Source: Candidatus Nomurabacteria bacterium GW2011_GWA1_36_15
GTDB taxonomy: Bacteria; Patescibacteriota; Minisyncoccia; Phycocordibacterales; UBA9973
Length of the DNA stretch: 64,000 bases
Assembly: GCA_000991415.1 (NCBI GenBank)
Contig: LBRM01000004.1
Location: forward strand, 1,398 to 65,397
Reading direction: 5' to 3'
The notes under the pieces were generated by a model. The model made no database searches, was not told where the DNA came from, and worked only from the letters and a program-made list of their open reading frames with translations. The translations under genes and the position numbers were made by a program. How positions within the stretch are numbered: the first letter of the stretch is position 1; the number at the start of each line of letters is the position of its first letter. Positions 1 to 64,000 of this stretch are shown piece after piece.

Positions 1-249
1 GATCAATTTTTTCGTTTCGAAAAAGGAGAAGGCAAGTGTGTTATTGATGGTAATTTTTATGAGCTTAAAGACGGGTCGGTTATTATGGTTCCAGCTGGGG
101 CTGAACATAATATTATCAATACATCCAGTTCGGAAGATCTGAAACTTTATACGATTTATTCTCCCGCTCATCATAAAGATGGAATTGTAAAAACTACAAA
201 AAAAGAAGCAGAAAATGGGCCAGAATTTGACGGAGTGACAACAGAATAA
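1..249 (+). CDS. cupin-domain protein, C-terminal fragment (5' end outside window)
   Basis: Open frame from base 1 to TAA at 247-249; translation ...GSVIMVPAGAEHNIINTSSSEDLKLYTIYSPAHH resembles cupin beta-barrel motif G(x)5HxH...PxGxxH. Confidence 0.45.
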   Translation, partial: DQFFRFEKGEGKCVIDGNFYELKDGSVIMVPAGAEHNIINTSSSEDLKLYTIYSPAHHKDGIVKTTKKEAENGPEFDGVTTE

Positions 250-276
250 TAAATAAGATTGTGTTAGAATATCCGT

Positions 277-1023
277 ATGTCCGAGTATTACAAAGCCAAT
301 AGAATAAGAAATGTTTATAATCCAAAGAACCCAGATCCTTTTAAATTGTCTCGCTCTAAAATTGAACTTTTTACCGAGTGTCCAAAATGTTTTTATTTAG
401 ACCGCAGACTGGGAATAGGAAGACCGCCAGGGTTTCCTTTTAATTTAAATACTGCAGTCGATACGCTTTTGAAGAAAGAATTTGATATTCATAGAGCAAA
501 TAAGACCACGCATCCGTTGATGAAAGCATATAAGATAAACGCCATTCCTTTTGATCATGAAATGATGGATGAATGGAGAAGAAATTTTGGCGGAATACAA
601 TATCATCATGAACCCACTAATTTTATAATGACCGGGGCGGTGGATGATTTATGGATTAATCCCAGAGGGGAGCTTATTGTGGTGGACTATAAATCTACCA
701 GTAAACAGGAAAAAGTTACTCTTGATGCCGAGTGGCAAATGGGATACAAAAGACAAATGGAAATGTATCAATGGCTTCTCCGTCAGCTTGGGTTTAAGGT
801 GTCTGACACTGGTTACTTTGTTTACTGTAACGGAAAAACGGACCGCAAAGCATTTGACGGAAAACTGGAATTTGATATTGATTTGATTCCTTATACCGGT
901 GATGATTCGTGGGTAGAAGGTGCATTATTGAAAGTAAAAAAATGCCTGAACGGCAAGATACCAAAAGCCAGCCCCGGATGCGATTATTGTAATTATCGAG
1001 AAGCTGTACAAAAAATAAAGTAA
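277..1023 (+). CDS. PD-(D/E)XK nuclease superfamily protein (Cas4/RecB-like, with N- and C-terminal Cys pairs)
   Basis: 248 aa; core VVDYKST...E.K motif (D-x-K), N-terminal CPKC and C-terminal CDYCNY cysteine clusters as in Cas4/AddB-type Fe-S nucleases. Confidence 0.5.
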   Translation: MSEYYKANRIRNVYNPKNPDPFKLSRSKIELFTECPKCFYLDRRLGIGRPPGFPFNLNTAVDTLLKKEFDIHRANKTTHPLMKAYKINAIPFDHEMMDEWRRNFGGIQYHHEPTNFIMTGAVDDLWINPRGELIVVDYKSTSKQEKVTLDAEWQMGYKRQMEMYQWLLRQLGFKVSDTGYFVYCNGKTDRKAFDGKLEFDIDLIPYTGDDSWVEGALLKVKKCLNGKIPKASPGCDYCNYREAVQKIK

Positions 1024-1187
1024 AAATTAAAACAATAATCCAGGTCCATTATCCAGCCAGCCCAAGTAAAAACCCAAGACGATAAAAAGAATTGTTAAAA
1101 TAATTAAAATCCAGTCGGTTTTTTCCACGTTTTTATTATAACAAATATAGCAAAAAAGCCATTTTTGTGATATATTTTGTTAATCAA

Positions 1188-1913
1188 ATGGAGAAAGAAA
1201 TTAAAAAGAGTCCATCTGTCATGGCGGGTAAAGAGCATCCACTTTCAATATTGGCCAATCGAGCTTATGATATTTTTTCCTCGCTTGGCTTTGAAATTGC
1301 CGTCGGACCGGAGTTGGAAAGTGAATGGTATAACTTTGATGTTTTAAATGTTTCCAAAGATCATCCTGCCCGGGACATGCAAGACACTTTTTTTATCAAA
1401 GACCAAAAGGAAAAAGTACTTCGCACCCATACAACAAATGTTTCAGCTCGGGCAATCGAAAAAGCAAGCAAAGAGGGCAGAATACCGTGCGCATTCATTT
1501 CTATTGGGAAAGTTTTTAGAAATGAAGCAACAGATTCAACGCACGAAACGCAGTTTTTCCAGATAGACGGAACCATGATTGGCGAAGATATTTCCATTGC
1601 AGATTTAAAAGGTATCCTTACTTATTTTTATAAAAAAATGCTAGGCGATGAAGTGGAAATGGAATTTCGTCCAAGTTTTTTTCCTTTTGTTGAACCCGGC
1701 CTTGAAGTTTGGTTAAAATTTAAAGATCAGTGGTTAGAAGTTATGGGTGCTGGCATGCTTCATCCGAATGTATTAAAAAATGTCGGTCTTGATCCCAAAA
1801 AGATTCGAGGTTTTGCTTTTGGCGGAGGGCTTGATCGTATTGCTATGGTCAAATGGAATATTTCTGACGTTCGTCTTTTTTATCAAGGAGACTTAAGATT
1901 AAATCAATTTTGA
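1188..1913 (+). CDS. pheS: phenylalanine--tRNA ligase alpha subunit (short form)
   Basis: Class II aaRS motifs: DHPARDMQDTFF, RTHTTNVSARAIE, FRNEATDSTHETQFFQIDG, FFPFVEPGLEV, GAGMLHPNVL...GFAFGGGLDRIAM. ORF track starts at GTG 1167; ATG 1188 (MEKEIKK) preferred because TGATATATT -10-like box overlaps 1167. Confidence 0.9.
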   Translation: MEKEIKKSPSVMAGKEHPLSILANRAYDIFSSLGFEIAVGPELESEWYNFDVLNVSKDHPARDMQDTFFIKDQKEKVLRTHTTNVSARAIEKASKEGRIPCAFISIGKVFRNEATDSTHETQFFQIDGTMIGEDISIADLKGILTYFYKKMLGDEVEMEFRPSFFPFVEPGLEVWLKFKDQWLEVMGAGMLHPNVLKNVGLDPKKIRGFAFGGGLDRIAMVKWNISDVRLFYQGDLRLNQF

Positions 1914-1916
1914 AAA

Positions 1917-3752
1917 ATGAAAATATCTTATAATTGGCTCAAATGGTATATCCCGGAAATTCCAAAAGCAGAAAAATTACGAGATATTTTTACCTATTAT
2001 CTTTGTGAAGTTGAAAACATTGAAAAAAAAGGGGGCGATACTATTTTTGATGTAAATATTTTACCAAACAGGGCGCATGATTTGCTTAGCCACCTTGGTA
2101 TTGCTCGGGAACTCGCTTCACTTTTGAATATATCTTTTAAAGATCCAACTCCGATGTATAAAATTCCAGAGACGAAATCTACTAATTTAAAAATAAAATT
2201 GGAAACTGATAAATGCCGTCGTTATATGGGGCGGATCGTAAGAAATGTGAAAATTGGGCCCTCGCCCGACTGGGTACAGAAACATTTAGAGTCTATTGGG
2301 CAAAGAAGCATCAATAATATTGTAGATGCAACAAATATTGTTATGTATGATTCCGGACAGCCATGTCATGCTTTTGACTTGGATAAACTAGCGAACGAGA
2401 TATTAATTATTAGGCAGGCAAAAGAAGGAGAAAATATAACAACTCTTGATGGCAAAGAAGTGAAACTTTCGTCTATGGATATGGTGATTGCGGATGAAAA
2501 AAATATTCTAGCCATTGCTGGGGTGAAAGGCGGGAAGCTTGCCGAAGTGGATGGAAATACCAGAAATATTTTGATAGAAGTAGCGAGTTTTGATCCTATC
2601 TCTGTGCGTAAAACCTCAAAAAGAATGGGAATTTTAACTGATTCTTCTAAAAGATTTGAGAATAATTTATCTCCGGAAATTGTTTTTTATGCCATGAGAG
2701 AGATTTCGGGACTTTTAGTCGAATATGGCGGACTTGAGTTTGAAAAAATAATAGATATTTATCCAAACAAACAAAAACCCAGAGGACTTTCTTTTTCGGC
2801 TGATAAAATATCTAAAATTTTAGGGGTGGCAATATCGGAAACCGAAATAGAAAATATTTTGAAAAGATATAATTTTGAATATGAAAATAAAAATAGAGAA
2901 TTTAAAATTGTTATTCCACCGACGCGTTTTGATTTGGAGATAGAAGAGGATATGGCAGAAGAGATAGGAAGAATTTTGGGATACGATAAGGTAAAGCCAA
3001 AAATTCCGAAAATTAATTTCAAACCGAAAGTAAATAATACATATGCAAAAATTAGTTGGGCGCGGAATAAATTACTTAGTGAAGGTTATAGCGAAGTGAT
3101 GACTTATAGTTTTTGTAATAAAGGAGAAGTAGAAGTACTTGCCTCTGCATCAGATAAAAATTTTTTAAGAACAGGTTTGAATAACGGTTTAAAAGAAAGT
3201 TTGAAATTAAATCAACTCAATGCGCCCTTGTTTCAGATGGATGATATAAAAATTTTTGAAATTGGGACGGTATTTAAAAAAGGTACGGAAGAGATAAATA
3301 TTGCTTATGGTGATAAAAAAGAAATAAAAGAAATTGAATTAAATAAATTTGTTTCTGAAAAGCTTTCTTCTGAAGAGCACGGATATTTTTCTGCTGAAAA
3401 ATTCCTCGTGCTCGCGCCGTCGCGCTCCCAAGTCTCTTCAGGAGAAACTTTTCATTCACAAATTTTCAAAATGTGGTCAATGTATCCATTTATCACCCGT
3501 GATATTGCAGTCTGGGTTCCAGAAAATATTTCAAGTAGTGAGGTAGAGAAAGTTATAAAAAATAATGCCGGAGAACTTGTTATAAGGGGTCCAGAACTAT
3601 TTGATCAGTTTAAAAAAGGGAACCAAATTTCTTACGCTTTTAAGTTGGTTTTTCAATCTTATGAAAGAACTCTTACAGATGATGAAGTTAATGAAATTAT
3701 GGCTAAAATAGGCCATAAAATAAGCGAAAATTCAAGCTGGCAAATACGATAA
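1917..3752 (+). CDS. pheT: phenylalanine--tRNA ligase beta subunit (short form lacking N-terminal tRNA-binding domain)
   Basis: 611 aa; B3/B4 motif IVDATNIVMYDSGQPCHAFDLDKL, B5 and C-terminal FDX-ACB-like region; directly follows pheS. Confidence 0.88.
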   Translation: MKISYNWLKWYIPEIPKAEKLRDIFTYYLCEVENIEKKGGDTIFDVNILPNRAHDLLSHLGIARELASLLNISFKDPTPMYKIPETKSTNLKIKLETDKCRRYMGRIVRNVKIGPSPDWVQKHLESIGQRSINNIVDATNIVMYDSGQPCHAFDLDKLANEILIIRQAKEGENITTLDGKEVKLSSMDMVIADEKNILAIAGVKGGKLAEVDGNTRNILIEVASFDPISVRKTSKRMGILTDSSKRFENNLSPEIVFYAMREISGLLVEYGGLEFEKIIDIYPNKQKPRGLSFSADKISKILGVAISETEIENILKRYNFEYENKNREFKIVIPPTRFDLEIEEDMAEEIGRILGYDKVKPKIPKINFKPKVNNTYAKISWARNKLLSEGYSEVMTYSFCNKGEVEVLASASDKNFLRTGLNNGLKESLKLNQLNAPLFQMDDIKIFEIGTVFKKGTEEINIAYGDKKEIKEIELNKFVSEKLSSEEHGYFSAEKFLVLAPSRSQVSSGETFHSQIFKMWSMYPFITRDIAVWVPENISSSEVEKVIKNNAGELVIRGPELFDQFKKGNQISYAFKLVFQSYERTLTDDEVNEIMAKIGHKISENSSWQIR

Positions 3753-3840
3753 AACACTAGTTTTTTTGTTACTTTTTTGCTATAATATATAAAGCAAAAA
3801 TAGATTTTTGCTTTTATTTTTGAGTCAATTTTGACACCAA

Positions 3841-5928
3841 ATGGCTAAAGAAAAAGAGATAAAAAGTGGGCATCATTATGATGCCTCAGATATATCGGTT
3901 CTCGAAGGACTTGATCCGGTTAGACGTCGTCCCGGAATGTATATCGGAACCACAGGTCCCGAAGGATTACATCATTTAGTTTGGGAAATTTTTGATAACT
4001 CACGCGATGAAGCGATGGGTGGTTTTTGTGATGATATAGAAGTTGTGCTTTTACCAAATAATCGTGTTCGTGTGGCAGACAATGGCAGAGGCGTGCCTGT
4101 TGATATACATAAAAAAACTAAAGTATCCGCCTTAGAAACGGTAATGACCACACTTCATGCCGGAGGAAAATTCGGAGGGGAAAACAGTGGATATAAAGTT
4201 TCTGGAGGATTGCATGGTGTTGGGGCCTCCGTTGTGAATGCGCTTTCTATTTACTGTAAAGCAGAAGTGCACAAAGATGGTGGCAAATATATCCAGGAAT
4301 ATTCTCAGGGTAAGAAAAAATCTCTGGTGAAAAAAGTCAATTCTTCCAAGTTGCATGGAACTATTATCACTTTTGAACCAGATAAAGAAATTTTTAAAGA
4401 TATAAAATTTGATTGGAATACGATTATTGGTCACATTCGTCAACAAGCATATTTGGTAAAAGGGCTTAAAATTTTAATAATTGATGCTCGGGGATACGAG
4501 GGAAAAATAGATGATTCAGATGTTTTCTATTTTAGAGAGCTGGGACTTGAATTGCCTTCTGTCTCTTTTTATTTTGAGGGAGGGCTTACTTCGCTTATAA
4601 AATATTATAATAAGTTTCAGAAACCGGTTCATAATAGTATTTTTTATGTCGAGAAAGAATTGGATAATGTACTAGTAGAAATAGCTCTTCAATATGTGGA
4701 TGATATTGTGGACCGTATCATTCCTTTTGCCAACAATATTTATACGGGAGAAGGTGGCACGCATGTGACTGGCTTTAAAACTGCATTAACTAGAACCCTA
4801 AACACCTACTGCAAAAAAAATGAAATGATGAAAGAATCGGAAGGTGGTTTTACAGGGGATGATGTTTTAGAAGGTTTGACTTGTGTTATTTCCGTTAAGC
4901 TTCGGGAAATCCAATTTGAGGGCCAAACAAAAGCAAAATTGGGTTCTATGGAAGCACAGGGTGCCGTTGGTACCGTATTCGGGGAAACATTTACAAACTT
5001 TCTAGAAGAAAATCCAGATGAAGCGAAAGCTATAATTAATAAATCTGTGCTTGCTTTAAAAGCACGTAAAGCCGCCAAGGCAGCAAAAGATTCGGTACTT
5101 CGCAAAGGTGCGCTTGAAGGTATGACCCTTCCTGGTAAATTAGCAGATTGTCAAAGTAAAAGTGCAGAAGAATCTGAATTATTTTTAGTGGAAGGAGATT
5201 CAGCTGGTGGTTCAGCCAAACAAGGCAGAGATAGACGCATTCAAGCGGTGTTGCCTCTTCGCGGAAAAATTTTAAATGTTGAACGCGCGCGCATAGATAA
5301 AATGTTGGCCTCTAAAGAAGTAAGAGCTCTAGTTATTGCTATGGGAACTTCTATTGGAGATACTTTTGATCTTTCTAAAATGCGTTATCATAAAATAATT
5401 ATTGCGACAGATGCTGATGTTGATGGGGCGCATATTCGTACCCTTTTACTTACTCTTTTTTATAGATATTTTAGACAAGTCATTGAAACGGGATATATTT
5501 ATATTGCCCAACCACCGCTTTATAAGATAAAAAAAGGCAAAGAAATCAGTTATGCTTATTCTGATGCAGAAAAAATAAAAATTATTGGGAAAGAAACCGA
5601 TGTAAGTGAAATACAAGCGGTAGAAACTGATGTTGAAGTTCCGGAAGGGGAAATTATTGAAAATGAAAAATCACCCGCCCGAACGGCCGAGGCCTCTCGG
5701 TCGGGCGGGAATAAAATTCATATCCAACGCTACAAAGGTCTCGGGGAAATGAATCCGGAGGAACTCTGGGAAACGACTATGGATCCGGCCCATCGCGTAC
5801 TGAAGAAAGTAAATATAGACGATGCCGAAGAAGCCAATAAAGTTTTTGAAATTCTAATGGGCTCTGAAGTTCCTCCTCGCAAATCTTTTATTCAGTCCAA
5901 CGCCAAATTAGCGGAGATTGATATTTAA
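3841..5928 (+). CDS. gyrB: DNA gyrase subunit B
   Basis: GHKL ATPase HHLVWEIFDNSRDEAMGG, LHGVGASVVNALS; TOPRIM EGDSAGGSAKQGRDRR, IIIATDADVDGAHIRTLLLTLFYRY, PPLYKI. Confidence 0.95.
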   Translation: MAKEKEIKSGHHYDASDISVLEGLDPVRRRPGMYIGTTGPEGLHHLVWEIFDNSRDEAMGGFCDDIEVVLLPNNRVRVADNGRGVPVDIHKKTKVSALETVMTTLHAGGKFGGENSGYKVSGGLHGVGASVVNALSIYCKAEVHKDGGKYIQEYSQGKKKSLVKKVNSSKLHGTIITFEPDKEIFKDIKFDWNTIIGHIRQQAYLVKGLKILIIDARGYEGKIDDSDVFYFRELGLELPSVSFYFEGGLTSLIKYYNKFQKPVHNSIFYVEKELDNVLVEIALQYVDDIVDRIIPFANNIYTGEGGTHVTGFKTALTRTLNTYCKKNEMMKESEGGFTGDDVLEGLTCVISVKLREIQFEGQTKAKLGSMEAQGAVGTVFGETFTNFLEENPDEAKAIINKSVLALKARKAAKAAKDSVLRKGALEGMTLPGKLADCQSKSAEESELFLVEGDSAGGSAKQGRDRRIQAVLPLRGKILNVERARIDKMLASKEVRALVIAMGTSIGDTFDLSKMRYHKIIIATDADVDGAHIRTLLLTLFYRYFRQVIETGYIYIAQPPLYKIKKGKEISYAYSDAEKIKIIGKETDVSEIQAVETDVEVPEGEIIENEKSPARTAEASRSGGNKIHIQRYKGLGEMNPEELWETTMDPAHRVLKKVNIDDAEEANKVFEILMGSEVPPRKSFIQSNAKLAEIDI

Positions 5929-7682
5929 CTACTTTTCTCTTCTATTTCTTTTTTTAGCTTTGTGAGAAATTCTTCAGTGGAAATGTTTTCAAATTTTTTA
6001 TCGTTTCTGCCTTCCACGGTAAGCTTTTTTGATCCTTTTTCCCTGTCACCGATAATTATTAGATATGGAATTTTTTGTACCTTTGCGTTGCGAATTTTTT
6101 TACTCAAAGATTCATTAGATTCATCAAGCTCCACACGCACGTCATTTTCTTTTAGAGTTTTAAAAATTTCAGTGGCATAGTCCAGATGTTTGTCTCCCGA
6201 AATTGGAATAATTTTTATTTGCACTGGAGAGAGCCAAAGAGGGAATGCGCCAGCATAATGTTCAATTAAAATTCCCATAAATCTTTCAAAAGAACCCAAT
6301 ATAGCCACATGTAGAACTACTACTCGATGTTTTTTGCCGTCTTCTCCCACATAATCCATCTCGAAATTATTTGGTTGATTAAAATCAAGTTGTATTGTTG
6401 CTAGTTGCCATTCTCTTCCGATCGAATCTTTTATTTTTATGTCAATTTTAGGTCCATAAAATGCAGCTTCGCCTTCCTCAACGTTGTATTTTAGACCCAT
6501 TTTTTTTGCAGAATTAATTAATATTTTTTCTGCATTCTCCCATATTTCATCATTTCCGAAATATTTTTCTTTATTTTTAGTGTTTCGTGTAGAAACTTCG
6601 ACTTTGTAATTATCAAAACCAAATAATTTGTAAACTTTTCGCATCAAACTAAAAATCATTTCAATTTCTGATTCAATTTGATCAGTTCTTATGAAATGAT
6701 GAGTGTCGTCTTGGGTTAGATTTTTAACGCGCAGAAGTCCGGATAATTCACCGCTTTTTTCATTGCGATAGACGGTTGTATTTTCTGCTATACGTAAAGG
6801 TAAATCACGATAGCTATGTAGTTCTGCATTATATATTTCAAAATGATGAGGGCAATTCATCGCTTTCATGACAAATTCTTCACCATCTTCATCCGTCATA
6901 ATTGGCATCATTGCGTTATATTTACCTATGTGTCCGCTACGAATGTAGAGTTCTTTTCTGGCTATGTGTGGAATGGTTACAAAAAAATAACCCAATTTTT
7001 CTTTTTCTTTTCTTATGAAATTTTCTAATTCAGTTTTAATGATATTGCCTTTTGGTAAATACATTGGTAGCCCTTTGCCAACTAAATCTGAGATAGTAAA
7101 CAAACTAAGTTCTTTTCCTAATTTCTTGTGGTCCCTCTTTTCGGCTTCTTTACGCATTTTGATGTATTCATCAAGTTTTTCTTTTGTCTCAAAAGCCAAT
7201 CCGTAAATACGAGTAAGCATTTTGTTTTTTTCATTTCCACGCCAATATGCTCCAGCCACACGGTCTAACTTAAATGAATCAAATTTAATTTCTTTACTTG
7301 GATTTTTCAAATGTCCTCCTCGGCAAAGATCTGTAAAATCTCCACATTTATAAAAAGTTATTTTTTCACCTTTTCCAATGATTTCTTCTATCAGTTCTAT
7401 TTTGTATTCATTCTTTTTAAAATATTCTTTTGCCTCTTTTTCACTTTTTTCTTTACTCTCAAACTCTTTCCAAGATTTTAAAATCTCTTTCATTTTCTTC
7501 TCTATTTTAGGCAAATCTTTATCAGAAATAGGTGAACTAAACTCAAAATCATAATAAAAACCGTCTTCTATTGATGGGCCGATAGTATTTTTTGTATCTG
7601 GATATATCTTTAAAACAGCTGCAGCTAAAAGGTGAGCTAAAGAATGTCTTAAATTATGCAGTTTTTCATTCTTATTTTCCAT
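5925..7682 (-). CDS. thrS: threonine--tRNA ligase
   Basis: 585 aa; HSLAHLLAAA (HxxxH second-additional domain), class II core FYGPKIDIKIKDSIGREWQLATIQLDFNQP, anticodon-binding C-terminus. Confidence 0.9.
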   Translation of the reverse strand: MENKNEKLHNLRHSLAHLLAAAVLKIYPDTKNTIGPSIEDGFYYDFEFSSPISDKDLPKIEKKMKEILKSWKEFESKEKSEKEAKEYFKKNEYKIELIEEIIGKGEKITFYKCGDFTDLCRGGHLKNPSKEIKFDSFKLDRVAGAYWRGNEKNKMLTRIYGLAFETKEKLDEYIKMRKEAEKRDHKKLGKELSLFTISDLVGKGLPMYLPKGNIIKTELENFIRKEKEKLGYFFVTIPHIARKELYIRSGHIGKYNAMMPIMTDEDGEEFVMKAMNCPHHFEIYNAELHSYRDLPLRIAENTTVYRNEKSGELSGLLRVKNLTQDDTHHFIRTDQIESEIEMIFSLMRKVYKLFGFDNYKVEVSTRNTKNKEKYFGNDEIWENAEKILINSAKKMGLKYNVEEGEAAFYGPKIDIKIKDSIGREWQLATIQLDFNQPNNFEMDYVGEDGKKHRVVVLHVAILGSFERFMGILIEHYAGAFPLWLSPVQIKIIPISGDKHLDYATEIFKTLKENDVRVELDESNESLSKKIRNAKVQKIPYLIIIGDREKGSKKLTVEGRNDKKFENISTEEFLTKLKKEIEEKSS

Positions 7683-7837
7683 AAAAAGTCCTTTAATTAT
7701 AGCATTTTTATGATTAACAAAAGACTTGCTTTTTACATAGTATATGATATAATATATGAGACAAAATAATTGTTCTTTGTCACCTTTAAAACCGTGCCTG
7801 ACGGGTTTCAGGTAATAAATAAAAGGAGAAATAAATT

Positions 7838-8572
7838 ATGAACGACATGTTAGCACGCCAAAAAGCACGCGCTGTCGGTAAAATTACCACTGCTCTGCTT
7901 CTAAATGATCCTTCCGAAGAAGATCTACGAGTTATAAACTCGCTTCCTGACGCAACCATAAAAAGACGCGTCAAGACAATCTACTTTCCTGGTGTAAAGG
8001 GTCTTGTAAAAAAAGTTGAAGGGGTGTATCCGGAATCTCTACTTGAGTTTCACGATGGTTGGGTAGAATTCTATAAAAACTTTGGTATTACAATTGACTT
8101 AAATGATTTTCCACTTCCCAAAAATATAATTTTGGAACCGGAACAAAATTATTGGTCTATTGTTGTTCCAGATATGAATCCTCAAAAAGCATTCGAATTA
8201 CGCAAACAAATTACTTCTGTTTATGAATACACAAGTGTTTCAAAAATAATTGATGTGTATCCAAGAATAAAAGTGTCTGTAATTAAAGCTAATTTGGATA
8301 CCAAAGTTGAGTATCCTAATGTTTCGCTCAACAAAAGCATGGAACTTGGTCTATTTGGCACTACATTCACCGAAGGCTGTCTAATTGATGGTCGAGTGTT
8401 CAAAGATAGTGGTGTTCATCTTGATGTTAGTAGTTGGACACTTCACACCGGTTCTCGTGGCTCGGATGGCAGGGTTCCGCGCTCGCGCTGGCTCGACGTC
8501 GAGTTCAATGTGCGTTCCTATAATCCGGACTATGCGAGTCCTTACTTGTCTCTCCGCCAAAAGCAGTTTTAA
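7838..8572 (+). CDS. DGR target protein with C-terminal variable region (VR)
   Basis: 244 aa; AAAGGAG RBS; last ~40 codons (8449-8559) are near-identical to a downstream template repeat except at TR adenines; VR codons R/G/L/D/Y/S correspond to AAY (Asn) codons in TR. Confidence 0.8.
   Translation: MNDMLARQKARAVGKITTALLLNDPSEEDLRVINSLPDATIKRRVKTIYFPGVKGLVKKVEGVYPESLLEFHDGWVEFYKNFGITIDLNDFPLPKNIILEPEQNYWSIVVPDMNPQKAFELRKQITSVYEYTSVSKIIDVYPRIKVSVIKANLDTKVEYPNVSLNKSMELGLFGTTFTEGCLIDGRVFKDSGVHLDVSSWTLHTGSRGSDGRVPRSRWLDVEFNVRSYNPDYASPYLSLRQKQF
8449..8559 (+). repeat. DGR variable region (VR) at 3' end of target gene
   Basis: 111-nt block aligning to 8832-8942; by manual alignment ~22 mismatches, ~20 at positions where TR has A. 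Confidence 0.8.
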
Positions 8573-8601
8573 ACTTTTTGCTTTTGACTTTTAATCTTTT
8601 T

Positions 8602-8634
8602 CGCGTTAGTTTTTAGCTAACGCGATTTTTTTAT
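8602..8634 (+). terminator. rho-independent terminator / GC hairpin downstream of VR
   Basis: cgcgttag-tttttag-ctaacgcg perfect 8-bp stem followed by ATTTTTTT. Confidence 0.7.
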
Positions 8635-8831
8635 GTTAAAATATACTTGGCTAATAAACTGATCTTATAAAATTAAGATAACAGTTTGCCATGTTAAGAA
8701 ACTGCTTACAAAAAATTGAGCATAGATAATACAGTTTAGTAATGATGCTACATATTGCTCACAACCGTGAGAAAACACAGAGAATTAGGCAACTGATTTG
8801 TCGGTGGAATAGATGATTTTTTGTAATAGGA

Positions 8832-8942
8832 CGGTTCTCGTAATTCGGATGGCAATGTTCCGAACTCGAACTGGAACAACGACAAGTTCAATGTGAATTC
8901 AAATAATCCGGACAATGCGAATCCAAACTTGTCTCTCCGCCA
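8832..8942 (+). repeat. DGR template repeat (TR)
   Basis: Non-coding copy of VR; in VR frame encodes GSRNSDGNVPNSNWNNDKFNVNSNNPDNANPNLSLRQ, i.e. 12+ AAY codons, hallmark of adenine-directed mutagenesis templates; 3' end diverges from VR (IMH-like). Confidence 0.8.
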
Positions 8943-8956
8943 GAAGTTTCTCACTT

Positions 8957-8988
8957 AAATCCGCTTTCAATTTTGATTGAGCGGATTT
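8957..8988 (+). promoter_or_regulatory. stable hairpin immediately 3' of TR (possible DGR RNA structural element / terminator)
   Basis: aaatccgct-(14 nt loop)-agcggattt, 9-bp stem, followed by TTTTGTGTTT. Confidence 0.5.
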
Positions 8989-9302
8989 TGTGTTTGCAGA
9001 TATTTTAACCAACCATTTGTCATTTTAGAAATTTCTTGCAATTTTAGTTCTATGTTTAGATATGCTTTTTCTGTTATGACTTTTATTTCATATTCTGTTC
9101 TGAATAATTGTTTTAATGTTTCTATTTGGAGTCTTGCTTTCTTGACCGAAGTTACCTTTTCAGATTTTGGTTCAAGTGAAGCGTTTATTAAAAAAGAAAA
9201 AGCTTGTAAAAATTCTTTTTCAATATAATTATGAATTCCCAATTTGTCTCGTTTCGGCAACTTGTTGCCAATCGTATACACATAGATATATAATTTTCTC
9301 AT
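8967..9302 (-). CDS. avd: Avd-like accessory variability determinant (four-helix-bundle, TIGR02436-like)
   Basis: 111 aa; IYVYTIGNKLPKRDKLGIHNYIEKEF... matches FPKxEKyGLxsQirRAA pattern and C-terminal EIsKMtngWL of bAvd-type proteins; sits between TR and RT but on the opposite strand. Confidence 0.6.
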   Translation of the reverse strand: MRKLYIYVYTIGNKLPKRDKLGIHNYIEKEFLQAFSFLINASLEPKSEKVTSVKKARLQIETLKQLFRTEYEIKVITEKAYLNIELKLQEISKMTNGWLKYLQTQNPLNQN

Positions 9303-9328
9303 TTTGTGAACAACAGGGATGTTAAAAA

Positions 9329-10369
9329 TTGCGTCGGGGGGGGGCTGTTAAAAGTCTTTTCCATAATGTAATAAGTTTATCAAATTTACTTCAAGCTTGG
9401 AAGGAATTTAAAAGGTGTAAAACTAAAAAGACAGATGTTGCTGAATTCGAATTTGATTTAGAAAATAATCTATTTTCTCTACATCAAGAATTGATAAATA
9501 AAACTTACAAACCTACAAAATATCAAGCATTTTTTGTACATGATCCAAAACGCAGACATATACATAAGGCAATAGTCCTAGATAGAGTTTTAAATCAAGC
9601 TATTTTTAGAATTCTTTATCCTATTTTTGATAAACATTTTATTTCTGATTCATATTCTTCACGGGTTAAAAAGGGAACACACGAAGCATCAAGAAGACTT
9701 TTTATAGCTTTACGTAAAAAGAGCGAGAATTGGAAACGACCAGTTTTTGTTCTTAAGTGTGATATTAGAAAATTTTTTGATTCAATAGATCATATTATAT
9801 TATTTGAGTTAATTAAGAAAAAAATTTTAGATATAGATACTTTATGGCTAATCAGCATAATATTACAAAGTTTTGAGAAGTCTTCAAATACTGGGCTTCC
9901 TCTTGGCAATGCGACTAGTCAACTTTTTGCTAATATCTATTTAAATGAATTAGACCAGTTTATAAAACATAAACTCGAAGTTAAGCATTATTTTAGATAT
10001 GCTGATGATTTTGTCATTTTGCAAAATAACAAAATATATCTTGAAAACCTTTTAGAACAGACAGAAGATTTTTTAAAGAATAATTTAAAATTGAATTTGC
10101 ATCCAGATAAAGTTTTTATAAGGAAATTAAAACAAGGAATAGATTTTGTTGGTTATGTTATTTTACCTGATGTGACTGTATTGCGGACAAAAACAAAGAA
10201 AAGAATCTTAAAAAAACTAAAAAAAGCACAAAAAGAATTTCTAGCTGGAAAGATAAGCAAAAACGAGTTTCAACAAATTCAGGCTTCTTATATAGGCGTG
10301 TTGAAACATTGTAGAAGTAATAAAATTAAAAGAGAAATTAAAAAAAGAATGGTTGCTTTTAAAATATAA
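9329..10369 (+). CDS. DGR-type reverse transcriptase
   Basis: 346 aa; RT motifs: N-terminal LFHNVISLSNLLQAWKEFKRCK, KCDIRKFFDSIDH, GLPLGNATSQLFANIYL (DGR-specific (I/L)GxxxSQ), FRYADDFVIL (YxDD). Track start is TTG 9329; ATG 9319 is out of frame by 1 across a G9 homopolymer. Confidence 0.88.
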   Translation: MRRGGAVKSLFHNVISLSNLLQAWKEFKRCKTKKTDVAEFEFDLENNLFSLHQELINKTYKPTKYQAFFVHDPKRRHIHKAIVLDRVLNQAIFRILYPIFDKHFISDSYSSRVKKGTHEASRRLFIALRKKSENWKRPVFVLKCDIRKFFDSIDHIILFELIKKKILDIDTLWLISIILQSFEKSSNTGLPLGNATSQLFANIYLNELDQFIKHKLEVKHYFRYADDFVILQNNKIYLENLLEQTEDFLKNNLKLNLHPDKVFIRKLKQGIDFVGYVILPDVTVLRTKTKKRILKKLKKAQKEFLAGKISKNEFQQIQASYIGVLKHCRSNKIKREIKKRMVAFKI

Positions 10370-10389
10370 AATGCTAATATGTCTATATT

Positions 10390-10608
10390 ATGGTAGTACG
10401 AATGAGACATACAAAGTCGCATACAAAGAACAGGCGTTCTCATCATGCGTTAGTGAGCACAGGTCTTTCTAAGTGCGAAAATTGTAAGAATTTTAAGAAA
10501 CGCCACACAGTTTGCTTGTCCTGTGGATTTTATCGCGGAACGAAAGTATTAGATTTGATTAAAAAAATGGAAAAGAAGCAAAAGAGAGAAAAAGCAAAAA
10601 AGGCATAG
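10390..10608 (+). CDS. rpmF: 50S ribosomal protein L32
   Basis: MVVRMRHTKSHTKNRRSHHAL...CxxC...CxxCG zinc-ribbon typical of L32. Confidence 0.85.
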   Translation: MVVRMRHTKSHTKNRRSHHALVSTGLSKCENCKNFKKRHTVCLSCGFYRGTKVLDLIKKMEKKQKREKAKKA

Positions 10609-10614
10609 AATTAG

Positions 10615-10744
10615 TTAGAAAATTAATGAACGCAGTGAATATAATTTTCTAACCCTGTTAAATCCTATCATAGGCAGGCCTCGCAGAGCGAGGATTTAAC
10701 AGGGTGATGATTTTCATACTCACTTCATTCATTGAAAATCAATT
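10615..10744 (+). promoter_or_regulatory. repeated promoter + 5' hairpin + leader module, copy A (upstream of nusB)
   Basis: TTAGAAAA-19nt-TATAAT, then hairpin ccctgttaaatcct...aggatttaacaggg (14-bp stem), then conserved tail gattttcatactcacttcattcattgaaaatcaattATG; homologous to copies at 20275 and 57142. Confidence 0.6.
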
Positions 10745-11671
10745 ATGGCTAACCGGCACCTTTCAAGATCAATAGTACTCCAAACGCTTTTTGAGTGGGA
10801 TTTTATCTCTACCTCGGGGCAAAATAAAACTTGGACTGATAAAAAAATAAAAGAAGTTCTAAATAAAAATCTTAAAGAATTTGCTCCCGGATTGGAGGAT
10901 AATGTTTTTGTGTTTTCTTTAGTAGAGGAAGTATTGAAAAAATGTAAAGCAGTTGACGAGATAATAAAAAAAGCTGCACCAGACTGGCCGCTGGATAAAA
11001 TTTCCATTGTTGATAGAAATATTTTAAGAATTGGTTTGACAGAACTTCTTTTTGGTAATAGAAATCAAGTACCTCCCAAGGTGGCAATCAATGAAGCAAT
11101 AGAACTGGCTAAAACTTTTGGCGGGGAAAATTCCGGTAAATTTGTGAATGGCGTGCTGGGTGCAGTTTATAAAGAAATTGGCGAACCCGGCAAAGAACAA
11201 ATAAGCAAGAAGAAAAGAAAAGAAGAACCATTAGATATTACAAAGATGCCGGTTGAAAAATTAGGAGGGGCGTTGGTGTACGCAAAAAGAAATGGTAATA
11301 TTTTGTTCGCCTTGGTACATGATGTTTTTGGCTATTGGACTTTATCAAAAGGTAAAGTTGAAGAAAGTGAAGATGTAAAAAATGGCACAATAAGAGAAAT
11401 AAGAGAAGAGATTGGTTTAGATATTATAATTAAAGAAAAGTTGGGAGAAAATGAATATGTAGCTTCTCATCCAGAAAAAGGAAAAATTCTGAAAAAAGTG
11501 GTTTATTTTTTAGCAGAAAGTAAATACCAAAAACTCCAGCTTGAAAATTCCGGCGGGCTAGATGGAGCCAAATGGTTTCAGCTTTCAGAAATTCCGGAAC
11601 TTCGCATTTATAATGATATTATTCCACTTATCACCAAGGCGATTGAAATACTGAATAGTGGAAAGTTATAA
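10745..11671 (+). CDS. nusB: transcription antitermination factor NusB fused to C-terminal Nudix hydrolase domain
   Basis: N-terminal NusB (LFEWDF...DRNILRIGLTEL...ELAKTFGGENSGKFVNGVLG); C-terminal Nudix box GKVEESEDVKNGTIREIREEIGL (Gx5Ex7REUxEExGU). Confidence 0.8.
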   Translation: MANRHLSRSIVLQTLFEWDFISTSGQNKTWTDKKIKEVLNKNLKEFAPGLEDNVFVFSLVEEVLKKCKAVDEIIKKAAPDWPLDKISIVDRNILRIGLTELLFGNRNQVPPKVAINEAIELAKTFGGENSGKFVNGVLGAVYKEIGEPGKEQISKKKRKEEPLDITKMPVEKLGGALVYAKRNGNILFALVHDVFGYWTLSKGKVEESEDVKNGTIREIREEIGLDIIIKEKLGENEYVASHPEKGKILKKVVYFLAESKYQKLQLENSGGLDGAKWFQLSEIPELRIYNDIIPLITKAIEILNSGKL

Positions 11672-12395
11672 AGTTTATAAAGTAAAAAGTAAAAATATTA
11701 TGATTCGATTTTCGGATTTTGAAAAAAATACAAAAATAATCTTCAAAGACAAAAATTTATTGAAGCAAGCTTTTATACACCGTTCTTATATAAATGAGAA
11801 CCCGGGCTCTTTTCTTTCGCATAATGAACGTCTAGAATTTTTGGGTGATGCCGTGCTTGAACTTATTGTTACCGATTTTCTTTATAAAAAATATTTAAAT
11901 TATACGGAAGGAGAGCTGACTGCCATTCGTTCAGCTCTAGTGAATGCTGTTATTATTTCTGAAGTCGCCTTAAAAATTGGGATGAATGACTACTTGCTTT
12001 TGTCTAAAGGTGAAGCCAGAGACAATGGCAAGGCGAGACAATATATTTTAGCTAACACATACGAAGCGTATGTTGGGGCAGTTTATTTGGACCAGGGCTA
12101 TGATGTCGCAAATAAATTTATAGCCGCCACTCTTTTGCCTCATACGGAAGAAATTGTTTCTAAAAAACTTTGGCGAGATGCGAAAAGTTTAGTGCAGGAA
12201 AAAACGCAAGAATTTGTCGGGGTTACTCCTGTTTATAAAGTTTTACACGAGTCTGGTCCTGATCATGATAAGCATTTTACAGTGGGTATTTATTTTGGTC
12301 CTAATTTGATTACGGAAGGTAAAGGTAAATCAAAACAAGAAGCAGAACAAAAGGCGGCAGAGATGGCATTAAAAATAAAAAATTGGATTGAATAA
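11658..12395 (+). CDS. rnc: ribonuclease III
   Basis: Signature ERLEFLGDAVLELIV; C-terminal dsRBD (FTVGIYFGPNLITEGKGKSKQEAEQKAAEMAL). Confidence 0.92.
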   Translation: MESYKVYKVKSKNIMIRFSDFEKNTKIIFKDKNLLKQAFIHRSYINENPGSFLSHNERLEFLGDAVLELIVTDFLYKKYLNYTEGELTAIRSALVNAVIISEVALKIGMNDYLLLSKGEARDNGKARQYILANTYEAYVGAVYLDQGYDVANKFIAATLLPHTEEIVSKKLWRDAKSLVQEKTQEFVGVTPVYKVLHESGPDHDKHFTVGIYFGPNLITEGKGKSKQEAEQKAAEMALKIKNWIE

Positions 12396-14661
12396 TATGC
12401 GGCTGAAGAACCTTGAAATAAATGGTTTTAAATCTTTTTCTAGAAAAACAGTTTTAGAGTTTCAAAATCCCATTGTTTCTATCGTTGGTCCGAATGGATC
12501 TGGTAAATCGAACGTAGTGGAAGCACTTCGCTTTGTATTGGGAGAACAATCGATAAAATCAATGCGCGGATCTTTGGGGTCTGATTTAATTTTTAAAGGA
12601 TCAAAAAATTTACCTAAAAGCTCTCGGGCGGTTGTCGCCATATATTTTGATAATTCCGATAAAATTTTCAAACTTTCTAATGAAACAGGCGAGAATATTA
12701 ATTTGAATTATGATGTTATTTCAATTTCTCGCGAAGTTTATCCTGATGGGCTGAACAAATATATTTTAAACGGTTCGGAAGTAAGATTAAAGGATATTAA
12801 TAATCTTTTATCCTCAGTCAATATTGGTTCTTCGGGACATCAAATCATTTCTCAAGGTGAGGCGGATAGAATTTTAAATGCTTCTCCCAGAGATAGAAGG
12901 GAAATGGTGGAAGATGCCCTTGGCCTTAAAATTTATCAATACAAAATAAAAGAAGCCGGACGTAAACTGGAAAGGACAACCGACAACATGAAAGAAGTTT
13001 CGCTTTTGCGTCGGGAAAATGCTCCACATTTGAATTTTTTAAAAAAGCAAGTAGATAAATTCGAAAAAGCGAAAGAAATGCAGATAACCTTGTTATCTTT
13101 GTATAAAGAATATTTTAAAAAAGAAGACATTTATTTGGAAAAAGAACGATCCAGTTTGCTTTTGGAAAGGAATAAAATTTCTTCAGAATTAAAAAGTGTT
13201 AAAGAAAAAATTTCTGAAGTGGATGTGGTTGATAAAAAAGAGGAAAACAAAAACGAAGAGGAATTAAAAATTCTGGAGAAGAAAATTGGCGAGATTCATG
13301 GAATTAAAAATGAGATAGAACACAAACTGGGACGCCTTGAGGGAATGATGGAAATGGAAGAACATAGAAAAGAAAAAATGCCAGAAGTTGTAATAAAAAA
13401 CTCCGGAGAAATTAAAGAAATATTTGATGAAATTAGTTCTGAGATAGAAGGAGCTATAGTGGAAGATAATATAGCAGAAGTTAAAATCATTCTTTTAAGA
13501 ATTCGAAATATTTTAAAAGAATTTTCTGGAAATATAATTTCTTCAGGTCCTCGGTTCTCCGGGTCCCTATCCCGGCCAGACCATTCAAAAACTATATTTC
13601 CAGAGAATCCTGAGTTAAAAAAGAATCAGCAAGAAATTTTGGTTGAAATGCAAAATATTAAAGAAGAAGAAAATAAAATTTTTGAGAAGATAGAGATATT
13701 GAAAAGAAAAATTATCCAGGAGAATGAAACCTTACATACCAGAGAAAAGGAGAAGTTTAATTTTAGAGTTAGATATCAAGAACTAGCTTCTTCTTTAGGG
13801 CTTATATCTGTAAAGGAGGAAAATTTGGCAAAAGAAATAGAAGCCTTTAAAAATGAGATAAAAGAGGGTTCTATACTTATTGGAAGTGAGATTCTTTCTT
13901 ATAAAAGTTTTGAAATAAAGGGGTCAATAGATAGAAGTATACAAGAAGAACTAAAGAAAAAAATTGAACGTATTAAAATAAAATTGGAAGATGTTGGTTT
14001 GGGCGGGGGGTCTGAAGTAATTAAAGAATTTGAAGAAGTATCACGGAGAGATAATTTTTTGGCAAAAGAGATGGAAGATTTAGCTGTAAGCATAGAATCA
14101 CTGCGTAAGCTTATGGCAGACTTAAAGGAAAAAATAGACATAGAATTCAAAAATGGTGTCGAAAAAATAAACAAAGAATTTCATAAATTCTTTTCGCTTA
14201 TGTTTAATGGGGGGACAGGATCCCTTTCCATTATAATTGAAAACAAAAAGAAATCCTCCGTCGCCGAGACTTCGGAGGATGAGGAAGAAGAAAATATTGT
14301 ACAAGAACAGGGTATTGAAATTAATGTTTCACTTCCGCATAAAAAAGTAAAGGAACTTAATGCGCTTTCAGGCGGAGAAAGATCTCTTGCCTCTATTGCT
14401 CTTCTTTTTGCTATGTCCCAAGTGAATCCACCGCCTTTCTTAGTTTTAGATGAGACAGATGCTGCTCTGGATGAAGCAAATTCCTGCAAATATGGAGATA
14501 TGCTAGAAAAACTTTCCCAGCATTCTCAACTTATTGTTGTCACTCATAACAGGGAAACTATGTCTAGAGCTGATATTTTATATGGCGTAACCATAGGCAA
14601 CGACGGCGCCTCAAAACTTCTTTCGGTCAAACTCGATGAAGCTACCGCAATTGCGAAATAA
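12388..14661 (+). CDS. smc: SMC-family chromosome segregation ATPase (short form, 757 aa)
   Basis: N-terminal Walker A GPNGSGKSN; long coiled-coil K/E-rich middle; C-terminal signature LSGGERSLASIALLFAM and Walker B FLVLDETDAALD. Confidence 0.75.
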   Translation: MNNMRLKNLEINGFKSFSRKTVLEFQNPIVSIVGPNGSGKSNVVEALRFVLGEQSIKSMRGSLGSDLIFKGSKNLPKSSRAVVAIYFDNSDKIFKLSNETGENINLNYDVISISREVYPDGLNKYILNGSEVRLKDINNLLSSVNIGSSGHQIISQGEADRILNASPRDRREMVEDALGLKIYQYKIKEAGRKLERTTDNMKEVSLLRRENAPHLNFLKKQVDKFEKAKEMQITLLSLYKEYFKKEDIYLEKERSSLLLERNKISSELKSVKEKISEVDVVDKKEENKNEEELKILEKKIGEIHGIKNEIEHKLGRLEGMMEMEEHRKEKMPEVVIKNSGEIKEIFDEISSEIEGAIVEDNIAEVKIILLRIRNILKEFSGNIISSGPRFSGSLSRPDHSKTIFPENPELKKNQQEILVEMQNIKEEENKIFEKIEILKRKIIQENETLHTREKEKFNFRVRYQELASSLGLISVKEENLAKEIEAFKNEIKEGSILIGSEILSYKSFEIKGSIDRSIQEELKKKIERIKIKLEDVGLGGGSEVIKEFEEVSRRDNFLAKEMEDLAVSIESLRKLMADLKEKIDIEFKNGVEKINKEFHKFFSLMFNGGTGSLSIIIENKKKSSVAETSEDEEEENIVQEQGIEINVSLPHKKVKELNALSGGERSLASIALLFAMSQVNPPPFLVLDETDAALDEANSCKYGDMLEKLSQHSQLIVVTHNRETMSRADILYGVTIGNDGASKLLSVKLDEATAIAK

Positions 14662-14678
14662 CTTTTTAACAAAATTTA

Positions 14679-16571
14679 TTAATTAAATTCAATTTTTTCT
14701 TCCTTGCCTCCCGTTATTGTGTCTGGTTGGAAGAATTTATTCAATTTTAGAATATTTTTCTTGATAGACATATTTCCATTTTTCTCCAATTTAATTTCAA
14801 GAAGCATTCCCTTCATGGTATTTTCAGAGAAGCCTTGGTCAAAAATAAAATTGCCCAAAGAATAAGCAATAAAACCATTTTTATAAACTTCCGTATCTTC
14901 TATCACATGAGGATGATGGCCAACTACTATTTTAGCTCCAGCATCTATGGCTTTGTGGGCTAAGTATTCTTGTCTGGCATTGTGTTTAGTTTGGTATTCT
15001 TCACCAAAATGTATTGAGACTATTAAATACTCAACTTGTTTTGAGGCATTTTGGATTATTTCATCAAAACGCGGATTATTGGCAAGCAGGACACCAGCTT
15101 GATTTTCAGTTGATTTTATCCATTCAGGTCCAACATCAGAAAATCCTAAATATCCTATTTTAATTCCATATTTTTCTATAATTACAGGATTTTCTGCTTC
15201 GCTTGCATTCACCCCTCCACCTATATATGAGATTTCGTTTTCTTTTAAATGCGCCAAGGTATCAGTATAGGCATCACGCCCCCAATCTCCAACATGATTG
15301 TTGGCAACTGAAACTACGGAGATTCCTGCACCCTTCAAAGCAGGTACGGCGGAGGGATCCATTCTAAATGAATATAAATTGCGCATATCTTTCCCTACGT
15401 CAGATATTGGACCTTCCAGATTGGCAAAAACGATGTCAGATTTTTTCAAGATCCCTAATTTTTCGAAAAGCGCTGAATAATCCCCGTTAAAATTTTTATT
15501 TACGGAATTTTTAACTCCGCGATCAAGCATTATGTCTCCGCCCAAGAGGAGAGTTACAAAATCTTTATCATATATTTCAGGCATATCAGTTCTTTCTTTC
15601 ACCCAAGCCGTATTAGCATCTGCCTCCCCACCATAATATATATTTTTGTTTAAATATTTTAGAATATTTTCTACATCTTTGAAGCGATCTTTGCTTTGTA
15701 AAAGAGTAATTGCTATGTGGCGTACCCCAGTTTCTGATAAAGGAATTGAAAAAAGAGAAACAACTGTTTGTAAAGCGGGATCTGTATATCCGCTTTTACC
15801 GCCGAGATACCCTTCCTCATGTAAAAATTGATTATTGCTGGACCAGTTGTGTTTTTTGTTGGAATAACTGCGTTTGGTTGTGATTTGAAATAGGTCTGGT
15901 TTTTTTTGATTTAAATATCCAGCTAGTTTGAACATATCAAAAACAGTCGATTGGTTTTTGAGAGAAAGCCCACTCGGATCCCCGAAAGTAGTTTTAGATA
16001 ATTCTAATTTGTTGGCTGTCTGATTCATTTTTTTTATGAAAGTATCTCGACCGAAATATTCGGCTATTATTTCTGCAGCGTCATTGCTTGATTCTAAGAG
16101 CAGGGGATAAATAAGATCTGTAATTTTTATTTTTTCTCCTAATTTTAAGCTGCCATTTTCTCCATATGTCCCTAATGCTTTTTTAGAAACCTTAGCAATA
16201 TCATCTGGATTCATCAATTCTGTAGCGATAAAAGCAGTCATAAGCTTGGAAACTGAAGCGATCGGAAATTGTTGGTCTTGATTTTTTGTTAGGATAATCT
16301 CTCCTGTATCTAAATCACCAACTAAATAAGCCTCGGCTGAAACTTTTGGTTTTTGATTTAGATTTTTAGGATCTTTTATAGAATAAAAATATTTTGGTGT
16401 TGTTTCTTTGGCTGTCAAAGATTCTATTGCTATGGCTGTATTTTCGTATGGTTTTGTCGTTTTTTCATATCCAATATTTTTTAAAAAGAAAGATACAGAA
16501 AACACACCGATGATAATAGCGGATATTATCCAAAATCCAAATTTAATTTTTGAGTGGGAGACGAGCCTCAT
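14679..16571 (-). CDS. fusion protein: D-alanyl-D-alanine carboxypeptidase (S11/PBP5-like) + CapA/PgsA metallophosphatase domain
   Basis: N-terminal TM, SxxK (ASVSKLMT), SxN (SSND), KSG (GGKSGYT); C-terminal CapA motifs IVFANLEGP, VVSVANNHVGDWG, VVGHHPHV. Confidence 0.65.
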   Translation of the reverse strand: MRLVSHSKIKFGFWIISAIIIGVFSVSFFLKNIGYEKTTKPYENTAIAIESLTAKETTPKYFYSIKDPKNLNQKPKVSAEAYLVGDLDTGEIILTKNQDQQFPIASVSKLMTAFIATELMNPDDIAKVSKKALGTYGENGSLKLGEKIKITDLIYPLLLESSNDAAEIIAEYFGRDTFIKKMNQTANKLELSKTTFGDPSGLSLKNQSTVFDMFKLAGYLNQKKPDLFQITTKRSYSNKKHNWSSNNQFLHEEGYLGGKSGYTDPALQTVVSLFSIPLSETGVRHIAITLLQSKDRFKDVENILKYLNKNIYYGGEADANTAWVKERTDMPEIYDKDFVTLLLGGDIMLDRGVKNSVNKNFNGDYSALFEKLGILKKSDIVFANLEGPISDVGKDMRNLYSFRMDPSAVPALKGAGISVVSVANNHVGDWGRDAYTDTLAHLKENEISYIGGGVNASEAENPVIIEKYGIKIGYLGFSDVGPEWIKSTENQAGVLLANNPRFDEIIQNASKQVEYLIVSIHFGEEYQTKHNARQEYLAHKAIDAGAKIVVGHHPHVIEDTEVYKNGFIAYSLGNFIFDQGFSENTMKGMLLEIKLEKNGNMSIKKNILKLNKFFQPDTITGGKEEKIEFN

Positions 16572-18577
16572 ATTAATAGGTAATCTATCGTTTTTCTTTC
16601 CAAATCGACATTTTTCACTTTTATTTTAATACAATCACCCAGACGATATTTTTTCTTCTTTTTTTGTCCAACTAATTCTAATTTTTTTTCATTAAAAACA
16701 TAGAAATCGTCCTGTATATCTCTCACTCGCACCAAACCTTCGCATTTTGTTTCCATTTCTTCTACATAAACACCCCATTCCGTTACTCCACTTATAATTC
16801 CCTTAAATACTTGGCCGATGCGAGAAGACATATATTCAACTTGTTTATATTTTATAGAAGCTCGCTCCGCATCCGAAGCGCATTTCTCTTGTTCTGAAGA
16901 TTTTCTGGAAATTTCTTCATAGATGCTTAATTTTTCTTTACCTACTTTCAACCCTTTCAAATGATCAGTCAAAAGTCTATGTACCACTATATCGGGATAT
17001 CGTCTGATAGGAGAGGTAAAATGGGCATAATATTCGAAAGCCAGACCATAATGCCCGACATTTTTTGTGGAATAAATCGCTTTGGCCATGGAGCGTATAA
17101 CTGCGCGATGCACTGTATTTTCTTCATTTTTGCCTGACAGACTTTTTAAAAGATTATTTATTTCGTATGTCGGTATTATTCCGTCTATTAAAGATATTTT
17201 ATATCCCAAGCTTCTTAGAAAAAATGCCAAATCAGCCATTTTTTCTTTGCTGGGATTGTCATGAATACGATAGACAAATACATTATCTTCCTTTTTTGTG
17301 CCCTTAGAAATAGTTTCCGCCACTTTTTTATTTGCTAAAAGCATAAATTCTTCAATTAATTTATTAGAATCACCCTGTTCTTTTTTTATTACTTTTATCG
17401 GTACTCCATTTTTATCTAAAATAAATTTTACTTCTTCTTGATCAAGCGATATTGCGCCGTTGGCGAATCTTTCTTTAGTTAATTTCTTTGCTAAATCATT
17501 TAAAATAGAAAGTTCTTTATGCAATGGAGATTTTATTTTTTTAATGGATTCTTCTGCTTCTTCATAAGTAAACCTTTTTTGAGAATGTATGACAGTACGT
17601 CCGAACCATTCTTTTTTCACAATTGCATTTCTGTCTATAATAAAAACCGCGCTGATGGTAAGCCTGTCCTTATTAGGCAACAAAGAACATAAATCATTTG
17701 AAAGTATTTCTGGCAGCATCGGTATTGTCCTATCAACCAAATATACGGAAGTTCCTCTATTTTTCGCTTCGTGGTCAAGTTCACTTCCAATCTTTACATA
17801 ATGGGAAACATCAGCTATATGTATACCTATTTCATACATGCCCGCCATAGCCTTAGCGTCGGTGGGTTCGTTTCCGCTTATTTCCCTGAAAGATATTGCA
17901 TCGTCAAAATCTTTTGCATCTTCAGGATCAATAGTGAAAGTGAGAATTTTTCTGAAATCGCGTCGTCTCGTGAAATCCTCGTTTTTTATTCCAAGATCTC
18001 TAATTTTTTTAGCTTCTTCTTTTATTTTTTGGGGGAAATCACTGTCAAAACCCTTCTCTATAGCGATAGCGTGCATTTCCGCATTATTGTCACCTGGTTT
18101 TCCTAAAATTTTTATTACTTTTCCTTCTGGCGCTTTAAGTGGATCTTTCCAAGAAATGATTTCTACATAAACCTTCTGTCCAGCTTTTGCGCCGTTTAAC
18201 CCGCCCACTTCGCGATGCGAAGTGTTTCGGGCAGGCATTTTTTCTGGTATCAGGATGTCAGTATACATTTTAGTGTCGTCAGGTTTTAGAAAATATAATC
18301 CGTTTTCCTTTTCTAAAACTCCCGAAAAGCCGATTTTAGCACGTGAAATTATTTTAGAAACTTCTGCAGTGAGTCGTCCGTGACCTTTAGTATGCAAGAT
18401 AATTTCAACCATATCGCCATGCAAGGCTGTGTTTAAATGACGGAAATCAATCTCCGAATCTTCTTCATAATCAGGAGTCCTAACATACCCAATACCTTTA
18501 GAAGAAATTGATATGACACCCTGTGTTGTTTTCGTAATTTTTTTTGCTTCTTTTCTCATTGTTATTAAATATAACAT
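16568..18577 (-). CDS. rnr: ribonuclease R (RNB family 3'-5' exoribonuclease)
   Basis: 669 aa; RNB motif ILTFTIDPEDAKDFDDAISF, IGIHIADVSHYV; C-terminal S1 domain. Confidence 0.88.
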   Translation of the reverse strand: MLYLITMRKEAKKITKTTQGVISISSKGIGYVRTPDYEEDSEIDFRHLNTALHGDMVEIILHTKGHGRLTAEVSKIISRAKIGFSGVLEKENGLYFLKPDDTKMYTDILIPEKMPARNTSHREVGGLNGAKAGQKVYVEIISWKDPLKAPEGKVIKILGKPGDNNAEMHAIAIEKGFDSDFPQKIKEEAKKIRDLGIKNEDFTRRRDFRKILTFTIDPEDAKDFDDAISFREISGNEPTDAKAMAGMYEIGIHIADVSHYVKIGSELDHEAKNRGTSVYLVDRTIPMLPEILSNDLCSLLPNKDRLTISAVFIIDRNAIVKKEWFGRTVIHSQKRFTYEEAEESIKKIKSPLHKELSILNDLAKKLTKERFANGAISLDQEEVKFILDKNGVPIKVIKKEQGDSNKLIEEFMLLANKKVAETISKGTKKEDNVFVYRIHDNPSKEKMADLAFFLRSLGYKISLIDGIIPTYEINNLLKSLSGKNEENTVHRAVIRSMAKAIYSTKNVGHYGLAFEYYAHFTSPIRRYPDIVVHRLLTDHLKGLKVGKEKLSIYEEISRKSSEQEKCASDAERASIKYKQVEYMSSRIGQVFKGIISGVTEWGVYVEEMETKCEGLVRVRDIQDDFYVFNEKKLELVGQKKKKKYRLGDCIKIKVKNVDLERKTIDYLLI

Positions 18578-18696
18578 ATTTTTTTTTATTTGCCTTTTTT
18601 GTAAGTTATGTTAGACTGTCCTTACCTGTCCCATACTAAATTTTTGATTACGGGGCATAAAGGTAAAAGATTATTAGTTAAAATTTTGGTATTGGG

Positions 18697-19005
18697 ATGT
18701 TAAAAATAAGATTACAAAGAATTGGTAGAAAGAATGACCCATCATTTCGGGCGGTTTTGACTGACTCAAAAAATAGCACCAAAAGCGGAAAATTTTTGGA
18801 AATAGTCGGCACTTATAATCCAAAAGCGGGAGAGACTAATTTCAAAGTTGATCGAATAAAATATTGGGTGTCAAAAGGAGCACAACTCTCCGACACCATG
18901 CATAATTTTATGGTACATCAGAAAGCAGTAGAGGGTAAAAAAAGAAATGTGTTACCAAAAAAGAAACCGACCCAGAAAAGAAAGGAATTGAAAACAAAGA
19001 AATAG
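18697..19005 (+). CDS. rpsP: 30S ribosomal protein S16
   Basis: MLKIRLQRIGRKNDPSFRAV...GTYNP conserved S16 N-terminus. Confidence 0.9.
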   Translation: MLKIRLQRIGRKNDPSFRAVLTDSKNSTKSGKFLEIVGTYNPKAGETNFKVDRIKYWVSKGAQLSDTMHNFMVHQKAVEGKKRNVLPKKKPTQKRKELKTKK

Positions 19006-19103
19006 TTGTATATACTTATAGCAAGCAGTGGTAATAATTATTTTGGTCGTAACACTGCTCGTATAATTATTAAAGATTAAAAATAAAATATTTCTGAACA
19101 CAT

Positions 19104-19439
19104 ATGCAAGATGCAGACAAGATATTTCTGGAATATGTAGTAAAAGCTTTAGTTGACAATCCGAACGATGTAAAAATCGATCGTACTGTTGATGAGATGG
19201 GTGTGCTCATTAGTCTTACTGTGAATCCTGCCGATATGGGCAAGATTATCGGAAGGATGGGGAACACAGCCAAAGCTATTCGTACCCTATTGCGAATCAT
19301 AGGTATGAAGAATAATGCTCGAGTGAATTTAAAGATCAATGAGCCAGAAGGTGGAATGAGGCCTGAAGCAAGACCTGCAAATGGAGGAATGGCAACAAAA
19401 ACTGTAGATCAAGCAATGGAAGATTTGAAAGGGATTTAG
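19104..19439 (+). CDS. KH-domain RNA-binding protein (UPF0109/YlqC-like)
   Basis: KH fold GKIIGRMGNTAKAIRTLLRI; conserved rpsP-KH-trmD gene order. Confidence 0.75.
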   Translation: MQDADKIFLEYVVKALVDNPNDVKIDRTVDEMGVLISLTVNPADMGKIIGRMGNTAKAIRTLLRIIGMKNNARVNLKINEPEGGMRPEARPANGGMATKTVDQAMEDLKGI

Positions 19440-19450
19440 TTTTTCTAAAA

Positions 19451-19482
19451 AGAGCCCCGATTTGAATCGGGGCTCTTTTTTA
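19451..19482 (+). terminator. rho-independent terminator
   Basis: agagccccgat-ttgaa-tcggggctct followed by TTTTTT. Confidence 0.8.
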
Positions 19483-19496
19483 TGTATTATTAACTT

Positions 19497-20153
19497 ATGC
19501 GATTTTTTATCATTACAATTTTCCCAGATATTTTCAGCTCATATTTAAATAAGTCTATTATTGGACGAGCCATAAAAAGTAAGCTTATTTCAGTGAAATT
19601 TTATAATCCCAGAGATTTTATAAAAGGAAGTAAAAGCAATTATAAACCAGTAGATGATAAGCCATACGGTGGGGGTCCTGGAATGGTAATGCGAGCCGAG
19701 CCACTACTGAAAGCAGTGGCGAAGGTCCTGAGCTTGTCGAAGGGCAAGAACAAAAAAATTCTCGTAATTAATTTTATTCCAAGCGCCGAAAAACTTACCA
19801 CTGCATTTGCCAAAAAAATTTCTAAAAGATATACAGATATTATTTTGATTTGTGGAAGATATGAGGGTATAGATGCGCGGGTAGATAAAATTTTGAAAAC
19901 CAAAAAACTTTCAGTAGGGAACTATGTCTTAACTGGTGGCGAAATTCCGGCTATGGTTTTGATAGATTGTGTTTCTCGTCAAATTCCTGGAGTTTTGGGT
20001 AAATATGAATCTTTAGAAGAAGAACGAGTATCAACAAGCGAAGTTTACACTCGTCCGGAAAAATTAGTTTATAAAGGAAAAAGTTATAAAGTTCCAAAAG
20101 TTTTACTTTCCGGGAATCATAAAAAAATAGAGGAGTGGAAGAAGAAAAAATAA
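19497..20153 (+). CDS. trmD: tRNA (guanine37-N1)-methyltransferase
   Basis: SPOUT motifs PYGGGPGMVM, ICGRYEGIDARV, LTGGEIPAMVLIDCVSRQIPGVLG. Confidence 0.92.
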   Translation: MRFFIITIFPDIFSSYLNKSIIGRAIKSKLISVKFYNPRDFIKGSKSNYKPVDDKPYGGGPGMVMRAEPLLKAVAKVLSLSKGKNKKILVINFIPSAEKLTTAFAKKISKRYTDIILICGRYEGIDARVDKILKTKKLSVGNYVLTGGEIPAMVLIDCVSRQIPGVLGKYESLEEERVSTSEVYTRPEKLVYKGKSYKVPKVLLSGNHKKIEEWKKKK

Positions 20154-20274
20154 TTCCCAGGTAAATTTGACAAAAAATCGAATATGAGTATACTAGGAAG
20201 TAAGAGATTGATTGAGTTTCGGATGTATCTCCGTTTGTATTAATAGAGCTTAATCATAAATATCTAAATAATTT

Positions 20275-20412
20275 TTAGAAAAATAAGGAATGCAATAACT
20301 ATATTTTTCTTAACCCTGTTAAATGAAATCTATCGGGTTTCAACTTTTGCTAAGCAAAAGTTATTTAACAGGGTGGCATTTTTATAGTCGTTTTACTCCT
20401 TAAAAATTAGCC
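20275..20412 (+). promoter_or_regulatory. repeated promoter + 5' hairpin + leader module, copy B (upstream of rpoB)
   Basis: TTAGAAAA-19nt-TATATT, hairpin ccctgttaaat...atttaacaggg enclosing cttttgc-taa-gcaaaag, then tail gcatttttatagtcgttttactccttaaaaattagccATG. Confidence 0.6.
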
Positions 20413-23400
20413 ATGCAAACAGAAAAACGTCCGAAAAAATATTTTTCAAGGTATAAAAACCCGCTAATAGAATTTCCGAATTTAATAGAAGCTCAAACTA
20501 AATCCTATAAATGGCTGGTAGAAGAGGGTTTAAAAGAAGTTTTTAAAGAATTTTCTCCAATCATAGATTACTCTGGGAAAAAATTTGAACTTGAATTTAC
20601 CTCCTTTTCTCTGAGCGAACCGAACTGCGAAGAAAATGACGCTAAAATAAATAAACTATCGTATCAAGGGCTCCTTAAAACTCGGGTAAAATTAACGAAC
20701 AAAATATTAGGTACGGTTAAAGAACAGGAGATTTTTATGTCAGAAATTCCCTTAATGACCCCGCACGGAACTTTCATTATAAATGGGGTGGAACGTGTTA
20801 TTGTTCCTCAGCTGGCACGTTCTTTCGGAGTTTTCTTTACTGAGTCAGAAAGTAAAGGTTATATAAGAATAGACAAAAAAAGAAAATTTCCTGCCACAGC
20901 CCTATTGCGTGTTCTGGGTTATAACACCAATGAAACGATATTAAAAGCATTTGAGAAAACTCCTAATTGCAAAGAAGTAATTGAAGCTTGTTTAGCGAAG
21001 GATGTCGCTAAAACATTAAGTGATTCATATATTGAAATATATAAACGTTTAAGAGATGGAGACATGGCTACACCTGAAAATGCTAAAGAGTTCATCAATT
21101 CTTTGTTTACTCCCGAAAGATATGATCTTTCTCCGGTTGGACGATATAGATTCAATAAACGTTTCGATAAGTCATTAGAGGAAAAAGAACTTGTACGCCG
21201 AACTATCTCTAAAGAAGATTTGATGACAGTAATTGCGAATATTATTGTCTTGAACAATACTCTGGGCGCCAAATCTGATGACATAGACCATTTGGGGCAA
21301 AGACGTGTTCGATTTGTTGGAGAAATGCTTCAGCAAAAAGTACGCACAGGCATGATGCAGATTAAAAGAAATATTCAAGACAGAATGTCTATTATTGACG
21401 TTGATACTGCTATGCCTATTCACATTATTAACCAGCGTCCACTTCAAGCCCGCATCAAGGAATTTTTTACTACCAATCAACTTTCACAATTTATGGCGCA
21501 AGAAAATGTACTTTGCGAAATGGAGCACTTGCGTACTCTTTCAGCCCTTGGTCCTGGTGGTCTGACTCGTGAACGTGCAGGTCTCGAGGTGCGAGATGTA
21601 CATCCAAGTCACTATGGAAGAGTTTGTCCAATTCACACTCCGGAAGGCCCTAACATCGGACTTATTTTACATCTTTCTACTTATGCAAAAATTAATGATT
21701 TCGGAATTATTGAAACCCCGTATATAAAAGTAAAAAATGGAAAAATTACCAAGGAAATTCAATATTTAAATGCGCTTGAAGAAGAGAAGTACAATATTGC
21801 TCATGCAGGAATTCCTTATGATGAAAATGGGAAAATAACAGAAGAAAAAGTGGAAGCTAGAGTAAAAACTAATCCGGGTATGATTACTCGCAACCAAGTT
21901 GATTTTATTGATGTGGCAGCCAATCAGGGTTTTTCTGTAGCCACTTCTATGATTCCTTTCTTGGAACACAACGACGCCAATCGCGCCCTGATGGGATCTA
22001 ATATGCAGAAACAAGCTGTTCCTTGCGTGCTTCCCGAAGTACCTTTGGTGGCAACGGGCGTTGAAGCTTTGGCTTCTCGTGACTCTGGCAGAATGGTTCT
22101 TGCCTCAGAGGATGGGGTTGTTTCTTATTTAGATGCAAAAAAAATAATAGTAAAAGGAAAGACAGAAAAAATATATTCTCTTGTTAATTTTTTGAGAAAT
22201 AATAATTTTTCTGCATTTCATCAACGCCCGGCGGTAAATATCGGTCAAAAGGTGAAAAAAGGTGATGTATTAGCCGATACAACAAGCACCGTAGATGGAC
22301 AAATCTCAATTGGTCAGAATGTTTTTATCGCTTTCTTGTCTTGGTCTGGATTAAACTATGAAGATGCTGTCATTATTTCCGAACGGCTGGTAAAGAAAAG
22401 TAAATTTACCAGCGTGTATGTTGAAGAATTTGTCTGCACGGTTCGTGATACCAAACTTGGACCTGAAATTACTACTCGGGACATACCTAATGTCGGAGAA
22501 TTAAAACTTAAAGACTTGGATGAGGACGGCATTGTTCGTATTGGAGCCGAAGTCAGAGAAAATGATATTTTAATCGGTAAAATTACACCTAAAGGTGAGA
22601 CTGAACTTACCCCGGAAGAACGATTATTACGTTCAATTTTTGCTGAAAAAGCGCGTGATGTTAAGGACACCTCCCTTCGTATGGAGCATGGAAAACGCGG
22701 ACGTATTATCGGCATTAAAATTTTCTCCCGTGACTTGGGTCATACTCTTGAGGCAGGGATCATCAAGAAAATTGTTATTGAGGTTGCTCAAATTAGAAAT
22801 ATTTCAGTTGGAGATAAACTTTCTGGACGACATGGAAACAAGGGAGTTATTTCTAGAATCCTTCCGGAGGAAGATATGCCTTACACAGCAGAAGGCATAC
22901 CAGTTGATATAATACTTTCACCCCTGGGTGTTCCTTCTCGTATGAATTTAGGACAAATTTTAGAAATGCATCTTGGCATGGCAGCTAATGCTCTAGGTTA
23001 TCAAGCCGTTGTTCCTCCATTTCTAGGAGCAAAACGCGAAGAAATAAAAGAGGAGTTGAAAAAAGCCGGGCTTCCAGAAAATGGCAAATTAAAACTTTTT
23101 GATGGGCGTACCGGGGAAAGTTTTGATCAGGATGTGGCTGTCGGCTATATGTATATGTTGAAATTGCATCACATGGTGGAAGATAAAATTCATATGCGAT
23201 CTATTGGACCTTATTCTCTTATTACTCAACAGCCTTTAGGGGGAAAAGCTCAAGGTGGAGGACAAAGATTTGGAGAAATGGAAGTTTGGGCCTTGGAAGG
23301 ATATGGGGCAGCCTATACATTGCGAGAAATGCTTACCATCAAGTCCGATGATATTTTGGGTCGTTCTCAGACATTTGATTCTATTATAAAAAATGAAATC

Positions 23401-23499
23401 ATTAAACCGCCAAATTCTCCTGCCTCATTTAATGTTTTGCTTAATTATCTACGAGGACTTGCGCTTGATGTTAACTTGAAAAAATATGAAAACTCTTAA
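20413..23499 (+). CDS. rpoB: DNA-directed RNA polymerase subunit beta
   Basis: 1028 aa; conserved regions incl. GPGGLTRERAGLEVRDVHPSHYGRVCPIHTPEGPNIGL, NMQKQAVP, GRHGNKGV, MVEDKIHMRSIGPYSLITQQPLGGKAQGGGQRFGEMEVWALEGYGAAYTLREML. Confidence 0.97.
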   Translation: MQTEKRPKKYFSRYKNPLIEFPNLIEAQTKSYKWLVEEGLKEVFKEFSPIIDYSGKKFELEFTSFSLSEPNCEENDAKINKLSYQGLLKTRVKLTNKILGTVKEQEIFMSEIPLMTPHGTFIINGVERVIVPQLARSFGVFFTESESKGYIRIDKKRKFPATALLRVLGYNTNETILKAFEKTPNCKEVIEACLAKDVAKTLSDSYIEIYKRLRDGDMATPENAKEFINSLFTPERYDLSPVGRYRFNKRFDKSLEEKELVRRTISKEDLMTVIANIIVLNNTLGAKSDDIDHLGQRRVRFVGEMLQQKVRTGMMQIKRNIQDRMSIIDVDTAMPIHIINQRPLQARIKEFFTTNQLSQFMAQENVLCEMEHLRTLSALGPGGLTRERAGLEVRDVHPSHYGRVCPIHTPEGPNIGLILHLSTYAKINDFGIIETPYIKVKNGKITKEIQYLNALEEEKYNIAHAGIPYDENGKITEEKVEARVKTNPGMITRNQVDFIDVAANQGFSVATSMIPFLEHNDANRALMGSNMQKQAVPCVLPEVPLVATGVEALASRDSGRMVLASEDGVVSYLDAKKIIVKGKTEKIYSLVNFLRNNNFSAFHQRPAVNIGQKVKKGDVLADTTSTVDGQISIGQNVFIAFLSWSGLNYEDAVIISERLVKKSKFTSVYVEEFVCTVRDTKLGPEITTRDIPNVGELKLKDLDEDGIVRIGAEVRENDILIGKITPKGETELTPEERLLRSIFAEKARDVKDTSLRMEHGKRGRIIGIKIFSRDLGHTLEAGIIKKIVIEVAQIRNISVGDKLSGRHGNKGVISRILPEEDMPYTAEGIPVDIILSPLGVPSRMNLGQILEMHLGMAANALGYQAVVPPFLGAKREEIKEELKKAGLPENGKLKLFDGRTGESFDQDVAVGYMYMLKLHHMVEDKIHMRSIGPYSLITQQPLGGKAQGGGQRFGEMEVWALEGYGAAYTLREMLTIKSDDILGRSQTFDSIIKNEIIKPPNSPASFNVLLNYLRGLALDVNLKKYENS

Positions 23500-26400
23500 T
23501 AAAACTGATTTTGATTATATTTCGCTCAAACTTGCATCTCCCGAGCAGATAAAAGACTGGTCTTATGGAGAAGTCACTAAACCGGAAACCATAAATTATC
23601 GTACAGGTAGATCTGAACGAGGAGGTCTTTTTGATGAAAAAATATTCGGACCGGAAAAAGATTATGAATGCTATTGTGGAAAATATCGTCGCATTCGCTA
23701 CAAGGATATTATTTGTGAGAAATGCGGAGTGGAAGTAACTCGTTCTATTGTTAGGCGTGAAAGAATGGGGCATATTGAGTTATCAACACCCGTTGCTCAC
23801 ATTTGGTTTTTGCGGGGAGTGCCTTCTCGCATGAGCATCCTTCTGAATATTTCAGTATCCGATCTTGAGAAAGTGATATATTTTGCCGGATATATTATTA
23901 CCAAAGTGCATGAAGATGAAAAAGAAAAAATAATTAGTAATTTAGAAAAAGAATATAAAGCTAAATTAAAAAATGCGACTGATGATGACACGCGTAAAAG
24001 ATTAAAAGATTTATTTTCTAATACTAAAAAAGAAATTTTAGAAATTTATGAAGGGAAAGTTTTAAATGAAATTTCTTTTCATCATTATTCTTTGAAATAC
24101 GGTATTTGTTTTGAAGCAAATATAGGAGCTGAAGCTATTTATTCTATTTTCAAAAATCTTGATTTGAATAAATTAAAAATTCACACCGAGAAAATGATTG
24201 AAAAGGCAAGTATCATAGAAAAAGAAAAATTACAGAAAAGACTCTCACTCATTCGTGCTATGACTTATGCCGGTATTCGTCCAGAATGGATGTTTTTGAC
24301 TGTTATTCCGGTTATTCCTCCAGTTTTGCGTCCAATGGTTGCCTTAGACGGGGGACGCCATGCAACGTCGGATTTGAATGACCTTTATCGTCGAGTAATA
24401 AATCGCAATAATCGCTTGAAAAAATTGAAAGAAATAAATGCACCAGATGTAATCTTGCGAAACGAAAAAAGAATTATTCAAGAAGCAGTGGATGCGCTTA
24501 TAGATAATTCAATTGCCAAACAAAATGACAGTGCTGCCATGAGTCAATCTCAAAAACGTCCTTTGAAATCTTTATCTGATAATCTAAAATCCAAACAAGG
24601 TTTGTTTCGTCAGAATTTGCTCGGTAAGCGCGTAGATTATTCAGGTCGTTCGGTTATCGTGGTTGGTCCGGAACTCAGACTTAATCAATGCGGATTGCCG
24701 AAACATATGGCTCTTGAACTTTTTAGGCCGTTTGTCATTTCTAAAATTTTACAAGCTGAATTGGCATTTAATATTCGTGGGGCCAATAAACTCATAGAAG
24801 AACGCACTCCGGAAGTCTGGGCGATGTTAGAAGAAGTAATTCAAGGAAAATATGTTCTCTTAAACCGCGCCCCCACTCTTCATCGTCTGGGTATTCAGGC
24901 TTTTAATCCGATTCTGATTGAAGGAAATGCTATTCAAGTGCATCCGCTTGTTTGTCAGGCTTTTAACGCTGACTTCGACGGAGACCAAATGGCGGTGTAT
25001 GTTCCTCTTTTAGAAGAGGCTCAATGGGAAGCCAAAGAATTAATGGCTGCTAATAAAAATCTTCTTAAACCTCAAAACGGCGACCCGATAGTGCATCCCA
25101 GCAAGGATATAGTACTTGGATCTTACTGGATGACTAAATCCGTTGACGGTGAACTTGGTGAGGGTAAATATTTTTCCAGCCCTAATACCGCCATCACTGC
25201 TTATGAATATGGAGTTGTTTCTCTTAGAGCCAAGATAAAAGTTCTGGCAACGAACAATCGTAAATACCTTAAATTTAATGAAGGATTTTTTGATACTTCC
25301 GTTGGCAAACTTCTTTTTAACAGCATTTTACCGAGTGATTTTTCTTATGTCAGTGATGAAATGACCCAAAAGAGATTATCTTCTCTTGTTGATGAGCTTA
25401 TTATACACTATGGGGTGGACGATACTCCTCCTATCTTGGACAAGATAAAAAGTTTCGGTTTCAAATATTCCACATTCTCCGGCACCACTTGGGGATTAGA
25501 TAATGTTAAAGTGCCTTCTGAAAAAGCAAAAATTGTTGAAGAGGGGAGGAAATTGGAAGAGAAAACAATCTCAGAGTGGAAAGAAGGCCTTCTTTCCGAA
25601 GAAGAAAGATATCAAAAAATTATCGAAATTTGGACTTATACTAAAAAAGAATTGGAAAAAGTTCTTCCCAAGACCCTTGATAAAAATGGTTCTACTTACG
25701 ATTTGTTTATGTCCGGAGCCAGGGGCACTATGACCTCTTTAATCCAAATGGCGGGAATGAAAGGCCTTATTCAGAACAACCAGGGTAAAACATTGGAATT
25801 TCCTATCATTCCTAGTTATCAAGAAGGACTTTCTCCCATTGAATATTTCGTCACTACTCACGGCGCTCGTAAGGGGGCCTCAGATACCGCCTTAAATACT
25901 GCTAAAGCCGGATATTTAACCCGCAGACTGGTTGATGTTGCGCAGGATGTAGTTATTACTGAAAAAGATTGCGGAACAAAAGAAGGAAAAGTAGTAAGTC
26001 GAGAAAATATCTCCGGAATTGAAATTCCTCTCTCAAAAAATATCAGCGGACGTGTATTGGCGGGCGACCTTAAAGACAAAGACGGCAAAGTAATTTATAA
26101 GAAAAAGTTTTTAATTACTAAAGAAGAGGCACATAAAATTGAAGGAGCAGGTTTTGAGGAAGTGTTTGTTCGTTCTCCACTTACTTGTCGTACCACTCAC
26201 GGGCTTTGCCAGATGTGTTATGGATTGGATTTGGGACGAAATCGTCTTGTTGACTTGGGAGAAGCGGTTGGTATTATCGCCGCTCAAGCCATAGGAGAAC
26301 CGGGTACTCAGCTCACCTTGCGCACCTTTCATGCCGGAGGAGTGGCTGGCACAGACATCACTACAGGATTGCCTCGTATTGAAGAAATTTTTGAAAGACG

Positions 26401-27091
26401 CATTCCCAAAAATCCAGCTATCATTTCTGAAACTGATGGGGAAGTTTTTGAAATAAAAGATAAAGATGCGAAAGAAAAAATAATTAAGGTACTTTCTGAC
26501 GTCAAAAATGGCAAATCTAATGAAATAGAATACACTGTACCATTCCGCAGGATGCCGATAGTAAAAGTAGGCCAGAGAGTAAAGAAAGGCGAGCTTCTAA
26601 CTGACGGGTCTGCGGATATTACTGAAATATTTAAATTCGGGACTAAAGAATTAGTTGAAGAATATATCATTCGAGAAATAAACAAAGTTTACGAATTGCA
26701 AAGCGCCTCGATTTCCAGAAAACATACTGAAATAATTATTCGCCAAATGTTTTCACGCAAAAAAATAAAAGATGCCGGCGAAACTAATTTCTCTATTGGT
26801 GATATTGTTGAAAATACAGCCTTTATTGAAGAAAATGAAAGAGTAGCTAAATTAAAACAAGAGGAAGCCAGAGCGGAAACAATCGTTCTTGGTATTACGG
26901 AAGTATCTCTTCGCACTAAGAGTTGGCTCTCTGCCGCCTCTTTCCAAAATACCAATCGGGTGCTCATCGAGAATGCAGTAAAAGGCGGAGTTGACTCTCT
27001 AAGAGGTTTGAAGGAAAATGTCATTATTGGACGATTAATTCCAGCCGGTACTGGATTTAAGAGCAAAGTTTCTTTACCAGAAGAGGAATAA
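23486..27091 (+). CDS. rpoC: DNA-directed RNA polymerase subunit beta'
   Basis: 1201 aa; zinc-binding CYCGKYRRIRYKDIICEKCGVEV, NADFDGDQM catalytic motif, conserved C-terminal G-loop regions. Confidence 0.97.
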   Translation: MKTLNKTDFDYISLKLASPEQIKDWSYGEVTKPETINYRTGRSERGGLFDEKIFGPEKDYECYCGKYRRIRYKDIICEKCGVEVTRSIVRRERMGHIELSTPVAHIWFLRGVPSRMSILLNISVSDLEKVIYFAGYIITKVHEDEKEKIISNLEKEYKAKLKNATDDDTRKRLKDLFSNTKKEILEIYEGKVLNEISFHHYSLKYGICFEANIGAEAIYSIFKNLDLNKLKIHTEKMIEKASIIEKEKLQKRLSLIRAMTYAGIRPEWMFLTVIPVIPPVLRPMVALDGGRHATSDLNDLYRRVINRNNRLKKLKEINAPDVILRNEKRIIQEAVDALIDNSIAKQNDSAAMSQSQKRPLKSLSDNLKSKQGLFRQNLLGKRVDYSGRSVIVVGPELRLNQCGLPKHMALELFRPFVISKILQAELAFNIRGANKLIEERTPEVWAMLEEVIQGKYVLLNRAPTLHRLGIQAFNPILIEGNAIQVHPLVCQAFNADFDGDQMAVYVPLLEEAQWEAKELMAANKNLLKPQNGDPIVHPSKDIVLGSYWMTKSVDGELGEGKYFSSPNTAITAYEYGVVSLRAKIKVLATNNRKYLKFNEGFFDTSVGKLLFNSILPSDFSYVSDEMTQKRLSSLVDELIIHYGVDDTPPILDKIKSFGFKYSTFSGTTWGLDNVKVPSEKAKIVEEGRKLEEKTISEWKEGLLSEEERYQKIIEIWTYTKKELEKVLPKTLDKNGSTYDLFMSGARGTMTSLIQMAGMKGLIQNNQGKTLEFPIIPSYQEGLSPIEYFVTTHGARKGASDTALNTAKAGYLTRRLVDVAQDVVITEKDCGTKEGKVVSRENISGIEIPLSKNISGRVLAGDLKDKDGKVIYKKKFLITKEEAHKIEGAGFEEVFVRSPLTCRTTHGLCQMCYGLDLGRNRLVDLGEAVGIIAAQAIGEPGTQLTLRTFHAGGVAGTDITTGLPRIEEIFERRIPKNPAIISETDGEVFEIKDKDAKEKIIKVLSDVKNGKSNEIEYTVPFRRMPIVKVGQRVKKGELLTDGSADITEIFKFGTKELVEEYIIREINKVYELQSASISRKHTEIIIRQMFSRKKIKDAGETNFSIGDIVENTAFIEENERVAKLKQEEARAETIVLGITEVSLRTKSWLSAASFQNTNRVLIENAVKGGVDSLRGLKENVIIGRLIPAGTGFKSKVSLPEEE

Positions 27092-27096
27092 AAAAT

Positions 27097-27483
27097 ATGG
27101 AAAAAGAATATGATAATTGGAATAAATTAAAAAAAGATTTATCAACCAAGGAATCAAAAATTTTCTTTCATGAAAGGGAAGTTTGGTACTGCTCTTTAGG
27201 TAAAAATATTGGTTACGAAGAAGACGGCAAAAATGAATTATTTGAAAGACCAATTCTTATCGTTAGAAAATTTAATAATGATATATTCCTAGCTATTCCA
27301 TTAACTAGTTCAAAAAAAGATAATAAATACTACCATCAATACGAATTCAGTGGAAAAACTTTTGCTGGTATCCTATCGCAAATAAGATTATTAGACAGTA
27401 GGAGGCTTTCTAGAAAAATTGGGATGATAAAAGAAAGTGATTTTAGTACTATAATTAAAAAGATTCACAATGTTCTTCCATAA
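27097..27483 (+). CDS. mazF: PemK/MazF-family endoribonuclease toxin (orphan; no adjacent small antitoxin ORF)
   Basis: 128 aa; EREVWYCSLGKNIGYEEDGKNELFERPILIVRKFNNDIFLAIPLTS and GILSQIRLLDSRRLSRKIGMIKESDF align with EndoA/MazF core (GDVY..L.P..GSEQ.G.RPVLVI...TS...QIRTIDKQRL..KI..L); starts 5 bp after rpoC stop. Confidence 0.75.
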   Translation: MEKEYDNWNKLKKDLSTKESKIFFHEREVWYCSLGKNIGYEEDGKNELFERPILIVRKFNNDIFLAIPLTSSKKDNKYYHQYEFSGKTFAGILSQIRLLDSRRLSRKIGMIKESDFSTIIKKIHNVLP

Positions 27484-27488
27484 AAGAC

Positions 27489-27515
27489 GAAACCCCCTTG
27501 CGGGGGTTTCTCGGA
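27489..27515 (+). terminator. hairpin / probable terminator
   Basis: gaaaccccc-ttgc-gggggtttc 9-bp GC-rich stem; weak U-tract. Confidence 0.45.
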
Positions 27516-27558
27516 GGCCGAAGCCATTTACCACTAGAGTATAGCAAATGTAAAATAT

Positions 27559-28191
27559 ATGTCAAATGAAGAAGTGGAAAATATAAATCCCTTTAAAAAA
27601 GTAGAAAATTCTTTAACCAAAGAGCAATTTTTAAATATAGATGAGGTATTTAAGGATAATCTCGAAATAGCTAATATATTTAATGCAAACAAAGAATTAT
27701 TTCAGAAATATCTTGATAGTATTTTTCCAGATAGTAAGGTTAAGGAAATTGTCTGGCATGGAACAAATTCAAAATTTGAAGAAGAAAAATTTGATAAATC
27801 AAGAATAGGTACATCTACTCAAAATATTACTAGTAAATTTGGATTTTATTTTGTTCCAGATAAAAAAGTCGCTGGAATTTTTACAAAAGGAAGTAAAATA
27901 GAAGCAGATAAGGGAATTATTCGACCCGAGAATTCAAAAATATATCCTGTACTTTTATTAATAAAAAATCCTGAAATAATAGAAGGAAAAATTTTTAGAG
28001 AATATGCTGAAAGAAATGAAATGCCACCTCTAAGACTAAATGGTGATTCTATTATAATTAATGCACAGACTAGTGATGCTAATGTTGAATTTTGTGTTAA
28101 AAACTATGTAGTATTTGAACCAGAACAAATTCATATTCTAGGTTCAGAGCAAGATATCTTACAAGCTAAAGAATGGTTAAAAAACAAATGA
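27559..28191 (+). CDS. putative ADP-ribosyltransferase-fold protein (PARP/Tpt1-like H-G-T ... Y ... E)
   Basis: 210 aa; EIVWHGTNSKFEEEKF resembles PARP LLWHGSRTTNF and KptA LYHGTASRFLDEIKK; FGFYFVPD resembles GIYFAD; C-terminal NYVVFEPEQIHILG resembles tankyrase/PARP NEYVIYRGEQ catalytic-Glu strand. Assignment by motif inspection only. Confidence 0.4.
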   Translation: MSNEEVENINPFKKVENSLTKEQFLNIDEVFKDNLEIANIFNANKELFQKYLDSIFPDSKVKEIVWHGTNSKFEEEKFDKSRIGTSTQNITSKFGFYFVPDKKVAGIFTKGSKIEADKGIIRPENSKIYPVLLLIKNPEIIEGKIFREYAERNEMPPLRLNGDSIIINAQTSDANVEFCVKNYVVFEPEQIHILGSEQDILQAKEWLKNK

Positions 28192-29015
28192 TGATAAACT
28201 CTCCCGTGCAACAAATTAAGGAGAGGCTTTCAATCGAAGAAATAGTCTCTTCCTATATAAAGTTAGAAAAGGCAGGCGCGAATTTTAAAGCCAGATGTCC
28301 ATTTCATAACGAAAAAACACCGTCTTTTTTTGTGTCGCCGGATCGCGCCAGTTACTATTGTTTCGGTTGCGGAGCCAAAGGCGATATTTTTTCTTTTATT
28401 GAAGAATTTGAAGGGCTTGATTTTAAGGGCGCCTTAAAAATCCTGGCAGAGCGAGCGGGAATTCCTTTAGTGCAGTACAGTAAAGAAAAAGAAGGAGAGA
28501 AAGAAAAATTATACCGAGCGATGGAAGAAGCTACCAAATTTTTTGAAAAAAATTTAGCAGAAAATAAGAAAATACTGGAATACTTGAAATCAAGAGGTCT
28601 AGAAGAAAAAACAATCGGAGATTTTAAAATTGGATTTTCTTTGCTTGATTGGAGAACGTTATTTGAGTATTTGAAATCTAAAGGTTTTTCTGATAAAGAA
28701 ATTGAACTTGCTGGTTTGGTAAAGAAGACAGAGAAAGGATTTTATGACAGATTTCGCGGAAGAATAATGTTTCCAATTTCTGATTCAAGCGGTCGCATTA
28801 TTGCTTTTTCCGGCAGGATTTTTGAAGATGACGGTAAATCAGCCAAATATCTGAATAGCCCGGACACTCCAATCTTCAGTAAATCGGCAGTTTTGTATGG
28901 ATTGGATAAAGCCAAAGAATCGATTCGCAAAAATAATTTTTCTATTCTGGTGGAAGGACAAATGGATTTGATCTTATCTCATCAGGCTGGATTTAGAAAT
29001 ACCGTAGCCATTTAG
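28173..29015 (+). CDS. dnaG: DNA primase DnaG, N-terminal fragment (zinc-binding + start of TOPRIM), truncated by TAG created by 19-bp tandem duplication
   Basis: CPFHNEKTPSFFVSPDRASYYCFGCGAKGD CHC2 zinc finger; RNA-polymerase domain; ends ...ILVEGQMDLILSHQAGFRNTVAI*. Confidence 0.85.
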   Translation: MVKKQMMINSPVQQIKERLSIEEIVSSYIKLEKAGANFKARCPFHNEKTPSFFVSPDRASYYCFGCGAKGDIFSFIEEFEGLDFKGALKILAERAGIPLVQYSKEKEGEKEKLYRAMEEATKFFEKNLAENKKILEYLKSRGLEEKTIGDFKIGFSLLDWRTLFEYLKSKGFSDKEIELAGLVKKTEKGFYDRFRGRIMFPISDSSGRIIAFSGRIFEDDGKSAKYLNSPDTPIFSKSAVLYGLDKAKESIRKNNFSILVEGQMDLILSHQAGFRNTVAI

Positions 29016-29029
29016 AAATACCGTAGCCA
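28992..29029 (+). repeat. perfect 19-bp tandem duplication (tttagaaataccgtagcca x2) inside dnaG
   Basis: Copy 1 28992-29010, copy 2 29011-29029; removing one copy restores a single dnaG frame reading ...GFRNTVATSGTALSDA... (canonical TOPRIM motif). Confidence 0.9.
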
Positions 29030-29193
29030 CCTCCGGTACAGCTCTTTCAGATGCTACGGTTTCCAAAGAAAATGTCGTTTCAAATTTAGGATTATTACGC
29101 CGTCTTTCCGGGAATATTATTCTGGCTTTTGACGCAGATCGGGCAGGCTTTAATGCTTCTTCCCGGGCCGGCAAAATTGCTCTTTCTTTCGGT

Positions 29194-29925
29194 ATGGATG
29201 TAAAAGTAGTTTCTATGTCGGAAGGGATTGACCCGGCAAGTTTAATTTCCCAAGATGGCACAGATGCATGGCGCACGGCTATTCGTAACTCAAAGCACAT
29301 CATAGAATTTCTTTTGGACAAGATTTTGAATAGCCACAAAGAAGATATGCGCAAGGTTGGCAGAGAAATAAGAGAAAAAATATTGCCGTATGTCGATTCC
29401 ATTGAAAGCGCCATCGAAAAATCACATTTTATTAAAATTATCAGCAACAAATCTGGTATAGCTGAGAACGCTCTTTTAGAAGATCTGAAAAAGGTTCAGT
29501 CTGAATTGAAATTTGAAACAGAAGAGATAAGAACTGCTAAAGAAAATGTGGAGAAAAAAATGAGAAAAGATCCGATTGAACGCAGACTTCTAGGTATAGC
29601 CTTTTGGCAGGAGAACATTCAAGATAAAACCATTGATCCGGAATTGATTTTTCAAAAATTAGACAAAGCGAAAGAAATTTATAAGGATATAGAAGAAGAT
29701 TTAATTTATGAAGCGGAGGAATTTTATTCAAACAGCGAGAATTTGCAAAAAGATGTAGATGAAATGCTGTTAAATATTGAAGAGGAATATTTAAACGAAG
29801 AACTGAATAAAAAGATGGTGGAACTTAATAATTTTAAAAATAAAAAAGAGGAGATGGAAATTTTGAAAAAGATAAATGAAATAATTAAGAAAAAAGAAGA
29901 AATTAGAAATAATCGTAGTCGCTAA
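29194..29925 (+). CDS. dnaG: DNA primase DnaG, C-terminal fragment (frame open from 29008; first Met at 29194)
   Basis: Frame contiguous with post-duplication dnaG: TSGTALSDATVSKENVVSNLGLLRRLSGNIILAFDADRAG (TOPRIM DxD) ... C-terminal helical domain. Confidence 0.8.
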
Positions 29926-29933
29926 TAAAAAAC

Positions 29934-31163
29934 ATGAAAACAAAAAACAAAAAATCAAAGAAAAAAATCGCAAAATCTAAATCAAAAAAGATCCACAAGA
30001 AAGCTGTAAAAAAGGTGACAAAAAAAAGAAAAGCACTTAAAAAATTCAAAAAACCCTTAAAAACAAAGGCTCTAAAAAAACTGACCTCTGCAGAAAAAAA
30101 AGCAGACGCCTTTGCTCGTCTTTCAAGTGAATTGATAGAAAAAGGGCGAAAAAGAGGATTTATCACCTATGATGAAATACTAAAGACTTTTCCGGATGTT
30201 GAAAATAATATTTTCTTCCTAGACGAACTGTATGAGAAATTTGCCATTGCGGGCATAGATGTACTGGAAGGCGGAAACTTGCTTAATCTGGATGATGATA
30301 ATCTTGATAAGGATTTAAATAAATCTACCATCCATGACTCTATTCAAATGTATTTGAAAGAAATAGGACAATATTCGCTTATTCATGCAAGCGATGAAAA
30401 ATATCTCGCTAAACGCATAGAACTAGGCGATCTGGAGGCGAAAAATTTATTAGCCAGAGCGAATCTACGCTTAGTGGTTTCAATTGCTAAAAAATATGTA
30501 GGTAGAAGCGCTAATTTAAACCTCTTGGATCTAATTCAAGAAGGGAATTTAGGACTATTTAAGGCAGTTGAAAAATTCGATTGGACTAAAGGATATAAAT
30601 TTTCCACTTATGCCACCTGGTGGATTCGTCAATCTATTACTCGTGCCTTAGCTGACCAAAGCAGGACCATTCGTATACCGGTGCATATGGTGGAAACTAT
30701 TTCAAAATATAAACAAACATATCGAAAACTTAGCCAAGACCTGGGACGAGAACCGTTAGCGGAAGAAATTGCCACAGAAATGAATATTCCCGTTGAAAAA
30801 ATCCACGTAATTGAAAACATCAGCCAAGAGACTGTTTCTCTAGAACAGCCGGTGGGGGACGATGACGATAAGTCAACTCTTGAAAATTTTATTCCGGATG
30901 ATAAAATTTTGCGTCCGGATCAGGAATCTTCTCGCAGGATCTTGTCCGATCAGATTCGGGAAGTTTTAAACGAACTGAATCCGAAAGAATGCAAAATACT
31001 GGAAATGCGTTATGGATTAGTAGATGGCATTCAACATACTCTTGAACGAGTAGGGGAGGAGTTTGGTGTTACTCGCGAACGTATTCGTCAAATAGAAGCG
31101 AAAGTTCATGAAAAACTTCGCCAACACGAAAAAATCACAAGGTTAAAGAATTATTTTGACTAA
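29934..31163 (+). CDS. rpoD: RNA polymerase sigma factor RpoD (sigma-70) with Lys-rich N-terminal tail
   Basis: Regions 2-4: [52 protein letters not shown]-terminal [20 protein letters not shown]; follows dnaG (MMS operon order). Confidence 0.95.
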
Positions 31164-31189
31164 ATATATTTATATACTACAATATAAAC

Positions 31190-31597
31190 ATGCAAGAAAA
31201 TGGTCCAGAAAAATTATCACCTGAAGCAAAACTAATAGCGTTAGGTGTTTCTGAAAAAATTGCAACTGATAAAATTGCAAGACTGAAAAATTCTCCTGAC
31301 CTTGTTGCGTTGAAGACCAACGTGAGAAGGACATCTCTAAGTATTCCACAGTTTTTATCATTTTTATTCAAAAATTTATATCAACAAAAACAAGTCAAAC
31401 AAAGAGTTATCGAAAGACTTCAAGAATTTAATCTTACGTCCAAAATGACTGATTATATGTTTATTTACGGTGCTGGAGAACCATTTTTGCTATTTTTTAA
31501 TGAGTATAAAAATATTATCCCTAAAGAAAAAGAAGATAAATTTGTAGAAACAGTAAATGATATCATGCTTCAAGAGTTAAGGGCATATTTATTTTAG
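31190..31597 (+). CDS. hypothetical protein
   Basis: 135-aa ORF, no recognisable motifs. Confidence 0.4.
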   Translation: MQENGPEKLSPEAKLIALGVSEKIATDKIARLKNSPDLVALKTNVRRTSLSIPQFLSFLFKNLYQQKQVKQRVIERLQEFNLTSKMTDYMFIYGAGEPFLLFFNEYKNIIPKEKEDKFVETVNDIMLQELRAYLF

Positions 31598-31671
31598 CTA
31601 AAATTTTTGTCCTCTAAAAAGTATTTAGTGCTAACCCAAATTGGGCTTGTTTACGTATTGTATCTTATTAT

Positions 31672-31691
31672 ATCTCAGCCATGGCGTAGAT
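31672..31691. promoter_or_regulatory. 20-bp imperfect palindrome atctcagccatggcgtagat (operator-like), overlaps promoter of 31718 gene
   Basis: 18/20 self-complementary; partner perfect copy at 32101-32120; TATAAT at 31705-31710 follows. Confidence 0.5.
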
Positions 31692-31717
31692 GTACTTTAG
31701 GGTGTATAATTAGAATT

Positions 31718-32086
31718 ATGGTTACAGGAAGAAAATTAAGATATAAAGGTGTATCAGTAAATATGTTCGGTATTCCGAATTTAAGTGAACCTCAAAAAGA
31801 AGAGAAAGTTTTGAAGCGCAAATATCTTCATTCTTTTATATCTGATTTTAAAAAAGATACGCCCAAAAATTTACTACTTATGTATGACATTCCTCACACA
31901 AGAAAGAAGGAAAGAGATTGGTTTCGTCGTCAGCTTAAAAACTTTGATTTTGTTATGATTCAAAAAAGTGTTTGGGTCGGTCCATCACCATTACCAAAAG
32001 ACTTCTTTAATTACTTAAAAAGAATTGGTTTGCAAAAAGAATTTAAAACATTTAAATTAGCTAAATCTTATACAAATAAGGCTTGA
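31718..32086 (+). CDS. hypothetical small basic protein (weak Cas2/VapD-like YDI...R...G...Q-SVW motif), probably leaderless
   Basis: ORF track begins at 31607 but first 37 codons cover a palindromic operator and a TATAAT box; ATG 31718 lies 8 nt after TATAAT. LLLMYDIPHTRKKERDWFRRQLKNFDFVMIQKSVW motif. Confidence 0.45.
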   Translation: MVTGRKLRYKGVSVNMFGIPNLSEPQKEEKVLKRKYLHSFISDFKKDTPKNLLLMYDIPHTRKKERDWFRRQLKNFDFVMIQKSVWVGPSPLPKDFFNYLKRIGLQKEFKTFKLAKSYTNKA

Positions 32087-32100
32087 TTATACTTTCACTA

Positions 32101-32120
32101 ATCTACGCCATGGCGTAGAT
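32101..32120. promoter_or_regulatory. 20-bp perfect palindrome atctacgccatggcgtagat downstream of 31718 gene
   Basis: Perfect inverted repeat; near-identical to site at 31672. Confidence 0.5.
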
Positions 32121-32264
32121 ATAGATTGAATATATAAATTCTAAATTAAATGTTGACATCTTGTTGAAGCACTTTTAGGGATGTGGTATAATTATCTTAT
32201 ATTATTTGAACCCACTTAAATCGTCGTTTGGGTGGATATATTATAAATTAACCCTATTAACATT

Positions 32265-32567
32265 ATGTGTAAAGATTGTTGTAAAAAAGGTGGTTGTACT
32301 ACAGCTTTGGTTGGCAAGATTCTAGTAATTGTGGGAGGAGTAAACTGGGGTTTGGTAGGTTTAGGTATGCTTTTAGGTAGTGTGGGGGGTTGGAATGTTG
32401 TAAATATGATTTTGGGTTCTGTGCCTGTGTTGGAAGCAGTGGTTTACGTATTGGTAGGTATTTCGGCTGTGATGATGATTTTTGGTTGTAAATGCGGCAA
32501 ATGTGTGAATGGTGTTTGTGCTTGTTGCGCAAATACGGATGCAAATAAAACAGAGGGAGGAATGTAA
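32265..32567 (+). CDS. DUF378-family small membrane protein with Cys-rich N- and C-termini
   Basis: GGVNWGLVGLGMLLGSVGGWNVV matches DUF378 GLNWGLVG core; flanked by CKDCCKKGGC and CKCGKCVNGVCACC; TTGAAG-17-TATAAT promoter upstream. Confidence 0.6.
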   Translation: MCKDCCKKGGCTTALVGKILVIVGGVNWGLVGLGMLLGSVGGWNVVNMILGSVPVLEAVVYVLVGISAVMMIFGCKCGKCVNGVCACCANTDANKTEGGM

Positions 32568-32587
32568 TTTACACAGTTTTTTCAAAA

Positions 32588-32619
32588 AAGAGCGAAAACT
32601 TTTGTATTCGCTCTTTTTT
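32588..32619 (+). terminator. rho-independent terminator
   Basis: agagcgaa-loop-ttcgctct followed by TTTTTT. Confidence 0.75.
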
Positions 32620-32663
32620 CGTTTGCTTTTTCCATCTAAGATGCTATATTCTAATATATAAAT

Positions 32664-33938
32664 ATGGTTTCATTTTCAGGTGTGGTATTCTATGTTTTGA
32701 CTTTTTTGTCTGTTTATGTGCAGGTGTTTTTTCTGATTACTTTTCTTGAGAATAGAAAAAAAATAATTATAAGAAATGAACCAGTTAAACTTGCTAAGTA
32801 TCCGAAGGTGACAATCATTGTTCCTTGTTGGGATGAAGAAAAAACAATTTACAAAACAGTACGTTCTTTACTTAACTTGAATTATCCGAAAGATAAAATT
32901 GAAATTTTTTTAATCGATGATGGATCCACTGATGGCACCTGGAATATCATTAGAAAATTTGCTAAACCTGCCCGACCCAACGGTCGTTCGGGCGGGTATC
33001 CCAATATAAGAATTTTTCATAAAGAAAATGGCGGTAAGTATACTGCCCTGAATCTAGGTCTCAAATACGTTCAAACTAATTTTTTGGGTTGTCTTGATGC
33101 TGACTCTGTGGCGGACCCCGAATCCCTTGTTCGTGTCATAAGTTATTTTGAAAAGGATCCTAACATTATGGCAGTGGCTCCGTCAATCATAGCTTTCAAA
33201 TCCAAAAATATAATTCAAAATGCTCAAAAAGCTGAATATGATATGTCTGTTTATATCAAAAAAATGCTTGGTTTTTTAGGGGCTATTCATGTTACTCCCG
33301 GTCCGTTAACCATCTTTCGCAGAAAAGTCTTTGATGATTTGGGTCCTTATCGTCATGCGCACAACACAGAAGACATGGAAATCGCTTACAGAATGCAAAA
33401 AAATCATTACAGAATAGAACAATGCAATGACGCTTATGTTTATACCAATACTCCTTTAACGATTAGAAAACTTTATAGGCAGAGATTGCGTTGGATTTAT
33501 GGATTCATAAATAATACGATCGATTATCGGAAAATACTTTTTAGAAAAAATTACGGTAATTTTTCACTCTTTACCATACCTTCCAGCATTATTTCTATTT
33601 TTGCTGTCGGTTTTCTTTTTGGGAAAATGATTTATAGTTTGGGTAGTTTTTTATTCTCAAAAATTATTCAATTTCAGGCCATAGGTCTTCATTTACCGAA
33701 TAAGGTAGATTATCTTGATCCATTTTTCATCAATACTCAGACTTTATTTTTTATTGTGGTAATATTATATTTTTTGATAATGTTTTCGATAATCTTGGGA
33801 AGAAAAATGACTGAAGGCAAATGGGGTTTTTCTTTTGATATGATTTACTTTCTTTTAATTTTCAGCGCTATTGGCCCGTTCTGGCTTTTAAAGGCGGTTT
33901 ATAATACTGTTTTATCCAGGAAACCAGGCTGGAGATAA
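32664..33938 (+). CDS. family-2 processive beta-glycosyltransferase (PgaC/IcaA/cellulose-synthase-like)
   Basis: N-terminal TM, DDGSTDGT, YTALNLG, LDADSVADPESL (DxD), QRLRWIYG (QxxRW), C-terminal TM helices. Confidence 0.75.
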   Translation: MVSFSGVVFYVLTFLSVYVQVFFLITFLENRKKIIIRNEPVKLAKYPKVTIIVPCWDEEKTIYKTVRSLLNLNYPKDKIEIFLIDDGSTDGTWNIIRKFAKPARPNGRSGGYPNIRIFHKENGGKYTALNLGLKYVQTNFLGCLDADSVADPESLVRVISYFEKDPNIMAVAPSIIAFKSKNIIQNAQKAEYDMSVYIKKMLGFLGAIHVTPGPLTIFRRKVFDDLGPYRHAHNTEDMEIAYRMQKNHYRIEQCNDAYVYTNTPLTIRKLYRQRLRWIYGFINNTIDYRKILFRKNYGNFSLFTIPSSIISIFAVGFLFGKMIYSLGSFLFSKIIQFQAIGLHLPNKVDYLDPFFINTQTLFFIVVILYFLIMFSIILGRKMTEGKWGFSFDMIYFLLIFSAIGPFWLLKAVYNTVLSRKPGWR

Positions 33939-33978
33939 AGAGTAGTAAAAAGTTTGTAAAGTAATCAAGTTATAAAGT

Positions 33979-34680
33979 ATGGAAAATAATACTCATATTG
34001 ATTGGAAAAAATATGTAATTGTCTTTTTGTTTACGGTTGGACTTTTTCTAAGCGCCAGTTATGTCAGCAATTATTTTGGCAACAAGAAAATTGATCAATT
34101 GAAATTGATTCAAGATAAAATTTCTATCGATATCTTATCTTCCGAGACTCAATTTTCGTTACTCTCAGAACTTTCTTGTAAAAATATTTCTGATTCTATA
34201 ATTTCTGGTGAGCTCGGCGAGCTAGGGCGTAAACTAGAATGGGGACAGGAAAATATAGGTATGACTGATACAGTTTCCTATTTGAAAAAATATTATTCTC
34301 TGCTAGAAATTAAAGACTATCTTTTAACAAAAAAGATTTCTGCCCGTTGTAATACAAAATCCGCATTTATTCTTTATTTTTATACCACCGCGGAAAATTG
34401 CAGTGAATGTGAAAAGCAGGGACTAGCCCTTTCAGCTCTCAGGGATAAATATCCGGAACTCCGCGTATACTCTTTTGATTATAGTATTGATCTTTCAGCT
34501 GTAAAGGCGATGCTTCAAATATACAAAATAGAAGATACAAAGCTTCCCGCATTAGTTATTGATGAAGACGTATTGACTGGTTTCCATAGTATAGACGAGC
34601 TTGAAATTCGCGTAAAAGAATCTTTCAAGCTTCAGGAAACGAAGCCGGAAGAGGCTGTTCCACAAAAAACTCAGTTATAA
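33979..34680 (+). CDS. membrane-anchored thioredoxin-like protein (CSEC active-site-like motif)
   Basis: N-terminal TM; ILYFYTTAENCSECEKQ resembles Trx-fold WCxxC region; otherwise uncharacterised. Confidence 0.35.
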   Translation: MENNTHIDWKKYVIVFLFTVGLFLSASYVSNYFGNKKIDQLKLIQDKISIDILSSETQFSLLSELSCKNISDSIISGELGELGRKLEWGQENIGMTDTVSYLKKYYSLLEIKDYLLTKKISARCNTKSAFILYFYTTAENCSECEKQGLALSALRDKYPELRVYSFDYSIDLSAVKAMLQIYKIEDTKLPALVIDEDVLTGFHSIDELEIRVKESFKLQETKPEEAVPQKTQL

Positions 34681-34806
34681 ATCTTTTCTGGCGGACAAAA
34701 CGAAGCCAGTGCCCGCAGGCGAAAAGCTTTATAACTGAGTTTTTTTAGTTTTCCACAGTTTCACCTTGACTATACCCCCTAGGGGTATATACTTTTAATA
34801 AATATT

Positions 34807-35214
34807 ATGAAATATTTATTTACATCAATTTTAATTATTAGTTTCGTCGGGATAGCTATTTTGGGCTTTTCCATTTTTAATCATGGTATGAGTAACGCAG
34901 ATTATAGCTGTGTCACCTCTCCAATAGATGGAACAGTATGTCCGACCAATATTGTCGCTATGACTTTAGACCATATCTCTACCCTGCAGGCGCTTACAAT
35001 ATCAGTAACGCCATTAGTTTCCAGTTTGCTATTATTACTCGCGTCTTTGCTTCTCATTTTATTTTTGGTATTTATATTTTATAAATATTTGTTATATCCA
35101 AAACTTGAATTGTTATTCCAGCGTTTTAAAAGTCTGGTATTTAATTTTTTGTATAGTCAACGAAAGATTATTTCTTGGCTTTCTCTTTTGGAAAATAGTC
35201 CCTCTGTATCATAA
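34807..35214 (+). CDS. hypothetical small membrane protein (2 predicted TM helices)
   Basis: Hydrophobic segments ILIISFVGIAILGF and LLLLLASLLLILFLVFIFY. Confidence 0.4.
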   Translation: MKYLFTSILIISFVGIAILGFSIFNHGMSNADYSCVTSPIDGTVCPTNIVAMTLDHISTLQALTISVTPLVSSLLLLLASLLLILFLVFIFYKYLLYPKLELLFQRFKSLVFNFLYSQRKIISWLSLLENSPSVS

Positions 35215-35306
35215 AGAACATCTCAAAATACCTTCTTTTTATTAGATTTTTTGAGATGCGAAAATCCTTAGTCGAGGATTTTTTAATCATTTAATACTTA
35301 AACTTT

Positions 35307-35819
35307 ATGAAAACAAAAACCATTATTTCTATTCTTATTGTAATTTTCTTTATCGCAGGGCTCTATATCTGGGGTTATTCTACTAAAGGCGGTACAGCTA
35401 ATTCTGTTCAGGATGCTCCAACTCTAAATATTTCCAATGGTTCACTTGTTGCTGCGGAAAAATTTTATGATTTTGGCGCAATCTCGATGAAAAACGGGGA
35501 AGTGGCCAAAGAATTTACAATAACTAATCCTAACGACGGAGATATTATTCTAAGCAAGGTATTGACTTCTTGTATGTGTACAAACGCGTATATAGTAAGA
35601 CCAGATGGCAGTATGAAAGGTCCATTTGGTATGGCTGGACATGGAGCTTCTTCGATTGACGAAGTTATAAAGGCCGGAGAAAATCGAATTGTTCGGGTAA
35701 TCTTCGACCCTAATGCTCACGGACCAGCCGGTATTGGGAACATAGACAGATTTATTAGTCTAACAGATACCTCAGGCAATACGCTTCAACTTGAAATAAA
35801 AGCATTGGTAACTCCATAA
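35307..35819 (+). CDS. DUF1573-domain protein (secreted/membrane-anchored)
   Basis: FYDFGAISMKNGEVAKEFTITNPNDGDIILSKVLTSCMCT matches DUF1573 signature (hDFG.V..GE....F.F.N.G..PL.I..V..SCGCT). Confidence 0.6.
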   Translation: MKTKTIISILIVIFFIAGLYIWGYSTKGGTANSVQDAPTLNISNGSLVAAEKFYDFGAISMKNGEVAKEFTITNPNDGDIILSKVLTSCMCTNAYIVRPDGSMKGPFGMAGHGASSIDEVIKAGENRIVRVIFDPNAHGPAGIGNIDRFISLTDTSGNTLQLEIKALVTP

Positions 35820-35824
35820 TAATT

Positions 35825-36604
35825 ATGAAAAAAATTACAACAGTATTAATAATCATAGTTCTTGCCATTGTTGGCATAGTTATTTTGAAGAACAGTTCAG
35901 TAACTGCTTCATTTATCTGGGACTTAAGCAACAAAGGCGCATGGCTTTTGCCTCTCGTTTTAATTTCTGCGCTTCTTGATAGCGTGCATCCATGTTCATT
36001 CTCCATTCTTCTGATTACTATTGCATTTCTGTTTGGTATACAAATGACCAGGAAAAAAATTCTTCAGATAGGCGGAATATACATTGCCGGGATTTTTACG
36101 GCCTATCTTTTAATTGGTCTCGGTATTTTAAAAGTTTTGCATCTTTTCAATACCCCGCACTTTATGGGGAAATTAGGTGCAACTCTTTTAATTGTGTTTG
36201 GAATTATAAATCTGGTAAATTATCTTTTTCCAAAATTTCCAATCAAATTCAAAATTCCATCAGTTTCTCATACGGCAATGGGAAAGCTAATGGAAAAAGC
36301 TTCTTTTCCAGCATCTTTTGGCTTGGGTCTGTTGGTTGGTATTTGTCAATTTCCATGTATGGGTGGTCCATATCTTATGGTAATTGGATTATTGCGTGAT
36401 CAAGTTACATATTTTAGCGGTTTTGGTTACTTAGTACTCTATAATTTAATTCTCATCATACCTTTGGTGACAGTACTTTGGATAACGGCTGATAAAATAA
36501 TTGTTGATAAAATGCAGGAATGGAAAAAAACAAATATGCAAGGAGTGCGATTTTGGGCCGGCCTTGCTATGATTATTATTGGTATCTTAATCTTTTTTAT
36601 CTAA
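35825..36604 (+). CDS. CcdA/DsbD-like transmembrane thiol-disulfide transfer protein (cytochrome c biogenesis family)
   Basis: Polytopic membrane protein with conserved Cys in TM segments (DSVHPCSFS and GICQFPCMGGPYL) as in DsbD_2/CcdA family. Confidence 0.45.
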   Translation: MKKITTVLIIIVLAIVGIVILKNSSVTASFIWDLSNKGAWLLPLVLISALLDSVHPCSFSILLITIAFLFGIQMTRKKILQIGGIYIAGIFTAYLLIGLGILKVLHLFNTPHFMGKLGATLLIVFGIINLVNYLFPKFPIKFKIPSVSHTAMGKLMEKASFPASFGLGLLVGICQFPCMGGPYLMVIGLLRDQVTYFSGFGYLVLYNLILIIPLVTVLWITADKIIVDKMQEWKKTNMQGVRFWAGLAMIIIGILIFFI

Positions 36605-36608
36605 AATT

Positions 36609-37511
36609 ATGAATAAATTTTTGAAAGAATATTCTCTTCAGATGAGTATAGTTGTTACTGCTCTTGTTTTTGCCGGCGCTTGGATATATACGGCGGGGTT
36701 GAAAGATAGAATGCAACAAAAAGCGAATGTTGCGGTAAATCAGGATGAAGCTTTAATGTCTGGATTAGAAGAATCTGTTTTACCTTCGGAAGGCGTTATA
36801 TTGCCAGTAGTATGGGGAGACCTTGGAAAAAAATTAGCTGATACTGGCATAATAGACGAAACTAAATTCAAAGCTATTTACGAACAAAGGGGAACCTTTA
36901 CTGATGAATATAAAAACTTACTTCTTGGGGAAAACAACGGCAAGTTAAAAATAACCAAAGAAAATTCCGGTTATTTATTAAATATGCTTTGGGCTCTTGG
37001 TTTAGCAAATAAAAATTCTATTTTAGAGACAGGTGAAATGATGAATCCAATATATGGCGGAGCGCAAAATTTTGCTTCTACTGGCGGCTGGAATTTGGCT
37101 AGAGGAAATGCAATGGATCATTACAGTATGTATAAATTGTTTATTTTGACACCGGAACAGCAAGCCCTGGTGGAAAAAATATCTATGGGTATTTATAGAC
37201 CATGTTGTGGCAATTCAACTCATTTTCCTGACTGCAATCACGGAATGGCAATGTTGGGACTTCTTGAACTTATGGCTTCGCAAAATGTGAGCGAACAAGA
37301 TATGTGGAAAACTGCTCTAGTAGTTAATTCTTATTGGTTTCCTGATACATATATGACTATAGCGACTTATATGCAAAATAAAGGAATTGAATGGAAAGAT
37401 GTGAGTGCGCAAGAGATACTTGGAGCCGATTATTCCAGCGCAAGAGGATATCAAAACATAGCTTCTCAAATTGTTGTGCCAAAACGACAGCAAAATGGAT
37501 GTGGAATTTAG
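36609..37511 (+). CDS. hypothetical exported Cys-containing protein
   Basis: N-terminal TM/signal; Cys cluster YRPCCGNSTHFPDCNHG; no family recognised. Confidence 0.35.
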   Translation: MNKFLKEYSLQMSIVVTALVFAGAWIYTAGLKDRMQQKANVAVNQDEALMSGLEESVLPSEGVILPVVWGDLGKKLADTGIIDETKFKAIYEQRGTFTDEYKNLLLGENNGKLKITKENSGYLLNMLWALGLANKNSILETGEMMNPIYGGAQNFASTGGWNLARGNAMDHYSMYKLFILTPEQQALVEKISMGIYRPCCGNSTHFPDCNHGMAMLGLLELMASQNVSEQDMWKTALVVNSYWFPDTYMTIATYMQNKGIEWKDVSAQEILGADYSSARGYQNIASQIVVPKRQQNGCGI

Positions 37512-37545
37512 TAAAAAATTATAAACTTAATTAATAAAAAATATT

Positions 37546-38076
37546 ATGACAACAGAACATAAAGTTATTGGAGGAATTATAATACTAACATTGGTTATTA
37601 TATTCGGTAGCGTGTGGTTTTCCAGTAAACAAGCGGTAGAAAATAAAGATAGACTCAGTAAACCCATGATGGGAGAAAAAATGGCAGATGAAGGTGCACA
37701 GCATGTCAAAGAAGGAGAATCACATGAACCATATAATTCAAATCCCCCGACTTCTGGTCCGCATTGGGCCGATGTGGCAGGACCTGGGATAAAAGACGAG
37801 TTTATTCCTGACGAACTTGTTCTTCACAGTATGGAACATGGCGCGGCGGTCGTGTGGTATAGGGAAGGATTGGATTCAAATGAAGTAGATAAAATTAAAC
37901 AAGCATTTAATGATTCTTCTGGAAAGAAAATAATATTAGCTCGCGAAGATCTTGATGTGCCAGTCGCTTTAACGTCATGGGGCTATCTTTTGAAACTTCA
38001 GACAATCGATGAAGCAATGATTAAAGAATTTATTGAAACAAATAACGATAGGGCACCAGAGGAGGCGCCTATTTAA
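37546..38076 (+). CDS. DUF3105-domain membrane-anchored protein
   Basis: YNSNPPTSGPHW...LVLHSMEHGAAVVWY matches DUF3105 conserved core. Confidence 0.55.
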   Translation: MTTEHKVIGGIIILTLVIIFGSVWFSSKQAVENKDRLSKPMMGEKMADEGAQHVKEGESHEPYNSNPPTSGPHWADVAGPGIKDEFIPDELVLHSMEHGAAVVWYREGLDSNEVDKIKQAFNDSSGKKIILAREDLDVPVALTSWGYLLKLQTIDEAMIKEFIETNNDRAPEEAPI

Positions 38077-38171
38077 TGAATTGTTCATCCACAGCTCTCG
38101 ATTTGACATATAGGGTATAGGGGTATATAGTATAAGTAAGGTCGAAATTTATACATTAATTTATAAAATTT

Positions 38172-38444
38172 ATGTTGGATCAAAAATTAAAAAAGAAAGC
38201 GCTTCACAGAGCAAGAATAATTCGTGGTCAAATTGAAGGCTTAATAAAAGCGATAGAAGAGGAAAAGTATTGTATTGATTTAATAACACAGTCGAGATCA
38301 GTGCAACTCTCTCTAAAAAGTATGGATAGAGTTCTTTTAGCAAATCATCTTGGCAGTCATGTAAAGCATATGCTTAATGATACAAAACAAGAAGGTAAAG
38401 CAATTAAAGAACTTGTAAACCTATACGCATTATCAAATAAATAA
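38172..38444 (+). CDS. csoR: CsoR/RcnR-family metal-sensing transcriptional repressor
   Basis: 90 aa; [31 protein letters not shown]...HLGSHVKH (Cys/His metal ligands in DUF156 pattern). Confidence 0.7.
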
Positions 38445-38455
38445 AACAAAATTAT

Positions 38456-38704
38456 ATGATGTATGGAATATATAATGGTTATGAAGGATGGGGTGTGGAG
38501 AATATGATGGGTTTTTGGGGAGGTGGTATTTTGATGATTTTATTTTGGGCCATAGTTATTTATTTTATTGTTTGGCTTGTTCGCAATAACAAGGCAAATG
38601 GAAAGGATAGTAATAAAGCCCTCGATATCTTGAAAGAAAGATATGCAAAAGGCGAGATAGATAAAAAAGAATTTGAAGAAAAGAAGAAAGAATTAAATGA
38701 TTAA
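38456..38704 (+). CDS. SHOCT-domain membrane protein
   Basis: TM helix then [26 protein letters not shown] (SHOCT motif). Confidence 0.75.
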
Positions 38705-38727
38705 TTATAGTTTAATATATAAAATTT

Positions 38728-39114
38728 ATGGAATTTGATTATACCTTAACTACAACTAAAACTTTTGACCAGACAGTTAAAAGAATACAAGATGAAATTG
38801 CCAAAGTCGGCATGCGGGTTTTATACATTCATGACGTTCAAAAAACTTTAGCCGAGAAGGGCTTTGAGAGAGAACCGTTTAAGATTGTCGAGTTTTGTAG
38901 CGCGAAATTTGCCAACGAGTTTTTGAATAAGGATATAAAAATCGGTCTTTGTCTGCCATGCAAGATAAATGTATACACCAAAGACGAACAGACTTTTATT
39001 TCTGGTATGCGTCCAATTGTTCTGCCACAGTTTTTCCCGCAGGCCGATTTAGGAGAAAGGCCCAAAGAAATTGACCAAATCATTCAAAACATTATCAATA
39101 ACGCGATAAATTAA
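38728..39114 (+). CDS. DUF302-domain protein
   Basis: 128 aa; pattern FDQTVKRIQDEIAKVGMRVLYIHDV...FKIVEFCSAKFANEFL...IGLCLPCKINVY typical of DUF302. Confidence 0.65.
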   Translation: MEFDYTLTTTKTFDQTVKRIQDEIAKVGMRVLYIHDVQKTLAEKGFEREPFKIVEFCSAKFANEFLNKDIKIGLCLPCKINVYTKDEQTFISGMRPIVLPQFFPQADLGERPKEIDQIIQNIINNAIN

Positions 39115-39120
39115 CTATTT

Positions 39121-39297
39121 ATGTTTAATATTTTTAAAGAAAAATGTCCAGTTTGCAAGATGGAACTAGAAAAAGGAAAAGATTATCCCGAAGAGTTTGG
39201 TAAAAAGTTTTGTTCGGAAAATTGCAAGGAAGAATATAAAAAGCAACCTGTTCGAGAACATTCACAGCATTCTGGTAGTGGATGTTGCCATTAAAAG
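39121..39297 (+). CDS. small TRASH/YHS-like metal-binding protein (58 aa; not in ORF track)
   Basis: MFNIFKEKCPVCKMELEKGKDYPEEFGKKFCSENCKEEYKK...GSGCCH: C-x2-C-x18-C-x3-C TRASH pattern plus C-terminal CCH; sits in copper operon. Confidence 0.5.
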
Positions 39298-39386
39298 CGA
39301 AGTCCCGTACCGAAGCGAAGCTTCTGGTTCGGGGGTCTAAAAAATTGAAAATTGAAAATTGATTATTAACCATTTAAATTAGAATT

Positions 39387-39659
39387 ATGGAAAAATTATC
39401 ACTAAAAAAATATGGCTGGAAATGTGTTTTGGGTTCAGAAATAATTTATTTTGTTTGTCTCTTGGGGGGTTTCTTAACTTTGCGTTCTGTCGAGGCTACG
39501 AAATTGCATCATACATTCTTCGAAATATTTCCTGGATTTACGTGGATCACTGTTGGAAGCGTGATACTCGGGGCCATTTATTTCTTTGTTTTCGCTTGGA
39601 TCTTCGCTTCCTATTTTGTTTGGATGCATAATTCAAGTTTGGTTGAAATAAAAAAATAA
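39387..39659 (+). CDS. hypothetical small membrane protein
   Basis: Two hydrophobic helices; 90 aa. Confidence 0.4.
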   Translation: MEKLSLKKYGWKCVLGSEIIYFVCLLGGFLTLRSVEATKLHHTFFEIFPGFTWITVGSVILGAIYFFVFAWIFASYFVWMHNSSLVEIKK

Positions 39660-39691
39660 AATTAATTTATAAAATTTAGAATGATAAGCAT

Positions 39692-39892
39692 ATGAATCAC
39701 GATAATCACAGTTCTAAAGCGATGTGGTGGATGATGATTCCCTGTCTTCTTTTGGTGGTAGTCATACTTTTAGGTGAGGGAAAATTGGCTTCATTTAGAT
39801 ATCTATGGCTTGTCATACTTGGTATCTGTGTGATCCCTCATATATGGATGATGCTTAAGGGACATAGAAGACATGGAAAAAATGATGAATAA
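39692..39892 (+). CDS. hypothetical small membrane protein
   Basis: 66 aa, two predicted TM helices. Confidence 0.35.
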   Translation: MNHDNHSSKAMWWMMIPCLLLVVVILLGEGKLASFRYLWLVILGICVIPHIWMMLKGHRRHGKNDE

Positions 39893-40325
39893 TAATATCA
39901 CAAAACCCATTCTGTACGGAATACTTGCAAGCACAATCTTGCTAGGAGTTTATTTTACAATACTCACATTGGTATCCGACTGGAGTTTTACACAAGATCA
40001 ATTTGCACGTTATTGGTATTTTGTTGTGGGTTTAGCAATGGGTTTTGGAATTCAGATTGCATTGTACCAGCATATTAAAAGTCTAGTACATGGCGGCCAA
40101 GGCATGGGCAAAGTAGTTGGTGTATCTGGAACTACTTCCACCGCTGCTATGATTTCTTGTTGCGTGCATTATTTAGTAAATCTGATACCTGTACTTGGGG
40201 TAACTGGACTTGTAACATTTGTTGCGCAATACCAGGTTGAATTGTTTTGGGTTGGTCTAACTTTTAATATATTCGGTATCGGGTATATGGCAAGTAGAAT
40301 TATTGGATTTAAAAAACATCTGTAG
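39873..40325 (+). CDS. hypothetical polytopic membrane protein with SCC motif (possible metal permease)
   Basis: 150 aa, 4 hydrophobic helices, AAMISCCVHY vicinal Cys reminiscent of MerT-type metal-binding CC. Confidence 0.4.
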   Translation: MEKMMNNNITKPILYGILASTILLGVYFTILTLVSDWSFTQDQFARYWYFVVGLAMGFGIQIALYQHIKSLVHGGQGMGKVVGVSGTTSTAAMISCCVHYLVNLIPVLGVTGLVTFVAQYQVELFWVGLTFNIFGIGYMASRIIGFKKHL

Positions 40326-40399
40326 ACACTTAGGAATTGAAAATTTCCGGCATAGGCGGTGTGGCAAGAAGTTTTACTTGGCAATTCAAATAAAATTAT

Positions 40400-42955
40400 A
40401 TGAAAAAAGAGACATACAAAATTCACGGGATGCATTGCGCCAGTTGTGTTATTACCATTGAAAAAGCACTTTCAAAAACGAATGGAGTGCATTCTGCTTC
40501 AGTCAATTACGCCACAGAATCAGCTCTGATTGAATTTGATGAAAATATTATTTCTGAGCTAGATCTTGCCAAGGTTGTGGATGGAGCAGGGTATCATCTT
40601 ATTATTTCTAATGATACCAAAGTTGATTCTCTTAAAAAAAATGAAATGACTACCGGTGAAAATAGTGAAACAGTTTCAATAAAAGTTTTGGGTATGGATT
40701 CACCACATTGCGCTATGGTTGTGGAAGAAGCCATAAAGAAGTTGTCAGGCATAAAAAATACGGATGTTGATTTTTCAAATCAGCGGGCGAAAGTTGTTTT
40801 TGATTCCCCTTTGCTGAATATTGACGCTATTTTGAAAGTCATTCTTGACGCAGGTTATAAACCAATCAAAGAAGAAGGCGAGGCAGAAGAAATTTTAGAT
40901 AAAGAAAAAATTGAAAGGAAAAAACAGCTAAAAACACTGAAGAGTAAGCTAATTATTGGTGGTATTCTTTCTGCTTTTATATTTTTGGGCAGTTTTCCTG
41001 AATGGTTTTCTTTTGTCCCTAAAATTGTAAACAATAATTTGGTACTTCTTTTGTTGACGACACCAGTGCAGTTTTGGGTAGGTTCTCAATTTTATAGCGG
41101 ACTAAAGCTTCTTTTTAAATATCGCGCGGTTGATATGAATACTTTGATTGCTATTGGAACGTTGGCGGCATATTTTTACAGTGTGGTGGTGACGGTTTTT
41201 CCCTCCTTTTTTATAAAAGGAGGCATAACACCGGCAATCTATTTTGATACATCGGCTATCATTATAGTTTTGATTCTTTTGGGAAAATATTTTGAAGTTT
41301 TAATGAAAGGAAGAGCTTCAGAGGCTATAAAGAAATTGATTGGTTTACAACCGAAAACCGCGAAAATTCTGCGAGATGGCAAAGAAATTGAAATATCAAT
41401 ATCAGAAGTGCAAGTTGGAGATTTAATAGTTGTCCGACCGGGAGAAAGGATTCCAGTGGATGGAAAAATAGTTGAGGGAGAATCGGAAATTGATGAATCA
41501 ATGATTACCGGGGAATCAATGCCGGTCCATAAAAAAATAGATGGCCTTGTTATCGGTAGTACTATAAATAAATTTGGTGCTTTTACTTTCCGTGCGACCA
41601 AGATTGGTAAGGACACGATGCTCTCGCGAATTATTAAAATGGTAGAGGAGGCACAGGGTTCTAAAGCGCCGATTCAACGATTGGCTGATATTGTTTCTTC
41701 TTACTTCGTTCCGGCCGTATTTATCATAGCTGTTCTGAGTTTTATTATTTGGTTCATTTTTGGACCAAATCCTGCTTTTACATTTGCTCTCATTAATTTC
41801 GTAGCAGTTTTGATAATTGCTTGTCCTTGTGCTTTAGGGCTTGCTACCCCCATGGCTATTATGGTTTCTTCCGGTAGTGCTGCTTCTCGAGGTATCTTAA
41901 TTAAAGATGCAGCTTCCCTTGAAATTGCTAATAAAATAAATACAGTAATTTTGGATAAAACAGGCACCCTAACTCAAGGGAAACCGCAACTGACCGATAT
42001 TATTGCGTTTAATGCCAGCCGACAAACAGAGATTCTTACCTTGGCTGCTTCTTTGGAACAGCGTTCAGAACATTCTTTGGCGCAAGCCATATTGCAATAT
42101 GCGGTAAGCCTTGATCAAAAATCTTCACACCCACTCGATAAAATTATCATAGATGAGGCGATAAAAGAAAAAATTGAACTGTATAGATTGGAAGATTTCA
42201 AAGCTATTTCCGGAAAAGGCCTGAAGGGATTTTTGCAGATTCAATCCCAAAAAGTTGAGGCATACTTGGGAAACCGGGCTTTGGTTGCAGATCTTGGATT
42301 GGATGTTTCTTCTTATGAAAATAATATTAGTAAACTTGAAAACGAAGGCAAGACTGTGATGATTCTAGTGGTTGATAAAATTGTTAGAGGCGCACTGGCC
42401 GTGGCCGATGTGTTGAAAAAAGAATCAATTGAAGCAATACAAGCACTCAAAAAAAATGGCATAGAAGTTTGGATGCTTACAGGGGACAATGACCGCACAG
42501 CTAAAGCTATAGCTTCTCAAGTAGGCATAGATAATGTGATGAGTGAAGTATTACCGGATAAAAAGTCAGAAAAAGTGCGCGAGCTTCAAGAACAAGGAAA
42601 AATAGTGGCAATGATTGGAGATGGGATAAACGACGCTCCAGCGCTTACTCAAGCAAATATCGGCATTGCCATGGGTGAAGGTACAGATATCGCTATGGAA
42701 TCAGCCAACATTACTTTGATAAGAGGTGATTTAATGCTTATTTTTGAAGTAATAAAAATTTCAAAACGAACGATGAGAATAATAAAGCAGAATCTTTTCT
42801 GGGCATTTTTCTATAATATTGCCTTTATTCCCGTTGCCGCTGGCGTTCTCTATCCGTTTTTTGGAATTCTACTTAATCCGATTTTTGCCGCTGTGGCTAT
42901 GGCTTTTAGTAGTATCAGTGTTGTCTTCAATTCCTTGAGATTAAGAAGAATATAA
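40400..42955 (+). CDS. copA: copper-translocating P1B-type ATPase
   Basis: N-terminal HMA GMHCASCV plus second degenerate HMA; TM CPC motif IACPCALGLATP; DKTGTLT phosphorylation site; GDGINDAPAL. Confidence 0.93.
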   Translation: MKKETYKIHGMHCASCVITIEKALSKTNGVHSASVNYATESALIEFDENIISELDLAKVVDGAGYHLIISNDTKVDSLKKNEMTTGENSETVSIKVLGMDSPHCAMVVEEAIKKLSGIKNTDVDFSNQRAKVVFDSPLLNIDAILKVILDAGYKPIKEEGEAEEILDKEKIERKKQLKTLKSKLIIGGILSAFIFLGSFPEWFSFVPKIVNNNLVLLLLTTPVQFWVGSQFYSGLKLLFKYRAVDMNTLIAIGTLAAYFYSVVVTVFPSFFIKGGITPAIYFDTSAIIIVLILLGKYFEVLMKGRASEAIKKLIGLQPKTAKILRDGKEIEISISEVQVGDLIVVRPGERIPVDGKIVEGESEIDESMITGESMPVHKKIDGLVIGSTINKFGAFTFRATKIGKDTMLSRIIKMVEEAQGSKAPIQRLADIVSSYFVPAVFIIAVLSFIIWFIFGPNPAFTFALINFVAVLIIACPCALGLATPMAIMVSSGSAASRGILIKDAASLEIANKINTVILDKTGTLTQGKPQLTDIIAFNASRQTEILTLAASLEQRSEHSLAQAILQYAVSLDQKSSHPLDKIIIDEAIKEKIELYRLEDFKAISGKGLKGFLQIQSQKVEAYLGNRALVADLGLDVSSYENNISKLENEGKTVMILVVDKIVRGALAVADVLKKESIEAIQALKKNGIEVWMLTGDNDRTAKAIASQVGIDNVMSEVLPDKKSEKVRELQEQGKIVAMIGDGINDAPALTQANIGIAMGEGTDIAMESANITLIRGDLMLIFEVIKISKRTMRIIKQNLFWAFFYNIAFIPVAAGVLYPFFGILLNPIFAAVAMAFSSISVVFNSLRLRRI

Positions 42956-43031
42956 GCGATGAATTCCTTGTTTACTGACAGATGATTATTTGTAAAAGAA
43001 TATAAAATTTGATAGTATACAGGAATTATAA

Positions 43032-43104
43032 GCCGGCATAGCTCAGTTGGTAGAGCGCCACTTTTGTAAAGTGGATGTCGAGGGTTCAAATCCTTCTGCC
43101 GGCT
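43032..43104 (+). tRNA. tRNA-Thr (anticodon TGT)
   Basis: Cloverleaf: acceptor gccggca/tgccggc, D-arm gctc-agttggta-gagc, anticodon stem ccact/agtgg with loop ttTGTaa, T-arm gaggg-ttcaaat-ccttc; CCA not encoded. Confidence 0.85.
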
Positions 43105-43106
43105 CA

Positions 43107-43520
43107 TTATTCTATACCTTCTTCTTCTTTTATTCTATGTTTTATTGCTCTAATCTTATGTCTATATTCTGAAATTATTTTTAAATATTTTGAAACTTCT
43201 TTTTTTTCTGCTGTTTCATCTGAAGTATCTTTTCTAAATTTCTTAAATCTAGTTTTTATTTCTTTTGCTAAAATAGTACTTTTATTTTTTATAAAACTTG
43301 AAGATTTAATGAAGAATCTAAGCATTATGAAAAGGGTTACATAACTTAATTTTTTAGTACCCTTAGAAGCCAGATATTTTATTTTTTGCAAATCTGGAAC
43401 AAAAGGATGCGAATGTTGTGTTTTTACAACCAAACCATTTTTAACAAGTACAAGCTCACGCCATACCATTATAATGATACCGGCTAGTGATAAGAAAAAT
43501 AAAATTAAGGGTAAATACAT
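43107..43520 (-). CDS. hypothetical membrane-anchored protein
   Basis: 137 aa, N-terminal TM helix, K-rich. Confidence 0.4.
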   Translation of the reverse strand: MYLPLILFFLSLAGIIIMVWRELVLVKNGLVVKTQHSHPFVPDLQKIKYLASKGTKKLSYVTLFIMLRFFIKSSSFIKNKSTILAKEIKTRFKKFRKDTSDETAEKKEVSKYLKIISEYRHKIRAIKHRIKEEEGIE

Positions 43521-43527
43521 AATATTT

Positions 43528-44325
43528 TTATATTGAATAACGTATTACTTCTTTTATCTTTGCCTTGTTTTTGTCTAAGAGTCCGCTTATTGTTTCCTCT
43601 CCGTTTTTTATAAATACTTGGTCCAGCAAGGTCTTCTCTTTGAAATAGGTATTTATCTTGCCTTCCAATATTTTTTTCTTTATTTCTTCCGGTTTGTCAA
43701 CGCCGGCAATTTCTTTTTGGAAAATTTCACTGATTGTTTTTTTCACATTCTCGGTTATCTCACTTTGGAAAATATATTCTGGTTTCATGGCAGTGATGTG
43801 CATAGCGATATCTTTGGCCAATTCTTCATTTCCGCCCTCTAGAGAAACAACAACAGCAATCTTATTATTATGTACGTAATTTCCCAAAACATTTCCTTTT
43901 ATTTCATATACATCACCAAGTTCTATTTTTTCTCCAGTTTTCTGAATGACAAGATCAATCATGCTTTTTGCTTCCTCTTTCATCTTTTCTATGCCTTCTT
44001 TCATGGCTTTATCTCCCAAATTAGAAAGTAAAGTTACAAAGTCTTCATTTCTGGAAACAAAGTCAGTTTCACAATGAAGGCTAACTAAGATAGATTTTTT
44101 TCCTGTCTGTCCAGGCAAGTTTTCTACTTTAATACAGACTCTTCCATCTTTGGTTTCGCGACTTGCTTTTTTCAAGGCGATATCTGAGCTTGTCTTTTTT
44201 AGAATAGCCAGAGCTTTTTTCATATCTCCTTCAGCTTCTTCTAGTGCATTTTTACACTGCATTACGGAGATGCCTGTCTCATCTCTAAGTTCTTTTATCA
44301 ACTTAGTAGTTATATCTTTAGACAT
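43528..44325 (-). CDS. tsf: translation elongation factor Ts
   Basis: N-terminal UBA-like LIKELRDETGISVMQCKNALEEAEGDMKKALAIL; follows rpsB. Confidence 0.9.
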   Translation of the reverse strand: MSKDITTKLIKELRDETGISVMQCKNALEEAEGDMKKALAILKKTSSDIALKKASRETKDGRVCIKVENLPGQTGKKSILVSLHCETDFVSRNEDFVTLLSNLGDKAMKEGIEKMKEEAKSMIDLVIQKTGEKIELGDVYEIKGNVLGNYVHNNKIAVVVSLEGGNEELAKDIAMHITAMKPEYIFQSEITENVKKTISEIFQKEIAGVDKPEEIKKKILEGKINTYFKEKTLLDQVFIKNGEETISGLLDKNKAKIKEVIRYSI

Positions 44326-44330
44326 ATTGT

Positions 44331-45137
44331 TTATTTTTCTTTGACGGATAAAGACATTGAGCCTTTTTTATAAGCATCAGCGATAGAAGCAGTAAAAAAC
44401 TTGATGGACAATATGCCGGAATCATTGCCGACTATCGGATAATTTATGTCTTTGATATTTGAATCGGAATTTACCAATGCCACGACAGGCACATCTGATT
44501 TTTTGGCTTCTGTGGCAGCTATGTGTTCCGCCTTTGGGTCAATGACAAATAAAGCGTCAGGAGTCTTTTTTAAGCTGATTAAACCCCCGTAATACTTTGA
44601 AAGCTTTTCCATTTTTTTAGCCATAACTACTCGCTCTTTCTTTGTATATTTTTCAAGTCCGCCCTCTACGCTTTCTTTATTATATTTTTCAAGTTCAGTA
44701 ATTCTTTTTTTTATTTCTGTAAAATTACTCAAGGTGCCTCCGATCCAGCGTATATTCACATAAGGCATATTTAAATTTGACGCTTCATTTTTTATTATAT
44801 CTCTAGCCTCGGGTTTTGTACCGACGAAAAGAATAATTTTATTTTGAGCGCCTAGATTTTTAACAAATTCCATTGCTTCTTCAAGCATAACGCTTGTTTT
44901 TTCAAGATCTATTATGTCGCTATTATTTTTGGTGGCATATATATATGAAGAAACAGAAGGATGTCTTCTTGATTTTCCATAGCCATAATGCGCCCCCGCC
45001 TCGAACATTTTTTCTATGCTTGTGGAAACACTCGCATTTCTATTTTCTACCTTCTGTGGCTTCAGGCTCGTAGTTTGTGGCTTCAAGCTTGTAGTTTGCA
45101 TAAGGGTCATTCTAGCAAAAGATTCGCATTTTTGCAA
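44331..45137 (-). CDS. rpsB: 30S ribosomal protein S2 (with ~40-aa N-terminal extension containing a 7-aa tandem repeat)
   Basis: Conserved core from MFEAGAHYGYGKSRRHP...; extension MQ...TTSLKPQTTSLKPQ encoded by 21-bp tandem repeat at ~45055-45096; true start may be internal. Confidence 0.88.
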   Translation of the reverse strand: MQKCESFARMTLMQTTSLKPQTTSLKPQKVENRNASVSTSIEKMFEAGAHYGYGKSRRHPSVSSYIYATKNNSDIIDLEKTSVMLEEAMEFVKNLGAQNKIILFVGTKPEARDIIKNEASNLNMPYVNIRWIGGTLSNFTEIKKRITELEKYNKESVEGGLEKYTKKERVVMAKKMEKLSKYYGGLISLKKTPDALFVIDPKAEHIAATEAKKSDVPVVALVNSDSNIKDINYPIVGNDSGILSIKFFTASIADAYKKGSMSLSVKEK

Positions 45138-45204
45138 CCGAGCTATTAATAATAGAGAGTTTTATAACTTTGACCAAAAGACTTTTTTCGGTTAATATGA
45201 AGGA

Positions 45205-46464
45205 ATGAGACAATCTAAACTTTTTACTAAGACTAAGAAAGAGGTTCCAACCGACGAAATGTCAAAAAATGCGGAACTGCTTCTTCGTGGAGGCTTTATT
45301 CATAAGGAAATAGCCGGGGTATATTCATATTTACCTCTTGGCTTGAGTGTTTTAAATAAAATTGAAAATATTATTCGTGAGGAAATGAATGCCATTGGCG
45401 GACAGGAAATTGTTATGACCGCACTTCAAAACCCGGAACTTTGGAAAAAAACTGATCGCTGGGATGATCAAAAAGTAGATATCTGGTTCAAAACAAAATT
45501 AAAAAATGATACAGAACTTGGTTTAGGATTTACTCACGAAGAACCTTTAACTAACATAATGAAAAATTATATAAGTTCCTACCGGGATTTGCCGTGCTAT
45601 GTTTATCAATTTCAAACAAAATTTCGCAACGAAATTCGCGCAAAAAGTGGAGTGATGCGCACTCGGGAGTTTATGATGAAAGACCTTTATTCGTTTTCCA
45701 AAGATGAAAAAGAGCATAATGAATTTTATGAAAAATCAAAAGAGGCTTACAAAAATATTTTTAAAAGAGTAGGCATAGGGCATCTAACTTACATCACTTT
45801 CGCCTCAGGCGGATCTTTTTCAAAATTTTCTCATGAATTTCAGACAGTTAGTGCTACGGGGGAAGATACAATTTATATTAATGAAGAAAATAATGTTGCT
45901 GTCAATAAAGAAGTTTGCGATGATGAAGTTATTTCTAGTCTTGGTTTGGAGAAGAATAAATTAGTTGAAAAAAAAGCAGTGGAAGTTGGAAATATATTTA
46001 CCTTGGGAACTCGTTTTTCAGATGCCCTAGATTTGACTTATCAAACAGAAAAAGGGGATAAAAAGCCAGTATTTATGGGTTCTTATGGTATCGGACCGGC
46101 CCGTCTGATGGGTGCTGTGGTAGAGGTATTAGCCGATGATAAAGGTATAATATGGCCGGAGTCTATTGCTCCCTTTAAGGTACATCTTCTGTCTCTAGGT
46201 GAAGAAGAAAATGTTAAAAAACAAGCGGAATATGTTTATGATACTTTAATGAAAAAAAATATTGAAGTGCTTTTTGACGACAGAAAGGGAATATCCCCGG
46301 GTGAAAAATTTGCTGAGGCGGATCTTTTAGGTATGCCTTATCGGGTAGTTATTTCTGCTCGAAGTATGAAAGATAACGGTATAGAAATAAAAAAACGCAA
46401 CGAAGAAAAAGGACAAAGTGTCTCTTTAGAAGAATTATTAAAATTACTAGCGTCTAATCACTAG
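45205..46464 (+). CDS. proS: proline--tRNA ligase (short bacterial form without editing insertion)
   Basis: MRQSKLFTKTKKEVPTDEMSKNAELLLRGGFIHKEIAGVYSYLPLGLSVLNKIENIIREEMN; motif 2 RTREFMMKDLYSF. Confidence 0.88.
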   Translation: MRQSKLFTKTKKEVPTDEMSKNAELLLRGGFIHKEIAGVYSYLPLGLSVLNKIENIIREEMNAIGGQEIVMTALQNPELWKKTDRWDDQKVDIWFKTKLKNDTELGLGFTHEEPLTNIMKNYISSYRDLPCYVYQFQTKFRNEIRAKSGVMRTREFMMKDLYSFSKDEKEHNEFYEKSKEAYKNIFKRVGIGHLTYITFASGGSFSKFSHEFQTVSATGEDTIYINEENNVAVNKEVCDDEVISSLGLEKNKLVEKKAVEVGNIFTLGTRFSDALDLTYQTEKGDKKPVFMGSYGIGPARLMGAVVEVLADDKGIIWPESIAPFKVHLLSLGEEENVKKQAEYVYDTLMKKNIEVLFDDRKGISPGEKFAEADLLGMPYRVVISARSMKDNGIEIKKRNEEKGQSVSLEELLKLLASNH

Positions 46465-46485
46465 AACCCAACAGCTAATTATTTA

Positions 46486-47532
46486 ATGTTTGATAAAATT
46501 TACAAATTAATTTCAAATGACATTGGCATAGATTTGGGTACCTCAAATACTTTAGTTTATTTGAAAGGGCACGGCATTGTCATTAATGAACCTTCGGTGG
46601 TAGCGGTAAATATTAAAACTAACCAAATTCTGGCAGTAGGTGAAAAAGCGAAAGAGATGCTTGGACGAACTCCCGGACATATCAAAGCAGTTCGTCCGCT
46701 GGTGGATGGCGTCATCTCAGATTTTGAAGTGACAGAAGAAATGCTTTCATATTTGATAAATAAAGCAGATAAAATATCTAAAAAATTTACCAGACCAAGA
46801 GTCTTAATCGGTGTTCCGTCTGGTACCACTAATGTTGAAACGCGCGCTGTTTATGATGCTGCTCGTTCGGCCGGCGCGCGAGAAGTATTTTTGGTAGAAG
46901 AACCAATGGCAGCAGCTATCGGTATTAAACTTCCCATCAGAGATCCTGTTGGCTCTATGATTATAGATATCGGCGGTGGCACAACAGACATCGCAGTAAT
47001 TTCTTTAGGCGGAATTGTTAAATCAAAAAATTTGAAAGTGGCGGGTGACAAATTAAACAATGATATTATTACATACATGCGGGATGAATTTAAAATTTTA
47101 ATCGGTGAAACTACGGCTGAAATGGTTAAAATAGTTATCGGTTCCGCTCTTGCTGGAGAATATATGGAAACAGAAGTACGTGGACGCGATTTATTAACGG
47201 GCTTGCCTCGCGAAGTAGTGGTAACGGATTCCGATATTCGTGAAGCATTTTCCGCCTCAATCAAAGAGCTTATAGAAGGGGTGAAAGACGTATTGGAAAC
47301 AACACCTCCTGAAATTCTATCTGACATAATGCATAGAGGGATTACTCTTTCCGGGGGCGGAGCATTATTACCGGGACTTGGAGAACTCTTGCAGAATGTT
47401 CTTAAAATTCCTGTTTATGTGATAGATGATCCGCTTACGGCCGTGGCTCGAGGCACGGGTGTTATTTTGGATGATATTTCCTCCTATGATGAAGTTTTGA
47501 TTTACAATCAAGATGAGTTACCTCTTAGATAA
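46486..47532 (+). CDS. mreB: rod shape-determining protein MreB
   Basis: Actin-fold motifs IGIDLGTSNTLVY, DIGGGTTDIAVISLGG, LSGGGALLPGL. Confidence 0.93.
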   Translation: MFDKIYKLISNDIGIDLGTSNTLVYLKGHGIVINEPSVVAVNIKTNQILAVGEKAKEMLGRTPGHIKAVRPLVDGVISDFEVTEEMLSYLINKADKISKKFTRPRVLIGVPSGTTNVETRAVYDAARSAGAREVFLVEEPMAAAIGIKLPIRDPVGSMIIDIGGGTTDIAVISLGGIVKSKNLKVAGDKLNNDIITYMRDEFKILIGETTAEMVKIVIGSALAGEYMETEVRGRDLLTGLPREVVVTDSDIREAFSASIKELIEGVKDVLETTPPEILSDIMHRGITLSGGGALLPGLGELLQNVLKIPVYVIDDPLTAVARGTGVILDDISSYDEVLIYNQDELPLR

Positions 47533-48304
47533 AAAAATAAAAAGAAATAAATTTTTCAAATATATACTTTTTATCATAGCTTTATTTATTTTAATTTATT
47601 TTAGATCTGGTATTTTTTATGGACTTTCTTATATTTCCAGCATCGTTTTTCGTCCTGTTTTGATTTTAGGAAATAATGTTGGTGAAAAATTATCAAATAC
47701 TGGTTCTTATTTTTATTCTAAAAACTCTCTTCTCTTGGAAAATGAAAATTTTAAATTTAAATTAAAAGAACAAGAAGCAAAAATATCAAATTATAATTCC
47801 ATTTTGGATGAAAATTTAAAGATTAAAGAAATTTTAGGACGCAAACAAGAGAAAACTAATATGGTTCTAGCTAGTATTTTATCTAAACCCAATCAATCTC
47901 CTTACGATACACTCATTATTGATGTGGGTGTGAAAAATGGAATATTGTTAGGACAAAAAGTTTTTGCCTTAGGGAATATACCAATTGGATATATCGCTGA
48001 AATTTACCCAAATTCCGCCAAAGTTATTTTGTTTTCGAATCCGGGAGAAAAAACAGAAGTCATAATTTCTGGAAGGGACACCTTTATGCAAGTGATCGGG
48101 CGGGGCGGAGGAAATTTTGAAATGATTTTGCCGAGGGATTTTATTTTGGAAAAAGGGACGGAAGTGGTTTTACCGGGTATCACGCCTTATACATTGGGAA
48201 TAGTCCAGACGATTCTTTCCGACCCGCGCGACTCCTTCCAAAAAGCATTACTTGCCAGTCCGGTGAATATTTTTGAATTGAAATTTGTGGAAGTGGAACA
48301 GTAA
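47513..48304 (+). CDS. mreC: rod shape-determining protein MreC
   Basis: N-terminal TM, coiled-coil, C-terminal beta domain; follows mreB with overlap. Confidence 0.8.
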   Translation: MSYLLDKKIKRNKFFKYILFIIALFILIYFRSGIFYGLSYISSIVFRPVLILGNNVGEKLSNTGSYFYSKNSLLLENENFKFKLKEQEAKISNYNSILDENLKIKEILGRKQEKTNMVLASILSKPNQSPYDTLIIDVGVKNGILLGQKVFALGNIPIGYIAEIYPNSAKVILFSNPGEKTEVIISGRDTFMQVIGRGGGNFEMILPRDFILEKGTEVVLPGITPYTLGIVQTILSDPRDSFQKALLASPVNIFELKFVEVEQ

Positions 48305-49746
48305 TGCAATTTAGAATTGAAAAAAAGTTGAAGAATAGTTTAGGGAGAGCAGGGGTGATTACTACATTGCATGGAGAAATAAAAACTCCAGCTTTTGTGC
48401 CTGTAGGTACAAAAGCAAGTGTCAAAGCTTTAACCCCCTCACAAGTGTCCGATTTAGGCGCGGAAGTTATATTAGGAAATACCTATCATTTGTATTTACA
48501 ACCTGGGGATGAAATCGTGCGTGCAGCTGGCGGTATCGGCAAATTTATGAATTGGCCGGGTCCAACTATGACAGATTCAGGAGGTTTCCAAGTTTTTTCT
48601 TTAGGGGTTGCTTATAGTAAAGACCCCGAAGGAAAGCAAGCTTCCAACGGGGCAGGTATTTCTAAGGTAATGACTAAGGCTGACTTACTTCTTATTCCAG
48701 AACGTTTTGATGATAGCGATGCGCCAAGATTGGCTAAGATAGGACAAGATGGAGTTTCTTTTAAATCACATTTGGATGGAAGCATTCATTATATAACCCC
48801 CGAGAAATCAATTCAGATTCAACATAATCTCGGGGCAGATATAATTTTTGCATTTGATGAATGTACCAGTCCGGCTGAAGATTTGAAATATCAAGAAGAA
48901 GCGTTAGAACGTACTCATCGTTGGGCGGAACGAAGTTTGCGGGAACATCAAAAATTGCTGCTTTTTCACGGCTCGCACTCCAACCTGAATGTGGTAACTG
49001 AATCTAATATTGCGTATGCCGAAAAAAGCACAATTTTTGATGCTCTTAAAAAAACAGAAGAATATTCTTTAGAGGGTGTCTCGCAGACTGACGAGTCGAG
49101 AGGCAGCGCTAAGCCAGCAGGATTAGACAGCGACCCTATAAAGAATGATTCTTCTGTTTTTTCTTCAGCACTGTTCGGTATCGTGCAAGGTGGACGGGAA
49201 GAATTTTTGCGAAAAAAATCAGCAAAGATTATTGCAGAAACTAATGTAGATGGAAAATATTTTGATGGTTTTGGAATCGGTGGCTCGTTTGCCAAAGAAG
49301 ATATGTCTTCGGCGGTAAAATGGGTGAATGAAATTTTGCCGGAAGACAAACCAAGACACCTGCTCGGCATAGGGGAGCCGGAGGATTTATTTATGGGGAT
49401 AGAAAATGGGGTAGATCTTTTTGATTGCGTTGCGCCGACTCGCAATGCCCGCAACGGAACACTTTTTACTAAATACGGAAAAATAAATATAAGCAATGCA
49501 AAATATAAAAATGATTTTTCACCGATTGAAAAAGATTGTCAATGCTACACTTGTAAAAATTATACAAAGGCATACGTTTCCCATCTCTTTCATGGCAAAG
49601 AAATGCTGGCTGGAACTCTTGCTTCAATTCACAATTTATATTTTATTATTCATCTTGTAAATAATATTCGTCAATCAATACTTAATGATACGTTCCATGA
49701 ATACAAAAAAGAATTTTTAAAAATGTTTAAGGGCAATCTCGGCTAA
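48304..49746 (+). CDS. tgt: queuine tRNA-ribosyltransferase with ~100-aa low-complexity insertion
   Basis: PAFVPVGTKASVKALTPSQVSDLGAEVILGNTYHL, MTDSGGFQVFSL, FAFDECT, LFGIVQGG, zinc site CQCYTCKNY...H. Confidence 0.88.
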   Translation: MQFRIEKKLKNSLGRAGVITTLHGEIKTPAFVPVGTKASVKALTPSQVSDLGAEVILGNTYHLYLQPGDEIVRAAGGIGKFMNWPGPTMTDSGGFQVFSLGVAYSKDPEGKQASNGAGISKVMTKADLLLIPERFDDSDAPRLAKIGQDGVSFKSHLDGSIHYITPEKSIQIQHNLGADIIFAFDECTSPAEDLKYQEEALERTHRWAERSLREHQKLLLFHGSHSNLNVVTESNIAYAEKSTIFDALKKTEEYSLEGVSQTDESRGSAKPAGLDSDPIKNDSSVFSSALFGIVQGGREEFLRKKSAKIIAETNVDGKYFDGFGIGGSFAKEDMSSAVKWVNEILPEDKPRHLLGIGEPEDLFMGIENGVDLFDCVAPTRNARNGTLFTKYGKINISNAKYKNDFSPIEKDCQCYTCKNYTKAYVSHLFHGKEMLAGTLASIHNLYFIIHLVNNIRQSILNDTFHEYKKEFLKMFKGNLG

Positions 49747-50257
49747 GGGGTACAGTATATCCTCCGTCGTCACTATTCCCCCAAATACCATCTGGCCCAG
49801 CAGATCTAATAGTATCCAAACGACAATCAGTAGGTCCCCCCTCTCTTTCATTTTCATCTAATGTATAAGGACTACCCCAAGGATCTCGCAACATATTATC
49901 AATACCCAATACCGTGCCAGCAGTAGCATTTTGTATTGCGGTTAAAGCACTTAACCATTGAGTATAGCAAGAATCACTAGTCGGAATATTTCTGATATCG
50001 CGACCTCTGCAAACACAATCACTACACCCACTGCCTGTTATTTCTAGTAAAGTTTTACCGCTTTCCCCTTGGGCGATTATTGCTGTTTTAACAAATTCAT
50101 TCATTTCAATTTGTGCTTTTGCATATTTTGCTTTTGTTCTGGCGCTATTAAGACTTGATAAAACAATACTTGATAAAAGTCCTATAATGGCAACAACAAC
50201 AAGAAGTTCTATTAGTGTAAAACCTCTACTGTTTTTGTTTTGTAAAATAAGTTTCAT
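49727..50257 (-). CDS. type IV pilin / pseudopilin (prepilin N-terminal methylation motif)
   Basis: SRGFTLIELLVVVAIIGLLSSIVL class III signal peptide. Confidence 0.85.
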   Translation of the reverse strand: MKLILQNKNSRGFTLIELLVVVAIIGLLSSIVLSSLNSARTKAKYAKAQIEMNEFVKTAIIAQGESGKTLLEITGSGCSDCVCRGRDIRNIPTSDSCYTQWLSALTAIQNATAGTVLGIDNMLRDPWGSPYTLDENEREGGPTDCRLDTIRSAGPDGIWGNSDDGGYTVPLSRDCP

Positions 50258-50268
50258 AATTATAAAGC

Positions 50269-50613
50269 TTATCGCAAGTCTTCAGGTCTAGGAGGATTTT
50301 GATATTCGGGTGTATTGGGAATATTTCCTCTAAAACCAGCTGGTGCTTCTGATGGCCCACTAAAAGCATTTAATGATAAAATAATTGTTATAATAATTAC
50401 TACTACCACAAATCCTAAAAGAATATATAGTGCATGTTTTTCATTTTTAACAGAACCGCCGGAATATTTTATTACCCATTGGATCATTCTTGGAATTTCA
50501 GGATTTATTGGAGCTGAAGGAGTTTGTTGCTTTTGTTCAACATTTTTCATTTCAAATTCTTTAAGTGCCTTTTTTATTTCTAGATTTTCATTTAAATTCA
50601 AATCCTTATTCAT
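50269..50613 (-). CDS. hypothetical membrane protein upstream of pilin gene
   Basis: 114 aa, single TM helix, Pro-rich C-terminus. Confidence 0.4.
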   Translation of the reverse strand: MNKDLNLNENLEIKKALKEFEMKNVEQKQQTPSAPINPEIPRMIQWVIKYSGGSVKNEKHALYILLGFVVVVIIITIILSLNAFSGPSEAPAGFRGNIPNTPEYQNPPRPEDLR

Positions 50614-50696
50614 AACAAAATTATATCACGCTAGCCAAAATTTACAAATCCCCCTTTGCATTTTTTTTAGATGCTGGTATAATTATTTTCACCTAA

Positions 50697-52112
50697 ATGG
50701 CCAGGAAAAAAACAAAAAAACACAGCTTGCACCGACGCAAGGTGGGAAAGAATTGGAAGAAATTTTGGAAACTTGGAGTAGACGAATGGAATACGCAATT
50801 TTTTGGTGTGAATAAAGACGGCGACTTGACAGTTACAGAGGGTCATCATATTTATAATCTGAACGGACTGGCGCAAAAATATGGCACACCTCTGCAAGTT
50901 GTTTTTCCTTTTATGCTGGAGGACAGACTGAAAGATTTAATCGGATATTTTCAGGCCTATATGAAAATTTATGGATATAAAGGCAGGTTTTTCTATCACT
51001 ATCCGATGAAAGTAAACCAAAATAAAGATTTTATTTTACCGCTTCTGTCAGAAGGGGCAAATTTAGAAGTGACATCCGCCAACGAACTTTGGCTGGTCAA
51101 AAAACTTTGGGAAGGAGAAAAATTTAATAATAAGATACGTGTCCTTTGCAATGGTCCCAAGACGCATCAATATTTGGATTTGGTGGAAGAATTGCGTTCC
51201 AAGGGCATGAATATAGTGCCGATTATTGAAAGTTCAGAAGAAATTGAAAGACTCATAAAATATAAAGGCGATATAGGAATACGAATAGATTTGGCTATTA
51301 AAGCTGACACGCATTGGGATAAAAGATTTGACCGTTTTGGCCTTTCAGAAAGAGAGGTGTTAGATTTGCCTAAAATGAAGAATCTGAAGATATTACACTA
51401 TCATTTAGGTTCACAAATAAAGACTCAGAAAAGCATTCTAGAAGGTATAAAACACGCATTTAGCATTTATGTTGAATTGCAAAAAACCCATCCCAATCTG
51501 GATACTTTGGATATTGGCGGGGGATTTGGAATTCCATACGAGAAAAAGAAGTTTTATACGGCTAAATCTGTCTCCAGCAAAATAGTTAAAGTTTTAAAAA
51601 ATTTGTCGGACAAAGCAGGCATAAAACATCCTAATCTTGCAGTTGAATGGGGTCAGTATATAGTTGCTCCGGCCCAAGTGACTCTATATAAAATTATTTC
51701 TAAAAAATATATTGATAAAGCGAATGCCAAAGCCTGGTATGTCATTGACGGTAGTTTTATAAATGATCTTAAGGATACTTGGGCCATACATCAGAAATGG
51801 CATATCATACCGGCAAACAATATGGACGGCGCTTTAAAAAGAGTTTGGCTGGCGGGAAGTAGTTGTGATTCTGATGATAAATATACTGCGGGAGGAGATT
51901 ATATTCTTTTACCTAAAATAAATGAGGAAGATCAATACATTGCAATTCTTGATACCGGATGGTGCCAAGATGGTTTAGCTTCGCATCATTGTTTGCTTTC
52001 TCTGCCGGCAAAAATTATTGCTCAAGATGGAGAAATAAAAATTGCTCGCAAGCATGAGACGGCGGAATACATCGGCAAACTTTTTGGTTGGACTAATGGA
52101 GACCATAAGTAA
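50697..52112 (+). CDS. speA: biosynthetic arginine decarboxylase-like PLP-dependent decarboxylase (fold-III Orn/DAP/Arg family)
   Basis: N-terminus WNTQFFGVNKDGDLTV...YGTPLQVVFPFMLEDRLKDL parallels SpeA; PLP-Lys motif YPMKVN; Gly-rich GGGFGIPYE. Confidence 0.65.
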   Translation: MARKKTKKHSLHRRKVGKNWKKFWKLGVDEWNTQFFGVNKDGDLTVTEGHHIYNLNGLAQKYGTPLQVVFPFMLEDRLKDLIGYFQAYMKIYGYKGRFFYHYPMKVNQNKDFILPLLSEGANLEVTSANELWLVKKLWEGEKFNNKIRVLCNGPKTHQYLDLVEELRSKGMNIVPIIESSEEIERLIKYKGDIGIRIDLAIKADTHWDKRFDRFGLSEREVLDLPKMKNLKILHYHLGSQIKTQKSILEGIKHAFSIYVELQKTHPNLDTLDIGGGFGIPYEKKKFYTAKSVSSKIVKVLKNLSDKAGIKHPNLAVEWGQYIVAPAQVTLYKIISKKYIDKANAKAWYVIDGSFINDLKDTWAIHQKWHIIPANNMDGALKRVWLAGSSCDSDDKYTAGGDYILLPKINEEDQYIAILDTGWCQDGLASHHCLLSLPAKIIAQDGEIKIARKHETAEYIGKLFGWTNGDHK

Positions 52113-52133
52113 TAAAAAGTTATAAAGTAAAAA

Positions 52134-52598
52134 ATGCAAAATAGAAATATTTTTTTTATTCTGGTAGTTATTGTTTTTTTGGTAATAGAATTTTTTTTAA
52201 TAAAAAATAATTCTCCTAAAAATGTGGAAGTGAATCAAATTCACTTTGTAAAAATTGCGGGGAAAATTTTAAAAGTTGACCTAGCTTTAACCCTGGAAGA
52301 ACAAGAGCAAGGTCTCTCGGGAAGAAATAAATTAAGAGAAGATGAAAGTATGTTATTTGTTTTTGATTATATAAACAAACATCCTTTTTGGATGAAGGAT
52401 ATGAATTTTGCTATAGATATTATCTGGATTGGGGAAAATTTGCGAGTGGTTTATATTAAAAAAAATGCTCAACCGGAGTCATATCCGGAGACTTTTTTGC
52501 CGAAGCAAGACGCCAAGTATGTTTTGGAGGTTTTGTCCCAATTTTCGGAAAAGAATAATTTAAAAGAAGGGGACAGGGTAGAATTTTTGCCCTCTTAG
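52134..52598 (+). CDS. DUF192-domain protein
   Basis: GLSGRNKLREDESMLFVF...HPFWMKDMNFAIDIIWI matches DUF192 core. Confidence 0.75.
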   Translation: MQNRNIFFILVVIVFLVIEFFLIKNNSPKNVEVNQIHFVKIAGKILKVDLALTLEEQEQGLSGRNKLREDESMLFVFDYINKHPFWMKDMNFAIDIIWIGENLRVVYIKKNAQPESYPETFLPKQDAKYVLEVLSQFSEKNNLKEGDRVEFLPS

Positions 52599-52717
52599 GG
52601 CTTGTCATTTCAGCCTTTAAGGAAATATCTATTTACAGTCACTTCAAACTGTTTTTATGTGTTGTTTTTTCTTGTTTTCCACTCGCCTAAATTATTTTTT
52701 GGAAGTATAATCACCTG

Positions 52718-55087
52718 ATGGAAAAAGATTTTATTTTAGGCAAGAAGGAATTGAATAAAATTAAGAATGTCAGAAACCGTGAAGGAGAAATAATTCCTTT
52801 CAACATAAATAAAATCGCGGATGCGATATACAAAGCATTCGTCATGACCAATGAAGGAGAAAAAAAGGAAGCAAAAGACGTTGCTACCAGAGTCTTTCAT
52901 AAATTAATTCAAATTAAAGTAAAAAGTAACGAAAAAAAGTTTATTCCGATGGTAGAAATGATCCAGGACCTGGTAGAAGCCGAACTTATGGACTTGGGAT
53001 ACCATCTTACCGCAAAATCCTATATTTTATATAGGTCCAAGAGAGCAGAACTAAGACGTGAAGTGGGTACTATTCCAACCGAGAGCAAGAAAATTTTTGA
53101 TGAATCAAGCTCTTATTTCGTAAGTTCTTATGAAGAATTTATTTTTTACAGAACATATTCAAAATGGCAAGATGCTTTAGGCAGGCGTGAGACCTGGATA
53201 GAGACCATTGACCGCTTTATGGCTTATATGAAAAAAAATCTTGGCGATAAAATGTCTCAGAAAGATTATTCTGAAGTAAAGGAAGCAATTTTAAAACAAG
53301 AAGTTTGTCCATCAATGAGATTGCTTTGGTCTGCTGGAGAAGCATGTGATAAGACGAATGTCTGGGCTTACAATTGTTCTTATGTGGCGCCTTCTGCTTG
53401 GCAAGATTTAGGAGAGATAATGTACATCTTAATGTGTGGAGCAGGTTTAGGTTTTTCTGTTGAATCTGAAACTGTCCAAAAATTTCCGCAAATAAAAAGA
53501 CAGACAGGGAAAAAACTTGCCACTCATGTGGTAGAAGATAGTAAGGAAGGTTGGGCGGACGCATTTGTCTTAGGTTGCAAAACTTGGGCTGACGGTTATG
53601 ATATAGATTTTGATTTTAGTAAAATTCGTCCGTCAGGCTCCAGATTGAAAGTAGCTGGCGGTCGCGCTTCGGGGCCTCAACCGCTGATTGATCTTATCAA
53701 TTTTGCCAAAAAGAAAATATTATCAAGGCAAGCAAAACGTCTTACTAACTTAGACCTTCACGACATAATCTGCCAAATCGGTCTGATTGTGGTGGCTGGA
53801 GGAGTCCGTCGCAGTGCCTTAATATCTCTTTCTGACATTGACGATGAGTCTATGCGTAAATCAAAACAAGGACAGTTTTGGATTGATAACGGACAACGTT
53901 CCATGGCCAATAACTCGGCTGTATATAGCCAAAAACCGGGAGCTTCGGAATTTTTGAATGAATGGATAGAATTAATAAAATCGGGCACCGGAGAGAGAGG
54001 TATATTCAATAGAGGCGGATTGATGACCCAACTTCCAAAACGTCGAATCGATAACTGGGAAAAAGCTGGTATTATAGACGACCAGAATGTTATTGTCGGC
54101 TTGCCGGGGTCAAATCCTTGCGGAGAAATCACTCTTCAATCCAAGCAATTCTGCAATCTTACTTCTATTGTAGTTCGCCCGGGTGATAATGCGGAAGATT
54201 TAAAAAGGAAAGTCAGACTTTCTACAATCTTAGGCACTTATCAAGCAACTCTGACCAACTTCGGCTATTTATCGAAAGAATGGAAAGAAAATTGTGAAGC
54301 AGAGGCGCTCTTGGGTGTTTCCATCACCGGGTATTATGATAATAAAACAATCAGAACAGAAAAAGTTTTAACAGAGCTTCGCGAGGAATCCATAAAAGTA
54401 AATAAAGAGTATGCCAAAAAATTCGGCATCAATTATTCTACTTGCATTACCACTATCAAGCCTCACGGCAACTCGGGCCAGCTCCTGTATGTCGGTTCCG
54501 GTATGCATCCATGGTATGCAAAATATTATATCAGACGTGTTCGTATTTCTACTAATGATCCTCTGTATCAGTTGATTAAAGACCAAGGTGTTCCTTTCAA
54601 AGCCGAAGTTGGATATTCTACCGCTAATTCAACTGTAGCCGTAGTTGAATTTCCAATTAAAGCGCCGGAAGGAGCTGTTACCCGCGATCAAGTTTCCGCC
54701 ATAGATTTACTGAATGAATGGAAAAAATTAAAAATTAATTATATTGAACACAATCCTTCCGTTACTATTTATGTGGGCAATGATGAATGGATTAAAGTGG
54801 CAAACTTTATTTATGAAAACTGGGATATTGTCGGCGGACTTTCTTTCTTGCCCCGATCCGAACATGTTTACCAGCTTGCGCCGTACGAAGAGATTTCAAA
54901 AGAAGAATATGAAAAAAGAGTCAAGGAAATAAAACATATTGATTTTTCTAAACTTATTTATTACGAGCAAGAAGACAATACCATGGGTGCCAAAGAATTT
55001 GCTTGTGTTTCCGGAGTTTGTTCTATTGATGATGTTTTGGCTGAAGAAGCTCAAAAAGAAAAAGTGGAAGGTCTTTCCGATATCTAA
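52718..55087 (+). CDS. nrdJ: ribonucleotide reductase, class II (adenosylcobalamin-dependent) with N-terminal ATP-cone
   Basis: ATP-cone VRNREGEIIPFNINKIADAIYKAF; thiyl-radical loop SNPCGEITLQSKQFCNLTSI (class II NPCGE, not class I NLCxE); C-terminal Cys pair CVSGVC. Confidence 0.6.
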   Translation: MEKDFILGKKELNKIKNVRNREGEIIPFNINKIADAIYKAFVMTNEGEKKEAKDVATRVFHKLIQIKVKSNEKKFIPMVEMIQDLVEAELMDLGYHLTAKSYILYRSKRAELRREVGTIPTESKKIFDESSSYFVSSYEEFIFYRTYSKWQDALGRRETWIETIDRFMAYMKKNLGDKMSQKDYSEVKEAILKQEVCPSMRLLWSAGEACDKTNVWAYNCSYVAPSAWQDLGEIMYILMCGAGLGFSVESETVQKFPQIKRQTGKKLATHVVEDSKEGWADAFVLGCKTWADGYDIDFDFSKIRPSGSRLKVAGGRASGPQPLIDLINFAKKKILSRQAKRLTNLDLHDIICQIGLIVVAGGVRRSALISLSDIDDESMRKSKQGQFWIDNGQRSMANNSAVYSQKPGASEFLNEWIELIKSGTGERGIFNRGGLMTQLPKRRIDNWEKAGIIDDQNVIVGLPGSNPCGEITLQSKQFCNLTSIVVRPGDNAEDLKRKVRLSTILGTYQATLTNFGYLSKEWKENCEAEALLGVSITGYYDNKTIRTEKVLTELREESIKVNKEYAKKFGINYSTCITTIKPHGNSGQLLYVGSGMHPWYAKYYIRRVRISTNDPLYQLIKDQGVPFKAEVGYSTANSTVAVVEFPIKAPEGAVTRDQVSAIDLLNEWKKLKINYIEHNPSVTIYVGNDEWIKVANFIYENWDIVGGLSFLPRSEHVYQLAPYEEISKEEYEKRVKEIKHIDFSKLIYYEQEDNTMGAKEFACVSGVCSIDDVLAEEAQKEKVEGLSDI

Positions 55088-55156
55088 TTTACCCACACAT
55101 TATATTAATACAATATGTGGGTTTACTTTTTATTTCTTTTATTTTATAATCTAATT

Positions 55157-55542
55157 GGTCCTGTATTGGATAGTTGCCCCTCACTGATTTTTAATTCAGT
55201 GGGGGGAGGAAAGTCCGAACACAGCGATCCCTTTTTCTAGGGTGGGAATAGTAGTGGGTAACACCCACATATAGCAATATATAGGTGCGAACAGAGACGT
55301 TTTGTGGTGAAAGCCCCAGAACATCCCCCACCAATTTTACGGTTGGTGGGGGATGAGTTCTACGGTAACGTAGAAAATGAAACGGCTAAATCCTTACTTC
55401 TGTGCAAGATCGTGTTCCCCACCCAGATTCTGGGTGGGGGGAGAATCGCTTGAGTCCTAGAGCAATCTAGGACCTAGATAAATAACTATCACCCTGAACT
55501 TTTTGTAAAGGGCACAGAATTCGGCTTATAGATACAAGACCA
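55157..55542 (+). ncRNA. rnpB: RNase P RNA (bacterial type A)
   Basis: P4 strands GGAGGAAAGTCCGAACACAG and ACAGAATTCGGCTTA (cf. E. coli GGAGGAAAGUCCGGGCUCC / ACAGAACCCGGCUUA); terminal P1 pairing ggtcctgtat/atacaagacc; GNRA-rich internal hairpins. Confidence 0.85.
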
Positions 55543-55550
55543 AAAATATG

Positions 55551-55580
55551 AAAAATCCTCTCGCAAGAGAGGATTTTTCT
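55551..55580 (+). terminator. rho-independent terminator after rnpB
   Basis: aatcctctc-gcaa-gagaggatt + TTTTT. Confidence 0.8.
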
Positions 55581-55685
55581 GTTGTACGGGGTAAAAACTT
55601 GCTTTTTTATTTAATATATGATATACTCGTTTTGTGAGTGTGAGGTTAGATTCATACTTATCGTAAACAACATAAGTGCCGCAAA

Positions 55686-55710
55686 GACCCGCCGCAAGGC
55701 GGGTTTTTTG
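55686..55710 (+). terminator. rho-independent terminator
   Basis: acccgcc-gcaa-ggcgggt + TTTTTT. Confidence 0.75.
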
Positions 55711-55774
55711 TTATTGACTTTTGTATTGAACTATGATAGTATTCTAGGTAGAATAAAAGTAAGGAAATAAGAAA

Positions 55775-55984
55775 ATGGAATATCCAGATTATTTCTATGA
55801 TATTACGTTACCAGGTTTTCCTGGTAATAAAAAATATCAGAAAGAGCTTGCAGAAGCTCAAAAAGTGTTCTTATCAAAAATTATTTTAGCAAAAAGAATT
55901 CATCCTGATGCTAAAAAAATTTGTCTGAATTGTTTCACTCCAATTTTTGAGGTTGGAGGAAGGTGTCCTAATTGTGAAGAATGA
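55775..55984 (+). CDS. hypothetical protein with C-terminal zinc-ribbon (CxxC...CxxC)
   Basis: 69 aa; CLNCF...CPNCEE; TTGACT-17-TAGTAT promoter upstream; terminator hairpin downstream. Confidence 0.5.
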   Translation: MEYPDYFYDITLPGFPGNKKYQKELAEAQKVFLSKIILAKRIHPDAKKICLNCFTPIFEVGGRCPNCEE

Positions 55985-56076
55985 AAAGCCCGCGGTTTAA
56001 CCAAGGGCTTTTTTTATTATTAAATCTTGGTATAATTATATTGTAGGATAAAAATTCCGCACTGAATTACGGATTT

Positions 56077-56928
56077 TTGTTTATCAAAATGAGAAATTCA
56101 AAGAAAAAAAATAATAAAAAAGTTTTTGAAAAGATGAAGTTAAAACATCTTCTTATAGTGTTATTTTTTTTAGTCAGTGCTCTTTTGGGTATAGTTTATT
56201 ATTACGGTTTAGATCCGGCTCTTCTGACCAAATTATCTTTTTATGAAAATTTAGCCAATCCTAATATTTATATTGTCAGAGTGCCGGAAGGTTTGCGTAA
56301 AGAAGAAATAGCGGAAATTATGGCGGACAGGCTTAGTTGGGACGAAAGCGAGAAAAATGATTTTGTAAATATCCACCTTGCTTTGAATAGTACTAATTTA
56401 GAAGGTCATTATTTTCCGAAGACTTACTTGATTAATAAAAATGAAAATCCGTCTGCGGTCAGCGCCACTATGTTTGATGAATTTTCCCAAAAAACGGCTA
56501 AAATTAAAAAGTCAAAAGTAGCTCAAATAATAAACGAAGATACAGCTATAAAAATCGCCTCTATTATTCAGCGTGAAGCAGGAGGAAAAAACGATATGAA
56601 GTTGATATCAGGAATTATCTGGAACCGTATTTTTGACGGCATGAAATTGCAAATAGATGCCACTTTGCAGTATGCCAAAGGCAGTGAAGAAAAAGGTTGG
56701 TGGGAACAAGTTAATCCAGAAGACAAAAAAATAAAATCTTCCTATAACACATATTTATATGAAGGTCTTCCACCGGGAGCCATTGCTAATCCCGGCGTGG
56801 ATGCTATTTTTGCCGCCTATAATCCTCAGAAAACAAACTGTCTATTTTATCTGCATGACAAAAACAGGAAAATTCACTGCGCGGTAACATATGAAGAACA
56901 TAAGAAAAATATTGAGAAATACTATTAG
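56077..56928 (+). CDS. mltG: endolytic murein transglycosylase MltG/YceG family
   Basis: N-terminal TM; YceG motifs IASIIQREAG, IWNRI, LQIDATLQY, YNTYLYEGLPPGAIANPG. Confidence 0.8.
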   Translation: MFIKMRNSKKKNNKKVFEKMKLKHLLIVLFFLVSALLGIVYYYGLDPALLTKLSFYENLANPNIYIVRVPEGLRKEEIAEIMADRLSWDESEKNDFVNIHLALNSTNLEGHYFPKTYLINKNENPSAVSATMFDEFSQKTAKIKKSKVAQIINEDTAIKIASIIQREAGGKNDMKLISGIIWNRIFDGMKLQIDATLQYAKGSEEKGWWEQVNPEDKKIKSSYNTYLYEGLPPGAIANPGVDAIFAAYNPQKTNCLFYLHDKNRKIHCAVTYEEHKKNIEKYY

Positions 56929-57141
56929 TAAAAAGCATAAATAAACAGATACTAAGAATTATCCCTATTTTTATTGGAGATATTTAAAGGACATAGTAAT
57001 GTCCGATAGAATAATTTATGTCCTTTATAGCAAAAAAGAAAAAAAATTTTTTGCTTTTTTGTCCTATTAAATTATTTTACGGACATATAAGCTTGACATT
57101 ATATTTTCTATATGTAATATATCTATTAGCAAAAATAATTA

Positions 57142-57276
57142 TTAAAATAATGAGCGAAGCGAATATATTTAAATAACCCCGTTAAATAACTTTTGCAAAG
57201 CAAAAGTTGAAATCTAAAAGATTTCATTTAACAGGGTAATGATTTTTATAGTCACTTTACTCCTTAAAAATCAATT
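57142..57276 (+). promoter_or_regulatory. repeated promoter + 5' hairpin + leader module, copy C (upstream of secreted repeat protein)
   Basis: TATATT box, hairpin ccccgttaaat...atttaacaggg enclosing cttttgc-aaa-gcaaaag and gaaatc-taaaa-gatttc, then tail gatttttatagtcactttactccttaaaaatcaattATG. Confidence 0.6.
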
Positions 57277-58908
57277 ATGAAAAACATTAAATCAAAAGTC
57301 TTATCATTCGCTATCGTTTTGTTTTTGCTTCTTTCTTTTGGCAGTTTGAATACTTCAATAGCCCAAGCTGTTGAAGCTCAGCCTGTTTGCACTCTTGAAC
57401 AAATATCCGGCAGAACCATTGTTGACCTTACTCCTTATAACGGATTACGTTCAGATTCGGATGAAGCGGCTGCTACAGGAGGACCGTTTGCTACAGTATT
57501 AGTAGCAGGAACATATGATGTAACCTTGCAGTCTTATGATAATCATACAGAGAAAAATCAAATCCAGCCAAATGAACAGTGGTATCTTATTTTGAAAGAT
57601 ATAGGAGATAGCACTATTGCCACCACTTCTGCCATTAGTGATTTACCTGACGATATAGACAACTTGACAGAAATCGTGGATACAAATTTTGTTTTAACGA
57701 GTTCTGTTACATCAGCCACAACCTATCATGATGCTTATCCAGATTCTACTAGTGCAAATAGTATCCGTCCTGTCTGTGCAGCCTTTGATTTAGTTCTTCC
57801 CCCAACCGCTACCATTGAAGCTGTAAAAATTATTTGTCCGACCGAAGATCTACTTCCGAATTGGGGAGCAGGTGGAGAAGACATAACATCCGATACTGCA
57901 AGTGCTTTTTTGGAAGCTAATCCGACTTGTTATACTGAAGATTGGACATTTGAATGGGCTCCAGACAGTACGGTAAATCCAGGCAACCAGACAGAAACGG
58001 GAGGTGAGGATTGGACTGCTTTCACTTCTAGCGCTACAGTTCCAGCAGGAGCCTTAATCTGGGTTCGCGAACAATTCAATAGTGATTACATTTCATTTAG
58101 CGGAGACACTACCGAACCCCGAGATGAAGATGTTTCCGCGGAATTTTACTGCAGTAACGATGTATTAAATTATGATAACTATGATTTTATTGACCCGGTA
58201 GAAGCAGACCAGACTTACTACTGCGTAGGATTCAATGCGCCGATAGAACAACCGACAACAAATCCGCAATGTTCCGATGATGTTGATAATGACGGGGATG
58301 AACTTATAGATTCTGCCGACCCAGGCTGTCATAGTGATGGGAATGCAAGCGATACAGAATCATATGTTCCTAGTGACAATGATGAAACGGATGAAGATGA
58401 TGACGGTGGCGGAGGTGGTGGCGGGGGAAGTGGCAGCCATACGCGATGTTCCGATAACGACGATGGATTAGTAGATAGCGCTGACCCTGGATGCCATTCT
58501 GACGGTAATGCAAGTAATGCTGACTCATACGTTCCATCTGATAGTGACGAACAAAATGGAGGTCAAGTGCTCGGCGCTCAGACTTCCTGCGGTATTTATG
58601 TTGATAAATATCTGCGCAGGGGTTATAAAAACGACGCAGAGGCGGTTAAAAAAGTACAGCTATTTTTGAATGATTACTTGAAATTAAAATTAGAAGTAGA
58701 CGGAATCTATGGGTCTAAAACCGAAGAAGCGGTAAGGGTTTTCCAGATTTTGCACAAAGATAAGATTTTAACCCCATGGGGTGTTACGGCTTCTACCGGC
58801 ATATTCTATCTGACCACTCAAACCGAGGTGAATAATATTATGTGTCCGGATTTGAACTTGCAAATTCCAAGCAACTTGATTAACTTTACCGCTAGTATGA
58901 TTAATTGA
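57277..58908 (+). CDS. secreted repeat-containing protein with C-terminal peptidoglycan-binding (PG_binding_1-like) domain
   Basis: Signal peptide; two ~40-aa Asp-rich repeats CSDxxDNDGDxLxDSADPGCHSDGNASxxxSYVPSDxDE separated by poly-Gly; C-terminus VQLFLNDYLKLKLEVDGIYGSKTEEAVRVFQ. Confidence 0.6.
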   Translation: MKNIKSKVLSFAIVLFLLLSFGSLNTSIAQAVEAQPVCTLEQISGRTIVDLTPYNGLRSDSDEAAATGGPFATVLVAGTYDVTLQSYDNHTEKNQIQPNEQWYLILKDIGDSTIATTSAISDLPDDIDNLTEIVDTNFVLTSSVTSATTYHDAYPDSTSANSIRPVCAAFDLVLPPTATIEAVKIICPTEDLLPNWGAGGEDITSDTASAFLEANPTCYTEDWTFEWAPDSTVNPGNQTETGGEDWTAFTSSATVPAGALIWVREQFNSDYISFSGDTTEPRDEDVSAEFYCSNDVLNYDNYDFIDPVEADQTYYCVGFNAPIEQPTTNPQCSDDVDNDGDELIDSADPGCHSDGNASDTESYVPSDNDETDEDDDGGGGGGGGSGSHTRCSDNDDGLVDSADPGCHSDGNASNADSYVPSDSDEQNGGQVLGAQTSCGIYVDKYLRRGYKNDAEAVKKVQLFLNDYLKLKLEVDGIYGSKTEEAVRVFQILHKDKILTPWGVTASTGIFYLTTQTEVNNIMCPDLNLQIPSNLINFTASMIN

Positions 58909-59179
58909 ATACTATTTCCTTAAATAGCTTAAAATTCTGATGAGAATCAGCCTTTTTGGCGTTGTTAATTTGCGAGTATAATTTCTAAAGGACATAATAT
59001 AAACATGTCCGATAAAGCATTGATGTTCGATAGAAAATGATAAAATTATTTTAGCAATGGGGATTTTTGTATTTTGAAGTTATACACATGTTGTATATGT
59101 TTTTGGTTTTTTTTGCTTACTTTTTGGTTGCTTTTTGATATAATAAACACCATATTATTAATAATTAATTATAAAAATT

Positions 59180-59992
59180 ATGACTAAGAAAACTTTTTTT
59201 ATTCTTTTTGTAGTCTTGTTTCTTACCGGTATTTTAACCAGTAATGCAAATGCGAATCATTCATGGAATGGATATCACTGGGCCCGTACAGGGAATCCAT
59301 TCACCTTAAAACTGGGAGATAATGTCTCTTCCTTGTGGGATAACTATCTTGGAGTTGCATCAACTGATTGGACTCTGTCATCGGTTTTAAATACTACTAT
59401 TGTATCTGGACTTGGAGGTAAAAATTGTAAACCATCTGCCGGTCGAGTTGAAGTCTGTAATAAGAAATATGGAAATAATGGCTGGCTTGGTATAGCGCAA
59501 ATATGGGTGAATGGTAGTCATATTACCCAAGCTGTTACAAAAATGAACGATACCTACTTTAATCTAAAAACTTACAATACCCCGGCATGGAAACAATTTG
59601 TGGTTTGCCAAGAAATTGGGCATACGTTCGGACTAGACCATCAAGATGAAAACTTTAGTAACGCGAACTTAGGCACTTGTATGGATTACACTAATGACCC
59701 TGACGGTACTATTAGGGGACAAATGGATAACAAACATCCCAACCAACATGATTACGATATGCTTGAAACAATTTATGCGCATCTAGACAGTTTTAGCACT
59801 CTTCTTGGTAAAATTGGGAAAACCCCTTCTGCATCTATATTGGTAGAAAAAGTAGACGATAACATTGATATTTCAAATTCGTCAGAATGGGGTAAGGTTA
59901 TAAGAAAAGGGAGTGATGGACGTAGCTCTCTCCATGAACGTGACTTAGGTAAAGGAAACAAGGTATTTACCTTTGTTATCTGGGCGGAATAG
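59180..59992 (+). CDS. secreted metzincin-like protein with variant zinc motif QEIGHTFGLDH (first His replaced by Gln) and Met-turn
   Basis: Signal peptide; QEIGHTFGLDHQ cf. matrixin HEFGHSLGLDHS; downstream CMDY Met-turn. Confidence 0.55.
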   Translation: MTKKTFFILFVVLFLTGILTSNANANHSWNGYHWARTGNPFTLKLGDNVSSLWDNYLGVASTDWTLSSVLNTTIVSGLGGKNCKPSAGRVEVCNKKYGNNGWLGIAQIWVNGSHITQAVTKMNDTYFNLKTYNTPAWKQFVVCQEIGHTFGLDHQDENFSNANLGTCMDYTNDPDGTIRGQMDNKHPNQHDYDMLETIYAHLDSFSTLLGKIGKTPSASILVEKVDDNIDISNSSEWGKVIRKGSDGRSSLHERDLGKGNKVFTFVIWAE

Positions 59993-60161
59993 AATATTTT
60001 TAGTTTAAGCAAGGACTGTCCTTGCTTAGCTCAAATAACTTCATAGATATTTATACTTTGCTTTTTAAGTTTTAAGAGATGATTCGTAGATATTTATTGT
60101 TTTTACTTATCCACACAAACTCTTGTGCTTATTTGCAGTATAGCATATAATTTAAACCAAA

Positions 60162-60180
60162 GGTACCCATATTTGGGTAC
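60162..60180. promoter_or_regulatory. inverted repeat ggtacccatatttgggtac in abiEi promoter region (candidate autoregulatory operator)
   Basis: 7-bp perfect arms, 3-nt spacer, between CATATAAT -10-like box and ATG 60206. Confidence 0.45.
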
Positions 60181-60205
60181 TAACAGAGTATACAATCACA
60201 ATACT

Positions 60206-60796
60206 ATGGAAAAAGATTACATTTTAGACCTAATGAGATCAAACAAAACAGTCTTTACTTTCAAAGATGTAATTTTACTGTGGGGAGAATCAGATATGAA
60301 TTTTGTTAAGAAAAAGATTAATCGCTATGTTAAAGCAGGTAAACTAAATGCAATACGTAGAGGTATTTATTCAAAAGACAAAAATTATGATAAATACGAA
60401 TTGGCCACAAAAATATATACTCCTTCATACATTAGTTTGGAAACAGCATTAGGCGCGGCCGGAATCACATTTCAGTTCTATGGCCAGATTTTTGCTGTCT
60501 CCTATCAAACAAAGGAAATTGAATGCGACAAACAAAAATATTCTTATCGTAAAATTAAAGATACTATTCTCACTAATCAAGCCGGTATAGAGTCAAGAGA
60601 AAATTACAATATCGCTTCGCCCGAGAGAGCATTCTTAGATGTTGTCTATCTTAATAAAGATTATCACTTTGATAATCTTTCGGCTTTGAATTGGGATAAG
60701 GTTTATGAAATTTTACCTGTTTATGGTGGTAACAAACGAATGGCAAAAATGGTGAAAATATATCATAAAGCAATGAAACAAAATTTAAAGCAATAA
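60206..60796 (+). CDS. abiEi: AbiEi-family antitoxin/transcriptional regulator (type IV TA / abortive infection)
   Basis: N-terminal wHTH FTFKDVILLWGESDMNFVKKKINRYVKAGKLNAIRRGIY; PSYISLETALGAAGI; ERAFLDVVYL - matches AbiEi conserved blocks. ORF track start 60125 probably too far upstream. Confidence 0.7.
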   Translation: MEKDYILDLMRSNKTVFTFKDVILLWGESDMNFVKKKINRYVKAGKLNAIRRGIYSKDKNYDKYELATKIYTPSYISLETALGAAGITFQFYGQIFAVSYQTKEIECDKQKYSYRKIKDTILTNQAGIESRENYNIASPERAFLDVVYLNKDYHFDNLSALNWDKVYEILPVYGGNKRMAKMVKIYHKAMKQNLKQ

Positions 60797-60823
60797 TCAT
60801 ATTTATAGTGAATTTTTTGAACT

Positions 60824-61528
60824 ATGGCTCTTAATACCGCAAAACATAAAAATATTTTCATAAAAATCCTTAAAGATATCTATACTGATTCCACTATTAG
60901 TACGATTTTAGGATTTAAAGGTGGAACAGCTGCTGCACTTTTCTATAATCTTGACCGTTTCTCGGTAGATTTGGATTTTGATTTGCTTGACGCCGAAAAA
61001 GAGGACTATGTATTTGAACGTGTCAAAGCAATACTTGAAAATTACGGAAAATTAAAGCAGGTACAGAAGAAAAGGTTTAACTTTTTTTACATCCTTTCCT
61101 ATGACGAAAAAGATATTAACGCTCAAAATATCAAGGTGGAAATCAATCGCCGTGAATTTGGCTCAAAATACGATGTGAAATCATTCCTTGGTATTTCTAT
61201 GCAGGTAATGATTAAAGAGGATATGGCCGCCCATAAGCTCTGTGCGATGTACGAGCGAATCGGTAAAACCAATCGAGATATTTTTGATGTGCAATTTATT
61301 TTGGCACATGATTGGCCGGTGAACAAAAAGATTGTTGAGATTCGTACGGGTATGACCTATAAAGATTTTATAAATAAGGCCATTGACGTTATGGAAAAAT
61401 TTAATGACAGAAATATACTTTCCGGTATGGGTGAATTATTGACCGAGAAACAAAAAACATGGGCAAGAGCAAAGCTAAAATCTGATACAATTTTCTTATT
61501 GAAAGTTATGGCTAAGTTCAACAAGTAA
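60824..61528 (+). CDS. abiEii: AbiEii/AbiGii-family nucleotidyltransferase toxin (DUF1814)
   Basis: ILGFKGGTAAALFYNLDRFSVDLDFD (GS/GGTAL...R.S.DLDF NTase core), downstream of abiEi. Confidence 0.7.
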   Translation: MALNTAKHKNIFIKILKDIYTDSTISTILGFKGGTAAALFYNLDRFSVDLDFDLLDAEKEDYVFERVKAILENYGKLKQVQKKRFNFFYILSYDEKDINAQNIKVEINRREFGSKYDVKSFLGISMQVMIKEDMAAHKLCAMYERIGKTNRDIFDVQFILAHDWPVNKKIVEIRTGMTYKDFINKAIDVMEKFNDRNILSGMGELLTEKQKTWARAKLKSDTIFLLKVMAKFNK

Positions 61529-61681
61529 GTGCAACACTTCTAGTAAATAGCAAGGACCGTTCTTACTATTTGTGTTATTTGAGAAGTGGGAGTTGTGGGT
61601 AGTTGTTGTGTAGATTATCAGATTTTTGGGTAGATTTAGTGAATACTTGTGTAGTTTTGGATAATATGATAGTATTTATTT

Positions 61682-62401
61682 ATGGAAGAGGAATTATTTA
61701 CAATCAGCCAGGCGGCTAAATATCTCGGGGTTTCTTTGAATACGTTGCGTCGTTGGGACGAAAACGGTAGATTAATTGCTATAAGAAAAGATGGAGGCAC
61801 TCATCGGTATTATCGAGAAAAAGAGTTAGAAATTTTTGCCAGCGATTTGATGAAATTTGCCTCCGAGTGGATTCAAGAAAGCGTGGAGTTTCCTAATAGG
61901 TTTTATTGTTCAACAAGCTCTATTTTCAACGCAAGACTGACAAAGATGGAGTATGAACTTATGCAAAAACCAGGTTTTGAAAAATTATACTCTTTGATTG
62001 TTTTAATTACTGGAGAAATAGGTGATAATTCATTTGCTCATAATTTGGGTAAGTGGCCTGATACAGCTGGAATTTTTTTTGGATATGATCTCGTCAAACG
62101 TATTATTGTTCTGGCGGATAGAGGATTGGGTATTTTAGAAACATTACGTCAGGTTCGACCAGAACTTCCAAGCCACGTTATGGCGGTGGAAGTTGCGTTT
62201 ACTGAATTCATTTCTGGGCGCTCACCGGAAAAGCGTGGTAATGGACTTAAGCTTGTTCGCGAGGTGGTCCTGGAGCAGTCGATTGATTTATTTTTTACGA
62301 GTGGCGATGCCGAAGTACGCATGAAAGGTTCCGGTAAGGTATTTCATGTTACGCGTGGTCAGCGTATTGTGCGAGGGTGTTTAGCAAAGATAGAGTTTTA
62401 A
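61682..62401 (+). CDS. MerR/excisionase-type HTH fused to GHKL (histidine-kinase-like, RsbW-like) ATPase domain
   Basis: N-terminus TISQAAKYLGVSLNTLRRWDENGRLIAIRKDGGTHRYYREKELEIF; GHKL N-box EIGDNSFAHN, G1 DRGLGI, G2 GNGLKLV. Confidence 0.6.
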   Translation: MEEELFTISQAAKYLGVSLNTLRRWDENGRLIAIRKDGGTHRYYREKELEIFASDLMKFASEWIQESVEFPNRFYCSTSSIFNARLTKMEYELMQKPGFEKLYSLIVLITGEIGDNSFAHNLGKWPDTAGIFFGYDLVKRIIVLADRGLGILETLRQVRPELPSHVMAVEVAFTEFISGRSPEKRGNGLKLVREVVLEQSIDLFFTSGDAEVRMKGSGKVFHVTRGQRIVRGCLAKIEF

Positions 62402-62712
62402 TAAATTTAAAAAAATATATGAAATTACAATTAGAAAAGTTTGGCAAAACATTAATATCACGGGAAGTGGGCAGTGAGGCTTTTAAGGCATTTCAGCCAA
62501 CCTTGCGTGAGTTTTCTAAAGATGAAGAGCTGGAAATAGATTTTTCTGGCGTATTAACATTATCGCCGTCCTGGGCTGATGAATTTTTAAGTCCCTTATT
62601 TGCTCTTCTGGATAATCGCTTAGTGTTTTTACCGAGCGATAATCTTTCAGTGCACGCGACGCTTAAGATTCTAGAAGAGGTTAACAAACGACCATTCAAG
62701 ATTAAATCTTAA
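62377..62712 (+). CDS. DUF4325-like STAS-domain protein (partner of preceding GHKL ATPase; 25-bp overlap)
   Basis: 111 aa; LEIDFSGVLTLSPSWADEFLSPLF resembles STAS/anti-sigma-antagonist-like DUF4325 core. Confidence 0.5.
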   Translation: MFSKDRVLINLKKYMKLQLEKFGKTLISREVGSEAFKAFQPTLREFSKDEELEIDFSGVLTLSPSWADEFLSPLFALLDNRLVFLPSDNLSVHATLKILEEVNKRPFKIKS

Positions 62713-63374
62713 CCTATTTGTTTTTAAAATATTTAAAGGATGTTGGTAAACAATGTGATGTCCGATAGAAAAATCAGTTACTAAATTTTTGTTATTAGCA
62801 CATAACATTGACAAGATGTCTAGTTTATGCTAATGTATAGTTAGTTACTTGAAAGCCCGGTGATGGACACTAGATAATTGCTTTTTATAAAGCAGTTCCC
62901 TTATTTAGTGTTCATCATCGGGCTTTTTTGTTTCTTGTTGACTAGACAAGACCTAGTCAAAGACCTAGTCAAAGCATAATATATAATGGCTATTACTATT
63001 ATACGACCTGAAGCAATAAAACGAAAGGTATGGGGATTTTATACACAGTTTATTAACAGATACTATTTGACATATTTGTGTGAAATGGCAATATAGTTCG
63101 TAGTAGTATATTCACAAACCAATGAATTGGTTTTATGGATAGAAAAATAAATCAAGATTCTTGCTGGGAACCAAGAGTATGGATATTGGAGTAAAGATAA
63201 AAGATCAAGGAATCTGATTTATGTTAAAAAAATTCTCAAGATCAATATTTACTCAATAAATATTCTATATTTATATAAAATCCTATTTGATATAGGATTC
63301 TGTTCTTTAATAAATCCGAATCGTTGTGTTTTGTATTTTATTAAATTTTTCAAAATATAGAAAGGAAAATATGT

Positions 63375-64000
63375 TATGGCAAAACTAATCATCATTGGTA
63401 GCGGGATTGTAGGTAGAGCAACGGGTGGGGGTTTTATTGCTGGAGGGCACGAGGTAGTCTTTTGTGATATTAACTTAGAAGTTTTAGCTAAGTTACAAAA
63501 TCAAGGACATAAAGTTTGTTCTCCAAATTTACTTGAACAAGAGACCAACGTGAAGGCGTTTTTCTTGGCCATATCCACACCAACCGTGGATAACAAAATC
63601 AAACTGGATTTTTTGGAATCAGCTGTCGCTAGTCTGGGGGAAGGTGCTCTAAAAAAATGCAATGACTATTGCATTGTTGTAATAAGAAGTACTGTACCAC
63701 CAAACACGATTGAAAGTACGTTGATTCCTCTTCTTGAAAAATACTCTGGGAAAAAAGCAGGCAAAGATTTTGGTGTCTGCATGAATCCAGAATATTTAAG
63801 AGAAAATAGCAACGAAGAAGATTTCAAAAATCCATGGATTATCGTTATCGGCGAACTGGATATCAAGTCGGGTAAAGTACTTGACGAGATATACGGCCCG
63901 CGTGATTGTCCGATTATTCACACCTCAATCAAGGAAGCGGAGGCGCAAAAATATATCCACAACCTCTTCAACGCCTGTAAAATTTCGTTTTTTAACGAGA
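63375..64000 (+). CDS. ugd: UDP-glucose/GDP-mannose 6-dehydrogenase family protein, N-terminal part (runs off window)
   Basis: Rossmann IIIGSGIVGRATGG; NPEYLRENSNEEDFKNP (cf. NPEFLREGSAIxDF); AAAGGA RBS before ATG. Confidence 0.7.

Follow-up and report, generated by a model that had tools for sequence, protein, structure and literature searches.

The locus at positions 7838–10369 of the window (the whole stretch of DNA analysed here, 64,000 nucleotides from Candidatus Nomurabacteria) is, with high probability, a complete chromosomal diversity-generating retroelement (DGR) of CPR type, with architecture B3 and comprising a single target gene with one variable repeat (VR), a template repeat (TR), a reverse-strand avd gene and a reverse transcriptase (RT) gene (Table 1). 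The element lies between thrS and rpmF, and its parts are all intact ORFs. Several public assemblies carry exactly the same sequence, and GenBank LBQG01000001.1, from a Ca. Nomurabacteria MAG, matches the locus without a difference. Although public since 2015, the sequence has carried a mislabelled RT (“Retron-type reverse transcriptase”) among neighbours named hypothetical. Each of the elements that the initial annotation had recognised (a C-terminal VR, an AAY-rich TR, an opposite-strand Avd and an RT of DGR type) holds on computational analysis.

Table 1. Features of the element, in window coordinates. Related loci are denoted by L-numbers in the text.
Feature	Position	Strand	Description
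Target (variable protein) gene	7838..8572	+	244 aa
VR (variable repeat)	8449-8559	+	final ~40 codons of target ORF 7838-8572, in frame
IMH-like invariant GC-rich 3' block of VR, CTTGTCTCTCCGCCAAAAG	8544..8563	+	encodes family-invariant LSLRQK
Hairpin and T run	8601..8632	+	11-bp stem 8601-8625, then T7; terminator-like
Extended -10-like box TGTTAAAAT, putative TR RNA promoter	8634..8642	+	proposed from conservation
Structured RNA leader 5' of TR	8648..8824	+	about 180-190 nt; five helices, covariation
Leader helix P1	8648-8651/8688-8691 and 8656-8664/8677-8687	+	
Leader helix P2	8708-8714/8817-8824	+	
Leader helix P3	8719-8723/8745-8749	+	
Leader helix P4	8759-8762/8767-8770	+	
Leader helix P5	8782-8788/8793-8799	+	
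TR (template repeat)	8832-8942	+	non-coding; 13 AAY codons in VR frame
Conserved box GAAGTTTCTCAC	8943..8954	+	directly 3' of TR
Two-tier hairpin 3' of TR, then U-rich tail	8952..8998	+	fold z-score, covariation; terminator-like
avd (accessory variability determinant homologue)	8967..9302	-	111 aa, divergent from RT
Promoter-like site TTGCCA-18-TATAAT (11/12)	9265..9294	+	inside first avd codons, upstream of RT
RT gene of DGR type	9329..10369	+	346 aa, TTG start; LGNATSQ (residues 192-198), YADD
G9 homopolymer	9336..9344	+	RT codons 3-6; 34 nt upstream of opposite-strand avd ATG

Repeat pair, avd and reverse transcriptase

The longest direct repeat of the region, as located by a repeat finder, pairs 8449–8563 with 8832–8946 (115 nt, 80% identity, offset 383), and this, together with an ungapped comparison, bears out the 111-nt VR/TR pair originally proposed. 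The 111-nt blocks differ at 22 positions, 20 of which are adenines in the TR (A>G 9, A>T 6, A>C 5), in agreement with the earlier manual count of about 20 of 22; in all, 20 of the 34 adenines of the 111-nt TR differ in VR. The two remaining mismatches both lie at TR thymines (8461 T>C and 8473 T>G), and one more is found just beyond the block (G>A at 8560). Across the full 115 nt, 20/36 A positions have changed vs 3/79 non-A positions (Fisher one-sided p=6.5e-10). Translated in the VR frame the TR reads GSRNSDGNVPNSNWNNDKFNVNSNNPDNANPNLSLRQK, its 13 Asn (AAY) codons reading as first annotated. The TR is placed inside the 394-nt gap that separates the target stop from the avd stop, and a search of the whole 64 kb, also with A positions ignored, returned no third copy of the repeat.

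The minus-strand ORF between TR and RT, put forward as Avd-like from the outset, matches Pfam PF22296 (bAvd; E=5.6e-10, 40.1 bits, cut-off 40) and NCBIfam NF033474 (DivGenRetAVD; E=6e-14, 52 bits, below the cut-off of 80); among precomputed annotations, PF22296 is also recorded on the Avd homologues of L004, L005 and L010. Modelling Avd from its single sequence with AF2 gave a poor structure (pLDDT 70, with no clear four-helix bundle), which was left unused.

The RT gene starts 387 nt past the 111-nt TR block (about 390 bp had been given), with the anticipated (I/L)GxxxSQ and YADD motifs both in place. Its product matches Pfam RVT_1 (8.9e-23), and the best relative in the PDB is bRT (8ub7; 5e-38, 134 bits, residues 8–298), group II intron RTs reaching 8e-22; Arg76 aligns with Arg74 of bRT. 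The LGNATSQ motif, invariant in five relatives, is of the form [I/V/L]GxxxSQ typical of DGR RTs, whereas RTs of group II introns and retroviruses have QGxxxSP (PMC7826257). On sequence grounds we assign the RT to the DGR class. The promoter-like site upstream of it may serve RT expression as a promoter; its TATAAT is kept in L001, L002, L005 and L010, a conservation that could reflect avd coding.

Variable protein and the 3' end of VR

Structure prediction indicates that residues ~61–244 of the target adopt a C-type-lectin/FGE-like fold, the model matching TvpA, Mtd, TaqVP, FGE-like and CTLD folds, while the N-terminal ~50–60 residues are modelled at low confidence as a helical module, which exists in two unrelated versions within the family alignment. 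This agrees with the C-type lectin/FGE fold expected for the target C-terminus by the initial annotation; the accompanying suggestion of a novel binding scaffold is not sustained, the fold being of a kind already represented by Mtd and TvpA. In the predicted fold the recoded residues fall within the last 40 residues of the domain, such that the variable residues are displayed on a C-type-lectin scaffold. The family alignment is consistent with this arrangement, containing a fixed scaffold (GSR..G.VP.S.W...F.V....P..A.P.LSLRQKQF) in which the hypervariable columns coincide with the TR AAY codons. Sequence-family searches with the target (Pfam, NCBIfam, PDB sequences) returned nothing above noise, and Pfam FGE-sulfatase and DUF1566 matched none of 28 family members; PABC-like matches at residues 13–46 were weak and below threshold and were disregarded. 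Neither a signal peptide nor a membrane segment can be recognised in the target, as is typical of CPR DGR targets.

The conserved LSLRQKQF at the end of this alignment is encoded in part by the invariant 3' block of VR, which equals TR 8927–8946 except at 8560. In relatives there are zero VR/TR mismatches inside this block, against the single base here. The initial annotation had read divergence of the 3' ends as the sign of an IMH, which is only loosely right: the last ~16 nt of the 111-nt blocks are identical between VR and TR, complete divergence begins after them, and relatives are mismatch-free in the invariant block. We infer that the block may function as the IMH.

The GC hairpin noted downstream of VR at 8602–8634 is real, its extent being corrected here to a stem at 8601–8625 followed by T7. 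It sits 38 nt downstream of the invariant block, and its stem is kept with differing sequences in L001, L005, L010 and L016. In appearance this hairpin is an ordinary terminator, apparently the intrinsic one of the target gene; its position corresponds to that of the hairpin which follows the IMH in the Bordetella phage DGR.

RNA elements around TR and a poly-G tract in the RT gene

The TR is flanked by conserved elements on both sides. Upstream, the extended -10-like box has counterparts in L001 (TGTTATAAT) and L010 (TGTATAAT) and was not picked up by a two-hexamer promoter scan. The leader that follows has a consensus fold (RNAalifold) of 37 pairs, with compensatory changes in 28; 93.6% of alignment cells are paired, vs 35–47% in slid controls. 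A covariance model of the leader (R1) matches 13 loci outside its building set at 75–145 bits, with an additional 5'-truncated match in L032, and an Rfam search of 8400–9500 at E<=1 gave no match, leader included. In the DGR literature searched, the main texts make no mention of such a 5' leader RNA.

Downstream of the TR, the conserved box is invariant in GAAGTTT and nearly so in its remainder in 15 loci, including those with a different TR sequence. The hairpin beyond it consists of an outer CAC/GUG tier (8952–8954 with 8990–8992) and an inner stem (8957–8988), the latter with fold z-scores of -3.3 on the + strand and -3.6 on the - strand. Five of its 12 pairs show compensatory changes (10 loci), and the same fold is found in 15/15 loci. 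As had been noted for the strong hairpin at 8957–8988, the avd stop region overlaps this structure, the last avd codons falling on its 3' arm. An Avd-binding stem-loop just 3' of TR has been described in 207/278 DGRs (Handa et al.), and in the Bordetella DGR RNA it occupies the position matching this hairpin.

These elements suggest a route by which VR could be rewritten, with putative promoters, RNA ends and priming site. A non-coding RNA would start at the extended -10 promoter just past the target terminator and would contain the five-helix leader, the 111-nt TR, the conserved GAAGUUUCUCAC box and the hairpin. By analogy with the Bordetella phage, an RT–Avd complex would bind the TR RNA and copy TR to cDNA with misincorporation opposite adenines, the hairpin 3' of TR being a probable positional equivalent of the Avd-binding stem-loop. 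The cDNA would then replace VR at the 3' end of the target gene, an outcome visible in the altered adenines and in the recoding of 13 Asn codons with no stops created; according to the fold prediction, the recoded residues would fall on the scaffold that DGRs use for variable ligand-binding sites.

A further feature lies at the start of the RT gene, which opens with a G9 tract. No other run of at least 7 G or 7 C is present in the 64 kb, where runs of G9 or longer would be expected 0.03 times. A G8–G12 tract is found at the same place in 27 loci, and its presence at one site in 27 independent assemblies led us to reject a sequencing artefact. Tract length differs among related elements with no restriction to multiples of three: L027 has G10 and L028 has G9 between identical flanks. 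The RT TTG start of the window is in frame only with the tract at G9, and across the 27 loci a canonical start is in frame with the RT through the poly-G in 16 and not in the other 11. Within the lineage of the window itself, nine of ten assemblies have G9 and one has G12, all in frame. We rejected a role for the tract as a Shine-Dalgarno sequence because no start codon lies between it and the invariant FH(N/D) motif and because an ATG directly precedes that motif in L030, a locus from which the tract has been lost.

Homopolymeric contingency loci are known from the poly-G tracts of Campylobacter, Neisseria and Haemophilus. The tract described here is like them in being a G8–G12 run of variable length that an AT-rich genome carries within the opening codons of an ORF; unlike in those loci, switching is hypothetical here, and the lengths seen in the lineage of the window (G9 and G12) both keep the frame. 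For this Nomurabacteria/Paceibacterota DGR clade as a whole, we tentatively raise the possibility, which we consider more doubtful than probable, that hypermutation is gated by a slippery G8–G12 tract in the RT gene (through slipped-strand or transcriptional slippage), in combination with a five-helix, RT/Avd-recruiting domain 5' of TR and a short box and one hairpin 3' of it. If such gating were true, only a fraction of cells or transcripts would make RT; with the recruiting domain so placed, the DGR RNA would be organised differently from the Bordetella paradigm. In the literature searched we found no report of poly-G-type control of a DGR RT, and the main DGR texts searched do not mention the tract.

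Alleles, activity and relation to known elements

Public assemblies allow activity of the DGR to be judged indirectly, by comparison of allele sequences. The VR allele of the window is identical in at least six assemblies from different samples, which fits low activity or strong selection; since assemblies report the majority allele only, minor variants would not be visible. A second VR allele (L004/L044 and L003) occurs on a background that is otherwise identical, all 29 nucleotide differences falling inside VR. The agreement of this allele with the TR of L049, a sister strain, is closer than with the TR of the window, and we therefore take the allele to reflect recombination or chimeric assembly, not homing from the window TR; an interpretation of L004/L003 as direct in-situ diversification was withdrawn on the same ground. 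Also withdrawn was the observation that seven ‘non-A’ variable sites all adjoin a TR adenine (p=0.001), because the L049 TR accounts for four of them (three as templated bases, one as an adenine position). The true non-A substitutions left are those at 8461, 8473 and 8485, each adjoining a changed A, which is not significant.

A clean record of diversification comes from L027 and L028, whose contigs share the same TR and are elsewhere nearly identical along 3.8 kb. Their VRs differ from it at 15 (L027) and 16 (L028) positions, all adenines, and from each other at 12 positions, 12/12 of them TR adenines. A further cluster of differences between the two contigs (1490–1546), considered as a second VR, has no TR similarity and belongs to a gene resembling histidyl-tRNA synthetase. 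In other, independent VR/TR pairs there are 16–17 mismatches in L001 and 19 in L005, in both cases all at adenines, and in L010 14 at adenines with 1 elsewhere.

Two other explanations of the locus have to be weighed. The element might be intact but silent or nearly so, its VR/TR differences being the trace of past homing and the present VR allele being fixed. The persistence of one VR allele would be explained in this way, the assemblies that share it spanning different years as well as samples and including sub-strains that differ elsewhere in the protein. Signs of decay or loss exist among relatives: L008 retains the target and the 5' portion of the leader, joined to what is left of a truncated RT; the target homologue of L006 is not accompanied by a cassette within 4 kb; and the 11 loci without an in-frame canonical RT start point in the same direction. 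At the locus itself, however, ORFs, motifs and RNA elements are all intact and G9 keeps the TTG start in frame; L049, whose cassette diverges by ~2%, carries an allele that has diversified independently and agrees with the L049 TR; and L027/L028 record very recent diversification within the same clade. We regard a silent element as improbable.

Far less credible still, to the point of being nearly negligible, is that the locus is not a DGR at all, and that an RT of group II intron or retron type lies by chance near a diverged direct repeat. The GenBank name of the RT would favour this, as would its best NCBIfam model, group_II_RT_mat (TIGR04416; 159 bits, far below the cut-off of 300), with Drt3a and retron St85 ranking next. 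Membership of either class is contradicted in detail: the retron model NF038233 reaches 66.7 bits where its cut-off is 235, the motif is LGNATSQ and not the QGxxxSP of group II RTs, and no group II intron or retron RNA was matched at the locus in Rfam. Moreover, among relatives of solved structure bRT leads by 16 orders of magnitude, the RT has an Avd homologue as its neighbour, the VR/TR mismatches are specific to adenines, and relatives carry the same cassette, again with A-biased VR/TR pairs. A complete DGR is accordingly the reading that we retain.

The poly-G tract offers a concrete, easily mutated candidate for switching or throttling DGR activity, and the covarying 5' leader, GAAGUUUCUCAC box and 3' hairpin define a minimal RNA to reconstitute, which could make testable the question of how DGR RNAs that are without a Bordetella-like 3' spacer recruit RT–Avd and prime. 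The locus is also of value as a compact and clean CPR-type reference, with one target, VR and TR within 2.5 kb and ~30 relatives.

Compared with the BPP-1 element (mtd-avd-TR-brt), the locus has a homologous RT in which Arg74, the I/L-GxxxSQ motif and YxDD are kept, as well as an Avd, an AAY-rich TR, a VR at the C-terminus of a C-type-lectin fold, a post-VR hairpin and a stem-loop 3' of TR. It differs in that avd is on the opposite strand between TR and RT, that the element is cellular whereas that of BPP-1 is phage-borne, and that only here does the RT gene open with G9. The long structured RNA of BPP-1 is the 140-nt Sp, 3' of TR; here, the long structured region is 5' of TR and the 3' flank contains only the ~12-nt box and one hairpin with a U-rich tail. 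The nearest counterparts of the target are the DGR variable proteins of C-type-lectin fold, Mtd (1yu0), TvpA (2y3c) and TaqVP (5vf4), and the FGE-like or DUF1566/Lcl C-terminal domains, to which it has no detectable sequence similarity; at 244 aa it is very small.

The closest likeness is to the CPR-type DGRs, of which a study by Paul et al. from 2017 is reportedly another source. Those of architecture B3 have the same gene order and strands, the same groundwater CPR/Patescibacteria hosts, a chromosomal position among housekeeping genes, and a target likewise without recognisable domain and with VR at its C-terminus. [quoted passage not shown] Roux et al., 2021 (PMC8144416) define a ‘DGR clade 2’ that is grouped with the CPR-type DGRs. 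As a DGR the locus adds little, elements of precisely this gene order being known to abound in CPR genomes; we see no essential difference from them, and the element is an ordinary example of a DGR type already catalogued in CPR bacteria.

Adenine-specific repeat and the proteins beside it

The longest direct repeat of the region (115 nt, 80% identity, offset 383, by repeat finder) joins the variable repeat (VR) to the template repeat (TR) of a diversity-generating retroelement (DGR). The initial annotation had proposed a complete DGR, an interpretation that proves right in substance, and computational alignment bears out the adenine bias of the VR/TR mismatches essentially as it was written. 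Ungapped comparison of the 111-nt VR/TR block gives 22 mismatches, 20 of them at TR adenines (A>G 9, A>T 6, A>C 5) and two at TR thymines (8461 and 8473), with an additional G>A at 8560, outside the block; over the 115-nt repeat, 20/36 A positions are changed versus 3/79 non-A positions (Fisher p = 6.5e-10). The VR is the upstream copy and lies in frame, forming the last 40 codons of the target gene, and the TR translated in this frame reads GSRNSDGNVPNSNWNNDKFNVNSNNPDNANPNLSLRQK, with 13 AAY codons. Scanning both strands of the window with A positions ignored yielded no third copy. The two hairpins described at the outset are also real (see table).

Coordinates of the DGR and associated features (window positions unless a locus is named; L numbers are related loci or contigs)
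Feature	Position	Remark
Target gene	7838-8572 (+)	244 aa
Direct repeat	8449-8563 vs 8832-8946
VR	8449-8559
TR	8832-8942
Hairpin	8601-8625	plus T run
Extended -10-like box TGTTAAAAT	8634-8642	ahead of helix P1
5′ leader	8648-8824	five helices
Leader covariance-model match	8631-8841	single window match, 219 bits
Putative separate TR RNA	~8648-8998	~350 nt
Hairpin	8957-8988
avd	8967-9302 (-)
Promoter-like site of RT	9265-9294	TTGCCA-18-TATAAT
Reverse transcriptase (RT) ORF	9329-10369	TTG start
Poly-G tract (G9)	9336-9344	codons 3-6 of RT ORF
Poly-G tract in relatives	L001 7391-7400; L005 5512-5522; L010 1667-1677	also L011-L034 except L030
Apparent NusB-NUDIX fusion	10745-11671	308 aa, downstream of rpmF
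Substitution cluster	L027 1490-1546	11 in 57 nt vs L028
Decayed DGR	L008 4753-5100	beside orphan target homologue P0021
Target homologue P0011	L006/L007 4001-4741	68% identical

The RT ORF encodes an RVT_1 reverse transcriptase, whose best match in the full set of solved structures is bRT, the Bordetella phage DGR enzyme (8ub7, E=5e-38, residues 8-298), the best group II intron RT match standing at 8e-22. Its LGNATSQ motif follows the DGR signature [I/V/L]GxxxSQ, where group II and retroviral RTs have QGxxxSP (PMC7826257), and it also carries YADD and an Arg aligned to bRT Arg74. The group II, Drt3a and retron models of NCBIfam were all sub-threshold on this protein, and an Rfam search found no intron or retron RNA at the locus. 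The avd ORF (accessory variability determinant) scores at the gathering threshold of Pfam bAvd and under the cut-off of NCBIfam DivGenRetAVD; a single-sequence structure model was uninformative.

Neighboring genes are of housekeeping type (gyrB, thrS, rpmF, a NusB-NUDIX gene, rnc, smc), and the element is therefore chromosomal, outside any recognizable prophage. The apparent NusB-NUDIX fusion is kept in the syntenic locus L005, where the homologous 312-aa gene provides the basis of the call (Pfam PF01029 and PF00293).

Alleles of the variable repeat

The contigs L004/L044 and L003 come from other samples and match the window perfectly over 3.2 and 5.7 kb except for 29 differing positions, all within the VR, and one SNP (5704) in L003. 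This second allele (allele 2) has 19 mismatches to the window TR, 13 of them at adenines, versus 15 to the TR of the sister strain L049, again with 13 at adenines. L049 covers window 8436-9374; its TR differs from the window's at five positions (8841, 8853, 8904, 8911 and 8925), and outside the VR there are 13 other differing positions in ~800 nt. Because allele 2 fits the L049 TR better than the window TR, its presence in a window-type background points to interstrain VR recombination, or to a chimeric assembly, rather than homing from the window TR. The derivation of each allele from some TR of this element family by adenine-specific change is solid.

The window allele is unchanged in at least six assemblies. 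Elsewhere the VR carries deletions of 14 nt (L043, frameshifting) and 9 nt (L047, in-frame, between TGGC repeats), and in the public scaffold MFTL01000008 (L002) a run of Ns falls exactly at the VR (~6500-6570); these are likely the expected by-products of a population in which the VR is heterogeneous, or else genuine indel alleles. The cleanest case of diversification comes from a related element, in which loci L027 and L028 have a common TR from which their VRs depart by 15 and 16 mismatches, respectively, all at adenines, while the two VRs differ from each other at 12 positions, 12/12 at TR adenines. The pair is otherwise identical apart from the poly-G tract and a substitution cluster in a histidyl-tRNA synthetase-like gene, which has no relation to the TR and may be a short recombination tract. 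Taken together, the element looks like a functional DGR that has clearly been active in the past, and judged from sequence its present activity in the window strain is probable.

Genuine non-adenine substitutions number three: 8461 T>C, 8473 T>G and, in allele 2, 8485 G>T. All three directly adjoin a substituted adenine (AAT>GGC, AAT>AGG, GAA>TTA; n=3, not significant) and might derive from tandem misincorporation.

Relatives and cassette architecture

The target family is small (27 clusters, the source-named ones all Ca. Nomurabacteria or Paceibacterota), and its aligned members share an invariant scaffold, the hypervariable columns coinciding exactly with the TR AAY codons. Independent VR/TR pairs repeat the bias, with 16-17 mismatches (L001) and 19 (L005), all adenine, and 14 at adenines plus one elsewhere (L010). 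An RT-alignment scan of metagenome contigs gathered 29 loci, and in 24/24 of those with an Avd match avd is opposite in strand to the RT and 27-68 nt upstream of it. The order TR-(avd)-RT is architecture B3, found in 90% of the CPR set of Wu et al, 2018 (PMC5758913), and CPR targets typically have no recognizable domains or membrane segments (Roux et al, 2021; PMC8144416); the opposite-strand Avd and the target without a recognizable family, both initially flagged as unusual, are therefore the lineage norm. The locus is a standard CPR-type (B3) DGR with a lectin-fold target.

Within the target family, residues 1-50 of the alignment hold two unrelated N-terminal modules (MNDMLARQKARAVGKIT... 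versus ...NVRLWTSEQRDELISS...) that join the same lectin-fold body near an FFPG motif, which suggests modular exchange of a partner- or localization-determining segment. In L008, the target terminator, the promoter and the 5′ portion of the leader run straight into a mid-RT remnant (GLPLGNVTSQLFANIYLD*...) that contains stop codons; the RT N-terminus has been deleted together with the TR and avd. The homologue P0011 has a VR-like C-terminus and its gene is flanked by response-regulator and histidine-kinase genes, and none of TR, leader, avd or RT lies within 4 kb. Either P0011 serves a cassette located elsewhere as its remote target, or it is a locked fossil.

All three window proteins occur verbatim in GenBank MAGs of Candidatus Nomurabacteria (e.g. 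KKP63838.1, KKP76562.1, HCY18019.1), and window 7367-10902 is identical to LBQG01000001.1 (GCA_000990665.1) and DPQH01000015.1. The locus is already in public genomes, from the dataset of the first CPR DGR survey. Among the GenBank records covering RT/Avd (KKP63836.1, KKP63837.1 and others), the RT is labeled "Retron-type reverse transcriptase" and Avd "hypothetical", "S23 ribosomal protein" or "bAvd-like"; public records carry no DGR annotation of this locus.

Poly-G tract, 5′ leader and 3′ hairpin

Two parts of the locus are of possible specialist interest and open to concrete experiments, namely a poly-G tract and a conserved 5′ leader RNA. The expected number of G9 or longer runs in 64 kb is 0.03, and the tract is the sole G or C run of at least 7 in the window; it lies near the RT start (M R R G G A V ...), in the short interval between the divergent avd and RT genes and 34 nt upstream of the avd ATG. 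Poly-G occupies the same place in 27 loci with RTs at least 51% identical (G8 in 2, G9 in 9, G10 in 11, G11 in 4, G12 in 1) and is absent from four distant RTs. In the RT frame it is always read GG(G), and since only 16% of the Gly codons in seven window ORFs are GGG, selection acts on the nucleotide run and not on the glycines. No start codon separates the tract from an invariant FH(N/D) motif (aligned with bRT from residue 6 on), and in L030, where the tract has been lost, an ATG directly precedes this motif; the tract thus lies inside the RT ORF. A canonical in-frame RT start is present in 16/27 loci. L027 and L028 differ (G10 versus G9) between identical flanks; the window lineage has G9 in 9/10 assemblies and G12 in L049, all in frame, as is the G12 of the more distant L011. 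The pattern fits a candidate slippage-prone control point for RT expression, via DNA phase variation or transcriptional slippage, although homopolymer lengths in assemblies are error-prone and the pattern is no proof of a switch. No mention of the tract was found in the main texts of the DGR literature searched.

Conservation over the ~190 nt from the target terminator to the TR exceeds that of the target gene itself. RNAalifold predicts 37 pairs in this leader, 28 with compensatory changes; 93.6% of alignment cells are paired versus 35-47% with slid partners, double-change cells number 86 versus 13-22 in the slid controls, and 0/500 shuffles reached the observed values. A covariance model built from 14 loci matches 13 further loci outside that set (75-145 bits) and gives a 5′-truncated match in L032. 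Wherever a related locus extends far enough upstream, the leader is found; the model has no match in four distant RT loci, and the leader has none in Rfam. The TR would be carried on a separate RNA with predicted ends, and the RT may be transcribed from its own promoter-like site.

Directly 3′ of the TR stands a nearly invariant box, GAAGTTTCTC(A/G)C, followed by a two-tier hairpin with covarying stems and a U-rich tail. In Bordetella, an 11-bp stem-loop that closely follows the TR is the binding site of all five Avd protomers, and such stem-loops are predicted in 207/278 Avd-containing DGRs (Handa et al); the window hairpin beside the TR is the positional equivalent of this Avd-binding element. 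The two systems differ in that Bordetella has a 140-nt structured spacer 3′ of the TR, whereas here the long structured region lies 5′ of it.

Follow-up and report, generated by a model that had tools for sequence, protein, structure and literature searches.

A three-hairpin intergenic cassette of Paceibacteria-type bacteria with a central palindrome linked to a GIY-YIG nuclease gene

Three repeats of about 135 bp in a 64,000-nucleotide stretch of the Candidatus Nomurabacteria bacterium GW2011_GWA1_36_15 genome (contig LBRM01000004.1, positions 1,398 to 65,397, hereafter the window) are copies of a three-hairpin cassette, which sits just before the start codon of many housekeeping genes in Paceibacteria/Parcubacteria-type ultra-small (CPR) bacteria. 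The cassette runs from the end of the previous gene, or from that gene's terminator or promoter, exactly to the AUG of the next gene. It consists of a hairpin U with a TATAAT-like box in its loop, a central palindrome folding into a three-way junction (CCCTGTTAAAT ... ATTTAACAGGG), and a hairpin T with a stem that closes on the A of the ATG. The central palindrome is a separate unit that occurs alone in many phyla and that, in Paceibacteria, can hold between its arms a gene for a 92-aa GIY-YIG protein, a homolog of the single-strand DNA nuclease Ssn. The three copies of the window are forms without the ORF, and no nuclease gene lies in the window.

The repeats had been noticed in a sequence-only reading, and as an observation they are confirmed at all three places (Table 1). 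In a three-way alignment, the mean column identity is 77% over 180 columns and identity ends at the ATG. The arm TTTAACAGGGT, with up to one mismatch, occurs six times in the window, namely as the two arms of each copy (1.57 expected from shuffles; 0 of 100 shuffles reach 6). Profile searches for the upstream block and for the tail find only these three places in the 64 kb. In copies A and B, TTAGAA is followed by 19 nt and then by TATAAT (A) or TATATT (B), and the 5′ arm starts 7–8 nt after the box. Copies B and C share the inner hairpin aacttttgc-NNN-gcaaaagtt, whereas copy A has a different interior. Each copy folds into a three-way junction plus a second hairpin ending just before the AUG (z = −5.0, −6.2, and −6.6). 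Three details of the initial description need correction: the interior of B is the reverse complement of that of C (32/38 identical, against 10/38 read directly) and not just a shared hairpin; the tail motif ACUCCUUAAAAAU is present in B and C only, copy A reading AUUCAUUGAAAAU; and the conserved unit starts a few bases earlier in copy C than first described.

Table 1. Positions of the cassette copies, their parts, and neighboring features in the window
Position	Strand	Feature	Details
10615-10747		Copy A, whole
10616-10651	+	Copy A, hairpin U	Stem TAGAAAATT/AATTTTCTA; 18-nt loop with the mini-hairpin AC-GCA-GT and the TATAAT box (10640-10645); fold −6.7 kcal/mol
10653-10704	+	Copy A, central palindrome	Arms 10653-10663 and 10694-10704; 30-nt interior with two small hairpins
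10705-10747	+	Copy A, hairpin T plus ATG	ATG of the NusB-NUDIX gene (10745-10747); compensatory C-G where B and C have U-A
10390-10608	+	72-aa L32-like ORF	Stop codon 6 nt before copy A, which fills a stop-to-start spacer; L32 identity from reading of the sequence, not from a database hit
20275-20415		Copy B, whole
20276-20312	+	Copy B, hairpin U	TATATT box at 20300-20305
20314-20373	+	Copy B, central palindrome	Arms 20314-20324 and 20363-20373; 38-nt interior
20374-20415	+	Copy B, hairpin T plus ATG	ATG of rpoB (20413-20415)
20167-20194	+	Near-consensus promoter	TTGACA-16-TATACT, about 80 nt upstream of copy B; score 11/12
57139-57279		Copy C, whole	Start approximate
57139-57175	+	Copy C, hairpin U	TATATT box at 57164-57169
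57177-57236	+	Copy C, central palindrome	Arms 57177-57187 (CCCCG, one C.A mismatch) and 57226-57236; 38-nt interior
57237-57279	+	Copy C, hairpin T plus ATG	ATG of a 543-aa protein with a signal-like N-terminus and a peptidoglycan-binding domain
57093-57120	+	Promoter-like site	TTGACA-16-TAATAT, about 20 nt upstream of copy C; score 10/12

The existence of further copies and of covariation had been set beforehand as the test of selection on an RNA structure, and both were found. A scan of one genome per species with GTTAAAT-N20-50-ATTTAACRGGG returned at least 119 loci. Of 128 distinct matches to this one-sided pattern, 85 also carry CCC at the mirrored position, where about 2 are expected by chance. 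The one position of the arms left free by the pattern covaries (T-A 54, C-G 11, T.G 3, C.A 1; Fisher p = 2e-9), and a variant arm pair, CCCCAGTAAAAC/GTTTTACAGGG, occurs in L240 (loci recovered from other genomes and metagenomes are designated by L and a number). The hosts are Patescibacteria, Desulfobacterales, WOR-3, Omnitrophota, Bacteroidales, Saccharibacteria, Calditrichota, and others. The interior usually forms two hairpins (46 of 70 have two hairpin loops in the best fold; median z of the interior −2.2), and the four flanking bases extend the stem as TTYA...TRAA, with a conserved T.G/C.A position. A metagenome scan anchored on the 3′ arm plus the tail gave at least 71 complete modules like those of the window. 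The full module is present in the genomes of a Paceibacterota (L087) and a Nomurabacteria (L088). The locus L185 is syntenic with 18.7–24.4 kb of the window at 72%–78% identity and also has the module before rpoB.

In hairpin U, the apparent −35 sequence noted upstream of the box in the sequence-only reading (TTAGAAAA; TTAGAAAAT) is the 5′ arm of a covarying stem, and it pairs with ATTTTCTAA just after the TATAAT-like box. The pair changes freely to AAAATA/TATTTT, GAAAATC/GATTTTC, GGAAACC/GGTTTCC, or AAAACT/AGTTTT, even between two modules of one contig (L181, L142). On 38 copies, 86.1% of cells are paired, the covariation score is 0.459 against 0.198 in shuffles (0/500), and the slid controls collapse. 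The conserved 19-nt loop, AAnGAGCGAAGCGAnTATA, contains a 2-bp mini-hairpin that also covaries (GC..GC, AC..GT, GT..AC, AT..AT; 97% paired). The stem of hairpin T runs from the T after the 3′ arm to the A of the ATG, with 95.9% of cells paired, 77 cells changed on both sides against 23.9 in shuffles, and a score of 0.356 against 0.149 (0/500); there too, all slid controls collapse. The three pairs next to the AUG switch among GAU/AUC, GGC/GCC, AAA/UUU, GAA/UUC, and GAC/GUC, a pattern to which the C-G pair of copy A belongs.

At the consensus level, the T loop is the reverse complement of the U loop. However, the two loops do not covary within a module: the mean duplex energy is −13.4 kcal/mol with the true partner against −14.3 with swapped partners, and paired cells number 87/120 against 88.6 in permutations. 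Each loop has a 2-bp mini-hairpin with a GNA-type triloop, on the top strand in U (20/38) and on the bottom strand in T (TNC in 26/38); d(GCGNAGC) is a classic stable DNA mini-hairpin. Counts of G.T against A.C pairs show no asymmetry and do not single out the sense strand as the folding strand.

Every copy retained sits just upstream of an ATG on the same strand (an ATG within 70 nt of the tail was a selection criterion), and most of these open long ORFs. Downstream genes include those for HSP70, RecA, FtsZ, S12, L27, L31, L7/L12, MraZ, MurG, NusB, RNase J, DnaJ, H+-PPase, PurA, and small secreted proteins; from their N-termini, we also read NusA, L10, L9, L3, L20, L36, SecE, and RecR. The same gene carries the cassette in different genomes (recA in six, dnaK in four, and rpoB in both the window and L185). 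What lies upstream varies. In 31 of 69 copies, a same-strand ORF of at least 90 aa ends no more than 45 nt before the 5′ arm, its stop codon being then inside or against U, as in a putative ftsW-murG pair (from reading of the upstream ORF) and in X-recA and X-recR pairs. Other copies directly follow a terminator-like hairpin with a T-run (L143, L151, L183, L189–L191). Others have a near-consensus promoter upstream of U that is conserved between genomes while its flanks diverge, as for rpoB (the window and L185) and for dnaK (TTGACA-18-TATACT in L167, L207, and L226). U therefore cannot be the only promoter and is probably transcribed in many copies. The hairpin is not necessarily 5′-terminal, and a promoter role for the box in U is unproven.

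The absence of a Shine–Dalgarno sequence, first noted as a feature of the tail, is genome-wide: there is almost no such motif before any gene, and several genes have a TATAAT box 6–7 nt before the ATG, which looks leaderless. The resemblance of the tail to the 16S rRNA 3′ end (ACUCCUU) is not conserved across the family; by inspection, it is present in only some of the copies, and at the consensus level it is simply the complement of the U-loop motif.

In L166, L214, L216, L191/L228, L125, L230, L177 (frameshifted), and L161, the two inner hairpins are replaced by an ORF of about 92 aa that lies between the arms. It starts shortly after the 5′ arm and its last codons are the 3′ arm (TAT TTA ACA GGG TRA, or YLTG*). 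The only Pfam matches of the 92-aa protein are GIY-YIG (PF01541, residues 10–79, E = 4.8e-17) and the overlapping related T5orf172. The family has more than 1800 sequence clusters, and those that carry names are from Paceibacterota or Parcubacteria; 96 of 118 members end in KSYLTG. Loci from four genomes, found by protein similarity alone (L240, L242, L244, L247), show the same layout, with U, the 5′ arm overlapping the ATG, the ORF, and the 3′ arm, upstream of nusA, rplJ, or a small gene. In these four genomes, 20 kb around the nuclease gene holds no other cassette. L161 has the arms and the ORF but neither U nor T, so the arms belong to the nuclease unit and not to the cassette. Sites with and without the ORF occur at the same gene (for rplJ, L143 against L166 and L244; for nusA, L151 and L189 against L214 and L240).

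A second GIY-YIG family, seen in L074, L089, and L239, is flanked by sequences that match the published Neisseria NTS/SRM repeat (GTCATTCCCGCGAACGCGGGAATCCAGC), which identifies it as the Ssn family of ssDNA nucleases (Chenal et al., Nat Commun 2025; PMC11893778). Profile comparison (hhalign) aligns the two families with a probability of 98.7% (E = 1.6e-16, 39% identity over 74 columns), but only over the core; this core match is what bears on membership of the cd10448 clade. The tails differ (KSYLTG* here, WNRKWK...NPxWxDLY in Ssn). The nearest solved structures are the UPF0213 proteins 1zg2 and 1ywl. By inspection, the arms CCCTGTTAAAT/ATTTAACAGGG contain no GTCWY core and thus do not match the SRM pattern HGTCWY N0-2 YYVSBRH N0-5 WNVSBRG N0-2 RNCYNB, and the canonical NTS core is also absent from the window. 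In L089, the palindrome is nested inside the loop of an SRM hairpin.

The center of the cassette turns over. Besides the flip between copies B and C, the two modules of L142 are reverse complements of each other, and the orthologous rpoB modules of the window and L185 keep U and T but differ in the interior. Some U...T frames hold a different palindrome, CCAGCCCCACTTTTAA...TTAAAAGTGGGGCTGG (L232, L181), or long inserts (L168, L199, L219). We did not observe an empty frame among 44 U hits, a sample biased toward loci with the palindrome. Nonorthologous modules are 78%–85% identical to copy C, which is more than syntenic coding DNA.

Comparison of sequences establishes the three-part architecture with base pairing under selection in U, T, and the arms, the lock to the start codon and, in many copies, to the previous stop codon, the conservation at orthologous housekeeping genes, the independent spread of the palindrome across phyla, its role as the home of an Ssn-related GIY-YIG gene, and the flipping and replacement of its interior. 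The function, on the other hand, is inferred from sequence alone, and the explanation we prefer is about as likely as not. In this view, the cassette is transcribed with, or just ahead of, the downstream gene and acts mainly as a folded leader or intercistronic RNA. The strong central junction and hairpin U would shield the RNA of the downstream cistron, and hairpin T would set access to a start codon in a genome without Shine–Dalgarno sites; the box in U may add an internal promoter, which the copies following terminators seem to need. The stem of T includes the A of the AUG in every copy examined, and a DNA-only repeat would have no evident reason to end at the start codon of dozens of different genes. 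The palindrome would persist and be reshuffled (flipped, replaced, or gaining and losing the ORF) by recombination between copies, with U and T as shared flanking homology. The nuclease, whose activity and ssDNA specificity are inferred by homology, is most simply seen as a resident, RAYT-like or Ssn-like enzyme that recognizes the palindrome and probably promotes this recombination. This model does not explain why the same loop motif sits on opposite strands in U and T without the two loops pairing, which fits recognition at the DNA level better than a purely RNA role and keeps the mobile-repeat reading alive. Also against it are the GNA-type mini-hairpins on opposite strands, the lack of asymmetry in the wobble pairs, the copies that directly follow a terminator-like hairpin and would need a promoter of their own, the absence of a nuclease gene from the window, and the absence of other cassettes from the 20 kb around the nuclease gene in four genomes.

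The interpretation given in the sequence-only reading, developed here as a portable promoter and leader cassette with U as the promoter, transcription starting 1–3 nt before the 5′ arm, the junction as a 5′-terminal stem–loop protecting the mRNA from 5′-end-dependent RNases, and T simply as the leader, is partly supported: the module is a recurrent structured element with selection on base pairing, but the promoter reading appears unlikely. The −10-like box keeps a fixed distance of 7–9 nt from the 5′ arm across the family, the promoter scan scores U at 10/12 in copy A and 9/12 in copies B and C, genes preceded by a terminator-like hairpin need a promoter inside the cassette, the nuclease ORF has no other obvious promoter, and genes for RNase J and RNase Y exist in these genomes. 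But the −35 is not conserved as sequence, the spacer is 18–19 nt (16–18 nt in a sigma-70-type promoter), stronger promoters lie upstream at rpoB and dnaK, the upstream ORF runs into U in the 31 copies mentioned, and a promoter alone explains neither the covariation of the U stem nor the mirrored T loop. That reading also missed that the palindrome is a separate repeat of many phyla, that it is tied to a GIY-YIG gene, and that its interior flips. A nonautonomous mobile or recombinogenic DNA repeat (like a REPIN, a MITE, or an Ssn-related motif), with hairpins recognized by the nuclease as single-stranded or cruciform DNA and effects on expression secondary or co-opted, appears equally unlikely. 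It would fit the multicopy palindrome of many phyla with the nuclease gene between its arms, the loop motif on opposite strands at the two ends with its GNA-type mini-hairpins, the flipped interiors, the nesting in L089, and the identity between nonorthologous cassettes. But random insertion would not produce a T stem closing on the start codon in all ~70 copies examined (each selected for an ATG after the tail), positions are conserved at orthologous genes, where only the interior, the ORF, and the orientation vary, no target-site duplications are seen (the arms are inverted, but the TTYA...TRAA flanks extend the stem and are not direct repeats), no empty frame was found in the biased sample above, and a search of viral contigs gave one palindrome and no close relative of the nuclease, which also speaks against a phage origin.

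A structural switch or attenuator is less likely still. A ribosome terminating in the 5′ arm of U, or some other factor, might remodel the U/T pairing so that the complementary loops pair and the AUG is freed, giving long-range translational coupling; or the junction followed by GAUUUUU might act as a factor-dependent transcription attenuator for housekeeping operons. The stop codon inside the 5′ arm of U in many copies, the start codon in the stem of T, the consensus complementarity of the loops, the need of internal cistrons for some other way to initiate in a genome without Shine–Dalgarno sites and with many leaderless-looking starts, the U-rich run after the junction, and the presence of nusA, nusB, and rpoB among the genes served are in line with it. 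However, the loops do not covary, many copies have no abutting upstream ORF, and the terminator scan calls no site at any of the three copies, the T-run starting 3–5 nt after the stem instead of within 0–2 nt as in an intrinsic terminator. A more far-reaching possibility, improbable but not excluded, is a new kind of intercistronic device, a stop-to-start RNA in which U holds the upstream stop codon and T the downstream start codon, with mutually complementary loops, so that translation or decay of the upstream part would control initiation at the next gene, while a domesticated Ssn-like nuclease living in the palindrome would keep the dozens of cassettes of a genome alike by break-induced gene conversion.

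Among described systems, the closest is that of the Ssn nucleases and their NTS/SRM hairpin repeats (PMC11893778), with, in both, an evidently single-domain GIY-YIG protein of about 92–98 aa tied to a hairpin-forming repeat that is multicopy, intergenic, oriented, conserved across phyla, and clustered next to important genes. Here, apart from the distinct repeat and protein tail, the gene lies inside one hairpin, between its two arms, rather than between complete hairpins, the hairpin is a three-way junction, and in Paceibacteria the repeat is built into a stop-to-start cassette. As in REP/REPIN repeats with their RAYT transposase, a resident, mostly single-copy nuclease-type gene is flanked by inverted copies of a short palindromic repeat, and ORF-less copies are scattered in intergenic spacers and can act on mRNA; but the enzyme is GIY-YIG and not a HUH/Y1 transposase, and the repeat sequence and architecture are unrelated. 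The Correia elements (CREE) of Neisseria are also palindromic intergenic repeats of about 100–150 bp just upstream of genes, which can supply promoter boxes and form hairpins in 5′ UTRs processed by RNase III; they have long terminal inverted repeats and a TA duplication and insert at variable places, whereas here the right end is locked to the start codon, positions are conserved between genomes, and no duplication is seen. With free-standing GIY-YIG homing endonuclease genes (for example the Seg genes of T4), the cassette shares a small ORF present or absent at the same intergenic site upstream of conserved genes; those enzymes carry extra DNA-binding domains and live in phages, whereas the protein here appears to be a bare GIY-YIG domain, chromosomal, with a palindromic site that travels with it. 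The 5′ stem–loop mRNA stabilizers (ompA, ermC/aprE leaders) would be similar if transcription starts at the box of U, since a strong stem–loop would lie within 1–3 nt of the 5′ end; there is no sequence relation, and the cassette is often internal to operons.

No Rfam 15 family reaches its gathering threshold in the cassette (the whole window gives only RNase P RNA and a tRNA, and a permissive search with copy B gives nothing better than E = 1), and in the open-access literature searched we found no paper describing the cassette, its palindrome, or the KSYLTG nuclease family; a search on the arm sequences returned only chance primer matches, for example in the Picrophilus plasmid paper. What is new with respect to Ssn/NTS is the repeat, the arrangement with the gene inside the hairpin, and the joining to a lineage-specific structured leader. 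Paceibacteria and their relatives make up a large share of groundwater bacteria, and almost nothing is known about how they control genes. One shared, strongly structured cassette in front of recA, dnaK, rpoB, nusA, ftsZ, and ribosomal-protein genes, in genomes without Shine–Dalgarno sites, points to a common and testable layer of expression control. The palindrome widens the pairing of small GIY-YIG ssDNA nucleases with hairpin repeats by a second protein family, which suggests further sequence-specific ssDNA nucleases that could be useful tools, and it gives a clear example of a selfish or domesticated repeat embedded in essential regulatory DNA.

Other short motifs in the cassette do not hold up on comparison. 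Both heptamers of an integron attC site (RYYYAAC on the 5′ side and GTTRRRY on the 3′ side) are present, but in the opposite order (GTTAAAT ... ATTTAAC). The XerD arm of dif (TTATGTTAAAT) shares TGTTAAAT with the arm, but the orientation relative to any central region is wrong and no 28-bp site can be formed, so that the match was set aside as coincidence. A small ORF on the minus strand, behind the AAGGAG in the complement of T, has a reading frame that is not conserved between copies; in the upstream mini-ORF of U (ATG AAC GCA GTG...), the ATG is replaced by ACG or AGG in many copies; and a hammerhead-like UGAUGA after the 3′ arm is not conserved. In the palindrome, the inner hairpin loops are A-rich on the sense strand about three times as often as they are U-rich.

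Besides the three cassette copies, the window carries a diversity-generating retroelement, in which the 3′ end of an ORF and an intergenic copy are 80% identical. In 20 of the 23 differences between them, the second copy has an A, and a reverse transcriptase (Pfam RVT_1, E = 9e-23) follows. The window also contains a bacterial RNase P RNA of class A (124 bits) and a tRNA-Thr (with the TGT anticodon). Among all gene starts of the window, almost none is preceded by a Shine-Dalgarno motif, whereas several genes have a TATAAT box 6-7 nt before the ATG (for example, the genes starting at 277, 31190, 32664, 50613(-), 52718, and 61682), which suggests widespread leaderless mRNAs.

Coordinates of additional features in the window and in the related loci (L numbers)
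Sequence	Positions	Feature
Window	7838-10369	Diversity-generating retroelement
Window	7838-8572	ORF of the retroelement
Window	8449-8563	3′ end of that ORF, repeated in the intergenic copy
Window	8832-8946	Intergenic copy
Window	9329-10369	Reverse transcriptase
Window	55158-55544	RNase P RNA, class A
Window	43032-43105	tRNA-Thr(TGT)
L232	about 6942-7090	U...T frame with a second type of palindrome
L181	about 6132-6270	U...T frame with a second type of palindrome
L089	1150-1300	Ssn-type pseudogene, SRM hairpins, and nested palindrome
L074	5170-5250	NTS copies next to an Ssn-type gene
L239	2950-3360	NTS copies next to an Ssn-type gene
L240	9740-9900	GC-richer stretch that looks structured
L240	10290-10430	Second cassette before nusA
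L247	10290-10425	Second cassette before nusA
L008	679-734 and 6201-6256	Palindrome copies within the terminal inverted repeats

In two of the related loci (L232 and L181), the frame between hairpins U and T holds a second type of palindrome, CCAGCCCCACTTTTAA...TTAAAAGTGGGGCTGG, with an interior of about 75 nt, in place of the CCCTGTTAAAT type. In the two loci L240 and L247 (both found by similarity to the GIY-YIG protein), a second cassette comes directly after the predicted nuclease gene and before nusA, and its arms have covaried to CCCCAGTAAAAC/GTTTTACAGGG. In L240, a GC-richer stretch that looks structured lies between a divergent gene and the nuclease cassette, without any significant hit in Rfam (best E = 0.086).

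The CCCTGTTAAAT palindrome is also met together with the Ssn-type repeats. In L089 (a locus from Desulfobacterales; also in locus L094), an Ssn-type pseudogene is flanked by SRM hairpins and the CCCTGTTAAAT palindrome is nested inside the loop of the downstream SRM (CGTCATCCCGGC ... GCCGGGATCCAGT). In L074 (Patescibacteria) and L239 (Omnitrophota), near-perfect copies of the Neisseria NTS (GTCATTCCCGCG..CGCGGGAATC) lie next to Ssn-type genes, in phyla far from Neisseria. The locus L008 is a 6.9-kb contig whose two ends are long inverted repeats, each including a palindrome copy, and it is either a composite element or a fold-back assembly artefact. In four further loci (L212, L193, L130, and L237), other small GIY-YIG ORFs, unrelated to the cassette, lie next to or inside tRNA-like sequences and may be intron-borne homing endonucleases.

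Follow-up and report, generated by a model that had tools for sequence, protein, structure and literature searches.

A MazF/PemK-fold gene in the rpoC–dnaG slot of a Nomurabacteria genome, with a conserved convergent small RNA gene as candidate antitoxin and an apparently independent ADP-ribosyltransferase-fold neighbor

The locus studied here lies in a 64-kb window (the whole stretch of DNA that was analyzed) from Candidatus Nomurabacteria bacterium GW2011_GWA1_36_15, between the genes encoding the RNA polymerase beta' subunit and the primase (Table 1). The rpoC gene ends with a TAA at 27091, and the ATG of a mazF-like gene is at 27097, leaving a gap of 5 nt, in agreement with the close packing of the two genes noticed in the first-pass annotation. 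The mazF-like gene is followed by a gene for an ADP-ribosyltransferase-fold (ART) protein, and between the two there is a GC-rich hairpin (27489–27510), which the same annotation had also seen. The stop codon of the ART gene overlaps the start of dnaG, which is split in the window by a 19-nt tandem duplication (28992–29010, 29011–29029); the next gene after dnaG is rpoD (29934–31163).

Table 1. Features of the rpoC–dnaG slot and their coordinates in the window.
Feature	Position	Strand	Remarks and basis
rpoC (RNA polymerase beta')	23486..27091	+	Upstream core gene; ORF list, Pfam RNA_pol_Rpb1 domains
mazF/PemK-fold toxin gene	27097..27483	+	128 aa; Pfam, PDB profile, AF2/Foldseek, alignments, PHROG
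Small structured RNA gene, candidate RNA antitoxin	about 27479..27532	-	Covariance model R1, covariation, terminator, tetraloop asymmetry
Predicted sigma-70-type promoter of the small RNA	27538..27565	-	Motif match and conservation across loci
Stand-alone ART-PolyVal (PARP-like ADP-ribosyltransferase fold) gene	27559..28191	+	210 aa
dnaG (primase)	28191..29925	+	Downstream core gene

The mazF-like ORF matches Pfam family PF02452 (PemK_toxin) with 35.4 bits over residues 27–127 (the curated cut-off is 23.1 bits) and PHROG 9567 ('MazF-like growth inhibitor') with 72 bits, and the profile of its family matches B. subtilis EndoA/YdcE in PDB (E 1.4e-6). The AF2 model (pLDDT 91) has the SH3-like barrel of the MazF fold, and Foldseek relates it with probability 1.0 and TM of about 0.7–0.8 to MazF from S. 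aureus, B. subtilis, E. coli and M. tuberculosis. The equivalent of the catalytic Arg (R29 in E. coli, R25 in B. subtilis) is R51, invariant in the alignments of the subfamily. In the P68-x-T70 motif, P68 is also invariant, and T70, aligned with the P-x-T of E. coli MazF, is the equivalent of the catalytic Thr (T52 in E. coli, T48 in B. subtilis). Judged by its predicted fold and alignments, the product of ORF 27097–27483 is a MazF/PemK-fold RNase with the catalytic Arg and Thr intact, as the MazF/PemK core recognized in the first-pass annotation had suggested, and it is expected to be toxic.

Two features mark the subfamily to which this protein belongs. One is a GK-x3-F insertion ahead of the catalytic R51. 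The other is the N-terminal extension, about 25 aa ahead of the PF02452 match, which had been described earlier for this single protein and proves to be a family-wide signature: it contains a helix (residues 5–17, pLDDT 84–92) with Trp in position 8 invariant across the family. Such a subfamily-specific and confidently predicted helix might act as an intramolecular antidote, filling the RNA groove until released, and its invariant Trp loosely recalls the C-terminus of MazE, which contains Trp. Still, we consider this extremely unlikely, as it leaves the universally conserved RNA gene described below unexplained, and no release mechanism is apparent.

The subfamily comprises at least 590 species representatives, mainly from reduced-genome Patescibacteria, and is also found in Rickettsiales-like bacteria and on Campylobacterota plasmids, while a scan of viral contigs yielded it in two contigs only. 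Perhaps no other toxin module is as common in Patescibacteria. Its copies are multiple and lie in varied contexts, among them two tandem copies in locus L056 and insertions between pheS and pheT. Among related loci, identity of the MazF-like proteins (44–90%) does not follow that of RpoC (75–92%). Taken together, the multiple copies, the many contexts and this lack of correspondence point to mobile, TA-like behavior.

MazF is a textbook toxin of systems with protein antitoxins (type II), and solo MazF proteins are usually dismissed as orphans or domesticated enzymes. No ORF for a protein antitoxin was found upstream of the mazF-like gene in the window. Clustering of the ORFs around 80 MazF loci (all those with 35 aa or more, up to 1.2 kb away) gave no recurrent small protein neighbor, which extends to the whole set the earlier observation that a small upstream antitoxin gene is missing; the only recurrent neighbors are housekeeping genes (rpoC, dnaG, pheS, pheT) and a 574-aa Cys-rich protein (5 loci). 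A MazE/PemI/AbrB/RHH gene is next to MazF in none of the 80 loci. Genes of about 570 aa downstream of MazF were considered as a widely conserved dnaG, and this assignment was rejected, Pfam identifying dnaG in only 3 of 77. NCBIfam and PADLOC gave no match to the MazF-like protein or to ART, and no description of a module of MazF and a convergent sRNA was found in the literature on CjpT, orphan MazF and MazF in Patescibacteria.

On the minus strand, convergent with the mazF-like gene, we predict a small RNA of about 53 nt extending from about 27531 to 27479. Its 5' end, (G)UAAAUGG, is followed by stem 2 (GGC-UUCG-GCC, plus-strand positions 27516–27525), the linker UCCGA, stem 1 (GAAACCCCC-GCAA-GGGGGUUUC, 27489–27510, the GC-rich hairpin mentioned above) and a U-tract. 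This hairpin and the U-tract, which overlaps the mazF stop codon, form a minus-strand terminator. The loops of the small RNA are stable tetraloops, unlike typical kissing loops. The predicted promoter consists of a -35 box TTGACA (27565–27560, minus strand) and an extended -10 box TGcTATACT (27546–27538, minus strand) separated by a spacer of 16 nt, with 11 of 12 consensus positions matched, plus the TG, and a predicted start near 27531; the ATG of the ART gene is immediately beside the -35 box. Covariance model R1 scores the element in the window at 66.8 bits (E 1e-17), and the RNA is an exact complement of the mazF message over its 3' end and trailer. From these sequence features, the small RNA would be transcribed in this organism.

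The z-score of the single-sequence fold is only -1.7. Two other interpretations of the element were rejected. The hairpin alone does not make a terminator for the plus strand, on which it lacks a following U-tract. A short peptide starting from the conserved AAAUGG is not retained either: several loci have ACG or UUG at the place of the AUG, the translated sequences are not conserved, and the stems covary as RNA. The RNA family is absent from Rfam: up to an E-value of 1, no Rfam family matched the window region or any of 13 related loci.

Model R1 detects the RNA element past the end of the MazF-like gene, on the strand opposite to it, in 54 loci, and model R2 adds 12, giving at least 66 of the 79 distinct MazF loci at species level, mostly from Patescibacteria. 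MazF-like genes lacking the element are rare or absent, and in loci L170 and L174, where MazF was lost, the RNA is still there. Variant forms are visible by eye in most of the remaining loci. The covariance models found no such element elsewhere in the 64-kb window or in the ART and phage control loci. Compensatory base changes are observed in 12 of 13 pairs, 95.6% of the cells in the alignment are paired, and the covariation score is 0.64, compared to 0.22 in shuffled alignments (none of 500 reaches 0.64) and no more than 0.18 with the partners slid; the result also holds with 66 sequences. Moreover, the structure is strand-specific, as GNRA or UNCG tetraloops account for 55 of 108 hairpin loops on the minus strand vs. 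2 of 107 on the plus strand. A promoter with at least 10 of 12 matches and a 16–18-nt spacer is present in 68% of loci, the corresponding shares being 7% for the opposite strand and 1% for random segments, and the tail of the element is U-rich (on average 6 of the last 10 nt). Conservation across phyla extends to the single-stranded 5' motif (U/A)(A/C)AAAUGG and to the linker CCGAG. Structure, strand, promoter, terminator and co-occurrence with MazF are all conserved, and the toxin without a cognate antidote that had been proposed from the window alone thus has a candidate partner in the convergent RNA gene.

Such an element could instead serve as a terminator or insulator with an antisense promoter tuning read-through into the housekeeping genes downstream, or as a DNA recombination site by which the MazF cassette moves, the MazF-like protein being a domesticated housekeeping RNase. 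The module is indeed mostly co-oriented within housekeeping operons (with a same-strand neighbor upstream in 41 of 53 loci and downstream in 48 of 58) and stays between rpoC and dnaG throughout Nomurabacteria, and the RNA element persists without MazF in the two loci named above. We nevertheless regard this explanation as improbable: a discrete RNA product is suggested by the strand bias of the tetraloops, by the promoter conservation and by the U-tract; Northern blots show an RNA of definite size at the homologous position of a Campylobacter plasmid (see below); and the module combines the mobile, TA-like behavior with intact catalytic residues.

The type I system CjrA/CjpT of the Campylobacter jejuni plasmid pVir was reportedly described by Shen et al. 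in 2016 (Mol Microbiol 101:909; doi 10.1111/mmi.13431). The same MazF subfamily is represented on pVir (CJJ81176_pVir0047, WP_011117588.1; NC_008770.1, 30634–31038). CJpv3, a 77-nt sRNA encoded on the opposite strand of pVir (31119–31043) and detected by dRNA-seq and Northern blotting (Dugar 2013, PMC3656092, Table S12), is convergent to this MazF-like gene and lies 5 nt beyond its stop codon. Passages of two papers (PMC10470494, PMC7826846) mention for pVir a type I system of the RNA antitoxin CjrA and the protein toxin CjpT. The MazF-like gene of pVir is a candidate for CjpT, and CJpv3 for CjrA, though CjrA could be CJpv2 instead. As in the subfamily in general, the MazF-like protein of pVir has the N-terminal Trp helix and the NIG-E-GK, RPVL and PL(S/T)S motifs, and at the CJpv3 locus the promoter, the hairpins and the terminator hairpin by the stop codon follow the same arrangement. 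Unlike the chromosomal copy of the CPR bacterium, this is a plasmid copy in Campylobacterota, and its RNA sequence is beyond the reach of the covariance models: the Campylobacterota RNAs, including those of pVir and Nitratiruptor, are missed by R1 and R2, and homology of these RNAs to the family of the window is judged from position and architecture only.

Based on the comparative analysis of sequences, the small RNA is probably the antidote of the MazF-like toxin. The mazF-like gene would be read with or after rpoC, and immediately beyond the mazF stop codon the RNA of about 53 nt would be transcribed against it, from a promoter of its own; by pairing with the 3' end and trailer of the mazF message, it would cause message decay or block its use, that is, act as an antisense RNA in a type I-like manner. 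Pairing in trans with the ribosome-binding region of mazF shows no cognate preference (-12.4 kcal/mol for cognate vs. -12.0 for non-cognate pairs, p 0.34).

As pure antisense action does not require single-stranded motifs conserved across phyla, binding to a protein may apply instead. In a type III-like mechanism, the structured RNA would bind the dimer of the MazF-like protein, with its 5' UACAAAUGG occupying the active-site groove as a pseudo-substrate and the Trp helix helping to hold the RNA. This agrees with the conservation of the single-stranded segments from Patescibacteria to Alphaproteobacteria, with the ACA/UACA-like MazF site cores in the 5' motif, with the inert GNRA/UUCG tetraloops capping the stems, with the family-wide co-occurrence of the RNA and the helix carrying invariant W8, and with the lack of cognate-specific pairing at the mazF translation start. 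On the other hand, the RNA is neither a same-strand upstream tandem repeat nor processed by the toxin, unlike known type III antitoxins; given the full complementarity in cis, antisense action is unavoidable if both strands are transcribed; and the system mentioned for pVir in the passages cited above, with the MazF-like gene as a candidate member, is of type I. On balance, we treat the type III-like mechanism as a possible but rather unlikely alternative. It is likewise doubtful that neutralization of the whole MazF subfamily by a structured small RNA, bound via a pseudo-substrate 5' tail and docking of the Trp helix, constitutes a previously unclassified RNA–protein type of TA system, based on the fold that is archetypal for type II toxins.

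The second gene of the slot encodes a 210-aa protein with the ART fold of H-Y-E (PARP/diphtheria-toxin type) ADP-ribosyltransferases. It matches ART-PolyVal (PF18760) with 37.1 bits (the curated threshold is 31.2 bits), though only in positions 8–86 of the 140 of the profile, and a PDB sequence search gave nothing meaningful. The H-Y-E resemblance noticed in the first-pass annotation holds for the fold, for H67 (conserved in 87 of 92 family members) and for Y97 (55 of 92). At the last residue of the triad the picture differs: unlike in PARP-type enzymes, the position of the canonical catalytic Glu, at the start of a strand, is occupied by Asn (N182; in the family there are 32 Glu, 14 Gln, 14 Ser and 13 Asn), and the conserved motif E187-P-E189-Q is in the loop after this strand. 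The RNA 2'-phosphotransferase Tpt1/KptA, whose HGT motif the annotation had also recognized, is not the closest match by fold and profile. In phage contigs, the ART domain is within proteins longer than 500 aa in 75 of 80 loci examined (mostly 1500–3500 aa). Unlike these polyvalent proteins of phages and conjugative elements, the ART of the window is a stand-alone chromosomal gene coupled to dnaG. We read it as a PARP-like ADP-ribosyltransferase derived from phage polyvalent proteins, with its translation coupled to that of dnaG, and it might act on the co-expressed transcription or priming machinery.

It had also been proposed that MazF and ART form a two-gene toxin–antidote or defense system, in which ART could, for example, modify and silence the RNase or its RNA targets by ADP-ribosylation. 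The pair is seen again in one further lineage (locus L172), where each protein is 44% identical to that of the window and the convergent sRNA is again between the mazF and ART genes, but it is absent from all 80 species-level MazF loci, none of which, including L008 with a 90% identical MazF-like protein, has ART within 5 kb. ART also occurs without MazF, in loci L170, L174 and L184, being beside an NYN RNase in L170 and L184 and beside no RNase gene in L174. The nearest full-length relatives of ART are all between rpoC and dnaG, next to MazF, an NYN RNase or neither, while the closest homologues of the catalytic domain by identity and other stand-alone ART clades are in unrelated contexts. 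The position of the ART start codon directly beside the sRNA promoter and the pairing of ART with another RNase, NYN, in the same slot would suit a joint system; the phage ART domains mostly residing in very large proteins and the lack of matches of ART homologues to the PADLOC defense models would not. We thus regard a two-gene system as very improbable, and ART would not be the antidote of the MazF-like toxin. The MazF–ART adjacency, including that in L172, fits co-residence in a variable rpoC–dnaG slot. Still, ART is repeatedly found adjacent to an RNase (two cases with MazF, two with NYN, and RNase H in another clade), and therefore a looser functional link between them may exist.

The gap between rpoC and dnaG in Nomurabacteria is shown by these data to be a hotspot collecting RNases and a phage-derived ADP-ribosyltransferase, and the MazF module and the ART gene are best read as two independent neighbors within this hypervariable slot. 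We assign a probability of roughly 0.6 to the reading in which a type I-like MazF module with an RNA antitoxin is placed there next to an unrelated ART coupled to dnaG. Where a protein antitoxin would be expected, a whole MazF subfamily carries a small RNA gene that is conserved and covaries. Should this RNA be the antidote, many toxins now counted as "orphans" would have an explanation, Rfam would gain a family, and CPR bacteria would have a post-transcriptional control element within core operons (rpoBC-dnaG-rpoD, pheST).

Compared to known systems, the module has the toxin fold and the catalytic Arg and Thr in common with type II MazEF, PemIK and EndoA–EndoAI, and differs from them in the lack of an adjacent protein antitoxin, the extra N-terminal helix and a 5-residue insertion. 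As in type III systems (ToxIN, CptIN, TenpIN), the toxin is an RNase and the partner a structured RNA. Type III antitoxins, however, are same-strand tandem repeats upstream of the toxin, with a terminator between them, and are processed by the toxin, whereas the RNA described here is single-copy, convergent and downstream. The Rfam pemK RNA motif (RF02913) is also tied to pemK-family genes; it is upstream and on the same strand in Firmicutes, is classified in Rfam as cis-regulatory, and has no match with E up to 1 in the window or the 13 related loci. Among type I systems, SymE/SymR has a nuclease toxin, and txpA/RatA and bsrG/SR4 of B. subtilis have convergent antisense RNAs overlapping the toxin gene at the 3' end; as in the module, the antidote RNA is encoded opposite the toxin gene and is complementary to its message or overlaps it. 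The type I toxin RalR of the RalR/RalA system is also a nuclease and not a membrane peptide (PMC4041452). By sequence, the module has the separate RNA gene complementary to the toxin message that defines type I, and a transcript has been detected at its pVir homologue. At the same time, in place of the small hydrophobic membrane peptide typical of this type there is a 128-aa protein with a soluble RNase fold, namely that of MazF/PemK, and its RNA is a compact two-hairpin molecule with motifs conserved across phyla.

The locus directly after rpoC consists of a MazF-fold toxin gene (ORF1) and a conserved, convergently oriented small-RNA partner. As the first-pass annotation had proposed, ORF1 is, judging from its sequence and modelled structure, a MazF/PemK-fold RNase: it matches Pfam PemK_toxin over residues 27-127 (35.4 bits, threshold 23.1), its family profile retrieves MazF structures, among them B. 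subtilis EndoA/YdcE, and its AF2 model, with a pLDDT of 91, matches MazF proteins of known structure. The equivalents of the catalytic Arg and Thr are R51 and T70 (the latter within a P-x-T motif), and a five-residue GK-x3-F insertion precedes the Arg. The N-terminal extension of about 25 aa noted earlier is real: residues 5-17 are predicted to form a helix, which bears a Trp that is invariant throughout the family. These features recur in over 200 homologues with lengths of about 126-135 aa; a scan with one genome per species yielded at least 590 relatives, mostly from Patescibacteria, the rest from Rickettsiales-like and other MAGs. ORF1 is presumably toxic.

The window belongs to a Candidatus Nomurabacteria genome (Patescibacteria/CPR). 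The positions annotated for 27097-28191 are borne out by the ORFs, the 5-nt gap and the hairpin, and the gene order rpoB, rpoC, ORF1, ORF2, dnaG, rpoD is common to near-identical contigs from groundwater assemblies. G+C content is 25-30% over ORF1 and ORF2 versus 35-44% in the core genes on either side. The dnaG gene is broken into two ORFs by a frameshift at a 19-nt tandem duplication (ATTTAGAAATACCGTAGCC x2), which is either an assembly artefact or a strain-level disruption: near-identical contigs L001 and L003 encode an intact primase of 571-577 aa without the duplication, and L002 has another lesion at the identical spot. Downstream of rpoD, one ORF has weak precomputed Pfam matches to PaaX_M and CRISPR_Cas2, recorded for the identical gene of related contigs.

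Coordinates of features in the window and in compared loci
Sequence	Feature	Position	Strand	Remark
window	rpoC	end 27091	+	upstream core gene
window	ORF1	27097-27483	+	128 aa; starts 5 nt past rpoC end
window	GC-rich hairpin	27489-27510		between ORF1 and ORF2
window	sRNA	~27531 to 27479	-	
window	sRNA promoter	27565-27538	-	11/12 matches, with TG
window	ORF2	27559-28191	+	210 aa
window	dnaG fragments	28173/28191-29015 and 29194-29925		
window	dnaG duplication	28992-29029		
window	ORF past rpoD	31607-32086		
L170	sRNA copy	3345-3398	-	
L174	sRNA copy	2222-2275	-	
L056	MazF-like genes	3328-3805 and 4971-5453		tandem
L009	Cys-rich protein gene	697-2421		
L011	Cys-rich protein gene	5464-7188		
L086	Cys-rich protein gene	5491-7227		
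L038	Cys-rich protein genes	1740-3698 and 4176-5873		
L049	Cys-rich protein genes	3150-4880 and 5466-7202		
pVir	MazF-like gene	30634-31038	+	
pVir	CJpv3	31119-31043	-	77 nt

The DNA alignment of all loci reveals a conserved element of about 90 nt directly behind the mazF coding region. Read opposite to mazF, it opens with a -35 box (TTGACA), which a spacer of 16-17 nt separates from an extended -10 box, (TG)TATACT. The conserved segment (U/A)(A/C)AAAUGG comes about 7 nt later. Behind it are two stems joined by the linker (C/U)CCGAG: the first is short, with C(UUCG)G as a frequent cap, and the second is longer and GC-rich, in most cases with a GNRA cap. A U-tract then extends to the mazF stop codon. 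In a second class of elements the linker is shorter and there is a third hairpin, its U-tract lying inside the last mazF codons. The hairpin mentioned at first pass between the two genes is part of this minus-strand sRNA gene, which had gone unnoticed.

Both stems are predicted by RNAalifold (35 sequences), with compensatory changes in 12 of 13 pairs and 95.6% of cells paired; the covariation score is 0.64 versus 0.22 in column shuffles (0/500 reach 0.64) and at most 0.18 with slid partners. The result persists with 66 model-aligned sequences, where the alignment is itself fitted to the model. GNRA/UNCG loops account for 55/108 on the minus strand versus 2/107 on the plus strand, and promoters with at least 10/12 matches are found in 68% of loci on the sRNA strand, whereas the opposite strand has them in 7% and random segments in 1%. 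Covariance models match the element at 66 of the 79 distinct MazF loci, with constant place and strand, and match nothing in control loci or in the rest of the window. The element is thus an RNA gene opposite mazF, probably transcribed in the source organism. It has no match in Rfam, and this phylum-spanning RNA family is likewise absent from the literature searched.

We favour a reading in which the sRNA would neutralise the MazF-like toxin as an RNA antitoxin, regulating mazF in cis by antisense pairing in a type I-like manner. Two loci (L170, L174) retain the sRNA directly after rpoC where the MazF gene has been lost; such persistence is typical of antitoxins, and these copies look like orphan ones. 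The sRNA shows full complementarity to the 3' end and trailer of mazF. Because mazF is usually co-directional within operons, read-through transcripts should exist. The sRNA and the ribosome-binding region of mazF show no co-evolving pairing; antisense action, if any, must therefore use the 3' overlap. The single-stranded 5' tail and linker are conserved across phyla and the tetraloops are inert, none of which antisense pairing needs; these traits would suit a type III-like mechanism, with the sRNA binding the MazF-like protein, which we consider rather unlikely.

In six MAGs (L029, L032, L034, L058, L071, L075; about 4200-7600 each) labelled Nomurabacteria, Saccharibacteria, Paceibacterota and Alphaproteobacteria, the MazF/sRNA module separates pheS from pheT; this reflects an insertion site used repeatedly or else an ancient linkage. 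Locus L056 carries tandem MazF-like genes with one convergent sRNA element each, and MAGs SO_2016_GW1_123 and UBA6187 have copies on two separate contigs each, indicating multi-copy behaviour. A Cys-rich protein family (about 570-650 aa) with zinc-ribbon-like CxxC pairs at each end and no Pfam or PADLOC match flanks the module at five loci, at two of them on both sides.

The suggestion that ORF1 and ORF2 form a toxin-antidote pair is unsupported: none of 80 species-level MazF loci has an ART (ADP-ribosyltransferase) relative within 5 kb, including L008, with a 90% identical MazF in the equal rpoC-dnaG position. Among relatives, the pair recurs in L172 (ART, MazF and sRNA between rpoC and dnaG), but the same slot holds ART without MazF in L170 (with an NYN RNase and an sRNA relic), L174 (with sRNA only) and L184 (with NYN). 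Downstream neighbours of MazF are diverse housekeeping genes. The highest-identity ART homologues occur in unrelated contexts; the clade matching ORF2 over its full length (42-47% identity) is always positioned between rpoC and dnaG.

Comparison of this gap in L008, L009, L010, L082, L084, L170, L172, L174 and L184 shows MazF and sRNA alone or together with a 574-aa Cys-rich protein, a 184-aa protein or ART. Identities among slot relatives are 75-92% for RpoC, 44-90% for MazF and 42-62% for ART, and MazF identity does not track that of RpoC; this mismatch and the changing occupants mark the slot as a hypervariable hotspot in Nomurabacteria. The ART start codon (ATG, 27559-27561) adjoins and overlaps the -35 box of the sRNA, which reads TGTCAA in plus-strand orientation (27560-27565). 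Unrelated downstream genes begin at the equivalent ATG in L009, L010 and L011, and ATGTCAA likewise begins a 5-codon ORF in L008, so slot genes have apparently been swapped at exactly this junction. Co-residence is the best reading of the adjacent MazF and ART genes.

ORF2 has an ADP-ribosyltransferase fold and scores above the Pfam ART-PolyVal threshold. Of the H-Y-E triad noticed at first pass, H67 and Y97 are conserved, but the strand-start position of the catalytic Glu of PARPs is N182 (family column E 32, Q 14, S 14, N 13; n=92), and FEPEQ is the highly conserved loop directly after that strand. ORF2 is most likely a NAD+-dependent mono-ADP-ribosyltransferase or a variant without the canonical Glu. 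In many homologues of alignment A4 (proteins P0138-P0218), M-x-C is present at the start and a Cys at the end, behind a variable C-terminal tail. In 75 of 80 viral-contig loci examined, the domain lies within proteins longer than 500 aa, mostly 1500-3500 aa, in agreement with the name ART-PolyVal; ORF2 most likely descends from a phage polyvalent protein that was recruited, within one Nomurabacteria clade, to stand alone ahead of dnaG-rpoD. Because its stop codon overlaps the start of dnaG, co-expression with dnaG and rpoD is probable. Other stand-alone relatives are found beside RNase H and lysS or near NYN genes. Among them, one clade (L177, L178, L185, L187, L198, L208, L210, L217, L218, L226 and others) shows a conserved gene order in which an acylphosphatase-like and an RNase H-like gene precede ART and lysS, so that ART once more adjoins a nuclease gene. 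A looser tie to RNA metabolism or to the transcription/priming machinery is conceivable, though unsupported.

RNA-antitoxin systems as such are already known, and a MazF-family toxin with an RNA antitoxin was previously known from one plasmid system at most. The ORF1 subfamily is also present on Campylobacterota plasmids, including pVir of C. jejuni 81-176. The sRNA CJpv3, located between pVir0047 and pVir0048 and seen by Northern blot (Dugar et al. 2013, PMC3656092, Table S12), is by its coordinates convergent to the pVir MazF-like gene, 5 nt past its stop codon. Its Northern probe sequence is found inside the analysed pVir region, and the CJpv3 region folds stably (z = -3.7). A type I system made up of the RNA antitoxin CjrA and the protein toxin CjpT is reported for pVir (Shen et al. 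2016, through citations in PMC10470494 and PMC7826846); its identity with the MazF-like gene and its convergent sRNA is a strong lead rather than a result. The pVir gene, like ORF1, is a subfamily member with a convergent minus-strand sRNA just past its stop codon, and if CjpT is this homologue, a MazF-fold toxin with an RNA antitoxin is already known and the window contains a further member.

Follow-up and report, generated by a model that had tools for sequence, protein, structure and literature searches.

Is the primase gene dnaG of Candidatus Nomurabacteria bacterium GW2011_GWA1_36_15 split in the living organism, or only in its deposited contig? The question arises at positions 28173 to 29925 of the window, by which we mean the whole 64,000-nt stretch of contig sequence that was analyzed, where a 19-nt unit stands twice in tandem inside the gene. 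As possible explanations, the original prediction named an artefact of assembly or sequencing, an allele of a subpopulation, and an unusual mechanism of expression. The pattern across independent assemblies strongly supports the first of these. We conclude that the duplication is very probably a local assembly error in the GW2011_GWA1_36_15 contig and that the organism carries an ordinary, intact dnaG-rpoD pair. All features described below lie on the forward strand, and their coordinates refer to the window unless stated otherwise.

The duplication and the reading frame of dnaG

A scan of the window sequence bore out the predicted perfect 19-bp tandem duplication inside the Toprim region of dnaG. 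The unit TTTAGAAATACCGTAGCCA occupies 28992..29010 (copy 1) and 29011..29029 (copy 2) and has no further occurrence in the window on either strand. Both copies abut, the junction reading ...CCGTAGCCATTTAGAAATACC..., and the window is free of Ns. Because the strictly periodic tract spans 28991-29029 (39 nt), the position of the duplication junction carries an ambiguity of 1 nt. Among the tandem repeats of the window, this duplication ranks highest (TRF score 78, 100% match). Perfect tandem duplications with units of at least 8 nt number just two, the other having a 12-nt unit at 62948-62974. A 19-nt tandem duplication lies far beyond chance expectation in a 64-kb sequence of 35% GC.

As deposited, the N-terminal open reading frame (28173-29015) encodes 280 aa, comprising the zinc ribbon and the DNAG_N domain together with ~23 residues from the start of Toprim. 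It terminates at a TAG (29013..29015) that is brought in frame by the +1 shift. The first copy of the unit had been predicted to supply this stop codon; the scan places it in the second copy instead, the TAG of copy 1 being out of frame (ttt aga). In the public record, the N-terminal fragment is an exact match that starts from the second ATG of the reading frame (KKP98393.1, 275 aa, 28188..29015). The remainder of Toprim is encoded in the +1 frame, which is open from 29008 and whose earliest ATG, GTG, or TTG is found at 29194, 3' of the DxD motif. The corresponding C-terminal fragment (KKP98394.1, 243 aa, 29194..29925) contains neither the DxD motif nor any Pfam match. Its Met at 29194 lacks a ribosome binding site, as anticipated, since the preceding sequence CTCTTTCTTTCGGT shows no Shine-Dalgarno-like purine run. 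The reading frame breaks between the Toprim glutamate (ILVEGQMD) and the DxD motif (FDADRAG).

Deletion of one copy joins both parts into a single dnaG (28173..29925) with a product of 577 aa, in agreement with the original prediction, which reads ...GFRNTVATSGTALSDA... across the repaired site. The protein contains a CHC2 zinc ribbon (PF01807, E = 9e-34, residues 11-99) with the CPFH...CFGC motif visible, and the RNA polymerase catalytic core (DNAG_N, PF08275, E = 2e-42, whole profile 1-128). After repair, the Pfam match to Toprim is continuous (profile positions 4-84 of 85, E = 4e-13). A continuous Toprim with glutamate and DxD on one polypeptide is absent from the sequence as deposited, in which the N-terminal fragment covers profile positions 4-26 and the C-terminal frame positions 20-84. 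The repaired protein aligns end to end with the DnaG structures 2au3 (Aquifex; E = 1e-68) and 4e2k (Staphylococcus aureus), and its core also aligns with 1dd9 (Escherichia coli).

With these bacterial primases it shares, once repaired, the zinc ribbon, the RNA polymerase core, the Toprim glutamate and DxD motif, and a downstream rpoD. It differs from them in the deposited frame, which is broken between the Toprim glutamate and DxD, and in its C-terminal ~240 residues (~340-577), which match no Pfam family at E ≤ 0.01. This C-terminal region, examined for the helicase-binding domain of DnaG-type primases, shows conservation of both its length and its sequence among Nomurabacteria homologs. The sigma-70 gene rpoD (29934..31163) follows directly 3' of dnaG in the usual dnaG-rpoD arrangement, with 9 nt between the dnaG stop and the rpoD start; identical rpoD genes in sibling loci show Pfam matches to Sigma70 regions r1-r4.

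Other assemblies of the same population

Exact sequence matching placed both primase fragments and the RpoB product of the window (KKP98389.1) on one 84,048-bp contig of GW2011_GWA1_36_15. Among ~15 billion proteins, the truncated 275-aa N-terminal fragment is found on this single contig, and the same holds for the window's version of RpoB. By comparison, the repaired primase is 100% identical to proteins of 577 aa (P0001), 572 aa (P0002), and 571 aa (P0003), as well as to P0004 and P0005. The first three derive from 1, 12, and 18 contigs, respectively, originating from NCBI, JGI, ENA, and Logan, and upwards of 30 contigs from this population encode the identical, intact primase. Three further GW2011 genomes carry the intact gene (P0002 comprises three KKP accessions).

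At the nucleotide level, the 19-mer is present as a single copy in 14 of 14 fetched loci (L001-L014) and in two defective sibling loci (L015 and L016), giving 16 of 16; copy 2 of the window is extra relative to all other assemblies. Five of these loci (L004, L005, L006, L008, and L010) show 0 mismatches to the window across 5.7-21.7 kb, the window's own lesions aside. Loci L010, L012, L013, and L014 were assembled by another group from SAMN03202998, SAMN03202997, SAMN03203005, and SAMN03203001. The twelve Rifle groundwater samples are SAMN03202994-SAMN03203005 (Burstein et al. 2016, PMC4742961). As the BioSamples of these four loci are among those twelve, the loci are re-assemblies of the series that yielded the GW2011 genomes; this comparison covers the twelve-sample series as a whole. 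Since all other assemblies have a single copy and an intact gene, we attribute the duplication to a join error during metagenome assembly. A split gene is thus a correct description of the deposited sequence and very probably an incorrect one of the organism.

The best-surviving alternative is a real 19-bp tandem duplication, generated by replication slippage and shared by some or all cells of the GWA1-filter population. The resulting primase-null allele would be either very recent or confined to non-viable or decaying cells. Living cells do generate tandem duplications of such a size, and the junction displays 1 nt of microhomology (A). However, the allele is missing from every one of the >30 contigs whose population is otherwise identical, the re-assemblies of the same series among them, and its flanks are undiverged, with 0 mismatches over ~20 kb.

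Three sibling genomes, moreover, show other lesions at the same dnaG site. GW2011_GWA2_35_80 (L016, P0023) has one 19-mer followed by a loss of 129 bp, an in-frame deletion of ATSGT...AFDADRAGFN. In GW2011_GWC1_35_21 (L015), the 19-mer is likewise single and 88 bp are lacking from ~12 nt later, the gene being split into 302 + 243 aa. The contig of GW2011_GWB1_35_20 starts ~20 nt downstream of the 19-mer and encodes a partial product (P0122, 'SDATV...'). Five breakpoints fall inside 41 nt of the 1734-nt dnaG. Read as biology, the three sibling lesions would mean that an essential gene had been inactivated several times independently on different filters from the same water.

The contig of the window carries a second lesion, which also counts against a real duplication. 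At the rpoB junction (20859..20860), 78 bp (26 codons) are missing, a loss that is private to the window; these bases are present in L001, L003, L008, L009, and L010. The resulting product (KKP98389.1) has 1028 aa, and the 26 lost residues (KKYFGAKIIPARGVWIEIESESDEAI) are conserved, aligning gap-free to solved RNA polymerase beta subunits. In L015, rpoB lacks 48 bp, with a left edge shared with the 78-bp loss of the window. It is not believable, biologically, that a single contig should carry a private lesion in the conserved core of each of two essential genes.

Over the shared ~21 kb, the five assemblies from the original pipeline contain 2, 2, 0, 2, and 2-3 private indels (8-9 in total), which fall in rpoB, dnaG, and a gene of 233 aa. 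No private indel was found in nine loci from other pipelines (JGI, MEGAHIT k141, Logan, a third-party NCBI assembly, L007, and L013). This pipeline-specific pattern, together with the further private lesion that the contig of the window has in rpoB, makes the subpopulation allele of the original prediction unlikely, and a real duplication as a whole appears improbable.

A narrower form of the same idea places the duplication in the cells of the 0.1-µm GWA1 filter: an ultra-small CPR bacterium would possess a frameshifted primase, either tolerated through a +1 shift at AUU-UAG or marking a non-replicating sub-population. If this were true, the clustered lesions across samples would point to a true hotspot of mutation in the sequence coding for Toprim. 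We grant it a very slight chance.

Strain mixture and breakpoint positions

Co-occurrence with a related strain of ~92.5% nucleotide identity in dnaG (the ~93% strain; P0009-P0022, L017-L022) is shown at the level of the aquifer and of the ENA assembly series. The longest exact run shared by both strains in dnaG measures 101 nt (gene nt 739-839) and is the sole run of at least 100 nt. It contains the 19-mer (gene nt 820-838) and ends one base past it. In the window, the pre-junction part of this run corresponds to 28911..29010, and the last upstream strain-discriminating base is located at 28910. Copy 1 is the proposed end of a left assembly piece, which reaches window position 29010 (gene nt 838), or 29009 (nt 837) when the 1-nt ambiguity is allowed for, and copy 2 is the proposed start of a right piece. 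The rpoB lesion likewise lies inside a shared inter-strain run, here of 128 nt, and its 78 missing bases cover the following cluster of seven discriminating bases.

Two further products are likewise defective near this site. P0130, which belongs to a different strain, derives from a contig that ends just upstream of the 19-mer site. P0124 is a two-strain chimera whose parent switch falls in the 19-mer region of dnaG.

Distances from the last inter-strain mismatch to the left end of each lesion were measured on the intact reference L008 against one related strain. The 78-bp loss of the window and the 48-bp loss of L015 in rpoB have their left end at 2609 and the last mismatch at 2510, a distance of 99 nt. 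For the 129-bp loss of L016 in dnaG, the left end (10837) and the last mismatch (10738) are again 99 nt apart. The left piece at the 19-bp duplication of the window ends at 10837 or 10838, corresponding to 99 or 100 nt. By chance, only ~2 of 1734 dnaG positions and a handful of positions in rpoB would fit such a rule. Measured against the same related strain, the 99-nt signature is absent for the 88-bp loss of L015 in dnaG, the 11-bp loss of L001 in rpoB, and the 110-bp loss of L016.

IDBA-UD (mink 40, maxk 100, step 20) served to assemble the dataset, after which the script ra2.py automatically corrected local scaffolding errors or turned them into Ns (PMC5220378). Velvet was used to re-assemble error regions (PMC4736985). 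In a graph with k = 100, a strain-specific contig that enters a shared run is bound to stop 99 nt past the last distinguishing base, that is, after k-1 nucleotides. Judging from this geometry, the contig of the present strain may have stopped at the 19-mer, with the next contig overlapping it. Scaffolding, gap closing, or automatic repair would then have joined both pieces at a wrong offset. In GWA1, 19 overlapping bases would thereby have been left in twice, and in other samples the same graph breakpoint would have led to the removal of 48-129 bases or to a contig end. The junction between GTAGCCA and TTTAGAAAT would accordingly be expected to lack read support. At the dnaG duplication of the window, the right piece begins 20-21 nt ahead of the next SNP, a position that could hint at local re-assembly with a small k.

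Errors of a similar kind have been described by the same lab, who found local errors to be prominent in IDBA-UD scaffolds, including unrecognized overlaps that lead to duplicate sequence (Chen, Anantharaman, Shaiber, Eren, Banfield 2020, PMC7111523). The published cases resemble the window in the lab pipeline and assembler, in a short unsupported sequence at the join, in the duplication produced by unmerged overlapping flanks, and in the broken public gene. They differ in that the published duplicated flanks are separated by Ns, whereas the copies of the window abut, perhaps after automatic repair by ra2.py and Velvet.

Two simpler numerical relations were considered and discarded. The length of the unit equals k-1 for k = 20, the default mink of IDBA-UD, but mink was set to 40 here; moreover, a de Bruijn contig alone cannot create a junction that is absent from the reads. 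The 39-nt extent of the periodic tract equals mink-1 and is taken as a coincidence, as 2 × 19 + 1 = 39.

The logic of the de Bruijn graph also offers an argument for a real duplication: such a contig holds only k-mers from reads, so that without post-assembly joining the junction must be contained in the reads. Against this stands the observation that the breakpoints track the k of the assembler.

Remaining readings and significance

A chimeric or PCR-duplicated library fragment that was faithfully assembled would equally place the junction in the reads. Such a read-level artefact accounts for a junction confined to one library without invoking scaffolding, and the nominal coverage, taken from the genome name, is low (15x). 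It leaves unexplained, however, why sibling libraries break at the same nucleotide and why lesions in two separate genes stand in a 99-nt relation to strain mismatches. We therefore regard it as highly improbable.

There is next to no chance that the duplication is both real and expressed, be it through a +1 frameshift at GCC-AUU-UAG that would produce a 6-residue insert (GFRNTVA-IRNTVA-TSGT) or through two polypeptides that reassemble. The shift site of prfB is CUU UGA C. The window site (AUU UAG A) loosely resembles it in that an in-frame stop follows a U-rich, U-ending codon and the downstream frame, open from upstream of the stop, is +1. Unlike programmed frameshifting of the prfB type, the site is unconserved in relatives, has no upstream Shine-Dalgarno-like element, and would place its 6-residue insert in a length-invariant segment. 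Neither insert nor shift occurs in any of the 120 closest homologs or the 16 near-identical loci, and of 108 scored homologs, 105 have a spacing of 52 residues from the Toprim glutamate to DxD. Upstream of the site, ACCGTAGCC contains no Shine-Dalgarno-like stimulator, and a GGAGG-like run was not found in GAAATACCGTAGCC, upstream of the candidate shift site. tRNA-Ile would, in addition, be expected to mispair on UUU. Two separate polypeptides would part the Toprim glutamate from DxD, and the DxD motif would go untranslated because none of the start codons ATG, GTG, and TTG occurs in the C-terminal frame before 29194. As the relatives show neither insertion nor frameshift here, the unusual expression mechanism of the original prediction finds no support.

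If, as we believe, a local assembly error produced the duplication, its significance lies in the public records. KKP98393.1, KKP98394.1, the shortened RpoB KKP98389.1, and the records of at least three sibling genomes contain artefactually broken or shortened essential genes, and UniRef entries derive from KKP98393.1 and KKP98389.1. A distance of k-1 past the last inter-strain mismatch provides a simple test that requires no reads and could flag such errors in strain-mixed metagenome assemblies. For the organism itself, the mis-assembly has no biological consequence: its primase is normal, and the issue is one of data hygiene. For the CPR more widely, inferences of gene loss, pseudogenization, and 'split essential genes' drawn from these drafts of 2015 could be misled.

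Lesions in rpoB

The rpoB reading frame of the window (20413-23499) lacks 78 bp at 20859-20860, corresponding to 26 conserved residues that are present in five other assemblies, and its public product, KKP98389.1, comprises 1028 instead of 1054 amino acids. Together with the dnaG lesion, this gap very likely makes two assembly errors on this contig. In the sibling assembly GW2011_GWC1_35_21 (L015), an rpoB gap of 48 bp shares its left edge with the 78-bp one. A private 11-bp deletion, found only in the sibling GW2011 assembly L001 (GCA_000990975.1; 3020-3406) and corresponding to window position ~23109, splits rpoB into products of 926 and 128 amino acids.

Probable assembly artefacts at and downstream of dnaG

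Among the primase proteins compared, P0124, a 909-amino-acid "primase" from the SRR3989339 assembly, is chimeric: its N-terminal ~270 residues derive from a more distant strain, while the remainder is nearly identical to the window strain. An in-frame fusion joins it to the sigma-70 gene, and both the C-terminus of the primase and the N-terminus of sigma are absent. P0124 is another assembly artefact at the dnaG locus. In the window, RpoD starts with an extremely lysine-rich extension of ~50 residues (29934-30100) preceding sigma region 1.1, and the underlying DNA was scored as an A-rich low-complexity repeat.

A second spot of assembly trouble lies at ~32330-33010. Two re-assemblies of Rifle groundwater samples (L010 and L012) contain N runs there, a third (L014) is missing 11 bp, and L001 carries a private 19-bp deletion at ~32330. 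The length called for the adjoining gene, which has PaaX_M and weak Cas2-like matches, varies between 152 and 122 amino acids depending on the assembly. A further private deletion of ~110 bp was observed in GW2011_GWA2_35_80 (L016, 8511-8981; window 34408-34518), shortening a 233-amino-acid hypothetical protein to 156 amino acids.

Other features of the window

Besides the 19-bp duplication in dnaG, the only perfect tandem duplication in the window with a unit of at least 8 nt is AAGACCTAGTCA (62948-62974), with 2.2 copies of a 12-nt unit, an in-frame length. ARAGORN identified a single tRNA gene in the 64 kb, a tRNA-Thr with anticodon TGT (43032-43105).

Two genes separate rpoC from dnaG: one encodes a PemK-like toxin (27097-27483), and the other (27559-28191) weakly matches ART-PolyVal, an ADP-ribosyltransferase-like domain. 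Because dnaG directly follows rpoC in the related ~93% Nomurabacteria strain (L019), the two-gene island (27097-28191) is strain-specific.
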